Below are positions 1-64,000 of a stretch of 64,000 nt of DNA, one piece after another (position 1 is the stretch's first letter; each line of letters opens with the position of its first letter). A program made the position numbers and the translations under genes. Under the pieces are notes generated by a model that had not been told where the DNA came from, did no database searches, and saw only the letters and a list, made by a program, of their open reading frames with translations. Source of the stretch: Myxococcales bacterium (GTDB lineage Bacteria > Myxococcota_A > Polyangia > Nannocystales > Nannocystaceae); the NCBI GenBank assembly GCA_020633295.1, contig JACKDW010000006.1, positions 398,181-462,180 of the forward strand, given 5' to 3'.

Positions 1-214
1 GGCGATGCGCGCGGTCTTTGGCAATCGCGCGCGCTTTCAACCCCGCGCCCCCGATCGCGCGCGACGTCGGGACGCTCGCGGACGTCGCGCGTGCTATAGT
101 GAGCGCCCGCTCCATGCCCTCACGAGGTCCCACGCAGTGACGGCCGCTCAACCCGAAGCAGGGCCCGAGGTCGGACTGTCGCCGGGTTTGTCGTCCCTCG
201 GCGCGATCCCGACG

Positions 215-1882
<1,668 letters not shown>

Positions 1883-1889
1883 CGCGGGG

Positions 1890-2195
1890 ATGGCCGCGCA
1901 GCTCCGGATCGAGGACGCGTTCAACTTCACGGCCCACGCCGGGATCGCCGTCGGCGTGCTCGAGGGCGCCACGCTCCGTGTCGGTGACGCGGCCTCGATC
2001 CCGGCGTCGGCCACCAGGCCCGCGCGGCGCGGCGTCGTCGTCGGCATCGAGATGTTTCGCCGGCGCGTCGACGAGGCGGAGCCAGGCGACCGCGTGGGCG
2101 TGCTGATCGGGGGCCTGCGCGGGCGCGAGTTCGATCGCGGGGAGCTCGTGACCTTCACGCCCCAGCGCGCCGCGCCAGCCCCCGATCAACACTAA
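1890..2195 (+). CDS. Small stand-alone protein resembling EF-Tu domain II (beta-barrel)
   Basis: The 101 aa read by eye like EF-Tu domain 2: RIEDAFNFT.. then GVVVGIEMFRRRVDEAEPGDRVGVLIGGLRGREFDRGELVTF, compared with EF-Tu [36 protein letters not shown]. ATG lies 8 nt after the kinase stop codon. Confidence 0.55.
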   Translation: MAAQLRIEDAFNFTAHAGIAVGVLEGATLRVGDAASIPASATRPARRGVVVGIEMFRRRVDEAEPGDRVGVLIGGLRGREFDRGELVTFTPQRAAPAPDQH

Positions 2196-2208
2196 CAATT
2201 TCAGCGTC

Positions 2209-3021
2209 TTGGCGGATTTCTCGGCGGCGCTCGTCCAACTGGGCATGACCACCGAGAACGCTCCGCTCAGCAACACCGCTGCCCTCATCATCGGCGCCAC
2301 GCGCGGCCTCGGCCGCGGGATCGCGCTCGCGCTCGCGCGCGCCGGCGCCACCGTCACCGCCGTCGGCCGCAGCGAGGACGCGCTCGCCTCCCTCGAGCTG
2401 GAGGGCGCGGGACGAATCGACGTGGTGCGCGGCGACGCGACCGACGCGGCGCTGGCCCGCGCGCTGCTGCGCGAGCGCAGGCCGAACGCGCTGTTCATGG
2501 TCGCCGGCGCGACCCCCCGCATGGCGCCGCTGCGCGACTACACGTGGGAGCAGCTCAGCGCGCCGTGGACGGTCGACGTCAAGGCGGCGTTCGTGTGGCT
2601 GCAGGCCGTGTTGACGACGCCGATGGCCGCCGGGGGCCGCGTGGTCCTCGTCTCGAGCGGCGCCGCGCTGCACGGCTCACCGCTCTCGGGGGGCTACGCC
2701 GGCGCGAAGCAGACGCAGCGCTTCCTCGCCCAGTACGCGCGCGGGGAGGCCGAGGAGGCGGGCCTCGAGCTGCGCGTGCAGTGTCTGCTGCCGCAGCTGA
2801 ACCCGAACACGGCGCTCGGGCGCGCGGGGGTCGAGGCCTACGCGGCGCGGGCCGGCCTCGACCCCGAGACCTTCGTCGCGCGCCGCTTCGGCGACACGCC
2901 GCTGTCGCCGGCGCGCGCGGGTCAGGCTGCGGTCGAGCTGCTGCGAGACCCGTCGCGCGCCGAGCCCGACGAGTTCATGCTGCTCGGCGAGGGGCTGCGC
3001 GCGCTCCCGTCGAAGGGCTAG
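2209..3021 (+). CDS. Short-chain dehydrogenase/reductase (SDR) family oxidoreductase
   Basis: Rossmann motif IIGATRGLGRGIA, catalytic YAGAK (YxxxK) and the spacing between them. An alternative start is at 2245 (MTTENAPL). Confidence 0.8.
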   Translation: MADFSAALVQLGMTTENAPLSNTAALIIGATRGLGRGIALALARAGATVTAVGRSEDALASLELEGAGRIDVVRGDATDAALARALLRERRPNALFMVAGATPRMAPLRDYTWEQLSAPWTVDVKAAFVWLQAVLTTPMAAGGRVVLVSSGAALHGSPLSGGYAGAKQTQRFLAQYARGEAEEAGLELRVQCLLPQLNPNTALGRAGVEAYAARAGLDPETFVARRFGDTPLSPARAGQAAVELLRDPSRAEPDEFMLLGEGLRALPSKG

Positions 3022-3077
3022 CCGGTCGTGGCGGGGTCGTGGGGAGGTTGCGGCGCGGCCGGAGACGGAGGACGATC

Positions 3078-3893
3078 ATGCACATGGCGAAACAAGCAGC
3101 TCGCGCGGACGAGACCGCGCGCGTCGCCGCGGCGCGGGCCGGCGAGGCGGGGGCCTTCGACGCGCTCGTCCGCCCGCTGCTGCCGCGGCTCAACGCGTTC
3201 GCGTACCGCATGGTCGCGCACCCGGAGGACGCGGCCGAGCTGGTCCAGGACGCGCTGCTCAAGGCGCACCAGCGGCTGGCGAGCTTCCGCGGCGACGCGA
3301 GCTTCTCGACCTGGCTGTTCGCGATCCTCACGCGCCGCTGCCTCGACCACCTCAACGCGCGCAGGCGCTGGCGCCGGGACGCGCAGGCGCACACCCGGGA
3401 GAGCCCGGACGCGCCCCATCACCGCGTCGGCGCGGAGCTGCGCAGACCCGAGGCGCGCTTCGAAGCGCGCGAGCACATCGCGTTCTGCTTCTCGTGCGTG
3501 AGCCGCTCGCTGCCGCCGGAGGAGGCCGCGGCGATCTTCCTGCGCGAGGTGTTCGGCTTCAAGAACCGCGAGGCCGCGCGCGTCTGCGGCGTGAGCGAGT
3601 CGGTGCTGCGCCACCGCCTGTCCGCCGGGCGACAGGCGATGCAGGACGCCTTCGACGACCTGTGCGGGCTCGTCAACAAGCGCGGCGTGTGTCACCAGTG
3701 CGCCGGGCTGCGGGACCACGCGCCCGCCGAGAACCGCGGCGCGCCGCCGCCGGATCTGTCGGGCGCGCGCGACGACGCGTACCGGCGACGCCTGACGATC
3801 GTCCAGGACGCGGATCTCGAGTCCGGGAGCTCCGCCGCGCTCCACCGCCTGATGTTCCGGGCGGTCGACGCCGTGGAGCGAGCGGCGCGCTGA
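3078..3893 (+). CDS. ECF (sigma-70 family) RNA polymerase sigma factor with a Cys-containing C-terminal extension
   Basis: Region 2-like LVQDALLKAHQRLASFRGDASFSTWLFAI and region 4-like REVFGFKNREAARVCGVSESVLRHRLSAGRQ. Two CxxC motifs (CFSC, CHQC). GGAG-containing sequence precedes the ATG at 3078. The track ORF from 2544 overlaps the SDR and is taken to be an upstream extension. Confidence 0.8.
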   Translation: MHMAKQAARADETARVAAARAGEAGAFDALVRPLLPRLNAFAYRMVAHPEDAAELVQDALLKAHQRLASFRGDASFSTWLFAILTRRCLDHLNARRRWRRDAQAHTRESPDAPHHRVGAELRRPEARFEAREHIAFCFSCVSRSLPPEEAAAIFLREVFGFKNREAARVCGVSESVLRHRLSAGRQAMQDAFDDLCGLVNKRGVCHQCAGLRDHAPAENRGAPPPDLSGARDDAYRRRLTIVQDADLESGSSAALHRLMFRAVDAVERAAR

Positions 3894-3942
3894 GGGCGTC
3901 GCGCGCGGCCGCGACGCGGACGTTCACCCGCGATACACTCGC

Positions 3943-5049
3943 GTGATGTGGAGGCGCCGCGTCTGCGGGCTCGTGCTCGGAGTCGGCGCGCTCGGCTGCG
4001 CGACCGCAGCGAGCGACGCGACGTCGACACCAGGCGAGGCGTGCTCGCGCGTGACGGTGGAGGCCGACACGCGGCTCCGAACCCGACGCGGGCTGCGAGG
4101 CAGCCGAGACGCCACGGCGCTGTGGATCGACCCGGCGGGCGTCCCCCGCGTGACGTGGACCCGCACGTGGTGGAGCGCCAGCACGCGGGGGCGCGCGCAC
4201 CGGGAGCTGGTCCACGCGCGCCCGTCGGGTCGGCGCTTCGTCGTGACGGCCGAGCCGGCGCCTCCGACGTGGTCCCGCGTCCCCGACGAGGCGCGCTTCG
4301 ACGGCGCGCGCTGGTACGCCGTCCGCCGCGGGCCGGGCCCCGAGCAAGAGCTCTGGAGCGGACCGCCGTGGCGCGCGGTCGTCGACCTGCGCGGACAGAG
4401 TCTGTTCCCGCTGCGGCTGGGGCGCGACGGCAGCCTGCTGCTCGTCACGCTCGACGCCGAGCGCGGGACGTCGGCGCCCTTTCGCGCTCGACGGCTCGTC
4501 GCGGGCGAGGTCGTTGAGGACCGCGAGCAGGCGACCCGCGAGGCGATCGAGGACGCCTGGAGTCGTCACGGCGAGCCCCGCTCACCTCGAGTCGTCGACG
4601 GGCGCGTTGAGCTCCTGGCCGCCGACGGGTGGACGCCGCTCCCGCTCCAGTGGCCGACATCGATCCCGCGTGATCCCGAATTCGACAGCCTGGACGTCGC
4701 CTCGCGGGACGGCCGGGCCTTCGTCGTCGGCCTCGCGTGGCGACCGCGAGGGCCGGCGATCGAGCACGAGCACGCGCACCGCGACGGCGCCCCGTCCACG
4801 ACGTACCGCGACGAGCGCGTCGGCGCGGGGACGCTCGTGGTCTGGCCGATCCGCGATCACGGGGCCCCGCCGATCGTCGCGCGCGGGCTCCGACTCCACG
4901 AGCATCAGCGGCCGAGCGTCGCGCTCGGCCCGCGCGGCGAGCTGCACGTGCTGCTCCACGACGCGTACGCCTCGGGCTTCGCCAACGATCGCTACGTCCG
5001 CCTGCGCTGCGAGCCCGCGCGCGCGCCGGACGAACAACATGACCCATAG
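3943..5049 (+). CDS. Hypothetical lipoprotein
   Basis: N-terminal signal with lipobox (LVLGVGALGC). Non-degenerate composition. Sits directly downstream of the ECF sigma gene. Confidence 0.5.
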   Translation: MMWRRRVCGLVLGVGALGCATAASDATSTPGEACSRVTVEADTRLRTRRGLRGSRDATALWIDPAGVPRVTWTRTWWSASTRGRAHRELVHARPSGRRFVVTAEPAPPTWSRVPDEARFDGARWYAVRRGPGPEQELWSGPPWRAVVDLRGQSLFPLRLGRDGSLLLVTLDAERGTSAPFRARRLVAGEVVEDREQATREAIEDAWSRHGEPRSPRVVDGRVELLAADGWTPLPLQWPTSIPRDPEFDSLDVASRDGRAFVVGLAWRPRGPAIEHEHAHRDGAPSTTYRDERVGAGTLVVWPIRDHGAPPIVARGLRLHEHQRPSVALGPRGELHVLLHDAYASGFANDRYVRLRCEPARAPDEQHDP

Positions 5050-5099
5050 AGCATATTAAACCTCGCGCGCCGGTCGTCGCGCGCGTCCCCGCGTCGTCG

Positions 5100-5849
5100 T
5101 CACTCGCCGTCGGGGCGCGTCGCCTGCAGCTCGATGTCGAGGCCGATCGTGAGCGACGGGCCGCCGCCCTGCGCCCGCAGCTCGAGCTCGGACTTCAGCG
5201 CCATCTCGACCCACTGCGGGAACAGCTCGTCGAGCTCGAGGCGCATGCGGCCCGTCCCCTCGGCCGCGTAGGACACCAGCTCGACGCGCGCGCCGGCGAG
5301 CTCTGCGGGCGCCGTGATCGGCTGCGGCTCCGCGGACTGCACCACTTCGAACGCCAGCTCGAGCTCGTCGCCGCGGCGCGACCGCAGCTGGCAGATCGCG
5401 GTGTGCAGCAGCGAGATCCCGTCCTTGCGCGAGCGCGGCGCGCTCACCGACCAGCGCGCGCCCTCGCCGATCGGCTCGTCGGGGAGCGGCACCGTCAGCT
5501 GCGACAGCGTCTCCCGCAGACCCTCGATCGTGCCTCGGAGCTCGCGCGACGCCTCCTCGCCCGCGAGCGCGTCGGGGAGCTCGACCTCGGCCTCGCGCAC
5601 CACCCCGCGCGCGTCGATCAGCAGGTAGCCGCGCGCGCCCTTGAGCCGCGGGAGCTGCTGCCGGAGCGCGCGCGCGGCCGTAGCGATCTGACCTGGCTCT
5701 TCGAGCACCAGCGCGTCGAGCAGCTCGACCTCGCCGTGGCGCGCGCCGCCCTCGGCCTCGCCGCCCATGGTGATCCGCATCGTCGTGCGCGTGCGCGGCA
5801 GCTTGAGCGAGAGGGGGCCGCCGCGCAGCGTCACGCGCATGTCGATCAC
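5100..5849 (-). CDS. Hypothetical secreted acidic protein; probably extends to about 6313 through a frameshift (possible pseudogene or sequencing error)
   Basis: The same frame stays open upstream of the GTG at 5849 through an Asp-rich stretch (HEDDDDDERDDDEVRRERGDDDDDELDW) with no in-frame start until a stop at 6324-6326. A classic signal peptide (MSRRWIYALLAACGLALALVLALG) begins at 6313 in a different frame. Confidence 0.45.
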   Translation of the reverse strand: MIDMRVTLRGGPLSLKLPRTRTTMRITMGGEAEGGARHGEVELLDALVLEEPGQIATAARALRQQLPRLKGARGYLLIDARGVVREAEVELPDALAGEEASRELRGTIEGLRETLSQLTVPLPDEPIGEGARWSVSAPRSRKDGISLLHTAICQLRSRRGDELELAFEVVQSAEPQPITAPAELAGARVELVSYAAEGTGRMRLELDELFPQWVEMALKSELELRAQGGGPSLTIGLDIELQATRPDGE

Positions 5850-6337
5850 GAGCGTCTGCGCCTCGCCTTCCTGCGGCGCGTAGCGGACCGGCGCGCGCGA
5901 GCCCCCCGCGCCGCCGCCGGCCTCGAGCAGCGCGACCTCGGGCTCCGGCGGCGACCAGTCGAGTTCGTCGTCATCGTCGTCACCGCGCTCGCGGCGGACT
6001 TCGTCGTCGTCGCGTTCGTCGTCGTCGTCGTCTTCGTGCCCGCCGGCCCCGCCCGTCGCGCCCTCGTGGTCGTCGCGCCGCGAGGCGTCGAGCAGCGCCT
6101 GCGCCCGCGCCTGCGCCCGCTGCCGCCGCGCCTGCGCCCGCGAGCCCGCGTCCTCGGACTCCGCGCTCGTCGTGCGCCCGCCTGCGCGCGCTCCGAGGCC
6201 GCCGCGTCGACCTGCGCCCCGCCGGGCGTCGCCGCGGAGCGGCCGAGCGCGAGCACGAGCGCGAGCGCGAGGCCGCAGGCGGCGAGCAGCGCGTAGATCC
6301 AGCGGCGCGACATCTCGGTGATGCTACACGAAGCGAA

Positions 6338-8596
6338 TCAGTCGACGCGCACCACCGTCGCCTCGCCGAGGCCGCGGGTCAGCGCCCGCTCGAGCCGGGC
6401 CGCGAGCCCGGTGTAGCGACGGGCCGCGTCGCCCCGGCGCACGGCCTGCGAGATCGCCCGCGGGTCGCCGACGACGACGCACAGCCGACGCGCGCGCGTG
6501 ATCGCGGTGTACAGGAGGTTGCGGCGCAGCATCACGTGGTGCTCGCCGAGCAGCGGCACGATCACCGCCGGGAACTCGCTGCCCTGGCTCTTGTGGATCG
6601 AGATCGCGTAGGCGAGCTGCAGCGACGAGATCTGCTTGTGGTCGTAGTTCAGCGGCACGCCGTCGACCTCGACGACGAGCGAGCGCTCCTCGGGGTCGAC
6701 GTGCGAGACCACGCCGATGTCGCCGTTGAACACGCCGCGCTCGTGGTCGTTGCGGATCTGCATGACGCGGTCGCCGACCCGGAACAGCCGCGGCGGCGCG
6801 CGCCCGATGCCCGGCAGCTCGAGCTCGCGGGCGCCCGCGGTGTGGTGGGCCTGCAGCGCGAGGTTGAACGCGAGCGTGCCGGCGCGGCCCTTGTGCATCG
6901 GGCACAGGATCTGGACGTCGTTGCGGGCGTCGAGCTTGTAGGCCTCGGGCGCGCGCTCGACCGCGATCTTGACGACGAGCTCGTGGGCTCGCTGGGGGTC
7001 GCGCGCGCTGACGACGAAGAACTCGCCGGCGGCGTCGCTGTCGGGGTCGGGGCGCTCGCCGCGGAGCACGCGGTGCGCGTTGCGGACGATCGAGGAGCCC
7101 TCGGCCTGGCGGAAGATCTGGTTGAGGCGGACCACCGGGATCGGCGAGCTCGGGCGCTCGGCGGCGGCGATGATGTCGCGCAGGACGTTGCCGGGGCCGA
7201 CCGAGGGCAGCTGATCGATGTCGCCGACGATCAGCAGGCGGTGCTCGGGCGTCAGCGCCGAGAGCAGCGCCTCGGCCAGCGGCAGGTCGAGCATCGAGGC
7301 CTCGTCGATGACGACCAGCCCCTGCGGCAGCGGGTTGTTGGTGTGGTACGTGAACGCGCCGCTGTCGCCCTGGATCTCGAGCAGGCGGTGGATCGTCGTC
7401 GCCCGCTGACCTGTCGCCTCGGACAGGCGCTTGGCCGCGCGCCCCGTCGGCGCGGCCAGGAACAGCTCGACCTTGTTGGCGACCGCCAGCTCGATGATCT
7501 GGCGCGTGACCGTGGTCTTGCCCGTGCCGGGGCCGCCGGTGAGGATCGCCAGCCCGGCCTCGGCGACCGCCTCGACGGCGCGCCGCTGACCCGGGCTCAG
7601 GGTCTCCGGCAGCGCGCCGACCGCCCACGGGGAGTGCGGGGCCACGGCGAGCTGCGCGAGCGCCCGCGCCACCGCGACCTCCGCGTCGACGAACGGCGCC
7701 GGGAACACCAGGAGCAGCGACTCGCCGCGCGTCTCCTGGATCAGCGCGTCCTCGGCGACCAGGCGCTCGACCCCCTCGCGCACGCGCGGGCCGGGCAGCT
7801 CGAGGATCTGCGCCGCGTTCATCACCAAGCGATCCAGCGGCAGCGCGCAGTGCCCCTCGGACTCGGCGCGCTCGAGCGTGTACAGCAGCCCCGCGTCGAC
7901 GCGCTCATCGGAGTCGAGCGAGACGCCGACGGCGCGGGCGATGCGATCCGCCGTCATGAAGCCGATCCCGCGGATGTCGCGGGCCAGGCGATACGGGCGC
8001 TCGCGGACCATATCTATGGCCTCTTCGCCGTAGCGGCGAAAGATCCGCGACGCGTGGTACACGGGGACCTCGAGCTCGATCAGCAGGTTCTCGACCGCCG
8101 CCTCCGGCCCGTGGCGCGACTCGTGGTACTCGAGCACGCGCTCGAGGGTCTTCTCGCCGATGCCGCTGACCTCGAGCAGGCGCCGCGGCTGGCGATCGAG
8201 GATCGTCAGCGTGTCCGCGCCGAAGCGCTGGATAATCCGCTCGGCGCGATCGGGCCCGAGCCCGGGGTAGCGCTCGAGTCGCCGCTGGATCCCCGCGGTC
8301 GTCGTCGGCGCCTTGATCACGAGCCGGGCGAAGCGAAACTGTCGCCCGTACGTCGGGTGGTCGGCCCACTCGCCCGCGGCCGAGACCTCGGCGTCCTCCT
8401 CGACGCCGCGGGTTCGCCCGACCCAAGTAGCGACCTCCTGGGCGCCGGGCGAGCGCACGCGCAGGATCGTGAAGCGCGAGTCCGCGAAGTACCGCGAGCT
8501 GACGACGACCCCCTCGAGCTGCTCCTCCTCGGACTCCGCGCCTTTCGCGCGAGACCCGCCGACCCCATCGAAGCCGTGAAATCCTCCACTCACCAT
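6338..8596 (-). CDS. recD2: RecD2-type ATP-dependent DNA helicase (RecD-like, SF1B)
   Basis: Walker A GGPGTGKTT, VIDEASM, helicase motif SIHKSQGSEF, TAITRAR, HhH-like N-terminal region. The start is placed at the internal ATG (MVSGGFHG); the Arg-rich upstream extension to 9058 is judged non-coding. Confidence 0.85.
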   Translation of the reverse strand: MVSGGFHGFDGVGGSRAKGAESEEEQLEGVVVSSRYFADSRFTILRVRSPGAQEVATWVGRTRGVEEDAEVSAAGEWADHPTYGRQFRFARLVIKAPTTTAGIQRRLERYPGLGPDRAERIIQRFGADTLTILDRQPRRLLEVSGIGEKTLERVLEYHESRHGPEAAVENLLIELEVPVYHASRIFRRYGEEAIDMVRERPYRLARDIRGIGFMTADRIARAVGVSLDSDERVDAGLLYTLERAESEGHCALPLDRLVMNAAQILELPGPRVREGVERLVAEDALIQETRGESLLLVFPAPFVDAEVAVARALAQLAVAPHSPWAVGALPETLSPGQRRAVEAVAEAGLAILTGGPGTGKTTVTRQIIELAVANKVELFLAAPTGRAAKRLSEATGQRATTIHRLLEIQGDSGAFTYHTNNPLPQGLVVIDEASMLDLPLAEALLSALTPEHRLLIVGDIDQLPSVGPGNVLRDIIAAAERPSSPIPVVRLNQIFRQAEGSSIVRNAHRVLRGERPDPDSDAAGEFFVVSARDPQRAHELVVKIAVERAPEAYKLDARNDVQILCPMHKGRAGTLAFNLALQAHHTAGARELELPGIGRAPPRLFRVGDRVMQIRNDHERGVFNGDIGVVSHVDPEERSLVVEVDGVPLNYDHKQISSLQLAYAISIHKSQGSEFPAVIVPLLGEHHVMLRRNLLYTAITRARRLCVVVGDPRAISQAVRRGDAARRYTGLAARLERALTRGLGEATVVRVD

Positions 8597-8649
8597 CGCC
8601 GTCGGGCCTGCAGGGAGGCTTACCACGACCGCCGTGTCCACCGCTTGTT

Positions 8650-10431
8650 TCACGGCGCGCTGCCCGGTGACGAGCCGCCCTGCGGATGCGCCTGCCACAC
8701 ACCTGGACGATCGCAGCCGAAGGCGATCGCGGGTGTGGGCGACGAGATCACGCTCTGCCCGTTCGCGGATAACTCCTCCTCGGGCGCGCGTCGCGTGTCG
8801 ATCAACGTCCACGGTGCACCGGGCGCCATCGCGGCCCGCACGAGCGTGAGCGGCTCGCCGGCGTTCTTCAGCCCGCCGTCGGCGATCGACGAGTCGAGCG
8901 TCACGACCACCGCGTCGCTGGGCGGATCCGGGTCGGCCGGATCGCCCCACACGTAGCCGCTGCCGACCACCACCGTCCGCTGCCCCGGACGCGTGACAAA
9001 GCTCGGCAGCGCGTCTCCGGGCGTCGCGTCGGCCGGGAGCGCGCGCACCTCCGACCACGGGCGATCGACCACCCGCAGGTCCGAGATCGTCACCTCGTCA
9101 CCGTGCTCGCGCACGTCGAGCAGCTCGATGAACTCCTGACCCGGCTCCGCGCCGGCCGGGTTCCCGAGCACCTCGGCGATCGTCAGCGGGACGCTGAGGT
9201 CCGCCGCGCCGAGGTCGAGCGCGACCGTCTCCTCGGCCGTGTTGCCCGCCAGGTCACGGACCGTCAGGGACAGCTCGAGGGTCTCCGCGTCGCCGAGGTC
9301 CTCGCCCGGAACTCGGGCCGCGAGCTCCAGCTCGCCGGACGCCAGGACCTCGACCTGCGCGCCCGACGCCCATGACATCGTGAACACGACGGGCTCGGCC
9401 GTGGACACGCGCGCGTGCACACACGGTCCCTGCAGCTCGACCGTCGCGCCGGCCAGCGACGGCGGCTCCTCATCGAGCTCCTCCGCCGCCGTGAACCACT
9501 CCTGGACCGCGGGCGGCGCGACCGCGCGACCGAGGTGATCGCGCAGCGTCCCGCCGGCCACGCGATAGGTCATCAAGGGCTCGAGCGCGTGCTCGGGCCG
9601 CCAGGTCAGGCAGAACGCCGCCGGCCAGCCGTCGCAGCCGCGCGGCTCGATCAGCGCCACTCGCTGCCCGTCGACGCCCTCGAGCTCCACGGTCGCCGTG
9701 GCCTCGAGCGCCACCGGGCGCGCGAAGCTCGTCGTCACGCGCGCGAGGTTCGGCGGCACCCCTGCCCCGCCCGGCGCCGGCTCCACCAGGCGCGGCTCCG
9801 GGCCCGACGAGCCCTCGTGGGCCGTCACGAGGTCCCTTCGCCAGTGGCTCACGCGGCCGCTCGCGTCGACCAGGGGCGCGCCGCCGCGGTCCCGAACGCC
9901 GCCGAGGATCAGGCTGTAGCGCCAGCGCGGCGTCAAGGCCCGGGCCGGCTGCAGCCGCAGGCGCGTCGCCTCGCCGAGCTCCCCGTCCAGCAGCGTGACC
10001 TCCAGGGTCACTCGCGCCCCGTCCGGCGCGTACTCGCCGTCCAGGAGCGCCGCGAGGTCCGAGCTCGAAAGAGGATCCTCGAGGCAGCGGCCGCGCTCAC
10101 ACGATCCGCGCGCGCAGACCGGATCGCTGCGGCACTCGCCGACCTCCTCCCAGGGCACCAGCGCGAGCGCGCCGGGACCCAGGCTGGCCTCGTCCAGCGG
10201 CTCCGAGAGCTCCACCGTGATCTGCGGCCGAACCTCGACCTCGACCGTCCGCGGCGACGGCAGCGACGACGCGACCACGCGCGGGCCGTCTACATCAGCC
10301 GTCGGCGCGCCCAGGCAGGACGCCAGCGCGAGGCCGACGACCAGCGCGTACGCCTCGCGTCCGCGCGGCCGACCGGCGTGAAGCACGCGCGTGGAGACGG
10401 GCGCCGAGAGTCCGTGCATCACGGTGTGCAT
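8650..10431 (-). CDS. Lipoprotein with C-terminal lamin-tail-like (LTD) domain
   Basis: Signal and lipobox LALASCLGAP. C-terminal LTIAEVLGNPAGAEPGQEFIELLDVREHGDEVTISDLRVVD matches the LTD consensus (EVL.NP....NEFIEL.N). Diverged divergently from the next gene. Confidence 0.65.
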   Translation of the reverse strand: MHTVMHGLSAPVSTRVLHAGRPRGREAYALVVGLALASCLGAPTADVDGPRVVASSLPSPRTVEVEVRPQITVELSEPLDEASLGPGALALVPWEEVGECRSDPVCARGSCERGRCLEDPLSSSDLAALLDGEYAPDGARVTLEVTLLDGELGEATRLRLQPARALTPRWRYSLILGGVRDRGGAPLVDASGRVSHWRRDLVTAHEGSSGPEPRLVEPAPGGAGVPPNLARVTTSFARPVALEATATVELEGVDGQRVALIEPRGCDGWPAAFCLTWRPEHALEPLMTYRVAGGTLRDHLGRAVAPPAVQEWFTAAEELDEEPPSLAGATVELQGPCVHARVSTAEPVVFTMSWASGAQVEVLASGELELAARVPGEDLGDAETLELSLTVRDLAGNTAEETVALDLGAADLSVPLTIAEVLGNPAGAEPGQEFIELLDVREHGDEVTISDLRVVDRPWSEVRALPADATPGDALPSFVTRPGQRTVVVGSGYVWGDPADPDPPSDAVVVTLDSSIADGGLKNAGEPLTLVRAAMAPGAPWTLIDTRRAPEEELSANGQSVISSPTPAIAFGCDRPGVWQAHPQGGSSPGSAP

Positions 10432-10489
10432 CGGCCGTCGCGCTTCGGTGTTGCGCGCGCGCTCGCGTGGTTGAGCCGCTCGAGGATCC

Positions 10490-11923
10490 GTGCGAAGTTG
10501 CCACGCGATGGTTCGCGCGCAGCAGGGTGAGCATCGCGCTCGCCGGGCGCTCGCCTTGACGCTGCTGACGATCCCGGCCTGCGTCGAGCCCTGGACGCCC
10601 AGCGCCTCGAGCGGACCAATTGGTCAGGTAGCGTCGAGCGCCACCGACAGCGGCGCGACGCTCGACGACGGCGCGACCACAGGCGCGAGCGCGAGCCCGA
10701 GCGCCGGCGCGGGCTCGACCGCCGCGTCCACTGGCGGTGAGCCGGACGCCTCGACCACGGGCGCGAAGTTCGACGTCGGCCAGCAGCCCGACAGCCCGCC
10801 CGCGCCGGGCTGCCCCGGCGATGGGCCCGACCTCATCTATAGCCACATCTGGATCGCCAACTCGCCGCTGGGCACGGTCTCGAAGATCGACACGCGCACG
10901 CGCGTCGAGCTCGCGCGCTACGTCACCGCGCCCGACCACGCCGGCAACCCGTCGCGGACCTCGGTCAACCGCGCCGGCGACGTCGCCGTGGTCAACCGCG
11001 CCGGCGGCGTCGTCAAGATCGCCGGGCAGCTCTCGCGCTGCGTCGACCGCGACGGCGACGGCCTGCGGACGACCGCCACGAGCCCGACCGCGCTGCCCTG
11101 GGGCGACGACGAGTGCGTGCTCTGGTACACGCCGCTGCCCGTCGAGTCACGCCCGGCCGCGTGGACGCCGGGCGAGCTCGTCACGGCGCCGACGCCCGAC
11201 GACGACGGCTGCAAGCTCGCGCTGCACGACGCGCGCCTGTGGACCTCGGCGCCTGTCGGTTCGGACATCCACGTGTACCTGCTCGACGGCGAGACCGGCG
11301 ACGTCGAGGGGACCGCGGTGATCCCCGGCATCGCCGGTCCGCTCGGCGTGTACGGCGGGGCCGTCAACGCGGCCGGCGACTTCTGGGGCGTCGTCTACCC
11401 GTACGGCCCGCTCGTCCGCGTCGCGCTCGCGGACCTCGCCCACGAGGTCATCGAGCTCGCGATCCCGAGCGCCTACGGCTTCACCGTCGACGCCCACGGG
11501 CGCCCGTGGGTCGGCGGCTTCGACGGCGCGCTGCAGCGGCTGCACCCGACCACGCACTCGTGGGTCACGGTCGACACCGGCGGGCTCTGGAGCCTGATGC
11601 GCGGCATGACCGAGGACCAGGACGGCGTGCTGTGGGTCGCCACGCTCGCGCCGCCCGGGCTGCTGATGGTCGACACGACCAGCGCCGAGGCGATCGCGCA
11701 CCTCGGCGAGGCCGAGCTCCCCGGCGTCGACACGCCGACCGGCGCGAGCGTGGACGGCGAGGGGAAGATCTGGCTCGTCGACCAGCAGAAAGACGGCGGC
11801 GGCGCGTTCGTGTTCGATCCCGTGACCGCCGAGCTCGACTTCGTCGGGGGGCTCGACGCCCCCTACACGTACTCCGACATGACCGGCTGGGCGCTCGGCA
11901 ACGTCGCGCCGCCGAGCGGCTGA
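10490..11923 (+). CDS. Putative lipoprotein, beta-propeller-like secreted protein
   Basis: Signal with lipobox LLTIPAC, Ser/Thr/Gly-rich linker, then a repetitive Gly/Asp/Trp/Val-rich body typical of beta-propeller repeats. The alternative GTG or ATG at 10508 is a likelier start. Confidence 0.6.
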   Translation: MRSCHAMVRAQQGEHRARRALALTLLTIPACVEPWTPSASSGPIGQVASSATDSGATLDDGATTGASASPSAGAGSTAASTGGEPDASTTGAKFDVGQQPDSPPAPGCPGDGPDLIYSHIWIANSPLGTVSKIDTRTRVELARYVTAPDHAGNPSRTSVNRAGDVAVVNRAGGVVKIAGQLSRCVDRDGDGLRTTATSPTALPWGDDECVLWYTPLPVESRPAAWTPGELVTAPTPDDDGCKLALHDARLWTSAPVGSDIHVYLLDGETGDVEGTAVIPGIAGPLGVYGGAVNAAGDFWGVVYPYGPLVRVALADLAHEVIELAIPSAYGFTVDAHGRPWVGGFDGALQRLHPTTHSWVTVDTGGLWSLMRGMTEDQDGVLWVATLAPPGLLMVDTTSAEAIAHLGEAELPGVDTPTGASVDGEGKIWLVDQQKDGGGAFVFDPVTAELDFVGGLDAPYTYSDMTGWALGNVAPPSG

Positions 11924-12099
11924 GCGCGCGCGCGCACGCGCGTCGTCACGCGCCCGCGCGCCGAGGAACGACGCTCGGCGGCCGCGGCCGCCCGCGCGTG
12001 GCGTTCCGCCGCACTTGAACACATGTCATTCAATACATGAACAAAGATACGGTTTGAACCTCGGGCGACAACGCGCCCGCCCGGCGAGCGTCGGCCGCG

Positions 12100-15646
<3,547 letters not shown>

Positions 15647-15929
15647 CGCGCGCCGAGTAACATGTCTTTACAACCATCCGGTGACGCCGCGCGCGCCCCC
15701 GGGGCGCGCGACGTCGCGAAGGGCGAGGCGCGACGCGAGCGCACGAGCGCCGGCAGGTCACGGCGCGGTCGAGGTGCCGCCTGATCAACCGCCGTCCCTG
15801 CCCCCACACACGACAGCGGCGGGGCGCCGCCGACCCCGCGAGCGTCCTCGCGCCCGGCCCGTCGGGCCTCTACGCGGGCCAGGAGCGCGCTTCCTGCGGG
15901 GTGTGGAGAAACGCCACAGCCCGAATAAA

Positions 15930-16160
15930 TCCAAACACTTACAAACGAGGACGCCCACTTCCGCGCCGACTCAGGGTTTCCCACAAGTTATCCACATGGA
16001 ATCTACAGTGATCTGAAAAACATAAATTTCTTTCCCACAAACCGCGGATTCCGCGCCACCAGACGCTCGTGACATGTCTTGAAAGACCTGACGAGTCGTA
16101 CACCTTCGCGCGCGCGCCGGGCGTGGCCGCGCGCGTCGCCGCCGCTGTCTAAAAAGACAT
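15930..16160. promoter_or_regulatory. AT-richer intergenic segment with short inverted repeats upstream of the giant kinase gene (candidate promoter/operator region)
   Basis: GC content drops locally (cgaataaatccaaacacttacaaacgagg...gatctgaaaaacataaatttctttccc). Inverted repeats GTCTT-GA-AAGAC (about 16075) and TGTCT-AAAA-AGACA (about 16146). Located in the 920-bp gap between the histidine kinase stop and the 16583 start. Confidence 0.25.
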
Positions 16161-16582
16161 CTCGTCGCCGACGCGCGTCCCCGCGTCCTCGTGCACATAC
16201 AACGAGTCACGCCGCGCGGGACCTCGCGCGCGCGCGCGCCGTCAGCGGCGCGCGCGGCCCCAGCGCAGCCCGCGCGGCGCGCACGGCCAGCGCGCGACGA
16301 CGAGCCATCGACGCACGCGCGCTGCGGGCCCGGCGTCTCGCGCGCGACGACGACGGATCACGACCCGCGCGCGCGCGGGCTCCCGCGTGATCGTGCGCCC
16401 GCGCGTGCCGGCGTCGCGGCCCCGGCTGCGCGCGCGCGGCTCGGATCTCGATCTGTCCATAAAGACTCCTGAAATCGAGCGCCCCGCTGAGCGCCTCGCG
16501 CGTTTTCGCGTTAGCCGCGACGCTGCGGGCGCGCAGCGGAGATTTCGCCGGGATGCGATGGGCGATAGACTTCCTGTAAGGA

Positions 16583-19500
16583 ATGAGCCCGCCTCCTCCC
16601 GCTGCGGGCAGCGCCCCGCCCGAACGCCCGGAGCACCCGACGCAGATCGGCCACTTCTCCGTGCTCTACACGCTCGGCGAGGGCGGCATGGGCGTCGTCT
16701 ACGCGGCGCGAGACAACAAGCTCGGACGCAAGGTCGCGATCAAGGTCGTCCACAAGGCGCCGGGCGAGGAGTCGCGCGGTCGCGCGCGCATGCTGCGGGA
16801 GGCGCAGGCGATGGCTCGCCTCTCGCACCCCAACGTCGTCCAGGTCTACGAGGTCGGCGAGCACGACGGCCAGGTCTACGTCGCCATGGAGTTCGTCAAG
16901 GGGCGGACGCTGCGCGACTGGCAGCGCGAGGCGACGCGCTCGTGGAAGGAGGTCCTCGAGCGCTACATCGAGGCGGCGCGCGGGCTCGCGGCGGCCCACA
17001 AGAAGGGCCTGGTGCACTGCGACTTCAAGCCGCACAACGTGCTCGTCGACGACGAGGAGGGCCGCGTGCGCGTCCTCGACTTCGGGCTCGCGCGCACGTA
17101 CCACCAGCAGAGCGTCAACGTGAAGGCGCGCAAGGCCGCGGCGCTCGGCGCCCAGCGGGCCGGGCTCGAGACGCTCGAGACCTCCATGACCATGTCGGAC
17201 ATGGTCACCGGCACGCCCGCGTACATGTCCCCTGAGCAGTATCAGGGCAAGCGCGCGACCGCGTTCTCCGACCAGTTCAGCTTCTGCGTCGCGCTCTACG
17301 AGGGGCTCTACGGCGCGCGCCCGTTCTCGGGGCAGAACCCGGCCGCGCTCGCGTTCCAGGTCAGCGCGGGCGAGATCGAGGACCCCCCGCGCGACGCCAA
17401 GGTCCCGAGCTGGCTGCGCCGCGTGATCGTCCGCGGGCTCGCGCCCGATCCGGAGGAGCGCTGGCCGTCGATGGAGGCGCTGATGTCGGCGCTGCAGCGC
17501 GACGCCGGCGCGGCGCGGCGCTACCGGGTGCGCATCGAGGGCATCAACATCGAGCGCTTCAAGCTGCTCTCCTCGGCCGGCTACGTGCAGCTCAAGCCGT
17601 TCCGCGACGGGCAGGCGACGGTCATCTACGCCGGCGCGCGCGAGGAGGACCACCTGCCCGTGCTCGTCAAGCTGCTGCGCAACGAGGCGCCGACGCCGAG
17701 CGAGCTGGCGCGGATGCGACGCGAGCGCGCGCTGCTCGAGCGCTTCGACGACCCGGGCGTGCTGCGCGTGGTCAAGCTCGAGCACCACGGCCGCGGGCTC
17801 GCGCTCGTGCTCGAGAACTTCAGCGCCGCGTCGCTGCGCCAGCGCATCGTCGAGACCGGCGGGCTCGCGATCGACGAGTTCCTGCGCTTCGCCACGCGGG
17901 CCGTCGACGCGCTCGCGGTCGTGCACGCCGAGGGCCTCGTGCACAAGGACATCAGCCCCGACCACATCCTGCTGCACCGCGCGAGCGGGCGCGTCGCGCT
18001 GATGGACTTCGACGTCGCCTCCGAGATCTCCGAGGAGGCGCCCTCGGTCGTCGACCCCGATCAGCTCGAGGGCACGCTCGCCTACATGGCGCCCGAGCAG
18101 ACCGGGCGGATGAACCGCAAGGTCGACTACCGCAGCGACTACTACGCGCTCGGCGTGACCTTCTACGAGGCGCTGACGGGCCAGCTGCCCTTTGAGACCT
18201 CTCACCCGATGGAGCTGGTGCACGCCCACATCGCGCTCGCGCCCACGCCCCCGAGCGAGGTCTCCGCCAACGTCCCCGAGGCGCTCTCGCGCATCATCCT
18301 GCGGCTGATGTCCAAGACCGCGGAGGACCGCTACCAGAGCGCCGACGGGCTGCGCCTGGACCTCGAGCGCTGCGCCCGCGAGTGGGAGCGCCACGGCTGG
18401 ATCGAGGACTTCCCGCCCGGCGAGCACGACACCTCCGACAACTTCCAGATCCCGCAGAAGCTCTACGGGCGCGAGCACAGCGTCAACCTGCTGATGGCGG
18501 CCTTCGAGCGCGCCGCCGGCGGCTCGACCGAGGTCATGCTGATCGCGGGCCCCTCGGGCATCGGCAAGTCCGCGGTGATCCGCGAGGTCCACAAGCCGAT
18601 CGTCGCGCGCCGCGGCTACTTCATCTCCGGCAAGTCGGACCCGCTCAGCCGCGACGTCCCCTACACCGCGGTCATCCAGGCGTTCCAGGACCTGTTCCGT
18701 CAGCTCCTGCGCGAGTCCGACGACTCGCTGCAGCGCTGGCGCGAGATGCTGCTCGACGCGCTCGGCGGCCAGGGGCACGTGCTGATCGACGTGCTGCCCG
18801 AGCTCGAGCTCGTCATCGGCGCGCAGCCGCCGGTCTCGCAGCTGCCGCCCACGGAGTCCGCCAACCGCTTCCGCACGCTGTTCCGCAAGCTCGTGCAGGT
18901 GTTCGCGCGCGACGAGCACCCGCTCGTGATGTTCCTCGACGACCTGCAGTGGAGCGACCTCGCCGCGCTCAAGCTGATCGAGCAGCTCGCGATCGACAAC
19001 GAGCTCTCCGACCTGCTGATCCTCGGCGCCTACCGCGATCACGAGGTCCCGCCCGATCACCTGCTCAACCAGATCGTGCGCGCGATCGAGGAGTCGGGCC
19101 GCGTCGTCGCGCGCCACACCCTGCAGCCGCTCGACCTCGACCACACCGCCGCGCTCGTCCGCGACACGCTGACGCCGAGCCCGCGCGACACGAGCGACCT
19201 GGTCCGCGTCATCCAGACCAAGACCGAGGGCAACCCCTTCTTCGTCCGCGTGCTGCTCAGCTCGCTGTACGAGCAGGGCGTGCTCCGCTTCGACCGCAGC
19301 GCGGGCGGCTGGAGCTGGGACGACGCCGAGGTCGCGAGCGCGCGCATCAGCGACGACATCGTCGCGCTGATGAGCGCGCGCATCGGCGAGCTCGCGCCCG
19401 CGACCCGCAACGCGATCGAGCACGCCGCGTGCCTCGGCAACCGCTTCACGCTCGAGCTGCTCGCGATCATCACCGAGCAGGAGCCGCGGATCGTCGCGCG

Positions 19501-22500
19501 CGACCTGTGGGAGGCGCTCGAGCGCGGCCTCGTGCAGGCGCTCGGCGACTCGTACAAGTACGTCGGCGCGTCCTCCGAGGGCTCGTCGACCACGCTCACG
19601 CTCCCGCACGACATCGAGTACCGCTTCGTCCACGACAAGGTGCAGCACGCCGCCTACTCGCGGCTCGAGGTCCGGCGGCGCCAGGAGATCCACCTCCGCG
19701 TCGGCCGCCTGCTGCTCGCGCGCGCCGAGTCCGAGGGCGAGGAGCTGGGCGAGCGGCTGTTCACGGTCACCGCCCACCTCGCCGCCGCCGCGCCGCTGAT
19801 CACCGCGCCGGCCGAGCGCCTCAACCTCGCGCGCCTCAACCTCGCCGCGGGCCGGCGCGCCAAGCTCGCGATCGCGTACCGCTCGGCGGTCAGCCACCTG
19901 CGCAGCGGGATCGACCTGCTGCCCGACGAGGCCTGGCGCGACCAGTACGACCTGACCTTCGCGCTGCACCGCGAGCTGATGGAGTCCGAGTACCTCGGCG
20001 GCAACGTCGAGGCCGCGCTCGTGCTGTTTCAGCCGCTCGTCGCGCGCGCGCGCACCGACCTCGAGCGCGCGCAGATCTACGAGCTGAAGGTCTCGCTCGA
20101 GACCTACCGCAAGCAGAACTCGCTCGCGCTCTCCACCGCGTTCGAGGGCCTCGCGCAGCTCGGCGTCCACCTGCCGCAGACCGCGACCGTGCCGATCGTG
20201 CTCGTCGAGTTCCTGCGCGTGCAGCTCGCCCGCCGCTGGCGCGCCGCCGACGACCTCACCGACCTCCCAGAGCTCCACGAGCCGCGCAAGACGCTGCTGC
20301 AGCGCCTGCTGACGACCGCGGTGCCCGCGGCCTACTTCGTCGACACCAAGCTCGCCGCGCTGATCCTGCTCAAGAGCGCCCGGATCTCGCTGCGAGATGG
20401 CTACACGGACATGTCGGCCTTCGGCGTCGCCGGCTACGGCTTCGTGCTCTCCGGCGTGTTCGGGCGGCACGACGAGGCCTACGAGTTCGGCAAGCTCGCG
20501 CTGCGCCTCAACGAGCGGTTCAAGAACTCCTGGCTCGACGTCAAGCTCGACTTCCTCGTCGGGCTGTTCATCGCCAACTGGGTCGAGCCGTTCGCCGCCG
20601 CGCGCCGCCGGCTGCACCGCAGCTACCAGCAGGGCATCCAGCAGGGCGACCTCGCGTTCGCGCTCTACAGCGGCGTCATGTACATCAACGTCGCGCTCGT
20701 CGAGGGCCAGACGGTCGACCGGATCTACGGGCTCGCCGAGAGCATGGAGCCGACGGCGCAGCGCGCCGGCGAGATCGACGGCATCGCGATGCTCAGCTCG
20801 ATCAAGCGCATGTGCATGGCGCTGCGCGGGCAGACGCTGCAGCCGACGCGCTTCGACACCGTCGACTGGGCCGAGGCCGACTTCGCCGCGGGCCTCGACG
20901 ACAAGACGACGCCGCAGGCGATGTTCTATTACAACCTGCACAAGCTGATCGCGCTGTACCTGTTCGGCGAGTTCGAGGCGGCGCGCGAGGTCAGCGGGCG
21001 GCTCGAGGCGCGGCTCGAGACGGTGCTCGCGCAGCCGGCCAGCGCGGACTTCGTGTTCTACGACGCGCTCACGGCCGCGGCGCGCTACGGCGCGGCGTCC
21101 CGCAGCGAGCGCCGGCGGATCCGCACCACGCTCGCGCGCGCGACCAAGAAGCTGCGCCGCTGGAGCGGCTTCTGCCCCAACAACTTCGCGGCGCGCCTGC
21201 TGATCGTCCGCGCCGAGCAGTCGCGCGTGCTCGGCCGCCGCGACGCGTTCATCCTCTATAACCAGGCGATCCAGACCGCGCGCACGCACGAGTCGATCAT
21301 CTGCGAGGCGCTCGCGCTCGAGATGACCGCACGCTACGCGCTCACCGCGGGCTACGAGGTCGCGGTCGAGTCCTACGCGACCGCGGCCTGCGACGCCTAC
21401 CGCCGCTGGGGCGCGCGCGCCAAGGTCGAGCAGCTCAGCCAGGAGTTCGGCGACCACTTCCCGATCTACGCGCTGCCGCCCGCGCCCGAGGAGCCCGAGG
21501 AGACGCAGTCGTCGTCCGCGACCATGACCTCGACGGCGCAGGACCTCGACCGTGTCAGCCGCACCTTCCAGTCGATCGTCGACGACCTCAACCTCGACGG
21601 CCTGCTCACCAACATGACGCAGACGCTCACCGAGTTCACCGGGGCGCGGCACTGCGTCGTGCTGCTCGAGCGCGACGGCGCGCTGACGGTGGAGGCCGAG
21701 GGCGGGCTCCCGCCGATGTCGGTGCAGCTCGGCCGCGGGCGCGCGCCGTCAGACTCCACGCTGCTGTGCGCGGCGATCGTCAAGTACGTCGCGCGCACCC
21801 ACGAGCCGGTGCTGCTGACCAACGCCGCCGAGAGCGGCGACTTCACGAGCGACCCCTACATCAAGAGCGGCGCCGTGCGCTCGGTGCTGTGCGCGCCCAT
21901 GCTCCTGCGGCGCGACGATCTCGTCGGCGTGATCTACCTGGAGAACGGGCTCGCGCCGGACGTGTTCCGCCACGAGCACGTCGCCGCGCTCGCGCAGCTG
22001 CTGCCCCCGGTCGCGGTCGCGATCCGCACGGCGATGCGCGCCAATTCGTACCGGCGCTTCGTGCCCCACGCCGCGCTCGACCGGCTCGCCGAGCGGGTCA
22101 AGCGCGAGCTGCGTCCCGGCGATCACGTCAACATCGAGGGCACCGTGCAGGCGCTTTCGCTGCGGGGCACCGCCGCGATCGTCGGCGACGGGCGCGGCAT
22201 GCGGAGCGCGCTCGCGCTGCTCAACCGCTTCTTCGACGCGGCCGCGATGATCGTCGAGCGACACGGCGGCTTCGTCGCCGAGCGCTCCAGCGACTCGCTG
22301 ACCGCCTGCTACCCCGGGGGCTCAGGCCCCGCGCTGACCGCCGCGACCGAGCTGCTCGAGATCGGCCACGAGCTGTTCATGCACCGCGAGCACGCGAGCC
22401 GCTACGCCGGCGTCGACATCGGCATCGCGCTGCACGCTGGCCCCGTGACCGTCGGCGCCGTCGGCAGCGACCGCGAGCTCTCGCTCGTGATGCTCTCGCG

Positions 22501-22786
22501 CACGGTGACGATCGCGCGCGCGATGGCGCGGCGCTGCGACAGCTACGGCGCCTCGCTGATCCTGAGCGAGGCCGTCAAGGCGCAGCTCCCCGAGACAGGG
22601 CACCTCGAGATCCGCGCGCTCAACCGCCTCGACCCCGACGACGGCGGCGGGTCGATCCAGGTCTACGAGGTGTTCTCGGCGGTCCCTGGCGAGGGCGAGC
22701 CGATGAAGAGCTTCGCGGAGCGCTTCGCCCAGGACCTCCACGAGTCGCTCGAGGAGCCGCGGGCGGAGCTCCCAGGCGAGCGCTGA
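16583..22786 (+). CDS. Giant multidomain signalling protein: Ser/Thr kinase, second kinase-like domain, P-loop NTPase (AAA/STAND-like), helical/TPR-like region, GAF domain, and a C-terminal adenylyl/guanylyl cyclase homology domain that looks degenerate
   Basis: Kinase 1 has GEGGMGVVYAARD, VAIKVV, HCDFKPHNVLVD, DFGLAR, GTPAYMSPEQ. Kinase-like 2 has VHAEGLVHKDISPDHILL, DFDVASEI, GTLAYMAPEQ. Walker A LIAGPSGIGKS follows the LYGRE motif. GAF-like segment about aa 1600-1790. C-terminal fold resembles class III cyclases (GIALHAGPVTVGAVGS) but lacks the FxDIxGFT metal-binding signature. Confidence 0.85.
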   Translation: MSPPPPAAGSAPPERPEHPTQIGHFSVLYTLGEGGMGVVYAARDNKLGRKVAIKVVHKAPGEESRGRARMLREAQAMARLSHPNVVQVYEVGEHDGQVYVAMEFVKGRTLRDWQREATRSWKEVLERYIEAARGLAAAHKKGLVHCDFKPHNVLVDDEEGRVRVLDFGLARTYHQQSVNVKARKAAALGAQRAGLETLETSMTMSDMVTGTPAYMSPEQYQGKRATAFSDQFSFCVALYEGLYGARPFSGQNPAALAFQVSAGEIEDPPRDAKVPSWLRRVIVRGLAPDPEERWPSMEALMSALQRDAGAARRYRVRIEGINIERFKLLSSAGYVQLKPFRDGQATVIYAGAREEDHLPVLVKLLRNEAPTPSELARMRRERALLERFDDPGVLRVVKLEHHGRGLALVLENFSAASLRQRIVETGGLAIDEFLRFATRAVDALAVVHAEGLVHKDISPDHILLHRASGRVALMDFDVASEISEEAPSVVDPDQLEGTLAYMAPEQTGRMNRKVDYRSDYYALGVTFYEALTGQLPFETSHPMELVHAHIALAPTPPSEVSANVPEALSRIILRLMSKTAEDRYQSADGLRLDLERCAREWERHGWIEDFPPGEHDTSDNFQIPQKLYGREHSVNLLMAAFERAAGGSTEVMLIAGPSGIGKSAVIREVHKPIVARRGYFISGKSDPLSRDVPYTAVIQAFQDLFRQLLRESDDSLQRWREMLLDALGGQGHVLIDVLPELELVIGAQPPVSQLPPTESANRFRTLFRKLVQVFARDEHPLVMFLDDLQWSDLAALKLIEQLAIDNELSDLLILGAYRDHEVPPDHLLNQIVRAIEESGRVVARHTLQPLDLDHTAALVRDTLTPSPRDTSDLVRVIQTKTEGNPFFVRVLLSSLYEQGVLRFDRSAGGWSWDDAEVASARISDDIVALMSARIGELAPATRNAIEHAACLGNRFTLELLAIITEQEPRIVARDLWEALERGLVQALGDSYKYVGASSEGSSTTLTLPHDIEYRFVHDKVQHAAYSRLEVRRRQEIHLRVGRLLLARAESEGEELGERLFTVTAHLAAAAPLITAPAERLNLARLNLAAGRRAKLAIAYRSAVSHLRSGIDLLPDEAWRDQYDLTFALHRELMESEYLGGNVEAALVLFQPLVARARTDLERAQIYELKVSLETYRKQNSLALSTAFEGLAQLGVHLPQTATVPIVLVEFLRVQLARRWRAADDLTDLPELHEPRKTLLQRLLTTAVPAAYFVDTKLAALILLKSARISLRDGYTDMSAFGVAGYGFVLSGVFGRHDEAYEFGKLALRLNERFKNSWLDVKLDFLVGLFIANWVEPFAAARRRLHRSYQQGIQQGDLAFALYSGVMYINVALVEGQTVDRIYGLAESMEPTAQRAGEIDGIAMLSSIKRMCMALRGQTLQPTRFDTVDWAEADFAAGLDDKTTPQAMFYYNLHKLIALYLFGEFEAAREVSGRLEARLETVLAQPASADFVFYDALTAAARYGAASRSERRRIRTTLARATKKLRRWSGFCPNNFAARLLIVRAEQSRVLGRRDAFILYNQAIQTARTHESIICEALALEMTARYALTAGYEVAVESYATAACDAYRRWGARAKVEQLSQEFGDHFPIYALPPAPEEPEETQSSSATMTSTAQDLDRVSRTFQSIVDDLNLDGLLTNMTQTLTEFTGARHCVVLLERDGALTVEAEGGLPPMSVQLGRGRAPSDSTLLCAAIVKYVARTHEPVLLTNAAESGDFTSDPYIKSGAVRSVLCAPMLLRRDDLVGVIYLENGLAPDVFRHEHVAALAQLLPPVAVAIRTAMRANSYRRFVPHAALDRLAERVKRELRPGDHVNIEGTVQALSLRGTAAIVGDGRGMRSALALLNRFFDAAAMIVERHGGFVAERSSDSLTACYPGGSGPALTAATELLEIGHELFMHREHASRYAGVDIGIALHAGPVTVGAVGSDRELSLVMLSRTVTIARAMARRCDSYGASLILSEAVKAQLPETGHLEIRALNRLDPDDGGGSIQVYEVFSAVPGEGEPMKSFAERFAQDLHESLEEPRAELPGER

Positions 22787-22956
22787 CGCGGACGTCCACG
22801 CGCCCGCGCGGGCGCTCGCCCCCAGCTGGGGAGCGACCGCCGCAGCCGCGAATTGATATGCGTTAAAAGACACATTACCGACACCGCGTCGGCGCCGGCG
22901 CGCGTGACGTCGGGTCCGCGCCCGGGGTATTCTGCCGCCCTGCTCTGGAGGGTCGA

Positions 22957-36497: not shown

Positions 36498-38189
36498 TCA
36501 GGGCGCGTACTTGGTCAGCCAGAGGTTCGCGAAGTCGCCGGCCGAGTACTCGCTGCCCGCCGCGTAGATGTTCCCGTACGCGTCGACCGCGACCGCGAGC
36601 GCGCGATCGTTGCCCGCCGGGCCCATGTGGATCTGCTGCCACAGCGGCTCGACGCCGGCGCTGTACTTGAGCACGATCGCGTCGGCGAGCGTGTCGATCG
36701 CGTACGTGCTGCCCGCGACGACGACGTTGCCGTCGCCGTCGACCGCGACGCCGTAGCCGATGTCGTTGTCGGCGCCGTCGCTGTCGAACCACTCGACCCA
36801 CAGCTGCTCGCCGTCGACCGCCGAGTAGCCGCCGATCCAGATGTTCGTGAGGTCATCCGGGGTGTAGGTCTCGCCGACCATCACGAGGTTGCCCTCGCCG
36901 TCGACCGCGGCCGCGCGTCCGCGATCGACGCCGCCCCAGTTGTCGATGGTCTGCGTCCACTCGATCACGCCGACCGGGCTGTAGCTGCGGAGGAAGAAGT
37001 CGTCGAGGCCGATGAACGCGTAGGCGCCCCCGACCACGAAGATCTGGCCGTCCTGGCCGACGGAGACGCCGTAGCCGCCGTCGTTGCCGCCCTCGTGGTC
37101 GTACTCGTTGATCCACCACTCATCGCCCTCGGGGCCGAACTTCGCGGTCCACACGTCGGTGAGGCCGATCAGGTGATAGGACTCGCCGGTGACGATGATG
37201 TTGTCGTCGGCGTCGACCGCGACGCCGCGCGCCGCGTCGCCGAGGCCGTCGTCGCCGTTGATCTGCAGGGTCCACAGCTCGTTGCCGTCGTTGTCGGCCT
37301 TGCGGATCCAGATGTCCGCGTTGTTGCCGGCCTCGAACACCTCGCCGACGACGACGATGTTGTCCTCGCGATCGATCGCCACGCCGCGCGCCGCGTCGAC
37401 GCCCCCGCCCGGGCCGTCGATGCTCTGGGACCACAGCAGCTCGCCCTCCGACGAGTACTTGCGGATCATGATGTTCGCGTTCTCGCCGACCACGAAGGTC
37501 TCGCCGACCACGAACACGTCGCCGCTCGAGTCGACGGCGACGCCGTGCGCGATCGAGTTGCCCGCGTCCTCGCCGGGGTAGACGTCGGTCCACAGCGGCG
37601 TGCCCGAGACCACGCAGTCGACGTTGCAGCCGTCGCCGTTCACGTCATCGCCGTCGTCGCACGCCTCGGCGTCGGGCGGCCCGTTCTGCGCCCCGTCGCC
37701 GCAGTAGTCCGCGAGGCTGCAGTCGGGGGCGCAGCCGCCGTAGCTGTCGTCGTTGACGCCGTCGTCGCAGGCCTCGACGCCCGCGTGCACGAGCCCGTCC
37801 CCGCACGACGCCGGCTGGCACGCGCTGGTGCAGGCCGCGTCGTCGGCGTTCGCCGGCCCGTCGTCGCAGCCCTCGCCCTCCTCGACCTGTCCGTTGCCGC
37901 AGGCGGGCTCGGGGCACTGGCACTCGCCGAAGCCGCTGCCGTCGTCGAGGCAGTCCGCGAGGCCCGCGGCGCCGCCGTCGCAGGCGCACGCCTGCTGCTC
38001 CCCCGGCGCGCACGCGGGCTCGCCCTCGCTCTCCGAGCCGGTCGGCCCCGCGGTCGTCGCGGCCGCGTCGCTGTCGCTCGCGCCGTCGCTGTCGCTCGTC
38101 GAGCCGACGACGTCATCGCCGCAGCTCACGCTCGCCGCCATTAAGAACAAAAGGACAGGTTGAACCGCGCCGCGGGTCGACTGAATCAT
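36498..38189 (-). CDS. Lipoprotein with Myxococcus cysteine-rich repeats and a beta-propeller repeat domain
   Basis: Signal with lipobox LLFLMAASVSCG. Repeats of CGNGxxExGExCDDG...C (ACGNGQVEEGEGCDDG, SCGDGLVHAGVEACDDG, YCGDGAQNGPPDAEACDDGDDVNGDGC). Eight or more units of the form G.AVD..GN..V.G.T type (SBBP-like). Confidence 0.75.
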   Translation of the reverse strand: MIQSTRGAVQPVLLFLMAASVSCGDDVVGSTSDSDGASDSDAAATTAGPTGSESEGEPACAPGEQQACACDGGAAGLADCLDDGSGFGECQCPEPACGNGQVEEGEGCDDGPANADDAACTSACQPASCGDGLVHAGVEACDDGVNDDSYGGCAPDCSLADYCGDGAQNGPPDAEACDDGDDVNGDGCNVDCVVSGTPLWTDVYPGEDAGNSIAHGVAVDSSGDVFVVGETFVVGENANIMIRKYSSEGELLWSQSIDGPGGGVDAARGVAIDREDNIVVVGEVFEAGNNADIWIRKADNDGNELWTLQINGDDGLGDAARGVAVDADDNIIVTGESYHLIGLTDVWTAKFGPEGDEWWINEYDHEGGNDGGYGVSVGQDGQIFVVGGAYAFIGLDDFFLRSYSPVGVIEWTQTIDNWGGVDRGRAAAVDGEGNLVMVGETYTPDDLTNIWIGGYSAVDGEQLWVEWFDSDGADNDIGYGVAVDGDGNVVVAGSTYAIDTLADAIVLKYSAGVEPLWQQIHMGPAGNDRALAVAVDAYGNIYAAGSEYSAGDFANLWLTKYAP

Positions 38190-38239
38190 CGCGAGACCGT
38201 AGCACGAGCGCGCGGTTTCGCGCGCGCCCGTCGACCTCC

Positions 38240-41200
38240 CTAGGTCGCCGCCGATGGATCTCCCGCGTCGTCGTCGGCGGACGCGTCGCCGCCGGCCGTC
38301 TCCGCCGCCTGGTTGACGTCCTCTGCAGACGGGTCACCCTCCGCCGCTTCCTCCGCGTCACCGGGGCCTGCGGCGGGCTCGTCACCGTGCTCCGTCGCCG
38401 CGTCGGCTGGGTCGCTCCCGGACGCGGGCGAGGTCCCGCCGCCGGCCTCGTCACCGTCGTGCTCGTCGTCCCCGCCGGCGCTCGTCTCGTCGCCCGCGGC
38501 GTCGTCGCCAGTCTCCGAGTCGGCCGCGTCCTCCGCAGGCGTCTCGGCCTCTGCGGCGCCGTCGTCCGCGGAATCGCCGGCCTCCGACTGGGCCTCCGCG
38601 TCGTCCTGCGCGGTCTCTTCTGTATTGCTGACGTCGTCACCGTCGTCGGTCGCCGAGGTCGCCGAGGTCGCCGAGGTCGCCGAGGTCGCCTGGATGTCTT
38701 CCGAAGCCGCCTCGGTCGCCTCCGAAGCGCCGTCCTCCGAGGTCACCGCGGTATCCGCCCCGGCGCCGTCGTCCCCGGAATCCGTGCCGGTCTCCTGGAC
38801 TTCCTCCGCGACGTCGTCGGCGCTCGTGTTGGTCCCCTCCGCGACGGGATCGGAGCTCGCGTCCGCCTCGACGTCCTCCGCGACGAGCTCGGAGCTCGCG
38901 TCCGGGTTCGACACGTGCGCCGCCCCGGTGTCCTCGGTCCCCTCCGCCTCGACCGACTCCGCGCCGTCCTCGGTCCCCTCCGCCTCCGACGCGGGCGCCG
39001 CGACCTGCTCCGAGACGTCATCAGCGCTCGTGTCCACGGGCGCGTCGTTCTGCGCCGGACCCTCAAGCTCGACACCATCCGCGTCTTGGGCCTCGCGCTC
39101 GTCCTCAACCGCCGGGTCCGCGGGAGCCCCGTCGTCGGTCGGCGCCTCGCCCCCGCGATCGGCGTCGTCCCCGGGCGCTGTCACGACCCCTTGCACGCTC
39201 CCGGGCGCGGCCTCGGCCTCCGTCGCGTCCGCGAAGCTCGCCGGCGCGTCCGTCGCGAGCGCCTCGGCCTCGACGTCCCCTACGCCGTCCTCGGCGGCAT
39301 CATCCGCGGCGTCCTCCTTCTGCGCCGCGGGTGCGCTGGCTGGCTCGAGCGACAGCAGGCGCGCGCGCCCGATGCTCAGGTCGTCGCTCAGCATGCGCTC
39401 GTGGGCCAGCGGATCGCCGCGCTCGAGCGCCCCGGGCTCGCCGTCGCCGAGCAGCTGCCGGACCCCGCGCCGCGAGCCGTAGTAGCTGCCGCGCTTGTGG
39501 TCCTCGTCCGTGTTGCAGCGCCGCACCAGCGAGCGCGAGATCGGCGGGAAGTTCAGCATCTCGAGGGCGCGGTCCCACAGCTGCCCCAGCCGGTTCTGGT
39601 CGGCGGGGTACTCGAGCAGGCTGGCGAGCAGCAGCAGCAGCCCCGCGCGCCGCCCCGCGATCGTGTCGATCGGCGCGCGCCCGCCGAGGTGCCCGAGGTC
39701 GACCGCGCGCCACCACGCCTCGGCCGCGATCAGCATGCGCTTGAGCTCCTGCGGCGTGTGGCTGAGCCACGAGTTGAACATGACCTCCGCGATGAGCCCG
39801 CCGGGCGCGTCGGGATCCTTGAGGTAGCGGACGACCGCAGGCAGGCGGCCCAGGTCCTGCGCCGGCCCGTCGCCCGTGGGCACGTCGGCGGGCGCGTGCG
39901 CCGGGCTATAAAAGCCCGCGCCGCGGAACGCGTAGAAGCGCTCGGCCTCCCCCGGCAGCTCGTCCCACAGCTCGCTGTACTGCGTGACGCGGTTCATGCT
40001 GCCGGCCGACCAGCCGAGCCCGCGCGCCGCCTCGCCGCTGACCTGCGAGGCCGCGACGCCCGGGTCCCGCGGGATCGCGCCGTCGCGCGTGTCCTCGGCG
40101 ATCTCGATCAGCGTGAAGTCGAGGAAGCCGTCGTAGTAGTCGGCCTTGCCGTCGTGGTTGATGTCCTCGTAGCGCGCGGCGACGCTGCGGTGCGCGGGGC
40201 CGACGAACTGCACGAAGCCCTCGACGCGCTGCTGCTTGTGATACCACTGCGCGTCGCGGATCCGCGCGTCGATCTGGACGAAGGACTCGCCGGCCGCGAA
40301 GCCCTGCAAGATCGCGTGAAAGCAGTCACAGGCCTCGGAGTCGACGATCTTGTGGCTGCTGTCGGTGCGGAAGAAGGTCGAGTCCCACGACGAGTAGATA
40401 TCGGCCTCGGGGAACATGCGCGAGATCGCGAAGCGCGTCGTCAGGCCGGCGCACTGGCAGTTGATCATGAGCTTGTAGCCGCGCTGCGCGATCGCGACGG
40501 TCGCCGCGGCCATGTCGTTCGCGCCGAGGTTGGCGTGGCGGCTGATGCAGCTGCCGGCGAAGTACGCCTCGCCCATCTCGAAGTTCTCCTCGCGCGGGCT
40601 CGACGCGCGCGCGAACAGCTGAATGACCTGTCCCTTCGGTCCTTTAAAAGGAGCCTCGAGCACGCGGTAGCCCCGCCAGCCGGGCGGACTGGGCGCGTCC
40701 GCCGGGAGCTCGACCTCGGCGAACTTGTACTTGTCCCGCATGATCTCGTACTCGCCCTCGTGGAAGTCGTGGGCCGAGACGAACGCGAACCGCCAGACCT
40801 CCCCCAGCTGCTCGTACGGGGGCGCCTCGCGCAGGAGCCCGCGCCGGAGCGCGACCGCGCGGGCCTTGTGCGCCTCGGACAGCGCGGGCCCGCGCTGCGC
40901 CAGCAGCTGGATCGCGTGGGCCCGCAGCTCGGCGCGCGCGCCCTCGCCGACCTCGTCGTCGATGAGCCCGAAGATCGCCTCGGCGGCCGCGTCCGCGAGC
41001 GCGCGGAACTCCGGATCCTTGAGCACGGTCGCCAGCAGGTGCGAGAGCACGGTCAGCGCGGCCGAGCGCAGCTGCACCGCGTCGATCCCGGCCGCGCGCG
41101 CCTCCTCGCGCGAGGGCGACGCGGCCGCGAGGATCGCCCGCAGCTGCGCGAGCAGGCCCGCCCCCTGGGCCGTCGTGAGCCGCTCGTCGCGGGGCGCCTG

Positions 41201-41734
41201 CTCCGGGTGGAACGCGCTGGTGGGGAACAGCTGTTCGAAGGTCGTGGTCCGCCGCGACGAGACCCAGCGCGCCGCGTTGACCATGACGTCGAGCGCGTCG
41301 AGGCCCCGCGGCGCGGGCTGCCCGCCCTCGCCGGCGAGCGTGCCGTCCTCGCGCAGCAGCAGCGGCGCCGCCCCGAACATTCCTTCGGTCAGGTTGATCG
41401 CCGGGCGCTCGTCCCCCGCCAGCCCCTGCCCGTCCGCCTCGCGCAGGCGACACCGCAGGCCCGCGCCGTCGCCGAACTCGAGCAGCAGCCGGCGACCGAC
41501 CGCCGACCGCAGGCGCGCGCGTCCGTCCGCGCCGAGCGCCTCGTCCACGCGCAGATGAAAGGCCCGCGCGCCGCCGCAGAGCAGCTGCGCGCCCGCGTCG
41601 CCGCGCGCCTGTTCGAAGCTCGTGGCCGCCGACGTACCCGCCGCGACCACGACGCCCGTGAGCGCGACATCCTCGGTCTGGGCGACCGCGTCGGCCCCGG
41701 ACGAAGGCAACCATATCTTTACTTCGCTCGGCAT
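38240..41734 (-). CDS. Large hypothetical protein: about 740-aa globular N-terminal region and a 420-aa hyper-acidic low-complexity C-terminal tail
   Basis: N-terminal region contains conserved-looking Cys and His residues (MINCQCAGLTTRF, ACDCFHAILQGFAAGESF). The tail is Asp/Glu/Ala/Thr/Ser/Gly-rich with (SAT)n. Confidence 0.7.
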   Translation of the reverse strand: MPSEVKIWLPSSGADAVAQTEDVALTGVVVAAGTSAATSFEQARGDAGAQLLCGGARAFHLRVDEALGADGRARLRSAVGRRLLLEFGDGAGLRCRLREADGQGLAGDERPAINLTEGMFGAAPLLLREDGTLAGEGGQPAPRGLDALDVMVNAARWVSSRRTTTFEQLFPTSAFHPEQAPRDERLTTAQGAGLLAQLRAILAAASPSREEARAAGIDAVQLRSAALTVLSHLLATVLKDPEFRALADAAAEAIFGLIDDEVGEGARAELRAHAIQLLAQRGPALSEAHKARAVALRRGLLREAPPYEQLGEVWRFAFVSAHDFHEGEYEIMRDKYKFAEVELPADAPSPPGWRGYRVLEAPFKGPKGQVIQLFARASSPREENFEMGEAYFAGSCISRHANLGANDMAAATVAIAQRGYKLMINCQCAGLTTRFAISRMFPEADIYSSWDSTFFRTDSSHKIVDSEACDCFHAILQGFAAGESFVQIDARIRDAQWYHKQQRVEGFVQFVGPAHRSVAARYEDINHDGKADYYDGFLDFTLIEIAEDTRDGAIPRDPGVAASQVSGEAARGLGWSAGSMNRVTQYSELWDELPGEAERFYAFRGAGFYSPAHAPADVPTGDGPAQDLGRLPAVVRYLKDPDAPGGLIAEVMFNSWLSHTPQELKRMLIAAEAWWRAVDLGHLGGRAPIDTIAGRRAGLLLLLASLLEYPADQNRLGQLWDRALEMLNFPPISRSLVRRCNTDEDHKRGSYYGSRRGVRQLLGDGEPGALERGDPLAHERMLSDDLSIGRARLLSLEPASAPAAQKEDAADDAAEDGVGDVEAEALATDAPASFADATEAEAAPGSVQGVVTAPGDDADRGGEAPTDDGAPADPAVEDEREAQDADGVELEGPAQNDAPVDTSADDVSEQVAAPASEAEGTEDGAESVEAEGTEDTGAAHVSNPDASSELVAEDVEADASSDPVAEGTNTSADDVAEEVQETGTDSGDDGAGADTAVTSEDGASEATEAASEDIQATSATSATSATSATDDGDDVSNTEETAQDDAEAQSEAGDSADDGAAEAETPAEDAADSETGDDAAGDETSAGGDDEHDGDEAGGGTSPASGSDPADAATEHGDEPAAGPGDAEEAAEGDPSAEDVNQAAETAGGDASADDDAGDPSAAT
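38649..38692. repeat. 9-bp tandem repeat (gtcgccgag, about 4.8 copies) inside the coding sequence, encoding (SAT)n on the minus strand
   Basis: Direct reading: cgccgaggtcgccgaggtcgccgaggtcgccgaggtcgcc. Confidence 0.6.
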
Positions 41735-41995
41735 CCTGATCCTTCTCTCCCGCGGCGCCGCGGTCCGCGAGTTCGCGGCGCGGCGACGCCTGCGGCCGGA
41801 CGCGAAGCTAGCACAACCGCCTCGAGGATTCGGTCCGCAACAGCCCGTAGCGCCTCGCGTATCCCGATCCTCGTGCGCGGTGTTGACGGGACAGGATCTT
41901 CGGCGCGATACAGCCGCGGATCGAGGACTCGCCCGACGAGCCAGCCGACGCGATCCGAGGAGGTCGCGCGCCCGCGGCGAACGGCTGACGCGCCG

Positions 41996-42883
41996 CTACT
42001 CGCTCGAGGCGCCGCGGGCGATCGCGTCGATGTAGCCGCGGTACGCCGCGATCATGCGCCGAGTGACAGGTCCGACCTGCCCGCCGTGGACCGCGACGCC
42101 GTCGAGCCGCGTGACCGGCATGACGCCGCGCACCGACGACGTCAGGAACACCTCGTCGGCCGCGCGCAGCTCGGCGGGCATGATCGTCACCTCCTCGACC
42201 TGCAGCCCCTGCGCGGCGGCCAGCTCGACGACGACGGTCCGCGTGATGCCCTTGAGCAGCCCGGTCTCGAACGACGGCGTCAGCACGCGGCCGCCCGCGA
42301 CCATGAACACGTTGCTGGTCGCGCCCTCGGCGACCGCGCCGGCCGCGTTACAGAGGATCGCGTCCTCGGCGTCGCCGTCGATCGCCTGGCGCAGCGCGAG
42401 GATGCTGTTGAGGTAGTTGCCGGTCTTGAGCGACGGGTCGAGCTGCAGCCGCCCCGGCTTGAGCACGTCGACGATCGCCGCCGAGATGCCGCGCTCGTAG
42501 AGTTCGGGCGGCAGGGGCTGGAGCGCCTTGACGATCACGACGAGCAGCGGCGCGCCCGAGACCCGCGGATCGAGCATCAGCGGCCCCGTTCCGCGGGTGA
42601 GGATGATGCGAATGTAGGAGTCGGGGTTGCCGGCCGCGTCGCACGTCTCGCGCACGACCCGACGGATCGCCTCGTCGCTGTGCGGCACGTCGAGCCCGAT
42701 GCCCGCCGCGCTCGCGCGCAGGCGAACGAGGTGCCGGCGCATGTCGACGAACCGCCCGCCGGCGGTGCGCAGCGTCTCGTAGACGCTGTCGCCATACAGG
42801 AAGCCGCGGTCGAACACGCTGATGCTCGCCTCGGCCGGATCGAGCGGCCGACCCGCAGTGGAGAGATAGACTTTGATCGGCAT
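41996..42883 (-). CDS. Class IV (fold type IV) PLP-dependent aminotransferase (branched-chain or D-amino-acid aminotransferase, or aminodeoxychorismate lyase family)
   Basis: Length 295 aa. FDRGFLYGDSVYETLR, EVFLTSSVRGVMPVTRLDG and NVFMVAGGRVLTP are characteristic of IlvE/Dat/PabC. Confidence 0.8.
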   Translation of the reverse strand: MPIKVYLSTAGRPLDPAEASISVFDRGFLYGDSVYETLRTAGGRFVDMRRHLVRLRASAAGIGLDVPHSDEAIRRVVRETCDAAGNPDSYIRIILTRGTGPLMLDPRVSGAPLLVVIVKALQPLPPELYERGISAAIVDVLKPGRLQLDPSLKTGNYLNSILALRQAIDGDAEDAILCNAAGAVAEGATSNVFMVAGGRVLTPSFETGLLKGITRTVVVELAAAQGLQVEEVTIMPAELRAADEVFLTSSVRGVMPVTRLDGVAVHGGQVGPVTRRMIAAYRGYIDAIARGASSE

Positions 42884-43200
42884 AACCTCGGGGCGCCCGA
42901 GTATTCCCCACGACGCCGCGCGTCGCCAGGAGCGAGCCCTCTCGCGCGCCCCACGAGGGCTCTCTGAGTCTCACGGAGTCACGCGCGCCGCCGTGCGGTC
43001 CACGCGGTCCACTCCCGGACGACGCGACAGCGCGGACACGCCGATGCAGGTGTCCTCAAGATCTACTGATTCGCTTGCAGCGCGACGACGCGGCGCGGCT
43101 GCGCGGACCGCCAGGTTGAGCGGGTGAACGGCTCCTGTTAGCATGCCCAGCGAAAACCGGGTAACGCTCCTGCCAAGCCGATCCGAACACGGGTACCACG

Positions 43201-43821
43201 TTGCGAAAAATCCGCTGCCATTATCCTTCGGGTCAGGCGTTCCTCGACGCCCTTGAGACGCCCAAGGAGCCCAACTCGCTGCAGGTCTACACGACGGAGC
43301 GCTTTGACCCGGGTGAAGAGATCCTCGTCGAGGTGTACTACTCGGGGCTGGCGTCCAAGGTGATGATCCGCGCGATCGGCATGCGCTGGCACACCGCGCG
43401 CCCGCGCCTGCGCGTTCGCGCGGGCGGCGTGCTGCGCTGCACCGGGAGCGAGTGGCGCAAGCTCCAGTTCATCCGCGACGTCGTGATCGGCAGCGCCGAG
43501 CTCACCCAGCGGCGACGACACCTGCGACACCCGGTGCTCGTCGAGATCCGCTGGCGGTGCACGGGCGATCGCGAGTTCACGCGCGGCACGATCACCGAGC
43601 TGTCGGAGACCGGCGCGCTGCTGCTATCGCGCGCGCGCCCGAGGACCGACGAGGAGCTGATCATCGAGATCACGCCGCCCGGCAGCGCGCGCCCGCTCGA
43701 GGTGCTCTCGGTGGTCCGCAACAACGACAACGAGCAGGGCGCGGGCGTCGAATTTCAGGCCCGCGACATGGGCGGCGTGCACCGGATCCGCGAGGTCATC
43801 CGGCGCATCGTCGACGAGTAG
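43201..43821 (+). CDS. PilZ-domain protein (putative c-di-GMP effector)
   Basis: RRRHLRHPV (RxxxR) and TITELSETGALL (D/E.S..G) motifs. An N-terminal PilZ-like half is also present. Confidence 0.6.
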   Translation: MRKIRCHYPSGQAFLDALETPKEPNSLQVYTTERFDPGEEILVEVYYSGLASKVMIRAIGMRWHTARPRLRVRAGGVLRCTGSEWRKLQFIRDVVIGSAELTQRRRHLRHPVLVEIRWRCTGDREFTRGTITELSETGALLLSRARPRTDEELIIEITPPGSARPLEVLSVVRNNDNEQGAGVEFQARDMGGVHRIREVIRRIVDE

Positions 43822-44247
43822 GCCTGCGCGTCAGGGGTGCTCGCAGCGGGCGCGCTCGACGACTCGCAGCTTCAGCGGCGCCTCGGCCGTCAGCGTGAGC
43901 TCGCGGCCGCGGCGAACGTGCACCCGACGTCGCGCCTCGTCTCCCGTCGCGCCGTCGCGCGCGGTGATCCGCAGGGAGCCGCCGCGGCGCCCCTCGGGGC
44001 CCTCCGCGCACTCCTGCGGCACGAGCTCGATGTCGCCGACCTCGAAGACCAGCTGGCGATCGGGCTCGACGACGACGCAGACCCGCGGCGGTCCGTCGCG
44101 CTCGCAGCTCCGCGAGCGCTCGCGGGTCCAGCCCGTCGCGCTCGCGCACCCGAGCGCCGGCGTGACCGCGAGCACGAGGGCCAGCAGCCGCGCGCCGACC
44201 CTTCGCGGGCTTTCGCGACGATCCGCAGCGTGGCAGACTCGGGCGCG

Positions 44248-44790
44248 ATGCGACGGCCGTGGCGACACACGCGACGCGACAAGGGACGCGAGCTCGCGCG
44301 GCGCGGCCCCGTGAGCGTCTCGTCGCCCACCTGGTCCCTGATCAACCGCATCGTCCCGCCGCACGTCGTCCAGATGCTGCGGATTCGCGACGCCTGGCCG
44401 CGCGTCGCGCGAGGACGACTGCGCGACTACACGTGGCCCGCGAAGGTCGACGGCACAACCCTGATCGTCAACGTGCATGACAATCAGTGGCTACACGAGA
44501 TGCAGTACTTACGCCAGGCGCTGACGGAGCGGCTGATCGCCGTGTGTCCGCGCGCGGGCGTCGACGCCATCCTGCCGCGCCTGGCTCCCCGTCAGCCGGA
44601 GCGCGAGGCGACGCCCGAGCCCGCACCACCGCCGGCTGAGCCCGCGCCTGTCGCGGTGCTGTCCGAGGAGCCCGATCACGACACGCTGCGGGCGCTCGAG
44701 GCGGTACACGACCCCCAGCTCAAGCACCTGCTCGCGCGCGTCCGCGTGATGTTGGGGCGCACGCCGGAGCGCAACCGCGGTCAGGAGTGA
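44248..44790 (+). CDS. DUF721 (DciA-like) domain protein
   Basis: LRIRDAWPRVARGRLRDYTWPAKVDGTTLIVNVHDNQWLHEMQYLRQALTERL matches the DUF721 pattern (W...G......P....DG.L.V.V.SS.W..EL..L). Start is placed at the internal ATG 44248; the upstream part of track ORF 43837 is Ala/Arg-rich. Confidence 0.55.
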   Translation: MRRPWRHTRRDKGRELARRGPVSVSSPTWSLINRIVPPHVVQMLRIRDAWPRVARGRLRDYTWPAKVDGTTLIVNVHDNQWLHEMQYLRQALTERLIAVCPRAGVDAILPRLAPRQPEREATPEPAPPPAEPAPVAVLSEEPDHDTLRALEAVHDPQLKHLLARVRVMLGRTPERNRGQE

Positions 44791-44913
44791 GCGTCCGCGA
44801 GCGGCGAGGTCACGGTTGCGCGTCTTCGCCGTGACCTGCATGATCCTGCCCGAGAGCGCGCGGATCGAGGTCGCGGCCCTGCAGACCCTCGAACACCGCC
44901 CGGAAAGACAGCC

Positions 44914-46647
<1,734 letters not shown>

Positions 46648-46698
46648 CGGGCTGCAGGACCGCGGCGGGTCGCCGACGACGCGACGACGACGCCGGCG

Positions 46699-47856
46699 TC
46701 AGGTCGTCACGCGCGGGCGGTCACCCGCGCCGCTGTCGGCGGGATCGAGCAGCTCGGTCGGCGAGACGTCCTCTTGCATGTCCGCGTCCGCCTCGCGCAT
46801 CGGGTCCTCGAGCGAGCGCGCGGCGATGTCGGGGTGCAAGAACCATCGACTCGCGGTGCGCTCCGAGAGCATGAAGTCGAACAGCAGGCCCGCGACCTTC
46901 TCGCGGCCGCTCGGCGACGGGTGCACGCCGTCCCAGATCACGTCCTCGCGCACGTAGGTCAGGCCGTTGTCGTTGCGCGGGACGACGCCGTCAGCCCACA
47001 GGTACGGGCCCCACTGCAGCCACGGGCTGCGCACCGGTCCCTTGGCGGGGTCGAAGTTGAGCTCGGGCTTGCCCGCGATCTGATCGCGAATCAGCCACTT
47101 CACCGCGAAGCCGCTCTCGTACGCGTGTGGTTCGGGGCTCAGCGGGATCTCGGAGTACCCGCCGTAGGCGCGGCTCGAGAGGTACGCGACCGCGAGGTTC
47201 GGGTAGCGCTCCGCGAGGATGTGCATCGTGTTGACGAGGCACGCGTAGAACTTGTGAACCTCGATCGGGAACTCCTGCGACGGCTGCTTGACCGAGCTCT
47301 TGATCCACACGGCCTGGACCTGCGCGTTGGTCAAGCCCGACTGCTCCACGCGGCGGTCGATCGTCGGCCAGTAGTTCGATCGCAGCGTCTCCATGATCTC
47401 CGCGGACTTCCGCGGCTGCGCGCCGTTGACGACGACGAGCGCCGGGTTGACCGCTTCGAACTCCGAGACCAGGTGCATAAACACCTGAAACTCGCTGTTC
47501 GTGTTGGACAGGCCGATGCCGACGAGCCCGATCTTCCCGTCGTCCGCCGGCGCGCCGTCCGGGCCGCGCGGGACGACGCCTACGGCCCGCTGCAGACCGG
47601 CGCCGTAGTGCTCCGGCGGCGGGTGATTCTGCCCGCCGGGATAGAGGCCGCCCTCCTCACCGCGATACTCGCTCCCCTTGAGCTCGTTGATCGGCGAACA
47701 ACCAATAGAGTCACGCGGCGGATGCTTTCGCGCGAATTCCGCCATGAACTTTGGTCGTCGCTTCGGTGCCCGATTCAAGGTCATCAGCGAGTCGCACCAA
47801 ACGATACCAGATGAACGAAGGGGCACATCGCGCGCCCCTCCCCATCCCGTAGCCAC
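46699..47856 (-). CDS. Putative hydrolase (possibly SGNH/GDSL-like esterase); last gene of the carrier-protein operon
   Basis: GLVGIGLSNTNSEF block; balanced composition. Spaced 26 nt from the upstream acyl-CoA-dehydrogenase gene. Start is uncertain (alternative MAEFARK at about 47745). The function call is weak. Confidence 0.45.
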   Translation of the reverse strand: MATGWGGARDVPLRSSGIVWCDSLMTLNRAPKRRPKFMAEFARKHPPRDSIGCSPINELKGSEYRGEEGGLYPGGQNHPPPEHYGAGLQRAVGVVPRGPDGAPADDGKIGLVGIGLSNTNSEFQVFMHLVSEFEAVNPALVVVNGAQPRKSAEIMETLRSNYWPTIDRRVEQSGLTNAQVQAVWIKSSVKQPSQEFPIEVHKFYACLVNTMHILAERYPNLAVAYLSSRAYGGYSEIPLSPEPHAYESGFAVKWLIRDQIAGKPELNFDPAKGPVRSPWLQWGPYLWADGVVPRNDNGLTYVREDVIWDGVHPSPSGREKVAGLLFDFMLSERTASRWFLHPDIAARSLEDPMREADADMQEDVSPTELLDPADSGAGDRPRVTT

Positions 47857-47881
47857 CCCGTCGCGTCGGGGCCCCGCCTCC

Positions 47882-49033
47882 TCACAGGCCGAGCCATCGC
47901 GCGATTATATTGCGCTGGATCTCGGATGTCCCGGAGTAAATGGTGCTGGCGACGGAATCGCGCAGGACTCTCTCTACGCCTGACTCCGACATGTACCCGT
48001 AGGCGCCCATGATCTGGACCGTGTCCAGCGCCGACTGGATGAGCGCCTCGCTGACGAACACCTTCGTCATCGAGGCTTCCAACGTGGCGTTTCGGCCCTG
48101 ACTCAAGCGCCATGCTGCACGATACGTGAGCAAGCGCGCGGCCTCGAGCTTGATGCGCATGTCGGCGACACGGTGGGATATCGCCTGGTACTTGCCGATC
48201 TTGTTGCCGAACTGCGAGCGTGAGCGCGCGTGGTCGACCGCCCGCTTCAGCAGCCGCTCGATCTGCCCGACGTGGCTGGCGAAGATCCCGACGCGCTCCC
48301 AGTCCATCGAGCGCGTGAACTCGGCCGAGCCGGCGCCCTCGACCCCGAGCACCGCGGAGGCCGGCACGTAGGCCTCGTCGAACACGAGCTCGCCCATGGG
48401 AGATGTCCGAAGGCCCATCTTCGACATCGAGCGCGTCGCGGTCACGCCCTTGGTGTCGGCGTCGACGAGGAAGGTGGTGATGCCGCCGTGGTAGCCCTTG
48501 TCCGGGTCGGTCACCGCGAACACGACGTACAGGTCGCCGATCGGCCCGTTGGTGCTGAAGGTCTTCGAGCCCGTGATGCGGTAGCCGGCGCCGTCTCGGA
48601 CCGCGCGCATCTTCATCGAGAACGCGTCAGAGCCGGAGGACGGCTCGGTCATCCCGTTGACCGCGATCAGGCTGCCGTCCGAGAGGCCCGGCAGGTAGCG
48701 CCGCCGCTGCTCCTCGTTGCCGGACTTCCAGATCGGCACCACGCAGGAGAACAGGTGCGCGCCGAGGGAGAACACGAGCCCGCCGTCGTTGCAGTACAGC
48801 CCGAGCGCCTCGAACGCTATGATCGCGCTGAGCGCGTCGAGCCCGGCGCCGCCGTACTTGGTCGGCACCACGAGCCCCGGGAGCCCCATCTCGCCGCACT
48901 TCCGCCACAGCTCCCTGGAGAAGGTCTGACTCTCGTCGCGCGCGAGCGCAGAGCCGTCGTTGAGCTGCTCCTGGACGAAGCGCTTGATCGTGCGCTTCAG
49001 CTCTTTCTGCTCTCGGGTGGGGTTGAAGTCCAT
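47882..49033 (-). CDS. Acyl-CoA dehydrogenase family flavoprotein (candidate aminoacyl-carrier-protein dehydrogenase)
   Basis: The 383 aa have typical ACAD blocks: GMTEPSSGSDAFS, YRITGSKTFSTNG, IYSGTSEIQRNIIAR. Confidence 0.85.
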   Translation of the reverse strand: MDFNPTREQKELKRTIKRFVQEQLNDGSALARDESQTFSRELWRKCGEMGLPGLVVPTKYGGAGLDALSAIIAFEALGLYCNDGGLVFSLGAHLFSCVVPIWKSGNEEQRRRYLPGLSDGSLIAVNGMTEPSSGSDAFSMKMRAVRDGAGYRITGSKTFSTNGPIGDLYVVFAVTDPDKGYHGGITTFLVDADTKGVTATRSMSKMGLRTSPMGELVFDEAYVPASAVLGVEGAGSAEFTRSMDWERVGIFASHVGQIERLLKRAVDHARSRSQFGNKIGKYQAISHRVADMRIKLEAARLLTYRAAWRLSQGRNATLEASMTKVFVSEALIQSALDTVQIMGAYGYMSESGVERVLRDSVASTIYSGTSEIQRNIIARWLGL

Positions 49034-49164
49034 CGCAGACCCTCTCGCCGTCTGAGGCTACACGCTCGCGCACCGTCCCGTAAGCCCGCGCGCCGCGGCC
49101 GTGTCAGCGCGGCCGCGCGGCGTGCCCTCGGCGTCGTGGACAGGGACCGCTCGCACGCCTCGCC

Positions 49165-50766
49165 TCACCCGCGCCGCCCGAGCGCTTGATAGTCGACCTT
49201 GTCGGTCGAGGTCTTTGGCAGCCGGTCGAGCACCTCGACTCGATCCGGGAGCATGTAGAGCGGCACGTGCTGTGCGCAGAATTGCTTGACGCCGAGCAGC
49301 GTCAGCGGCGTCGTCGGCTCCTTGGCGACGAGGAACGCGGTGATCAGCACCCCCGCGTCCTCGTCCGGGGTCGCCAGCACGGCGGCCTCGGCGACGTCAT
49401 CGTGGCGGTAGAGCGCCGACTCGATCTCGCCGAGCTCGACCCGGTACCCGCGCCGCTTGACCATGCGATCGCGGCGCCCGACGAACACGAGCGCGCCCTC
49501 CTCGTCGGGGTACGCGATATCGCCCGTTCGATACCAGCCGTCCGCGGTAAACGCAGCAGATGTTCGTTCGGGCAGGTTCCAGTACCCGCGCGTGACCCCG
49601 GGGCCAGACACCTGGACCTCGCCCTCCTCGCCCGCCGCGACCGGCTGTCCGTCCGCCTCCGCGAGCCGCACCGAGAGGTGCGAGCAGGCCCGCCCGATCG
49701 GGTACGGCTGCTCGCGCGCCTCCGGGACGCGCGCCGGGATCTCGTGGTAGGTGCAGACGTTGGTCTCGGTCGGGCCGTAGAGGTTGAAGTAGCGCGGCGC
49801 CGGCCAGCGAGCCTGGAGCGCGCGCAGGTGCTTGACGGGGAACACCTCGCCGGCGAACAGCACGAGCCGCAGCGCGGCGAAGTCGTGCCGCTGCAGGCGC
49901 CCGTAGTGGGCGAGCATCGTCAAGATCGACGGCGCCGAGTACCAGACCGAGATCCGGTGCTGGGCGATCCACGCGCCGAGCGCCCGCGGCTCGCGGGCCG
50001 CCAGCGGATCGACGAGCACGAGCGCCGCGCCCGCGCTCAGGCACACGTAGAGGTCGAGGATCGAGAGATCGAAGTGCAGCGGCGCGTGCGATGAAAACTT
50101 GTCCTCGGGGACAGGTTCTATGATCTCGCGAGCCCACTCGACGAAGCTGACCGCGTTCTCGTGCGAGAGCATGACGCCCTTCGGGCGCCCGGTCGAGCCC
50201 GAGGTGTACAGGATGTACGCGAGCTCCTCGGGGCCGCAGGCCGCCGAGGCCGCGTCGCCGCGCGCGCCCTCGATCCCGGCGAGCGCGGCCCGCAGACCGT
50301 CGCCGCCGCCGACCTCGGCGAGCGTGATCAGCCGCGTCCCGGCGCCCTCGCCCGCGCCCTCGCCCGCGCCGCGCAGCCCCGCGAGCTCCTCGCGCAGCGC
50401 CGGCGCGAGCGCGGCCTCGACGAACACGGCCGCGAGCTCGCAGTCATGGACGATGTAGGCGCCGCGGGACATCGGCGCGCCCGGATCGACGGGGACGTAG
50501 GCCGCGCCCGCGCGCAGGATCCCGAGCAGCGTCGCGATCGCGTCGATCGACTTCGCCATGCAGAGCCCGACGCGCGCGCCGCGGCCGATGCCGAGCGCGC
50601 GCAGGGTCTCGCATGTTTGTTTGGACAGCTCGTCGAGCTCGCGGTAGGTCACGCGCCGGTCGACCCGCGGCTCCTCGACCGCCACGCGATCCGGGTGCGC
50701 CGCGGCTGCCTGTTCGAACAGGGCGTGGAGCGGCTCTCGCTGCCACCTGGGCGCCGCCATCACCAC
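49165..50766 (-). CDS. Stand-alone adenylation enzyme (NRPS A-domain-like, amino acid-AMP ligase)
   Basis: LAYILYTSGSTGRPKGV (A3), FDLSILD (A4), NLYGPTE (A5), GEVQVSGPGVTRGY, YRTGD (A7), GRRDRMVKRRGYRVELGEIE (A8), LPKTSTDKVD (A10). Confidence 0.85.
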   Translation of the reverse strand: MVMAAPRWQREPLHALFEQAAAAHPDRVAVEEPRVDRRVTYRELDELSKQTCETLRALGIGRGARVGLCMAKSIDAIATLLGILRAGAAYVPVDPGAPMSRGAYIVHDCELAAVFVEAALAPALREELAGLRGAGEGAGEGAGTRLITLAEVGGGDGLRAALAGIEGARGDAASAACGPEELAYILYTSGSTGRPKGVMLSHENAVSFVEWAREIIEPVPEDKFSSHAPLHFDLSILDLYVCLSAGAALVLVDPLAAREPRALGAWIAQHRISVWYSAPSILTMLAHYGRLQRHDFAALRLVLFAGEVFPVKHLRALQARWPAPRYFNLYGPTETNVCTYHEIPARVPEAREQPYPIGRACSHLSVRLAEADGQPVAAGEEGEVQVSGPGVTRGYWNLPERTSAAFTADGWYRTGDIAYPDEEGALVFVGRRDRMVKRRGYRVELGEIESALYRHDDVAEAAVLATPDEDAGVLITAFLVAKEPTTPLTLLGVKQFCAQHVPLYMLPDRVEVLDRLPKTSTDKVDYQALGRRG

Positions 50767-50770
50767 CCCC

Positions 50771-51079
50771 TCAGGCGCCGCTGGCCTGCTTCTTCAGGAT
50801 GAACGCCGCGATCCTCGAGATCGTGCTGAGGTGCGTCACGAGCACGTCCTCGGGCAGGATCTCGATGTCGTACTCATCCTCGAGCCAGGAGAACATCTTG
50901 AGCGCCGCCATCGAGTCGATCGTCCCGCTCTCGACCAGCGAGGTCTCGTTCGTCAGCTGCGACTCGTCCTCGCCCTGGAAGAACTCCTCGAGGATGTACC
51001 CCCGGACCTCCAGCCTGACCCTATCCAACTTCGCCGAACTCTCGTCCATGTCGTCTGCTCCACTCGCCGGTTGACCCAC
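50771..51079 (-). CDS. Peptidyl/acyl carrier protein
   Basis: The GTIDSMAALK motif marks the phosphopantetheine-attachment serine in a roughly 90-100 aa protein. It lies 4 nt upstream of the adenylation gene, and the start may be the internal ATG at 51049. Confidence 0.7.
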   Translation of the reverse strand: MGQPASGADDMDESSAKLDRVRLEVRGYILEEFFQGEDESQLTNETSLVESGTIDSMAALKMFSWLEDEYDIEILPEDVLVTHLSTISRIAAFILKKQASGA

Positions 51080-51403
51080 TAGCGGCGCCGGTCGTTTACA
51101 CGGTTCAAAGATTATGTGCTGCGTATACCCAATTGGAAAGGGTAGATGACGCGTGCACGGTCGCGCTGCTCAGCTACGCGCCTCCGCGCCGCGCGGGATC
51201 GAGACCGACGGGGCCGCCAGGCCCCGCCGCGCGCTTCCATGCACACGCACGAGTGCGCCGCGCGTGCGCGCCAAGACAGAACGTGTCCGTTCGTTCACGC
51301 GCGAGGTTCCGCTAGATGCCGCCGCGTGAAGTTGCTACCATCGTCACCTGTCGCGCAGCCTCGCTCGCGCGATCGCTGGAGGGCGACCGGCTCGCGCACC
51401 ATC

Positions 51404-52387
51404 ATGACCCAAATCCTCGACCGGATCGACGTGCACTCCCACGGCTTCCCGGAGGCCTACCTCCGCAGCCTGTGCAAGCGATATCCCGAAAAGGCGTCGT
51501 TGCAAGAGCCCTGCGACGGGAAGCCGCTGATCGCGTACTGGTCGCGCGCGCCGCTGCCGGCCTGGGACTCGGCGACGCGCCTGCGGGAGATGGAGCGCGA
51601 CCAGGTCCAGACCGAGGTCCTCTCGGCGCCGACGATCTATACGCACCTGGACGACGACAGCAGCCTGTTCTGTCGCATGCTCAACGACTTCCAGGCCGAG
51701 CTCGCGCGCATCGCCCCGGGGCGCTTTCGCTCGTTCGTGCACCTGCCCGTGAACTCGATCCCCGAGTCGCTGAAGGAGCTCGCGCGCTGGAAGGACCGCT
51801 CCGAGGCCGCGGGCGTCGTGTTCGGCTCGAACATGGGCGGCGTGTACCCCGGCGACCCCTCGCTGCTGCCGATCTGGGAGGCCATCGACAAGCTGATGAT
51901 GCCGGTGCTGATCCACCCGGTGACGCCGCCGGCGCGCTACGGGCCGGTGGTCCCGACGATCCTGCAGTTCCCGCTCGACTCCGTCACCGCGGCGACCTCG
52001 ATCCTCTACTCGGGCCTGTTCGAACGGTTCCCGGGCCTCAAGATCATCATCCCGCACCTCGGCGGCTTCCTCCCGTTCGTGCGCGAGCGCCTCGACATGG
52101 CCGCCGACATCGCCGGGTTCCCGCCCGGGCAGGGGCAGGACCTGCCGAAGAACCCGAGCGCCTACGTCGATCGCTTCTACTACGATATGGCGCAGGGGTT
52201 TAATCGCCCGGCGTTTGACTGCTGCCGCGCGGTCGCCGGCATCGACCACATCCTGTACGGCACGGATCACTTCTTCCTCGAGGACCCGTGGCGCCCGCGG
52301 CTCAACGCGTTCATCGATGACCTCCCGCTCAGCCTGCGCGATCGCGTCGCGATCCTCCGCGGCAACGCTGAGCGGATCCTCCGCTGA
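51404..52387 (+). CDS. Amidohydrolase-2 family protein (ACMSD-like metal-dependent decarboxylase/hydrolase)
   Basis: N-terminal IDVHSHGFP (HxH metal site), HLGGFLPF, YGTDHFF (conserved Asp), 327 aa. Start at the internal ATG 51404; the upstream part of the track ORF is Arg-rich. Confidence 0.75.
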   Translation: MTQILDRIDVHSHGFPEAYLRSLCKRYPEKASLQEPCDGKPLIAYWSRAPLPAWDSATRLREMERDQVQTEVLSAPTIYTHLDDDSSLFCRMLNDFQAELARIAPGRFRSFVHLPVNSIPESLKELARWKDRSEAAGVVFGSNMGGVYPGDPSLLPIWEAIDKLMMPVLIHPVTPPARYGPVVPTILQFPLDSVTAATSILYSGLFERFPGLKIIIPHLGGFLPFVRERLDMAADIAGFPPGQGQDLPKNPSAYVDRFYYDMAQGFNRPAFDCCRAVAGIDHILYGTDHFFLEDPWRPRLNAFIDDLPLSLRDRVAILRGNAERILR

Positions 52388-52487
52388 GCGCCTCGCGCCG
52401 CGCTGACCCGCGCGCGGACGAGTGCTTTCACGCCCAAGGCCCGGCTGGTAGGCTTGCGTCCGCGTGCTCCCGCGCGCCAGAGCGACC

Positions 52488-54185
52488 ATGCACGAGCTGA
52501 GCGAGCCGGACGTCCTCGTGGTCGGCGCGGGCCCCACCGGGCTCGCGCTGGCCTGCGACCTCGCCCGACACGGCGTCGTGTGTCGCGTCGTCGAGCGCGC
52601 GAGCGCGCCGGTCTCCCGCCGCGGCACCGCGGAGCTGCTGCCGCGCACGCAGGAGGTGCTCGAGAGCTTCGGCGCCCTCGCGCCGCTCGAGGAGCGCGCC
52701 CAGGCGCTGCGCTCGATGAACCTCTACGGGCACAGCGGCGCGCGACGGCTCGCGCGCCTCGAGTACGCGCAGCTCGACACCCCGTTCCCGCGCGTCCTCG
52801 GCGTCGCGCCGGCGACGGTCGCCGCGACGCTGCGCGCGCGCGCGTGTGAGCTCGGCGCGCGCGTCGACTTCGGCGTCGAGCTCGCATCGCTCGAGCTGGG
52901 CGACGGCGACGAGCCCACGCGCGCGCGCCTCCGACACGCGGACGGGCGTGACGAGACCGCGCGCGCGCGCTGGGTCGTCGGCTGCGACGGCGCCACCAGC
53001 GTCGTGCGGGCGGCGATCGACGTCCCCTTCGAGGCGCGCTCCGAGACCGAGCGCTACTGGTTCGCCGACGTCGATCTCGACTGGGAGATGCCCGAGGACG
53101 ATCAGTACGTGTTCCTGGGCGAGCGCGGCTTCGTCATGATCGCGTCGCTGCCGGGCGAGCGCCGCGCCCTGATCACGCTCGAGAACCCGCCGCCGGACGA
53201 GGAGCCCTCGCTCGAGCGCCTGCAGGAGCTGCTCTGTCGCAGAGTGCCGATTCGCGGCGAGCTGAGCGCGCCGCGCTGGCTCGCGCACGAGCGCGTCCGC
53301 CCGCGGCTCGCCGCCCGCTTCCGCGTCGGGCCCGTGTTCCTCGCCGGCGACGCGGCCCACGTCCACAGCCCGCTCGGCGGTCACGGGCTCAACGCCGGCG
53401 TCCAGGACGTCCACAACCTCGCGTGGAAGCTCGGGCTCGTCCGGCGCGGGCTCGCGCGCCCCGCCCTGCTCGACAGCTATGACGAAGAGCGCCGCCGCGC
53501 GAGCCTGCACATCTCGCGCGGAGATCCAGAGCGGACGAGCCGCGCGCTGCGGCTGCGCGGCTCCATCGCCCGGGGGCTGCGCGACGCGCTGACGCCGGTG
53601 CTCGCCAACATCGAGACCATCAACAGGCGCGTCGCGCGAGCGTTCAGCGAGCTCGAGTTCACCTACCGCGAGAGCTCGCTCGTCGAGGAGCACCACACCC
53701 CGCTGCTCGGCGCGCGCCTGACCCACAGCGACCGCAGCGAGCAGGCGAGCCTGGCCGATCGCCGCGAGTTCGCGCTCGCGCCCGCGGCCGGGGACCGCGT
53801 CCCGCACGCGCGCGTCACCACCGACGCGGGCGACGAGCGCAGCCTGTTCGACCTGACCCGAGGGACATTTCACACGCTGCTGCTGTTCGACGGCGACGCG
53901 CCGACCCCCGAGGGCTATCGCAACCTCGCCGAGATCGGCAAGGCGATCCGCGATCAGTACGGCGACCTCGTGCGCACGCACGTCGTCATCCCCGCCGCCG
54001 AGGCGCCCGCGACCCTGCCGTGGGAGGGCGCGGTGATCCTCGATCATGACGGCGCGCTGCACCGCCGCTTCGGCGCGCGCGCGGAGTGCCAGTACCTGAT
54101 CCGCCCCGACCGCCACGTCGCGTTCCGCAGCCAACCCGCGGATCGCCACGTGCTCGTCGAGTACCTCAAGCGAGTGCTGATCTAG
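52488..54185 (+). CDS. FAD-dependent aromatic-ring monooxygenase (PheA/TfdB-type hydroxylase)
   Basis: VLVVGAGPTGLALACDLARHG (GxGxxG), GCDGATSVVR, GDAAHVHSPLGGHGLNAGVQD, and a C-terminal thioredoxin-like extension. Confidence 0.8.
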   Translation: MHELSEPDVLVVGAGPTGLALACDLARHGVVCRVVERASAPVSRRGTAELLPRTQEVLESFGALAPLEERAQALRSMNLYGHSGARRLARLEYAQLDTPFPRVLGVAPATVAATLRARACELGARVDFGVELASLELGDGDEPTRARLRHADGRDETARARWVVGCDGATSVVRAAIDVPFEARSETERYWFADVDLDWEMPEDDQYVFLGERGFVMIASLPGERRALITLENPPPDEEPSLERLQELLCRRVPIRGELSAPRWLAHERVRPRLAARFRVGPVFLAGDAAHVHSPLGGHGLNAGVQDVHNLAWKLGLVRRGLARPALLDSYDEERRRASLHISRGDPERTSRALRLRGSIARGLRDALTPVLANIETINRRVARAFSELEFTYRESSLVEEHHTPLLGARLTHSDRSEQASLADRREFALAPAAGDRVPHARVTTDAGDERSLFDLTRGTFHTLLLFDGDAPTPEGYRNLAEIGKAIRDQYGDLVRTHVVIPAAEAPATLPWEGAVILDHDGALHRRFGARAECQYLIRPDRHVAFRSQPADRHVLVEYLKRVLI

Positions 54186-54192
54186 CCGCCGC

Positions 54193-55068
54193 TCAGCCCG
54201 GGTCCGCGACGGAGACGGGGCGCGAGAGCACCTCGGCGAGCGCGCGCGGGCGGTCCTCGATCATCGGCACGGTCTCGACGCAGCGCAGCTCGAGCGGGCG
54301 CGCGGGCGGCTGACGCAGCGCGAGCGCGACGCGGTGCTCGTGGCCAGGTCGCAGCAGGCGAAAGCTCCACTGCTCCGGGCGCTCGCTCGCGAGCGTGCCC
54401 GAGAAGCGGATGCGGACGCCGTCGGGCGCGACCGTCCGGCGCCCGTCGCCGAGCGCGTAGGCGAAGTCCCGCAGCGGGATCGCAAGGCCCATCCCGCGGG
54501 CCTTGATGTAGGCCTCCTTGAGCGTCCAGTAGTCGAAGAACCGCCGCCCCGCGAGCGCCTCGCCGCCCCGCGACGCGAACGCGCGCAGCTCCTCGACCTC
54601 GGGCGGCGCGAAGAAGTGCTCGGCGATGTTGAGCCCGCTCGTGCGCCGGGTGAGGTTCTCGACGTCGACGCCGAGCTCGCCGCTGCCGACCAGCATGACC
54701 GCGAGCCCGTCCGTGTGCGACAGGTTAAAGCGCAGCGCCCCGAGCCCGTGGCGCAGGTCGAGATCGGGGCGGCCGTGCTCGTTGAAGGTGAAGCGCAGCG
54801 CCGCGGGCGAGCAGGCGCCGCCCGCGTAGCGAGCGAGCGTGACGCGGACCAGCGCGCGCGCGACGAGGAACAGGTGTCGGTGCCGCGCGAACAGGAACCG
54901 GCCGTGCCGCGCGCGCTCGTCGTCGTCGAGCAGCGCCGCGTAGCGCTCGAGCAGGTCGGGGTCGACGATGTCGCGCGGGCGCGTCCACCAGACGTGGAGC
55001 GCCCCCGGCCCAGGCGGCTCCACGGCGTCGCCCGGGCGGCGCGCGTCGGCATCGGTCGCGCGTGACAC
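54193..55068 (-). CDS. Sfp-type 4'-phosphopantetheinyl transferase
   Basis: FNLSHTDGLAVMLV, GVDVE and WTLKEAYIKARG (W..KEA..K) motifs, about 230-290 aa. Confidence 0.75.
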   Translation of the reverse strand: MSRATDADARRPGDAVEPPGPGALHVWWTRPRDIVDPDLLERYAALLDDDERARHGRFLFARHRHLFLVARALVRVTLARYAGGACSPAALRFTFNEHGRPDLDLRHGLGALRFNLSHTDGLAVMLVGSGELGVDVENLTRRTSGLNIAEHFFAPPEVEELRAFASRGGEALAGRRFFDYWTLKEAYIKARGMGLAIPLRDFAYALGDGRRTVAPDGVRIRFSGTLASERPEQWSFRLLRPGHEHRVALALRQPPARPLELRCVETVPMIEDRPRALAEVLSRPVSVADPG

Positions 55069-55195
55069 GGCGGGTGATGGTCGCTGGCGCGACGCGTACC
55101 GGTCAAGCGAGGCGCGGGCGCTTGCCAGCGACGCGCTCGCGGGTCACGCTCCCCTGGCCCGCCGGCGCCGCCTGGCCCCCGCGCGCACGCGACCC

Positions 55196-56287
55196 ATGCC
55201 CGCTCCCACCGCTGTCGACAAACCCGGCGCGCTGCTCATTAACCTCGGCACGCCCGAGGCGCCCGAGCCCGGCCCTGTCCGCCGATACCTGCGCGAGTTC
55301 CTCTCGGATCCGCGCGTCATCGACATCAACCCGATCAGCCGCTGGCTGCTCCTCAACCTCGTCATCCTGCCGTTTCGGCCCGCGCGCTCGGCCGCCGCCT
55401 ACCGCAAGGTGTGGACGCCCGAGGGCTCGCCGCTGCTCGTGCACGGGCGCGCGCTCACGGCCGAGGTTCAGCGCCGGCTGCCCGACTGGGAGGTCCGCCT
55501 CGCCATGCGCTACGGCCAGCCCTCGCTGCGCGACGGGCTCGCGGCGCTGCGCGAGGCCGGCTGCGATCGCGTGGTCGCGCTCCCGCTGTACCCGCAGTAC
55601 GCCGCGAGCAGCACCGGCTCGACGATCGAGGCGCTCTACCGGATCGCCGGCGAGATGTGGAACACGCCCTTCATCACGCTCGTGCCGCCGTTTTATGAGC
55701 ACCCGGGGTTCATCGAGGCGCTCGCCGAGCGCGGGCGCGCGGTGCTCGAGGAGCTGCGCCCCGACCACGTGCTGTTCAGCTTCCACGGGCTCCCGCTGCG
55801 CCACCTGACCAAGGGCGACCCCGCCGGGCACTGCAAGGCCGACGCGGGCTGCTGCGCGCGGATCTCTGCGGTCAATCAGAATTGCTACCGCGCGCAGTCC
55901 CACGCGACCGCGCGGGCGCTGGCCGCCGCGCTCGGCGTCGCTGAAGATGGCTATACGGTCAGCTTCCAGTCGCGGCTCGGGCGGACCGAGTGGATCAAGC
56001 CCTACACCGACGAGCTGCTGCCCGCGCTCGCGCGCCAGGGCGTCAAGCGGCTCGCGGTGTTCTGCCCGGCGTTCGTCGCCGACTGCCTCGAGACGCTCGA
56101 GGAGATCGGGATGGCCGCGAGCGAGTCGTTCCGCGCGGCCGGCGGGGAGCGCCTCGAGCTCGTGCCGGCCGTGAACGCGACGCCGCGCTGGGCCGACGCC
56201 GTCGCCGCGCTGCTGCGCGCGAGCGAGCCGCCCGCGAGCCGCCGGCAGCTGCCCATGGTCACCGGCGCGGCGGCGGGCGCGACCTGA
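55196..56287 (+). CDS. hemH: Ferrochelatase
   Basis: LLINLGTPE, REFLSDPRV, LPLYPQY, FSFHGLP (catalytic His), EW..PYTDE. Start at ATG 55196. Confidence 0.85.
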   Translation: MPAPTAVDKPGALLINLGTPEAPEPGPVRRYLREFLSDPRVIDINPISRWLLLNLVILPFRPARSAAAYRKVWTPEGSPLLVHGRALTAEVQRRLPDWEVRLAMRYGQPSLRDGLAALREAGCDRVVALPLYPQYAASSTGSTIEALYRIAGEMWNTPFITLVPPFYEHPGFIEALAERGRAVLEELRPDHVLFSFHGLPLRHLTKGDPAGHCKADAGCCARISAVNQNCYRAQSHATARALAAALGVAEDGYTVSFQSRLGRTEWIKPYTDELLPALARQGVKRLAVFCPAFVADCLETLEEIGMAASESFRAAGGERLELVPAVNATPRWADAVAALLRASEPPASRRQLPMVTGAAAGAT

Positions 56288-56349
56288 AGCGGGCGTCGCG
56301 TGGGCGCGCGACGTTCAGGCGGGCGCGTCGCGTGGGCGCGCGACGATCA
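56288..56349. repeat. Tandem pair of about 30-bp near-identical GC hairpin units between convergent hemH and EVE genes (candidate terminators)
   Basis: gcgggcgtcgcgtgggcgcgcgacgttcag followed by gcgggcgcgtcgcgtgggcgcgcgacgatcag. Each unit contains the inverted repeat cgtcgcg-tgggcg-cgcgacg. Confidence 0.4.
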
Positions 56350-56886
56350 GGCGCGCGCCTCGGCGCTCGCCCTCGCGGCGGTCCCGCGACGCGGTCCGCG
56401 ACGCGCCCCGGCGAGCGCGAGCACGCGGTCAAAGTGCGCGCGCTCGACCGGCTGGACCGAGAGCCGCTGCCCCTTCTGCACCACCAGCATCTCCGCGAGC
56501 TCCGGCGCGGCCTTGAGGGTCTCGAGCGACACGGTCGCGGCGAAGCGCTCGACGAACTCGATGTCGACCATGAGCCAGCGCGGCTCCTCCGGGTCCGACT
56601 TGGCGTCGTAGTACTTGCTGCTCGAGTCGAAGGCGCTGCGATCGGGGTGCGCCTCCTTGCACACCCGGGCCAGGCCGACGACGCCGGGCGGCTTCGCGTT
56701 GGAGTGGTAGAACAGCACCCAGTCGCCGACGCGCATGTCATCGCGCATGTAGTTCCGGGCCTGGTAGTTGCGGATCCCGTCCCACTCCGCCGTCTTGTCG
56801 CGCGCGAGATCGTCGATCGAGTAGGCCTCCGGCTCGCTCTTCATGAGCCAACAGCGCGGCGCCCTGGACTTCCGTGTCGCAGCCAT
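56347..56886 (-). CDS. EVE (PUA-like) domain protein
   Basis: WLMKSEPEAYSIDDL...WDGIRNYQARNYMRDDMRVGDWVLFYHS matches the EVE N-terminus. Start is ambiguous (ATG at 56886 or 56844). Confidence 0.65.
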   Translation of the reverse strand: MAATRKSRAPRCWLMKSEPEAYSIDDLARDKTAEWDGIRNYQARNYMRDDMRVGDWVLFYHSNAKPPGVVGLARVCKEAHPDRSAFDSSSKYYDAKSDPEEPRWLMVDIEFVERFAATVSLETLKAAPELAEMLVVQKGQRLSVQPVERAHFDRVLALAGARRGPRRGTAARASAEARA

Positions 56887-57009
56887 GCGTGTTGGTGCCG
56901 GTTTTTTCACACGCGCGCAAGGCGAGGCCCGGCGAGTCCTCGACAAGGCCACGACAAGACCACGACAAGACCCGACGAGAGCCCCGGCGAGCTGCTAGGG
57001 TAGTCGCGC

Positions 57010-58137
57010 TTGCAGGCCCGCGAGACCAGATCGGGGCGACCGCCCGGGACCCGCGCCGTCACGGCCGCCGTGGGCGCGCGCCTCGTGCGATCGAGCTGGG
57101 TGCAGCGGCTCGGGCGGATCAGCTTCCTCGGCACGCTCGACTTCCACCCCGGCAGCACCACCGCGAGCACGCGCCTCGAGCACTCCCTCGGCGTCGCGCG
57201 CCTCGGCGTCGACATGGCGGCCGCGCTCGAGCTCGATCACGAGACGACGCGCTCCTTCGTCGCCGCCTGCCTGCTCCACGACATCGGCCACTTCCCGCTC
57301 TCGCACGCGGCCGAGCCGGGCTTCGCCCGGGCCCTCGGCGTCGCGCACCACGGCGTCTCCGAGTGGATCATCCTCGGCAACGGCCCGATCCCCGCGTCGC
57401 TCTCGCTGCGGCCGCTGCTGGAGGCCGAGGGACTCGATCCCGAGCTGGTCTGGTCGCTGATCACCGGCGACGCGCGCCTGGGCCCGCTGCACCGGAGCCT
57501 CTCGCGCCTGCTGCTCGCGCCGATCAACCTCGACACTCTCGACGGCATCGTCCGGGCCGCGCGGGCCTTCGGCATCCGCGGCGTCCGCGTGCGCGCGCCG
57601 CTGTTCTCGCGCCGCGGCGACGCGGTGGCGATCCGCTCCGACGCGCTGCCGCTGCTCGATCGCTTCTGGGCGCTCAAGGACCGCGTGTACTGCGACGTCA
57701 TCAACCTGCCGTCGAACATCGTGTGCGAGGCGCGGCTCTCCGCTGCGGTCGCGCGCCGCTACGACCGCGCCATCTTCGGCGGCTTCGAGCGCTTCGACGA
57801 CCGCGTGCTCGCGCCGGTGCTCGACGAGCACCTGCGCGAGAGCGGCCTGCTCGAGGGGCGCGACGGCCCGTTCCAATTCCGCCGCGAGGACGACGCGCGC
57901 GCGAACGCGGCGCTCCACCTCCGGCGCGCGCGCAAGCGCTACTACGTCGATCGCAGCGTGCTCCCGCGCGCCGACGGCCTCCCGCTGGAGCAGTGGTCAC
58001 GGCGCTACCGTCACGAGCGCCAGGTCATGTACCTCGTGCCGCGCCGCGCGACGCGGCAGCTCGCGCTCCCCGGCCTCGCGCGCGCCGACGAGCCCCCGAT
58101 CCCCGGGTTCTCTGCGGTCGACGGCCCCGACATCTGA
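57010..58137 (+). CDS. HD-domain phosphohydrolase, short dGTPase-like dNTP triphosphohydrolase family
   Basis: RLEHSLGVARLG and LLHDIGHFPLSH (His...HD...D metal site), compared with Dgt RLTHSLEVAQIGR...ALLHDIGHPPFGH. N-terminal VQRLGRISFLG resembles the dGTPase FRRLQ.KTQV block. Confidence 0.7.
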   Translation: MQARETRSGRPPGTRAVTAAVGARLVRSSWVQRLGRISFLGTLDFHPGSTTASTRLEHSLGVARLGVDMAAALELDHETTRSFVAACLLHDIGHFPLSHAAEPGFARALGVAHHGVSEWIILGNGPIPASLSLRPLLEAEGLDPELVWSLITGDARLGPLHRSLSRLLLAPINLDTLDGIVRAARAFGIRGVRVRAPLFSRRGDAVAIRSDALPLLDRFWALKDRVYCDVINLPSNIVCEARLSAAVARRYDRAIFGGFERFDDRVLAPVLDEHLRESGLLEGRDGPFQFRREDDARANAALHLRRARKRYYVDRSVLPRADGLPLEQWSRRYRHERQVMYLVPRRATRQLALPGLARADEPPIPGFSAVDGPDI

Positions 58138-58149
58138 CACGATCTACAT

Positions 58150-59181
58150 ATGGCCTTTGAGTCATCCTCGCCGCGCGCGACCCCGTACGACTACGACCGG
58201 CTGCTCCCGGAGCTCGGCCTCGCGTCGGACGAGCTGCCCGCGATCCGAGCCGCGTCCCGGCGCTCCTGGGCGACGATCCGGCGCGCGCGCGCGCAGCTCG
58301 AGGGGCTCGCGCTCACGGGGCTCGCCGTGTTCGCGGTCGGCTCCGTCGGCCGGTTCGAATCATCGGAGAGCAGCGATCTCGACCTCGCGGTCCTGCGCGT
58401 CGCGGACCCGCCGCGCGCCGACGCGGCCGAGCGCGCGCGCGCGCGGATCACCGAGCGTCTGCGGGCGCTCGAGCTCGACGTGACCGAGAAGACCTTTCGC
58501 CGCGTCATCGACCTCGACGCGCTCGTCCGCGACATCGGCGGCAGCGCCGACAACAACGATCACCTCACCTACCGCGCGCTGCTGCTGACCGAGGGCGCGT
58601 GGTTGGCCGACCCCGAGACGAGCGCGCGCGCGCTCGCGCGGATGTTCGACGCCTACACCCGCGGCCGCATCGCGCCCGGGCGCTACTACACCTCCCTCAG
58701 CAACGACCTCCACCGCTACTACCGGACGCTCTGCGTCGACTACCGGTTCAAGGTCGAGGAGGCCGGCAAGCGCTGGGCGATCCGCCTGCTCAAGCTCCGA
58801 CACTCGCGCAAGCTGTGGCACCTCGCCAACGTCGCGACCTACTGCGTCGCCGCGCGGGTCGACGACGACGACCGCGAGCCGCTGCTGCGGCGCGAGCTCG
58901 GGGCGCCGCCGCTGTGGCGCGTCACCTGGGCGATGCGTCAGCTCGGCGGCCTGCACCTGTGCGCGCCGCTGCTGCGCGCCTACGATCCCTTCCTCGCCGC
59001 GCTCGCGGATCCAGCGACGCGCGCCGAGCTCGACCAGCTCGCCCACGAAGATCGCCACCGCAGCGCCGCCTTCGACGCGCTGTACCGCAACGCCGAGGTG
59101 TTCACGCGGGCCACCCACGCGATCGTCGAGCACCTGTGGACGCGCTGCCACGACCACCTGCTGCGCTTCGCGATTCTCTAG
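58150..59181 (+). CDS. GlnE/GlnD-type nucleotidyltransferase (pol-beta superfamily NTase with helical substrate-binding domain)
   Basis: VGSVGRFESSESSDLDLAVL matches the G.xGR.E....SD[IL]DL signature of the GlnE/GlnD/DUF294 NTase. An all-helical 250-aa C-terminal domain follows. 13 nt downstream of the HD gene. Confidence 0.65.
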   Translation: MAFESSSPRATPYDYDRLLPELGLASDELPAIRAASRRSWATIRRARAQLEGLALTGLAVFAVGSVGRFESSESSDLDLAVLRVADPPRADAAERARARITERLRALELDVTEKTFRRVIDLDALVRDIGGSADNNDHLTYRALLLTEGAWLADPETSARALARMFDAYTRGRIAPGRYYTSLSNDLHRYYRTLCVDYRFKVEEAGKRWAIRLLKLRHSRKLWHLANVATYCVAARVDDDDREPLLRRELGAPPLWRVTWAMRQLGGLHLCAPLLRAYDPFLAALADPATRAELDQLAHEDRHRSAAFDALYRNAEVFTRATHAIVEHLWTRCHDHLLRFAIL

Positions 59182-59218
59182 TCGTCGCGAGCGATGCGCG
59201 GCGCGGCGGACCGCGCGG

Positions 59219-61174
59219 CTACTTCTTGCGCGGGACCTCGAACTTCGTCACGACGCCCTCCTCGGGGTCGATCTCGACGTTCTCGCTGTTGTGGTTGGAC
59301 TTCTTCGTCGTGGTCTTGCGCAGCTTGAACGACAGCGGCTTGGGCTTCGAGCCCTCCGCGATCTTCACGGTCTTCTTCTCGGTGCGGTAGCCCGAGCGCT
59401 TGACCACGACCGTGTGCTCCCCCGGCGCGAGCTCGACGGTCAGCGGCGTCTTGCCGCGCTTGTCGTCGTCGACGCTGACCTCGGCGCCGTCCGGGTTGCT
59501 CTCGATCTTGTAGGCGACCAGCGCGGGCTCCGGCGGCGTGTCGCCCGTCGGATCGCCCGTCGGATCGACCTCGTCGCCCGAGTCCGCGACCGTGTCGCCG
59601 GTCTCCTCGGGCGTCGCGCTGCTGTCTGCGGCGGCCGCCGCCGCCGCGAGGCTCGCCTTGATCGCCTCGGCGCGCGCGCTCGCGGTCGCGTTGTCTGCGT
59701 CGCGCGTGAGCACGTCGAGGTACAGCGCGAGGGCGTCCTCGAGCTCGCCCGCGGTCTCCTTCGCCTGGGCCTGCGCGAGCAGCTCGGCCACGGGATCCGG
59801 ATCCGGATCGAGCGTCTCGCCGGCGGCGTCCGCCTCCCCGCTCTCGCCAGGCAGCGCCGAGCTCACGTTCGTCGCCGCGACCGGCGTCTTCGCGTCGGCC
59901 GGGATCGGCGTCTTCGCCGGCGGGCCGCGCTTCGTCACCATCGGCCCGTTCGTCGTCGGGCCCGCCGCGTTGTTGAGGAAGGGCAGCTGCCCCTGGCTGT
60001 ACAGGTACGCGCCGACGCCCCCGAGCGCGAGCAGCAGGAGCACGACCACGAGGCCGCCGCCGGAGCCCTTCGACTCACTCGCCTCGGGGCTGTGGGCCTC
60101 GATGACGGGCGCGGGCGTCTCCTCGCTCACCGGGTCCGGCGGCGACGTCAGCTCTGGCGCGGGCTCGGACGCGGCGCGCACGGGCGCGCTCGGCGGGCGC
60201 GCGACGACGATCGGCGCGACCGGGAGAGACTCGCGGGCCGCGATCGGCGTCGCGACCGCGACCACGCCGGCGGGCCGGGGCTTCGCGGGCTCAGCCTTCG
60301 GCAGGCGGAACATGGCCGCAGGGACAGAATCAATCAGGTACTCGACGATCTCGTTGGCGTCGATCGGCCGTTCGTTCGGGTTCTTCGACAGGCACGCGCG
60401 CACGAGCTCGACGACGCCGTCGGGCACGTCGTGGCCCGGCCGCAGCACCGACGCGAGCGGCGTCGGCTGATCGTTGATGATCTTGTAGAGCACCTGCGCG
60501 TCGGTGCCCTGGAACGGCTTGCGGCCCGCGAGCATCGTGTAGAACAGCACGCCGATCCCGTAGACATCGGTGCGCGGATCGAGCGGGCCCTGCTGCACCT
60601 GCTCCGGGGCCCAGAACCCTGCGGACGCCTCCGCGTTCGCCTGGTCCGCGACATCGCCGAAGATCTGCAGCAGCCCGAGATCGCAGATCTTGACGAAGTT
60701 CGCGCGGCCCTTGTGCTCGATCAGCAGGATGTTCGACGGCTTGAGCGCGCGGTGCAGCAGCCCGCGCGCGTGCGCGGCCCCCATCGCCTTGAGGACCTGC
60801 GCGGCGATCGGCACGAACACCTCGATCGAGAGCGGCGCGTTGCGACCGAGGAACTCGTCCAGCGTCGTGCCCTCGACGTACTCGACGACGACGTACGCGC
60901 CGAACTCGGTCGAGAAGCCGAAGTCGTGGACCGCGGTGATGTTGGGGTGCTCGAGCCCCTGCAGCGCCTTGGCCTCGCGCTCAAACCGCGCGCGCGACTC
61001 TGGCGTGCTAGCGACCGCCTCGGGCAGCAGCTTGACGGCCACGGTCCGGTGAAGCGTGCGGTGGCTCGCCAGGTACACGCGACCCTTCACGCCCGTGCCG
61101 AGCAACCGCTCGAGCGTGTAGTGCGAGCCAACGGTCCGCCCGAGCAGCGGATCGGCCTTGGCGGCGACCTTCAT
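59219..61174 (-). CDS. Ser/Thr kinase-like protein predicted to be a pseudokinase, with TM segment and C-terminal PEGA domain
   Basis: Kinase fold is evident (VAVKLL, APEQ, DVYGIGVLFY), but HRD is HRALKP (catalytic Asp replaced by Ala), DFG is DLG, and the Gly loop is atypical (LGTGVKGRV). TM stretch LVVVLLLLALGGVGAYLY. C-terminal PEGA-like segment TPLTVELAPGEHTVVVKRSGY. Confidence 0.75.
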   Translation of the reverse strand: MKVAAKADPLLGRTVGSHYTLERLLGTGVKGRVYLASHRTLHRTVAVKLLPEAVASTPESRARFEREAKALQGLEHPNITAVHDFGFSTEFGAYVVVEYVEGTTLDEFLGRNAPLSIEVFVPIAAQVLKAMGAAHARGLLHRALKPSNILLIEHKGRANFVKICDLGLLQIFGDVADQANAEASAGFWAPEQVQQGPLDPRTDVYGIGVLFYTMLAGRKPFQGTDAQVLYKIINDQPTPLASVLRPGHDVPDGVVELVRACLSKNPNERPIDANEIVEYLIDSVPAAMFRLPKAEPAKPRPAGVVAVATPIAARESLPVAPIVVARPPSAPVRAASEPAPELTSPPDPVSEETPAPVIEAHSPEASESKGSGGGLVVVLLLLALGGVGAYLYSQGQLPFLNNAAGPTTNGPMVTKRGPPAKTPIPADAKTPVAATNVSSALPGESGEADAAGETLDPDPDPVAELLAQAQAKETAGELEDALALYLDVLTRDADNATASARAEAIKASLAAAAAAADSSATPEETGDTVADSGDEVDPTGDPTGDTPPEPALVAYKIESNPDGAEVSVDDDKRGKTPLTVELAPGEHTVVVKRSGYRTEKKTVKIAEGSKPKPLSFKLRKTTTKKSNHNSENVEIDPEEGVVTKFEVPRKK

Positions 61175-61673
61175 CGTGGTTCCTTATGTCGTGCGACCGC
61201 CGTGGTCGTCAGGGAGATAGGTGTGTGCATTCTCTGTAAAGCGGCCTACAGCCCGGGGTGGAGCGAGCGCGTCGTCTCAGAAAATAACACACGCACGAGC
61301 GACGCTAGCGCTCTCCGGGCGCGCAAAGCACGATATCGCCCCTACCGGCCCACAGGCGCACATCTTTGCGCGCGTTGACCCGCGGCGCCGGGCGGCCGGC
61401 GACCGCGACCGAAGACGCCCTCGCCTGCGCGCAGAGTCCGGGCGTGCTGCTCCGTGCTCGCGCGCGCCCGCCGTCACCGCACGCTGGACATCCGTACACA
61501 AACGGGTATTTGCCCGTTGCGTGCGCCCGGTCTACTCCGTAGCTTCGAACACAACGGCGTCGAGCGAGGTCGTGGTAGATTTGATCGACATGGCTCTTAA
61601 GACAACCACACCGAGGTACGCGATCGCTCGCGACGGCTCGCGGCGTGGTTGCGCTAGCCGAGATCGCGGCGCC

Positions 61674-62981
61674 ATGTCGCGCGTCGCGCCTCTCGCCGCC
61701 TCGCTCGTCGCGCTCGCGCTCGGCGCGTGCGTCGAGCCCCACACGCCGGGGGACGAGACGGACGCTCCGGAGTCGACGTCGGGGCCGTCGACCGCGGGCG
61801 AGTCGACCGTCAACACCGTGACCTCGGCCGCGCCGAGCACCACCGAGGGAGTCGATCCGACCGAGACGGAGGGCGGCTGCCTCGAGGGATCGCTCGGCTG
61901 CCAGTGCACCCCGTCGGGCACGTGCGATGACGGCCTCTCCTGCATCGAGGCGGTCTGCATCCCCGCGTCGTGCGGAAACGGCGAGATCGAGCCCGAGTTC
62001 GGTGAGGAGTGCGATCCCGGCGTCGCCGACGACCCGATGTGCGAGCTCGACTGCACCCTCAAGCCCACGTGCGGGAACGGCCAGCTCGAGGTCGGCGAGC
62101 CGTGCGACGACGGCAACGACAACAACAACGACGCGTGCCTCAACACCTGCGAGCCCAACACCTGCGGCGACGGCTACCTGTGGGCCGAGACCGAGGAGTG
62201 TGACGACGGCAACGACAACGACGACGAGGGCGCGTGCCTCTCGACCTGCGAGTCCGCGCGCTGCGGCGACGCGTACCTCTGGCAGGGCGTCGAGGGCTGC
62301 GACGACGGCGATCAGGACAACACCGACGCGTGCCTGAACAACTGCACGCCGGCGACCTGCGGCGACGGCTACGTGTGGCAGGGCGCGGAGGAGTGCGACG
62401 ACGGCAACGCGATCGACGACGACGGCTGCGGCAACGACTGCACCCTCGCCCCGACCGAATTCGACGACTGCGGCTTCCCGTCGGACGACGGCGTGTGGGT
62501 CGAGTTCAGCTGGACCACGCAGGACCAGCAGCCGGGCGATCCCGAGTTCAGCTTCTCGAGCACCCCGGGCTGGGGCGCGCCCCAGTGGTCACCGCAGGCC
62601 GTCGACCTGTTCGCCGGGATCGTCGCCGGCAACGACCCGATCGGCTGGGTGCTGCGCGTCGACAACGCCGACACGCTGCGGCTGCGCTTCAAGACCACCG
62701 GGCTCAGCTTCGACTCCGCGACCGTGTGCGTGAAGGGGCGCAGCAGCTCGGCGCAGTTCGGCGTCAACTTCGACCTCCGGAACTCGCAGAACGGCAACTG
62801 CGGCGGCAGCGGCAGCTTCAGCGCCGACTGGATCGAGCAGCACGACGGCATCGCGCTGCCGGACAATTGTGTCCTCCAAGACAGCAACCTGCAGACGCTC
62901 GACATCACCGTCAACGGCGGCGTTGATCAGCTCCTCGGGCTCCGCAGCGTGCGGCTCGCGCTCCACAACACGAACTTCTGA
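61674..62981 (+). CDS. Lipoprotein with five Myxococcus cysteine-rich repeats and a C-terminal uncharacterised domain
   Basis: Signal with lipobox LVALALGAC. Repeats CGNGEIEPEFGEECD, CGNGQLEVGEPCDDGNDNNNDAC, CGDGYLWAETEECDDGNDNDDEGAC, CGDAYLWQGVEGCDDGDQDNTDAC, CGDGYVWQGAEECDDGNAIDDDGC. Start is placed at the ATG 61674; the upstream part of the track ORF is Arg-rich. Confidence 0.7.
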   Translation: MSRVAPLAASLVALALGACVEPHTPGDETDAPESTSGPSTAGESTVNTVTSAAPSTTEGVDPTETEGGCLEGSLGCQCTPSGTCDDGLSCIEAVCIPASCGNGEIEPEFGEECDPGVADDPMCELDCTLKPTCGNGQLEVGEPCDDGNDNNNDACLNTCEPNTCGDGYLWAETEECDDGNDNDDEGACLSTCESARCGDAYLWQGVEGCDDGDQDNTDACLNNCTPATCGDGYVWQGAEECDDGNAIDDDGCGNDCTLAPTEFDDCGFPSDDGVWVEFSWTTQDQQPGDPEFSFSSTPGWGAPQWSPQAVDLFAGIVAGNDPIGWVLRVDNADTLRLRFKTTGLSFDSATVCVKGRSSSAQFGVNFDLRNSQNGNCGGSGSFSADWIEQHDGIALPDNCVLQDSNLQTLDITVNGGVDQLLGLRSVRLALHNTNF

Positions 62982-62992
62982 CGCGCGCCAGC

Positions 62993-64000
62993 TCAGCGCG
63001 GCGTCGCGGTCAGCCGTCGGCTGCGGGCCTCGGCTCCGCCGCGCAGCGGCGGCTCCCAGACGCGCTCGAGATAGCGGAGGTTCGCGTCGGCGCGCGGGTG
63101 CGGCTCGAACAGCTGGGGCGTCGCCCGCACCAGCGCCAGCGCCGCGAGCGCGCCCGCGACGATCGACAGCCCCGCCCAGCGACGCGCGAGCGCGGCGGCG
63201 ACGAGCGACGTGAGCGCCACCGCGCCGGTCAACAGCGCGAGGGTCGGCAGCGTCCAGCTCGGCCGCCCGAGCGCGCCCATCAAGGAGTACGGGACATGTC
63301 CCCGATGCCATAGCGGGAGTAACACCTCCGAGACCGGCTGGTGCACGTTCGTCAGATCGATGTGCGGCCAGAGGTTGCCGGCGAGCGTGTTGAGCGCGAT
63401 CGACCAGGTCACGAGCGCCGCGATGACGCCGTCGAGCGCGCCCAGGATCGCCGCACGACCCGCCCAGCGCGCGCGCGCGGCCTCGAGCGCCCAGACCCAG
63501 CCGAGCGCGATCGCGGGCAGCGCGACGACCATGTACCGCGGGCCGACCCGCCATCCGCCGTCAAAGCCCAGGCTCGCCGCCAGCAGCACGTAGAGCGCGA
63601 AGATCGCGAGCGCGACCCGGGCGAGCGTGCGCGACGAGTCACCCGACGACGCGCGCGCCCGCGCGATGAGCCCGGCGACGCCGACCACCACCACCGGCGC
63701 CCACCACAAGATCCCCGACGCCGGCGACAGGATGTGGGTCGAGAACGCGCGCCACGTCGGCGCGCCGAGCCCCAAGAACCCGCGCCCGTGCAGCTCCACG
63801 AACCGCGGGTCGATGACGTGGTGGTACCCGGTCGCGAGCGCGCTGCCGAACACCTGCGCCTGGTACCAGCCCAGCGCGCACACCGGCGCCAGCGCCCCGA
63901 CGCTCGCCGCGACCGCGGCCCGCCGCGTCGCGCCCCCGCGCAGCAAGCCGGCGACGACCACCGCCGCGATCGGCAGCCCGGCGAACGCGGCCGCGTACTC
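62993..64000 (-). CDS. Polytopic membrane protein, partial at window edge (possibly a GT-C-type glycosyltransferase, PMT/ArnT-like)
   Basis: Many hydrophobic TM segments (ILWWAPVVVVGVAGLI, ALAIFALYVLLAASLGF, LTGAVALTSLVAAAL). The ORF stays open to the window end, so the N-terminus is missing. The function call is weak. Confidence 0.45.
   Translation of the reverse strand, partial: EYAAAFAGLPIAAVVVAGLLRGGATRRAAVAASVGALAPVCALGWYQAQVFGSALATGYHHVIDPRFVELHGRGFLGLGAPTWRAFSTHILSPASGILWWAPVVVVGVAGLIARARASSGDSSRTLARVALAIFALYVLLAASLGFDGGWRVGPRYMVVALPAIALGWVWALEAARARWAGRAAILGALDGVIAALVTWSIALNTLAGNLWPHIDLTNVHQPVSEVLLPLWHRGHVPYSLMGALGRPSWTLPTLALLTGAVALTSLVAAALARRWAGLSIVAGALAALALVRATPQLFEPHPRADANLRYLERVWEPPLRGGAEARSRRLTATPR

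Follow-up and report, generated by a model that had tools for sequence, protein, structure and literature searches.

What is the output of a signaling protein that ends in a nucleotide cyclase domain with apparently degenerate catalytic residues? This question is raised by a gene in a 64,000-nucleotide stretch of a contig from a Myxococcales bacterium of the family Nannocystaceae (hereafter, the window). The first-pass annotation described its product as a fusion of a Ser/Thr kinase, a second kinase-like domain, a P-loop ATPase, a helical region, a GAF domain and a pseudo-cyclase.

Gene and domain architecture

The gene is one unbroken ORF of 2067 codons, and its product is identical to NCBI MCB9752595.1, a protein from a metagenome-assembled genome annotated merely as 'protein kinase [Myxococcales bacterium]'. 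Given that GC3 in this forward frame is 0.98, an antisense ORF of 1713 aa is interpreted as a high-GC shadow. A hydropathy scan of the 2067-aa protein detected no transmembrane segment (no run of 19 residues with a Kyte-Doolittle mean of 1.6), and the protein is soluble and cytoplasmic. Examination of the neighborhood of 16583-22786 yielded no hint of a pathway.

From the N-terminus to the C-terminus, the protein consists of a canonical Ser/Thr kinase (KD1), a second, HstK/CHK1-type kinase-like domain (KD2), a P-loop NTPase of the AAA_16 type, an extended helical stretch, GAF and a class III cyclase homology domain (CHD) (Table 1). Pfam and HMMER searches, a family profile and a predicted structure recovered all the domains previously named, in the order claimed, and a motif scan located every motif quoted for the kinases and the ATPase at the expected places. 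The protein is a member of the HstK/CHK1-type family, whose kinase-ATPase-GAF proteins are found mostly in cyanobacteria and which combines a kinase-like domain, an AAA_16/STAND-type NTPase, helical repeats, GAF and an output domain. Full-length orthologs were identified in two other Polyangia, L002 (89% identity) and L001 (57%); the ortholog sample comprises three full-length proteins and one 126-aa fragment.

The upstream intergenic region had been described as 920 bp long and AT-richer. Its length is 936 bp, and the AT-richness holds for a patch of ~120 bp (GC 0.49 at 15947-16046, measured per 100 bp) but barely for the region overall (GC 0.705 vs 0.722 for the window). Within 15647-16582, neither an Rfam family nor a sigma-70-like promoter was matched.

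Table 1. Coordinates of the features of the gene and its upstream region; nucleotide positions refer to the window.
Feature	Residues	Nucleotides	Strand	Basis or comment
Upstream intergenic region		15647..16582	.	936 bp; presumed promoter and 5' leader
Conserved AT-rich patch		~15910-16032	.	77% identity to L002 (blastn)
Conserved leader		~16330-16582	.	77% identity to L002 (blastn)
Whole gene	1-2067	16583..22786	+	2067 aa and stop; soluble multidomain signaling protein
KD1, canonical Hanks-type Ser/Thr kinase	25-306	16655..17500	+	Pfam Pkinase E=3.8e-78 and motifs
KD2, HstK/CHK1-type kinase-like	325-605	17555..18397	+	alignment to ~125 family members; predicted catalytically impaired
AAA_16/STAND-type P-loop NTPase	626-813	18458..19021	+	Pfam AAA_16 E=8e-40
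Helical/TPR-like region	814-1640	19022..21502	+	aligns full length to HstK-type homologs
GAF	1670-1814	21590..22024	+	Pfam GAF E=2.2e-12
Helical linker (...SYRRFVPHAALDRL...)	1818-1846	22034..22120	+	presumed signal-transducing helix from GAF to cyclase domain
Degenerate class III CHD	1847-2032	22121..22678	+	exhaustive HMMER, family profile, predicted structure
S1859 (metal Asp 1 position)	1859	22157-22159	+	profile alignment
E1900 (Lys position)	1900	22280-22282	+	profile alignment
D1904 (metal Asp 2, retained)	1904	22292-22294	+	profile alignment
V1969 (second specificity position; Thr/Asp in adenylyl cyclases)	1969	22487-22489	+	profile alignment
T1976 (Asn position)	1976	22508-22510	+	profile alignment
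A1980 (Arg position)	1980	22520-22522	+	profile alignment
C-terminal tail	2033-2067	22679..22783	+	poorly conserved; predicted disordered (pLDDT <50)

Kinase domains and the central region

KD1 is, as proposed, a canonical Ser/Thr kinase: the Pkinase match spans aa 27-300 plus a second stretch, and the motifs are complete (G-loop GEGGMG at 32; VAIK at 51, including K54; the non-RD loop HCDFKPHN at 145-152; DFG at 166; SPE at 216). KD1 is the most constrained domain, with the lowest dN/dS against L002 (0.11). It shows 49% identity to the kinase domain encoded by the neighboring gene 26789-29935(-), ~4 kb downstream, and 28% to KD2, and its sequence links it to the ordinary kinases of myxobacteria, of which this neighbor is an example. 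KD1 was seen only in the three Polyangia orthologs; the cyanobacterial homologs lack it.

The altered motifs previously noticed in KD2 are all in place, followed by LYGRE and a Walker A motif. The catalytic loop reads HKDISPDH (aa 454-461; nt 17942-17965) against HKDI[K/N]P[AS]N in the family, and DFD (aa 475-477; nt 18005-18013) replaces DFG or DFS. Alignment with ~125 relatives, in which all common variants of the catalytic loop end in Asn, showed that KD2 is missing both Lys and Asn of this loop as well as the Gly of DFG, and keeps K363, E381, D456 and D475. The loops of the three orthologs are HKDISPDH, HKDISPEH and HKDIGPDH, with DFD in each, and KD2 shares 92% identity with L002 at a dN/dS of 0.17. 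Kinases without the catalytic-loop Asn or Lys sometimes remain active, and binding or turnover of ATP by KD2 is conceivable despite the lost residues.

The NTPase contains LYGRE at 627, Walker A (GPSGIGKS, 656-663) and Walker B (MFLDDL, 783-788), with both Walker motifs intact and conserved in the family. Within the helical region, aa 1442-1624 weakly resemble the CHK1-like TPR (PF25503 TPR_CHK1, E=1.5e-4, under the cut-off). In tblastn comparisons, HstK-type proteins align with aa ~20-1817 of the query (34-37% identity across ~1700 aa), and P0166 shows 31% identity over aa 616-1622. The GAF domain is present, with boundaries shifted from the earlier estimate of aa 1600-1790; homologs show GAF, GAF_2 and GAF_3 matches. 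The counterpart of the linker in homologs reads AYERFVPxQFLQxL, its columns R8, F9, P11 and L18 are conserved in alignment A1, and the linker helices were modeled (AF2) at low to moderate confidence. The tail shares 43% identity with L002 (dN/dS 0.70).

A cyclase fold with a degenerate catalytic site

A Pfam search with the full 2067-aa protein did not call a cyclase domain, and the last 250 aa alone matched PF00211 with E=0.13 and 12.2 bits vs a cut-off of 21.9. All three Polyangia CHDs miss the detection threshold, the cyanobacterial control value being 2.6e-23. The class III cyclase-like fold claimed for this region is nevertheless backed by HMMER, a family profile and structure prediction. 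A phmmer search of the PDB matched class III cyclases, photoactivated ones among them, at E~3e-4. An exhaustive phmmer search of 1.84 billion representatives returned 6009 matches at E<=1e-3, including 1144 with E<=1e-10; the matches inspected were PF00211 proteins. The CHD family profile matches Pseudomonas aeruginosa CyaB (3r5g) at E=6e-35. The AF2 model of the CHD (pLDDT 84.7), which was built on an alignment of canonical cyclases and is biased towards that fold, has OaPAC, CyaB and Cya2 as the best PDB matches (TM 0.65-0.71, probability 1.00). Among 54 homologs, no variation was seen in the hydrophobic core or at the Gly positions. By profile comparison and modeling, the C-terminal domain is real and retains the adenylate/guanylate cyclase fold.

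The roles and spacing of the six catalytic positions are given by Rv1625c (D256/D300, K296/D365 and N372/R376; PMC4174876). The combination D-K-D-T-N-R is present in 243 of the 308 aligned homologous domains, and D..D.NR in ~90%. The query carries S-E-D-V-T-A, L002 A-E-D-V-T-T, and L001 D-Q-D-V-S-A. Thus, in the query, four positions (S1859, V1969, T1976 and A1980) are unfit for the canonical role, E1900 in the Lys place is a Glu of the guanylyl cyclase type, and D1904 is the sole survivor. The Asn/Arg pair is absent from all three Polyangia CHDs, the counterpart of D1904 is unchanged in all three, and Lys is replaced by Glu in two of them and by Gln in L001.

The degeneracy had been suggested from a by-eye alignment of three motif blocks, which the profile alignments showed to be correct. 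The replacement of the transition-state Asn by Thr stands, and the loss extends to the orthologs as far as the Asn/Arg pair is concerned; of the two Asp blocks both thought to be degenerate, the first has indeed exchanged its metal ligand for Ser, whereas the second metal Asp is intact. With metal Asp 1, the Asn/Arg pair and the usual purine-specifying pair gone, a homodimer would have no canonical active site, so that, judged by these residues, the CHD cannot function as a canonical homodimeric cyclase.

Relationships to other kinase and cyclase fusions

Proteins of ~1800 aa with the architecture Pkinase-AAA_16-GAF-Guanylate_cyc from cyanobacteria, Parabeggiatoa and a Coxiellaceae MAG share with the query the core from KD2 to the C-terminus, including the linker motif RFVP...L ahead of the cyclase fold, and align to it end to end at 32-35% identity (for example, L058 of Leptolyngbya sp. 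PCC 6406, L003-L018 of Nostoc and Microcoleus, and P0023). Trichodesmium Tery_2857, in the dual-kinase cluster, is listed as 'GAF, CYCc' (PMC2176072). In the ~1800-aa proteins, the single kinase-like domain has an intact loop Asn (HKDI[K/N]PxN) and DFG or DFS, and the cyclases carry D-K-D-T-N-R and pass Pfam, whereas the query adds KD1 and both KD2 and the CHD are degenerate. A kinase joined to a cyclase output is therefore less unusual than first assumed; what appears, from these comparisons, to be specific to the Polyangia clade is the added N-terminal kinase together with the decay of both ancestral catalytic domains, KD2 and the cyclase. In a core-region tree (NJ, 1482 columns), the Polyangia proteins are sister to L058, which has a canonical cyclase (93% bootstrap); this placement, which could reflect long-branch or compositional attraction, suggests that the CHD was inherited and then decayed.

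Histidine kinase outputs are commoner among the relatives, as the first-pass annotation stated, according to both homolog searches and PMC2176072. HstK (Alr2258), the Pkn40/Pkn41 'dual protein kinases' (cbSTKIII; Anabaena, Nostoc) and fungal CHK1-type hybrid histidine kinases share the kinase-like, AAA_16, helical/TPR_CHK1 and GAF modules with the query (PMC2176072, PMC1262709, PMC9069115), but have HisKA and HATPase_c, with or without a receiver domain, in place of the cyclase fold, and none has an extra N-terminal canonical kinase.

Other proteins resemble the query in part. Myxococcus xanthus Pkn2 combines an active Ser/Thr kinase and a divergent cyclase-like domain on one chain (PMC1262709), but is a membrane protein without NTPase and GAF, both of which the soluble query contains. 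The fold of the CHD is that of the mammalian adenylyl cyclase C2-C2 homodimer and of the C1-C2 pair with its pseudo-active (forskolin) site, with residues too incomplete for a canonical site. The mammalian C1 and C2 halves are complementary, and one site works, whereas the single CHD of the query lacks residues of both halves; incomplete class III cyclase sites can serve regulation (PMC4174876). The forskolin site is also a precedent for a receptor role of a cyclase domain. The Mclx proteins (Rv0386, Rv1358 and Rv2488c; cyclase, AAA/NB-ARC ATPase and LuxR HTH), among which Rv0386 is an active cyclase, join a cyclase to an AAA_16/STAND-type NTPase (PMC4452763), and the TOMM kinase/cyclase fusion family (TIGR03903) adds a kinase. 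In both, the cyclase is N-terminal or internal and there is no GAF, unlike the C-terminal cyclase with GAF in the query, which scores 257 bits against TIGR03903 (cut-off 706 bits), mostly from the kinase domain. KD1 and KD2 can be likened to the tandem kinase-pseudokinase of JAKs, where an active kinase lies beside a degenerate kinase domain; such tandems arose independently, and the remaining architecture is unrelated.

Role of the degenerate cyclase domain

The CHD is the fastest-evolving domain: its dN/dS against L002 (0.56; 95% bootstrap CI 0.35-0.88; <1 in 99.2% of bootstraps) significantly exceeds the value for the remainder (0.23), the selection estimates coming from two pairs, one close and the other saturated, and its identity is the lowest among folded domains (79% vs 87-95% with L002; 33% vs 47-71% with L001). 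Together with the unconserved tail, these values would suit a functionless CHD drifting to loss, with function confined to kinase, NTPase and GAF. We regard such drift as unlikely: the upper bound of omega is below 1, and at GC3 0.98 omega, if biased, is overestimated; the three lineages show no stop, frameshift or truncation, reading frame and fold being retained even in L001; and the core and Gly positions are invariant, with the fold confidently predicted. The same purifying selection would be expected if a remnant pocket (E1900, D1904 and R1979) bound a nucleotide or small molecule and tuned KD1 allosterically, as the invariant D1904 and the guanylyl cyclase residue in two orthologs might suggest; by analogy, class III cyclase dimers bind regulators at their pseudo-sites (PMC4174876). 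However, save for D1904 and V1969, the putative pocket varies among the three orthologs (S/A/D, E/E/Q, T/T/S, A/T/A), in the domain that evolves fastest, which makes a receptor role rather doubtful.

Retained enzymatic activity appears quite improbable, whether at a non-canonical site, for which D1904 and R1979, an Arg adjacent to A1980, remain, or in a C1/C2-like heterodimer with a partner cyclase domain supplying the missing residues. It is common for one half of a tandem or heterodimeric cyclase to be degenerate (P0002, P0004, P0005 and P0006 each pair a degenerate cyclase domain with an intact one), and the L001 CHD, C1-like with both metal Asp kept, might in theory work with a partner domain providing Lys, Thr, Asn and Arg. 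Substrate-specifying residues can vary as well, given that Rv0386, a class III cyclase with unusual ones, can be active (Castro et al. 2005, as cited in PMC4452763), but Rv0386, unlike the CHD, keeps the metal and transition-state residues. The query and L002, without metal Asp 1, Asn and Arg, could not contribute either half of a canonical site, a second cyclase domain was not found within the 64-kb window, and the CHD is part of a protein from a family with homodimeric output.

The best joint reading of the domain comparisons is that the ancestral cyclase output probably decayed, leaving a domain with a structural or regulatory role, and that the output function would have passed to the added KD1. 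For the CHD, we infer a role as a regulatory or dimerization module, as suggested in the first pass. In the mechanism that we propose, GAF and/or the helical repeats would sense a signal, and the intact P-loop NTPase would drive a nucleotide-dependent conformational or oligomeric switch. The dead CHD would persist as a C-terminal dimerization or allosteric module relaying the state of GAF, and KD2, pseudokinase-like, would regulate its partner KD1, which, as the only catalytic output left, would phosphorylate targets on Ser/Thr.

Gene and domain architecture

The first-pass annotation had described the large ORF as a fusion of a kinase, a kinase-like domain, a P-loop ATPase, a helical region, a GAF domain and a cyclase-homology domain of apparent catalytic degeneracy. 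The observation is real and its interpretation essentially correct; every motif quoted there was found where expected in the protein, and the GAF domain is present, albeit with limits other than the proposed aa 1600-1790 (see the table below). The gene is an unbroken ORF of 2067 codons in a window of 72% GC. Because the GC3 of this frame is 0.98 and the same frame yields strong domain matches, a 1713-aa ORF on the opposite strand was rejected as a gene and attributed to a high-GC shadow. The identical protein at NCBI (MCB9752595.1, on a 515-kb contig) is labeled 'MAG: protein kinase [Myxococcales bacterium]', and a shortened copy is labeled 'GAF domain-containing protein'. The protein contains no transmembrane segment, with no 19-residue window hydrophobic enough for a membrane helix, and a weak match to DUF350 was discarded as noise.

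Domains of the query protein and genes around it (dN/dS, query versus its ortholog L002)
Feature	Position	Strand	Match or defining residues	dN/dS
Pkinase (Pfam)	aa 27-300 and a second stretch		E=3.8e-78	
KD1, N-terminal kinase domain	aa 25-306		GEGGMG (32), K54, alphaC E73, HCDFKPHN (145-152), DFG (166), SPE (216)	0.11
KD2, second kinase-like domain	aa 325-605		full-length alignment to the HstK-type kinase-like domain; APEQTGRMNR conserved, SPEQTGRMNR in the family type	0.17
AAA_16 (Pfam)	aa 626-813		E=8e-40	
TPR_CHK1 (Pfam)	aa 1442-1624		weak, E=1.5e-4, below cut-off	
NTPase and helical regions				0.22-0.38
GAF (Pfam)	aa 1670-1814		E=2e-12	0.19
Cyclase domain	aa 1818-2050 (modeled)			0.55; 0.56 by bootstrap (95% CI 0.35-0.88)
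C-terminal tail				0.70
FIST-domain gene	12100-13287	+	upstream of query	
Hybrid histidine kinase gene	13277-15646	+	PAS-HisKA-HATPase_c-REC-REC; upstream of query	
Query gene	16583-22786	+		
DUF1588/PSCyt3 and DUF1501 gene pair	22957-25383 and 25414-26751	+	downstream of query	
Kinase-TPR gene	26789-29935	-	next after the DUF1588/DUF1501 pair	

A cyclase-ended member of the HstK-type family

Directly after KD2, the protein contains an AAA_16 NTPase with intact Walker A (GPSGIGKS) and Walker B (MFLDDL) motifs, in the pattern of HstK, cbSTKIII and CHK1-type proteins (LYGRE...GxxGIGK[ST]...FLDDLQW). The long helical/TPR_CHK1 region and the GAF domain follow in the HstK/CHK1-type order, and aa ~616-1817 are collinear with family members at 28-37% similarity. 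Cyanobacterial 'dual kinases' of the kinase-GAF-histidine-kinase layout (HstK, Pkn40/41) have been documented, and Tery_2857, annotated 'GAF, CYCc', has been noted within the cyanobacterial dual-kinase cluster (PMC2176072; PMC1262709); an S_TKc-GAF-histidine-kinase layout is likewise seen in fungal CHK1 (PMC9069115). In the query protein, Pfam detects neither HisKA nor HATPase_c and the cyclase domain occupies the output position, which places the protein in a cyclase-ended sub-branch of the HstK-type family.

Two orthologs were identified in other Polyangia MAGs by scanning one genome per species: L002, which is 89% identical and syntenic with the window, and L001, which is 57% identical. A scan of metagenome contigs with the alignment of the three orthologs yielded no further ortholog, only ordinary kinases, so that the known clade consists of three full-length members and P0064, a 126-aa metagenomic fragment. 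Homologs of ~1800 aa that align through the C-terminal domain are encoded by Nostoc, Microcoleus, Leptolyngbya, Parabeggiatoa and a Coxiellaceae MAG, and have the architecture Pkinase-AAA_16-GAF-Guanylate_cyc (e.g. P0023). Two of the Microcoleus genes (L018 127-6321 and L037 6749-12859) encode a ~120-aa globin-like module past an intact cyclase domain, and the database proteins P0229 and P0244 are annotated with PF00042 and PF00211. Several homolog loci, L013, L016 and L049 among them, contain two tandem paralogs of the kinase-GAF-cyclase gene.

Two other assignments were rejected. The match to the TOMM kinase/cyclase fusion TIGR03903 scores 256.9 bits against an NCBIfam cut-off of 705.75, and its best stretch covers the kinase domain only. 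A role in anti-phage defense is suggested by PADLOC/NCBIfam matches (PD-T4-6, Mad6, PglW), but these are generic and cover KD1 or KD2 only; no defense genes adjoin the query, the neighbors being the FIST, hybrid histidine kinase, DUF1588 and DUF1501 genes.

A gained kinase and a degenerate kinase-like domain

KD1 contains the full set of Hanks motifs, invariant in the three orthologs, with a non-RD catalytic loop (HCD), and is accordingly classified from its motifs as a Hanks-type Ser/Thr kinase that is predicted to be active. The domain is confined to the Polyangia proteins; the single kinase-like domain of the cyanobacterial relatives aligns with KD2. A tandem duplication giving rise to KD1 and KD2 was rejected in favor of fusion of KD1 onto the protein, since KD1 shares only 28% identity with KD2, but 49% with the kinase domain encoded by the neighboring kinase-TPR gene. 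The product of the latter gene (1048 aa; Pkinase, TPR_12 and TPR_10) also shows the activation-loop insert and the SDQFSFCVALYE signature of KD1, and this gene is likely, judging by sequence, a relative of the KD1 donor.

Across ~125 family members, the catalytic loop corresponding to that of KD2 reads HKDIKP[AS]N or HKDINP[AS]N, with the terminal Asn in every common variant, with DFG or DFS at the DFG position. In the Polyangia proteins, the loop reads HKDISPDH, HKDISPEH and HKDIGPDH, each with DFD; the Lys of the catalytic loop and the Asn that binds metal are gone from all three. The VAIK Lys (K363), E381, D456 and D475 are retained in KD2. By these motifs, KD2 is a degenerate homolog of the HstK-type kinase-like domain.

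The C-terminus is a divergent class III cyclase-homology domain

In the comparison with PF00211 proposed in the first-pass annotation, the full-length query has no match in Pfam, and the last 250 aa reach only 12.2 bits (E=0.13), under the gathering threshold of 21.9, but homology was established by phmmer, a family profile and a structural model. Pfam similarly fails to match the cyclase domains of L001 and L002, and in a control, the cyclase domain of a cyanobacterial homolog scores 83 bits. Searched with phmmer against PDB sequences, the query domain matches class III cyclases, photoactivated ones among them, at E~3e-4, and when 1.84 billion representatives were searched exhaustively with phmmer, 6009 matched at E<=1e-3, 1144 of these at E<=1e-10; the matches inspected were PF00211 proteins. 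A profile built from the domain and its nearest relatives detects Pseudomonas aeruginosa CyaB (3r5g) at E=6e-35, along with dozens more solved class III cyclases. The AlphaFold2 model has a pLDDT of 84.7 and a pTM of 0.83, and in a Foldseek comparison with the PDB, its best matches include OaPAC (4yut; E=2.7e-14, TM 0.71), with TM of 0.65-0.71 and a probability of 1.00 for each of OaPAC, CyaB, Cya2 and sGC beta; the alignment behind the model consists of canonical cyclases, which qualifies this support for the fold. By sequence profiles and predicted structure, the C-terminus is securely homologous to class III cyclases. A word-indexed protein search returned no matches with the cyclase domain alone and, with aa 1401-2067, only proteins ending in histidine kinase or PP2C; given the thousands of relatives found by exhaustive HMMER, this is an effect of the index rather than absence.

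The six canonical catalytic columns were read off an HMM alignment covering 308 homologous domains, in which the by-eye alignment of the three motif blocks in the first-pass annotation proved right throughout.

Residues at the canonical catalytic positions; roles and spacing follow Rv1625c numbering (PMC4174876)
Role	Rv1625c	Query	L002	L001
Metal Asp 1	D256	S1859	A	D
Purine-specifying 1	K296	E1900	E	Q
Metal Asp 2	D300	D1904	D	D
Purine-specifying 2	D365	V1969	V	V
Transition-state Asn	N372	T1976	T	S
Transition-state Arg	R376	A1980	T	A

The combination D-K-D-T-N-R is present in 243 of the 308 domains, and D..D.NR in ~90%. Adenylyl cyclases specify the purine through a Lys paired with Asp or Thr, and guanylyl cyclases through a Glu paired with Cys; in the query, Glu1900 is guanylyl cyclase-like and Val1969 fits neither class. 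The proposed degeneracy of the motif blocks was thus borne out, with the refinement that the second metal Asp (D1904) is kept and the Lys position is occupied by this Glu. One of the two metal-binding Asp is missing in the query and in L002, and both are kept in L001. The suggested search of orthologs for consistent degeneracy showed the Asn/Arg pair to be absent from all three Polyangia proteins. Lacking this pair and one metal ligand, the query and L002 are unable to supply either half of the canonical dimer-interface site. Across all known orthologs, residues that canonical cyclase chemistry requires are absent. The fragment P0064 (43% identity) has V, E and R at the last three positions and may represent a fourth lineage.

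The best-scoring database matches to the dead cyclase domain, P0002, P0004, P0005 and P0006, each have cyclase domains in tandem, two or three per protein, with one of them likewise degenerate (e.g. D-K-D-T-H-Q or N-K-T-T-N-R); by their motifs, these proteins are putative bacterial C1/C2-like pseudo-heterodimers. Mammalian adenylyl cyclase is a classical example of incomplete cyclase dimers and pseudo-sites (PMC4174876), and the mycobacterial Mclx proteins also pair cyclase domains with AAA/NB-ARC ATPases (PMC4452763).

Selection and history of the cyclase domain

Selection was estimated by the Nei-Gojobori method for the query and L002, with confidence intervals from a bootstrap over codons; the ratios are, if anything, overestimated because the GC3 of 0.98 constrains synonymous change. 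The dN/dS of the cyclase domain is significantly greater than the 0.23 of the remaining protein, and reaches 1 or more in just 0.8% of the bootstrap replicates, showing that the domain is relaxed yet under purifying selection. It is in frame and foldable even in L001, where identity across the domain is 33%.

In a distance tree built on the core that these proteins share, from KD2 to GAF (1482 columns), the Polyangia clade is monophyletic with 100% bootstrap, and at 93% bootstrap its sister is the protein of Leptolyngbya sp. PCC 6406 (L058), whose cyclase is canonical; long-branch or compositional attraction is possible. The cyclase-ended proteins group near the base. This topology fits a cyclase that was inherited together with the core and decayed secondarily.

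Gene neighborhood and upstream region

The FIST gene and the start of the hybrid histidine kinase gene overlap by 11 bp, an arrangement kept in L002, and the two look like an operon. The DUF1588/PSCyt3 and DUF1501 pair adjoins the large gene downstream on the same strand in both the window and L002, and in L001, distant paralogs of the pair (6594-9725, minus strand; 24-29% identity) lie divergently upstream of the large gene. The proximity may be coincidence, pairs of this kind being frequent in these genomes, or a functional link. An ORF without a Pfam family at 10490-11923 (plus strand) has homologs near the large gene in L002 (1471-2640, 76%) and L001 (5025-6116, 39%), the latter with a weak SGL/beta-propeller match. 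In L002, an additional 925-aa ORF without a Pfam match (6497-9274, plus strand), absent in the window, separates the hybrid histidine kinase gene from the large gene. Overall, the neighborhood (FIST, hybrid histidine kinase, DUF1588/DUF1501 and the uncharacterized ORF) is kept in L002, and L001 shares distant paralogs only; no pathway clue was found in the neighborhoods of the window, L001 and L002. Besides the query, the 64 kb contain three more Ser/Thr kinase genes, at 2-1879 (plus strand), at 59219-61174 (minus strand) and the kinase-TPR gene. Multiple kinase genes are typical of the expanded kinome of Polyangia, a lineage well known for the great size and diversity of its kinomes.

The upstream gap, previously described as 920 bp of AT-richer sequence, measures 936 bp and has a GC content of 0.705 versus 0.722 for the window; truly AT-rich is only a ~120-bp patch. 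This patch (~15910-16032; GC 0.49 at 15947-16046) is 77% identical to L002 9350-9473, and the last ~250 bp before the start codon (16330-16582) are also conserved in L002, with 77% identity. The 936 bp contain no Rfam family and no match to a sigma-70-like promoter, and a single terminator-like hairpin was dismissed as chance-level. The conserved blocks are candidates for a promoter of non-sigma-70 type, an operator or a leader.

Functional interpretation

In the mechanism we propose, the GAF domain and/or the helical repeats would sense a signal, as in other STAND-like or HstK-type sensors; the NTPase would switch the conformation or the oligomeric state; the output would now be Ser/Thr phosphorylation by KD1; and KD2 and the dead cyclase would serve as regulatory or dimerizing scaffolds.

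Several other roles of the cyclase domain can be envisaged. Residual or heterodimeric cyclase activity would draw on the retained D1904 and on the two metal Asp of L001; with the Asn/Arg pair missing throughout and no second cyclase domain that could complement the dead one within the 64-kb window, we consider this the least probable. The relaxed selection would suit a functionless relic, and the purifying selection and the intact frame would suit a retained function; a relic is improbable as well, if less so than residual catalysis. That the dead pocket is a ligand sensor, with Glu1900 and Asp1904 as remnant pocket residues, is doubtful, although ranked ahead of these two. An equally speculative extension would make the query a STAND-type protein built on two pseudoenzymes, KD2 and the pseudo-cyclase, turned into allosteric regulators of a captured Ser/Thr kinase, with the Glu1900 and Asp1904 pocket as a nucleotide sensor. 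If true, it would provide a prokaryotic parallel to kinase-pseudokinase tandems (JAKs, plant tandem-kinase immune proteins) and an output-domain replacement caught mid-course.

Pseudoenzyme domains are well studied in eukaryotic signaling and, to our knowledge, rarely documented in bacteria. We found no published description of an added canonical kinase in combination with a KD2 and a cyclase that are both degenerate; what appears new within this known family, from the sequences compared, is the gain of the canonical kinase and the degeneracy of KD2 and the cyclase. The cyclase fold escapes both Pfam and NCBI, an annotation blind spot that leaves such proteins under the bare label 'protein kinase'. 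The practical impact is modest because the host is an uncultured Polyangia MAG. Within one polypeptide, and with intact relatives for comparison, an ancestral cyclase output and a kinase-like domain seem to have lost catalytic residues and a newly fused kinase to have taken over. If biochemistry agrees, the query would be a tractable system for the role of a dead cyclase fold, be it dimerization, allostery or ligand sensing, with the intact cyanobacterial homologs as natural controls. Although its known full-length clade numbers only three members, the query is a neat and testable example of a pseudoenzyme forming and an output being replaced.

Follow-up and report, generated by a model that had tools for sequence, protein, structure and literature searches.

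In the type II NRPS pyrrole cassettes PltF/PltL/PltE, RedM/RedO/RedW, PigI/PigG/PigA and Bmp4/Bmp1/Bmp3, tightly linked genes encode a stand-alone proline adenylation (A) enzyme, a stand-alone carrier protein (CP) and a flavoenzyme of the acyl-CoA dehydrogenase (ACAD) fold, which keeps the catalytic Glu of a WER motif and lacks the canonical one of the YEG motif. Among characterised pyrrole cassettes, such a triad usually feeds an assembly line, as for DKxanthene and pyoluteorin, and PKS/NRPS genes are plentiful in myxobacteria. The AnaC/AnaD/AnaB set supplies a type I PKS, AnaB performing only a two-electron oxidation, from prolyl-ACP to pyrroline-5-carboxyl-ACP, the anatoxin-a starter. The role of pyrrole cassettes as PKS/NRPS starter suppliers has been reviewed (PMC8857579). 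In chalkophomycin biosynthesis, ChmJ, ChmI and ChmH together with ChmF make N-hydroxypyrrole-2-carboxylate, ChmF being a stand-alone hydrolase by which a pyrrole-2-carboxylic acid is freed from its type II carrier protein (PMC10849742). As for the ring hydroxylation and subsequent decarboxylation of an N-heteroaromatic 2-carboxylic acid, PicB/PicC provide an example, in which PicC, a Zn-dependent amidohydrolase-2, non-oxidatively decarboxylates 3,6-dihydroxypicolinate (bioRxiv 10.1101/457895).

The window analysed here, i.e. the whole 64-kb stretch, taken from a contig at least 515 kb long, carries a triad with all of these type II NRPS features. Its ACAD homologue is 40-43% identical to those of the known cassettes, under the PigA and RedW equivalog cut-offs, and neither KS, C, halogenase nor second carrier protein was found nearby in the scanned ORFs; the partners of the triad, an SGNH-fold protein, an ACMSD-like amidohydrolase-2 and a PheA/TfdB-type hydroxylase, occur in none of the characterised pyrrole cassettes. 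AnaB shares the catalytic signature of the window enzyme, of which it is the top structural match and nearest characterised branch, but the window has no PKS. With the Chm system the locus is predicted to share proline on a free-standing CP, flavoenzyme oxidation, a second flavoenzyme and release by a dedicated hydrolase. The second flavoenzyme is an ACAD-like N-oxygenase in Chm vs. a group A monooxygenase here, the hydrolase has an alpha/beta fold in Chm vs. an SGNH fold here, and in Chm an NRPS takes up the acid after a second activation, whereas the window has a decarboxylase-type enzyme and no NRPS. The pairing of a hydroxylase with an amidohydrolase-2 resembles PicB/PicC, although the PicC substrate is a pyridine and its pathway is a catabolic one that uses no carrier protein. 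Finally, two uncharacterised halopyrrole-type loci, in GCA_051861145.1 (L113) and on a metagenome contig (L027), likewise combine a proline-code triad, a FAD ring enzyme, a hydrolase and, from the subfamily of the window enzyme, an amidohydrolase-2 (55-56% identity); their ring enzymes are WxWxIP halogenases and their hydrolases have an alpha/beta fold, and L113 additionally has PLP-dependent and methyltransferase genes.

Gene organisation and limits of the block

The seven ORFs which the earlier note described between 46699 and 55068 are all present at the positions it gave (Table 1), and the motifs it quoted (GTIDSMAALK, HFDLSILDLY, FNLSHTDGLAV and WTLKEAYIKARG) were each found in the translations. 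Pfam agrees with its domain calls for six ORFs, the "hydrolase" having no Pfam match. Of the minus-strand spacings, those of 4 nt (from the CP gene to the A gene downstream) and 131 nt hold exactly, while the third gap, taking the longest ORF, is 25 and not 26 nt. Orthologues point to 51049 as the most likely start of the CP gene and to 51404, rather than 51146, as that of amidohydrolase-2, whose resulting length of 327 aa agrees with the calls in L001, L003 and L005. Since the orthologues of the "hydrolase" have the N-terminus MxLNxxPxRKPKFM in common, its start is most likely M25 at 47784, which leaves a gap of 97 nt to the ACAD gene; it may have its own promoter. Two sigma-70-like promoter matches were found in 8.9 kb vs. 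0.3 expected, with a match at 51139-51111 (minus strand), immediately upstream of the CP gene.

Table 1. Features of the locus (positions in the window)
Feature	Position	Strand	Remarks
SGNH-fold protein, uncharacterised family	46699..47784	-	361 aa from M25; longest ORF to 47856; AlphaFold2 + Foldseek
FAD-dependent prolyl-S-carrier-protein dehydrogenase, ACAD fold (predicted)	47882..49033	-	Pfam Acyl-CoA_dh_N/M/1
Stand-alone adenylation enzyme, L-proline predicted, PltF-like	49165..50766	-	Pfam AMP-binding + AMP-binding_C
Stand-alone carrier protein	50771..51049	-	92 aa from M11; longest ORF to 51079; Pfam PP-binding
Divergent intergenic region between carrier-protein operon and amidohydrolase-monooxygenase pair	51050..51403	.	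sigma-70-like promoter match
Amidohydrolase-2, ACMSD-like metal-dependent type	51404..52387	+	327 aa; longest ORF from 51146; Pfam Amidohydro_2
Group A flavoprotein monooxygenase, PheA/TfdB or PgaE type	52464..54185	+	573 aa; Pfam FAD_binding_3 + Rng_hyd_C
Sfp-type 4'-phosphopantetheinyl transferase (PPTase)	54193..55068	-	Pfam ACPS + AASDHPPT_N; conserved flank

The PPTase (HetI-like, 109.7 bits) had been taken as a dedicated enzyme closing the block. This view has to be abandoned, because cassette-free Nannocystaceae keep the same divergent PPTase-ferrochelatase pair: one locus (L109) reads symporter, PARG, PPTase, ferrochelatase and has none of the six other genes, which are likewise missing from L111. 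The variable unit is thus made of six genes (46699-54185), with the PPTase outside, and these six come and go as one block when L109 and L111 are compared with the window. Four relatives (L006-L009) carry the block, with 71-89% identity for amidohydrolase-2. The monooxygenase is the least conserved member: L007 lacks it, and the copies in L008 and L009 share no more than 34-36% identity with it. Synteny alone is weak evidence within the clade, where the housekeeping genes on the flanks are as syntenic as the block genes.

The absence of KS and C domains was borne out by a Pfam scan that took in the cassette with its flanks and, between 16.5 kb and the 3' end of the window, the large ORFs; within 10 kb, the four syntenic relatives show no such domain either. 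A 2067-aa ORF at 16583 codes for a Ser/Thr kinase, not a synthase.

The proline-type triad

The A enzyme passes the amino-acid adenylation model TIGR01733 (366.7 bits vs. a cut-off of 317.4), and PltF (6O6E) is its top single-domain PDB match (356.7 bits, full length), with 143 bits and 51.6% identity over the specificity region. The earlier note had proposed a comparison of its specificity code with that of PltF: all the specificity positions are the same (D-L-L-Y/S-L-A-L-V-C-K), among them the Asp to which the amine of the substrate binds, so the enzyme should load L-proline. This PltF-type code is found in 47 of 61 related A domains. DltA is also among its better PDB matches, although the DltA NCBIfam cut-off is missed (281 vs. 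476).

The carrier protein scores 29.8 bits against Pfam PP-binding (cut-off 20.8), and in the PDB it matches type II PCPs best, among them PltL (25 bits), the Bmp1 ACP and PigG. The phosphopantetheine-attachment Ser lies within GTIDSMAALK, in a proper GxxDS context, as had been anticipated. It is probably primed by the neighbouring PPTase.

All three ACAD domains (N, M and C) are present in the dehydrogenase. Among NCBIfam models, it scores highest with PigA (433 bits) and RedW (423 bits), in both cases below the equivalog cut-off (500 and 650, respectively), the next ACAD model reaching 292. The four top PDB matches are AnaB (4IRN, 43% identity), PigA (5ZW0, 40%), a PigA mutant (6AF6) and Bmp3 (6CXT, 41%). 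Glu246 (SMDWER) aligns with the PigA residue mutated to Ala in 6AF6, and the canonical YEG Glu is replaced by Ser367. In the tree set, the WER Glu and a YSGT signature are common to all prolyl-type sequences and found in none of the generic ACADs. A neighbour-joining (NJ) tree, which carries no support values, places the protein inside the prolyl-type clade with AnaB, PigA and Bmp3, not with generic acyl-CoA dehydrogenases. Taken with the PltF code and the CP serine, this upholds the earlier suggestion of a prolyl-S-carrier-protein dehydrogenation cassette, none of the outcomes that the earlier note named as contrary to it having been seen, and the conversion of proline to pyrrolyl- or dehydroprolyl-S-carrier protein by the triad is supported at the sequence level. 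The oxidation may take four electrons (pyrrole) or two (pyrroline, AnaB-like).

Closest relatives of the triad

Those triads that come closest to the one in the window (ACAD 55-65% and A enzyme 50-60% identity, same proline code), with 350 metagenome matches, are not located in PKS/NRPS natural-product assembly-line clusters. They form a four-gene operon coding for a polytopic membrane protein with a fused SGNH domain, a CP, an A enzyme and an ACAD, present in Acidobacteriota and Betaproteobacteria MAGs and at 48 of 80 metagenome loci. No other conserved neighbour was seen at these 80 loci. In the ACAD tree, the window clade is sister to this operon clade. Outside one family-level clade, the loci with the closest triads (the 80 metagenome loci and L010-L016) have neither amidohydrolase-2, the monooxygenase nor the SGNH-like gene, and the window holds no homologue of the membrane fusion. 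A specific kinship between the SGNH-like family of the window and the SGNH domain of the fusion was considered and rejected (hhalign probability of 0.9%, on the block V motif only).

The sister operons, not the window, resemble the Dlt system (DltA/DltC/DltB/DltD) in their stand-alone A enzyme, small CP, polytopic membrane protein and SGNH-type domain. Dlt, however, has no ACAD, the sister-operon membrane domain was not recognised as MBOAT by Pfam or PDB profile search, and the window has no membrane partner and an A enzyme below the DltA cut-off.

The accessory enzymes

Amidohydrolase-2 has ACMSD as its top PDB matches (about 90 bits), with the HxH, His, His and Asp metal ligands aligned, and the dinuclear-oxygenase motif D-x-P-H-x-D/E is absent from it. 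The earlier note held that such an enzyme is not part of known cassettes; more precisely, the subfamily recurs beside proline-type ACAD/A/CP cassettes at two of the six homologue loci sampled outside the clade (L027 and L113, from unrelated genomes of 69 and 40% GC, respectively), the triad being missing at the other four. The L113 protein is sister to the window clade in an NJ tree. A functional link of amidohydrolase-2 to proline-type cassettes is therefore likely, and our best guess is a non-oxidative decarboxylase of (substituted) pyrrole-2-carboxylate. Against this guess, the pyrrole-2-carboxylate decarboxylases known so far are UbiD enzymes, which is consistent with PMC8379154, and none is known from the amidohydrolase-2 family.

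Rifampin monooxygenase and PgaE are the top PDB matches of the monooxygenase (about 140 bits), which has GAGPTG and GDAAH motifs and lacks the halogenase motif WxWxIP; it is proposed to be a ring hydroxylase.

The "putative hydrolase" gave no Pfam, NCBIfam or PDB match by sequence search, and could be assigned more closely by its AlphaFold2 model (pLDDT 92.5), for which the top Foldseek PDB matches are all SGNH esterases or acyltransferases: 6NJC, 6SE1 (OafB) and 3SKV (SsfX3, a salicylyl-, i.e. aromatic, acyltransferase). Ser117, Asp309 and His312 (ORF numbering) are invariant in its family, whose 3403 homologues are overwhelmingly unlinked to such cassettes. Aligned homologues from other taxa have hydrophobic, signal-peptide-like N-termini, which the cluster-linked myxobacterial copies lack. 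The protein thus belongs to a large, uncharacterised family with an SGNH fold and is predicted to be cytoplasmic; its proposed role is to off-load the thioester-bound group from the carrier protein, as a hydrolase or an acyltransferase.

Alternative readings and proposed pathway

The least probable of the readings considered, and a very improbable one, is that this is not an amino-acid system at all, with a fatty-acyl- or aryl-AMP ligase and an acyl-ACP dehydrogenase like MbtN. Generic acyl-CoA ligase and ACAD models do score well (289 bits for PRK06187; MbtN matches weakly), yet the TIGR01733 cut-off is passed, the pocket is identical to that of PltF down to the amine-binding Asp, and the ACAD homologue has lost the canonical Glu, falls in the prolyl-type group and reaches only 66 bits with the MbtN model. 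A supply of pyrrolyl-S-CP to a PKS or NRPS encoded elsewhere, the four other genes (e.g. aromatic catabolism, housekeeping PPTase) being unrelated neighbours, would follow the architecture of most characterised cassettes; the window covers only part of its contig, and myxobacteria abound in PKS/NRPS genes. We nonetheless consider it quite unlikely, given the lack of KS and C domains in the scanned ORFs and within 10 kb in the syntenic relatives, the 80 metagenome loci that conserve no neighbour but the membrane fusion, the presence or absence of the six genes as one block and the recurrence of amidohydrolase-2 beside such cassettes.

Somewhat less remote, though still unlikely, is a Dlt-like acyl-donor logic as in the sister operons: the SGNH-fold acyltransferase would move the pyrrolyl or dehydroprolyl group from the CP to a lipid, sugar or polymer, the amidohydrolase and monooxygenase being peripheral. 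The closest triads, with the same proline code, share their operon with the membrane-SGNH fusion, the only conserved neighbour there; the two clades are sisters, and SGNH enzymes include the acyltransferases OafB and SsfX3. The window, however, has neither the fusion nor an SGNH-like protein specifically akin to its SGNH domain, the cluster-linked protein has no signal peptide, and the linkage of amidohydrolase-2 to halopyrrole cassettes of the free-pyrrole type better fits a released acid. We would give a similarly low chance to an enzyme stopping, like AnaB, at two electrons, with later enzymes handling the cyclic imine or enamine of pyrroline-carboxyl-S-CP. AnaB is the best-scoring PDB match (354.6 bits vs. 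301.5 for PigA) and the nearest characterised branch, but in identity the enzyme is almost as close to PigA and Bmp3 as to AnaB, the tree carries no support values and the PigA and RedW HMMs score highest in NCBIfam. Moreover, L027 and L113 carry FAD halogenases of a kind that acts on aromatic pyrrolyl-S-CP, and an aromatic acid better suits an ACMSD-type decarboxylase and an aromatic-ring hydroxylase.

On balance, we lean towards the six genes being a self-contained, assembly-line-free route that turns L-proline into a small, free metabolite of the pyrrole type. The general Sfp-type PPTase next door would prime the 92-aa carrier protein. The PltF-like A enzyme would activate L-proline and form prolyl-S-CP, its code being the same as in PltF, an enzyme characterised by its structure. 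The ACAD-fold flavoenzyme, with Glu246 as base, would then oxidise the tethered proline to pyrrolyl-2-carboxyl-S-CP (four electrons) or a dehydroprolyl intermediate (two electrons), as its family signature and phylogeny suggest. Together, loading and oxidation are highly probable. By analogy, the group A monooxygenase may hydroxylate the ring, on the CP or after release, a ring-modifying role held by FAD halogenases in L027 and L113. The cytoplasmic SGNH-fold protein may cut the thioester, by hydrolysis or transfer to an acceptor; release falls to alpha/beta-hydrolases in L027 and L113, and to ChmF in chalkophomycin biosynthesis. The ACMSD-like amidohydrolase-2 may finally take off the carboxyl group, as its recurrent gene linkage and PicC would suggest. 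As written, these last three steps are jointly tentative and somewhat more apt to be wrong than right. Such a route is predicted to yield a hydroxypyrrole or a pyrrolinone, or else just pyrrole-2-carboxylate or pyrrole. As a whole, the locus most likely represents known chemistry in an arrangement not previously described.

Gene content and limits of the block

GC3-guided ORF calling, combined with Pfam searches, confirmed the seven genes claimed by the earlier note, and the motifs and the intergenic gaps of 4 nt and 131 nt quoted there were also correct. Since orthologues indicate shorter proteins, the true genes for the amidohydrolase-2, the carrier protein (CP) and the SGNH-like protein are probably shorter than the longest ORFs (Table). 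The G+C content of the window is ~72% and its closest relatives are Polyangia / Nannocystaceae MAGs. According to Pfam, the window is rich in Ser/Thr kinases and also encodes PilZ, DUF4215 proteins and a homologue of vault proteins, and the related locus L110 has a gene similar to the last of these. GC3 values of 0.90-0.96 inside the block vs. 0.91-0.99 in the flanks give no signal of recent horizontal transfer.

Table. Coordinates of the block, its neighbours and features of related loci
Feature	Locus	Coordinates	Strand	Remarks
Six-gene block	window	46699-54185		SGNH-like gene to monooxygenase gene
SGNH-like protein	window	start 47784 per orthologues		385-aa longest ORF, 361 aa with orthologue-based start; no annotation
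Sigma-70-like promoter match	window	47904-47932	-	strong, 10/12 positions; within the 3' end of the ACAD gene
ACAD	window	47882-49033	-	Pfam ACAD
Adenylation (A) enzyme	window	49165-50766	-	Pfam AMP-binding enzyme
CP	window	50771-51049	-	92 aa, start 51049 per orthologues; Pfam PP-binding
Amidohydrolase-2	window	start 51404 per orthologues		327 aa; Pfam Amidohydro_2
Monooxygenase	window			Pfam FAD_binding_3/Rng_hyd_C
PPTase	window	54193-55068	-	Pfam ACPS family
Ferrochelatase, longest ORF	window	54968-56287	+	overlaps the 5' end of the opposite-strand PPTase gene
Multidomain protein	window	16583-22786	+	2067 aa; two Pkinase stretches, AAA_16, TPR-like, GAF
TPR-linked / PEGA-linked Ser/Thr kinases	window	26789-29935; 59219-61174	-; -	
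Vault-protein homologue	window	30758-33247	-	829 aa; major-vault-protein shoulder (Pfam MVP_shoulder, 98 bits) and repeat domains
Conserved 130-aa ORF	L003; L005	4775-5167; 4859-5251		between monooxygenase and amidohydrolase-2; no Pfam match
Altered block	L007	8447-12286		one Nannocystaceae MAG
Four-gene operon	L010; L011	5501-11149; 5518-11146		membrane-SGNH fusion, CP, A enzyme, ACAD
Tandem membrane-SGNH fusions	L051	3827-6247; 6681-9137		beside the ACAD gene
Cluster with halogenase	L027	384-8993		ACAD gene frameshifted near the C-terminus
Cluster with two halogenases	L113	2567-13401		all genes on one strand

The same arrangement was found in four Polyangia/Nannocystaceae MAGs (L006-L009, which include the loci L001, L003 and L005). 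Because their flanks (ferrochelatase, EVE, symporter, PilZ and class IV aminotransferase genes) are equally syntenic, synteny alone is little proof of block membership. Two other Nannocystaceae loci, L109 and L111 (Nannocystis bainbridge), lack the whole set from the SGNH-like to the monooxygenase gene and, since all six are missing together, these genes behave, as far as gene content tells, as one presence/absence block. As for the PPTase, regarded by the earlier note as dedicated to the pathway, the gene order in L109 is symporter, PARG, PPTase and ferrochelatase, and PPTase and ferrochelatase again form a divergent pair in L111. Since this pair, with PPTases 47-50% identical to that of the window, is kept in both loci without the six block genes, the claim is abandoned and the PPTase is an ancestral flank gene, not a pathway-dedicated one. 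The divergent pair is kept throughout Nannocystaceae. The length of ferrochelatase orthologues (338-356 aa) points to a later start of this gene, near position 55220.

Conservation among the block proteins is highest for the ACAD (73-95% identity) and the amidohydrolase-2 (71-89%), and the monooxygenase is just 34-36% identical in L008 and L009. In the L007 block, the A gene shows no more than 45% identity and its specificity code is disrupted (DLLRS-PLLHK), the SGNH-like gene is broken into several frames and the monooxygenase gene is missing; this block could be a decaying copy or reflect poor assembly. The 130-aa ORF conserved in L003 and L005 has no counterpart in the window, where the monooxygenase and amidohydrolase-2 genes are 76 nt apart.

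The adenylation enzyme, ACAD and carrier protein

The A enzyme passed the TIGR01733 model, and its best single-domain PDB match, over the full length, is PltF (6O6E; 356.7 bits), LgrA ranking above PltF only through the summing of two A domains. All specificity-conferring positions are identical to those of PltF, and the two proteins have matching HFDLS(I/V)LD, WYS(A/V)PS, LFAGE and NL(Y/F)GPTETNVC motifs, the window protein also carrying the A10 Lys. When the 158-aa specificity region alone was compared with the PDB, PltF (51.6% identity) scored 143 bits, followed by PigI (7THN, 86 bits) and DltA (~74 bits); the A enzyme is below the cut-off of the DltA model. The code D-L-L-(Y/S)-L-A-L-V-C-K is common to 47 of the 61 related A domains collected. 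On this basis, the protein is predicted to be a stand-alone enzyme with an L-proline specificity pocket.

Concerning the ACAD, the four best PDB matches are AnaB (4IRN), PigA (5ZW0), the PigA mutant 6AF6 and 6CXT_B, the last being the pyrrole-forming Bmp3 despite its label of butyryl-CoA dehydrogenase. Glu246 (SMDWER) is aligned with the PigA residue mutated to Ala in 6AF6, and the canonical ACAD Glu of YEGT is replaced by Ser367 (YSGT). In the NJ tree, the window protein falls inside the prolyl-type clade, all members of which have W-E-R/K and (Y/F)SGT, and generic ACADs form the outgroup. The NCBIfam models of PigA (NF053553) and RedW (NF045652) gave 433.2 and 423 bits, respectively, vs. 292 for the next ACAD model. 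As these scores are under both equivalog cut-offs (500 and 650), the ACAD is a relative of PigA and RedW and an orthologue of neither; it is classified, from its sequence, as a member of the prolyl-type family and not as an orthologue of a named enzyme. Since the sigma-70-like match precedes the SGNH-like gene, the latter may be transcribed apart from the ACAD gene.

The free-standing CP scored 29.8 bits with Pfam PP-binding (cut-off 20.8), and its phosphopantetheine Ser lies in the GTIDSMAALK motif, at the predicted start of helix II. The type II PCPs PltL, Bmp1 ACP and PigG are among its best PDB matches. The best NCBIfam match, 'ACP_for_OlsHI', was treated as an uninformative resemblance (71.6 bits, below the cut-off of 130); the term 'acyl carrier protein' is absent from the main text of the OlsH/OlsI paper, where the pathway makes use of a GH3-like enzyme.

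The earlier note had proposed a prolyl cassette made of A enzyme, CP and ACAD, to be challenged through the A-domain code, the ACAD phylogeny and the context of the CP Ser. The three checks gave, respectively, a PltF-identical pocket of the L-proline type, an ACAD grouped by the NJ tree with prolyl-type enzymes and apart from generic ACADs, and a Ser in a proper motif, so that this core stands. That the A enzyme and ACAD form a fatty-acyl system is ruled out by the PltF-identical pocket and by the position of the ACAD in the prolyl-type clade.

For the ORFs of the cassette and its flanks, and for the large ones lying beyond 16.5 kb, Pfam scanning turned up neither KS nor C domains, and the statement of the earlier note on the lack of chain-extension domains holds for this set. 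A hidden PKS/NRPS was also considered and rejected for the scanned ORFs, the 2067-aa ORF being a kinase. Likewise, no downstream acceptor (KS, C domain, second ACP/acyltransferase or halogenase) was found among the scanned window ORFs or within 10 kb in the syntenic relatives.

Enzymes associated with the triad

The monooxygenase matched Pfam FAD_binding_3 (220 bits) and Rng_hyd_C (33.5 bits, for the C-terminal thioredoxin-like domain) and has the GxGxxG and GDAAH motifs, which places it by sequence among group A flavoprotein aromatic hydroxylases of the PheA/TfdB, PgaE and Rox type. The halogenase motif WxWxIP is absent from it.

The amidohydrolase-2 (Pfam Amidohydro_2, 106 bits) has ACMSD as its best structural relatives (~90 bits), the RIDVHSH, LIHP, PHLGG and GTDH motifs being in register with those of 4IFK, so that the metal ligands (HxH, His and Asp) and the catalytic His are aligned. 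A dinuclear oxygenase (ARO) is ruled out by the missing D-x-P-H-x-D/E motif. Weak PDB matches to LigJ were also obtained; the ACMSD-type family holds lactonases and hydratases as well, e.g. LigI and LigJ.

Six loci with amidohydrolase-2 homologues (47-59% identity) were sampled outside the myxobacterial clade. The triad of ACAD, A enzyme and CP is absent from four of them (L025, L026, L028 and L112) and present in the other two, L027 and L113, both from unrelated genomes. L027 (69% GC) encodes a WxWxIP halogenase, an ACAD (46% identity, WER), an A enzyme with the code DLLYSLALVCK, a CP and an alpha/beta-hydrolase, with the amidohydrolase-2 gene 2.7 kb from the halogenase end of the cassette. 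L113 (GCA_051861145.1, 40.5% GC) encodes two halogenases, an ACAD, an A enzyme with the code DILYSLALVCK, a CP, a PLP enzyme, the amidohydrolase-2, a methyltransferase and an alpha/beta-hydrolase; its amidohydrolase-2 is sister to the window clade in the NJ tree. Both are considered uncharacterised halopyrrole-type clusters, and they share with the window a common logic: a triad, a ring-modifying flavoenzyme, a hydrolase and an amidohydrolase-2.

Because proline-type triads are uncommon and the pairing yet recurs in three very different genomes, the amidohydrolase-2 appears functionally linked to the triad and is probably a true pathway member. The view that it lies outside the known cassettes is modified to the extent that its subfamily recurs beside the triads of L027 and L113; a search of the accessible literature on amidohydrolase-linked pyrrole cassettes returned nothing relevant. 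A chemical precedent is provided by the amidohydrolase-2 PicC, which acts once the ring has been hydroxylated and decarboxylates 3,6-dihydroxypicolinate (bioRxiv 10.1101/457895).

The SGNH-like protein has 3403 homologues and no Pfam domain. The block I nucleophile Ser117 (GLSNT) and the Asp309 and His312 of the block V D-x-x-H motif (DGVHPS) do not vary in sets of 14 and 70 sequences. Hydrophobic, signal-peptide-like N-termini are seen in the aligned homologues of other taxa and are lacking in the cluster-linked copies of the myxobacterial clade. The AlphaFold2 model (pLDDT 92.5) retrieved almost only SGNH enzymes among the top 20 Foldseek PDB matches, at low TM-scores (0.32-0.36 on the query), including sialate O-acetylesterase, the OafB SGNH domain and the salicylyl-acyltransferase SsfX3. 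Since no match to the Pfam GDSL model was found, the protein is a distant member of the group; it would thus be, according to the model, a distant SGNH-fold enzyme turned cytoplasmic. By analogy, a role as thioester-cleaving partner is a reasonable proposal, ChmF being known to free N-hydroxypyrrole-2-carboxylate from ChmI (PMC10849742).

A wider family of four-gene operons

ACAD relatives at 55-65% identity were found in MAGs of Acidobacteriota, Betaproteobacteria, Planctomycetota, Rhodothermaceae and Gemmatimonadota, as well as in 350 metagenome stretches, mostly from soils. The triad adjoins a protein of ~860 aa in L010, L011 and L016 (Acidobacteriota and Betaproteobacteria) and in 48 of the 80 metagenome loci that were retained (L029-L108), most of the others being short contigs. 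This protein is a fusion of ~10 hydrophobic segments with a C-terminal GDSL/SGNH domain, and the operon order is membrane-SGNH fusion, CP, proline-code A enzyme and prolyl-type ACAD. No conserved neighbours were found beyond these four genes, and the loci carry no amidohydrolase-2, monooxygenase, PPTase or SGNH-like gene. Tandem double copies of the fusion gene occur beside the ACAD gene in the metagenome loci L031, L051 and L085.

The four-gene-operon family is the sister group of the window clade in the ACAD tree, and, as judged from these comparisons, the triad does not have assembly-line clusters as its evolutionary neighbours. A homologue of the membrane fusion is missing from the window. 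The SGNH-like protein was also considered as a detached SGNH domain of the fusion and this was rejected, BLASTP giving nothing and hhalign a probability of 0.9%; the two families are unrelated. No match of the fusion membrane domain to MBOAT was obtained by Pfam (E<=1) or with a 27-sequence profile against the PDB, the sole MBOAT support being an FWRR...H motif spotted by eye. No description of a membrane-SGNH/CP/A/ACAD operon, or of the specificity code strings, was found in the literature searched.

Proposed pathway and alternatives

Most likely, the window cassette turns L-proline into a free, ring-modified pyrrole through a short route that involves no assembly line. One of its two main rivals is an acyl-donor role in place of a small-molecule route. 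The sister operons speak for it, as they resemble Dlt systems in combining an A enzyme, a CP, a membrane protein and an SGNH-type domain, and differ from them by the added ACAD. The window, in contrast, is unlike Dlt in that neither a polytopic membrane acyltransferase (DltB/MBOAT) nor a DltD-like SGNH protein is encoded with the A enzyme and CP. The other main rival, an AnaB-like 2-electron oxidation instead of pyrrole formation, concerns the ACAD, whose sequence is equidistant from the 2-electron AnaB (43% identity) and the 4-electron PigA and Bmp3 (40 and 41%) and so is compatible with either outcome.

Beyond the proline-to-pyrrole route itself, two linked readings are advanced jointly, and as rather doubtful. 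The amidohydrolase-2 subfamily would be a new metal-dependent, non-UbiD decarboxylase of ring-substituted pyrrole-2-carboxylates, by which thiotemplated pyrrole cassettes come to yield free pyrroles, with hydroxyl groups in the myxobacterial clade and halogens in L027 and L113. At the same time, the triad would be part of a widespread undescribed family, the main form of which would be a Dlt-like operon whose membrane acyltransferase-SGNH fusion puts a proline-derived pyrroloyl/dehydroprolyl group on an extracytoplasmic polymer, the window cassette being a cytoplasmic re-wiring of it.

To our knowledge, proline-to-pyrrole cassettes are known almost solely as suppliers of PKS/NRPS starters. The window cassette stands alone, coupled to a hydroxylase, an SGNH-fold putative thioester-cleaving enzyme and an ACMSD-like enzyme. 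In practical terms, a PPTase next to pathway genes is not necessarily dedicated to the pathway. If true, the proposal for the four-gene operon would make it a new kind of carrier-protein-dependent surface acylation. If the model for the window holds, it would provide a genetically compact way of making free, ring-functionalised pyrroles from proline, and the amidohydrolase-2 subfamily, also found beside halopyrrole-type cassettes, would gain a function.
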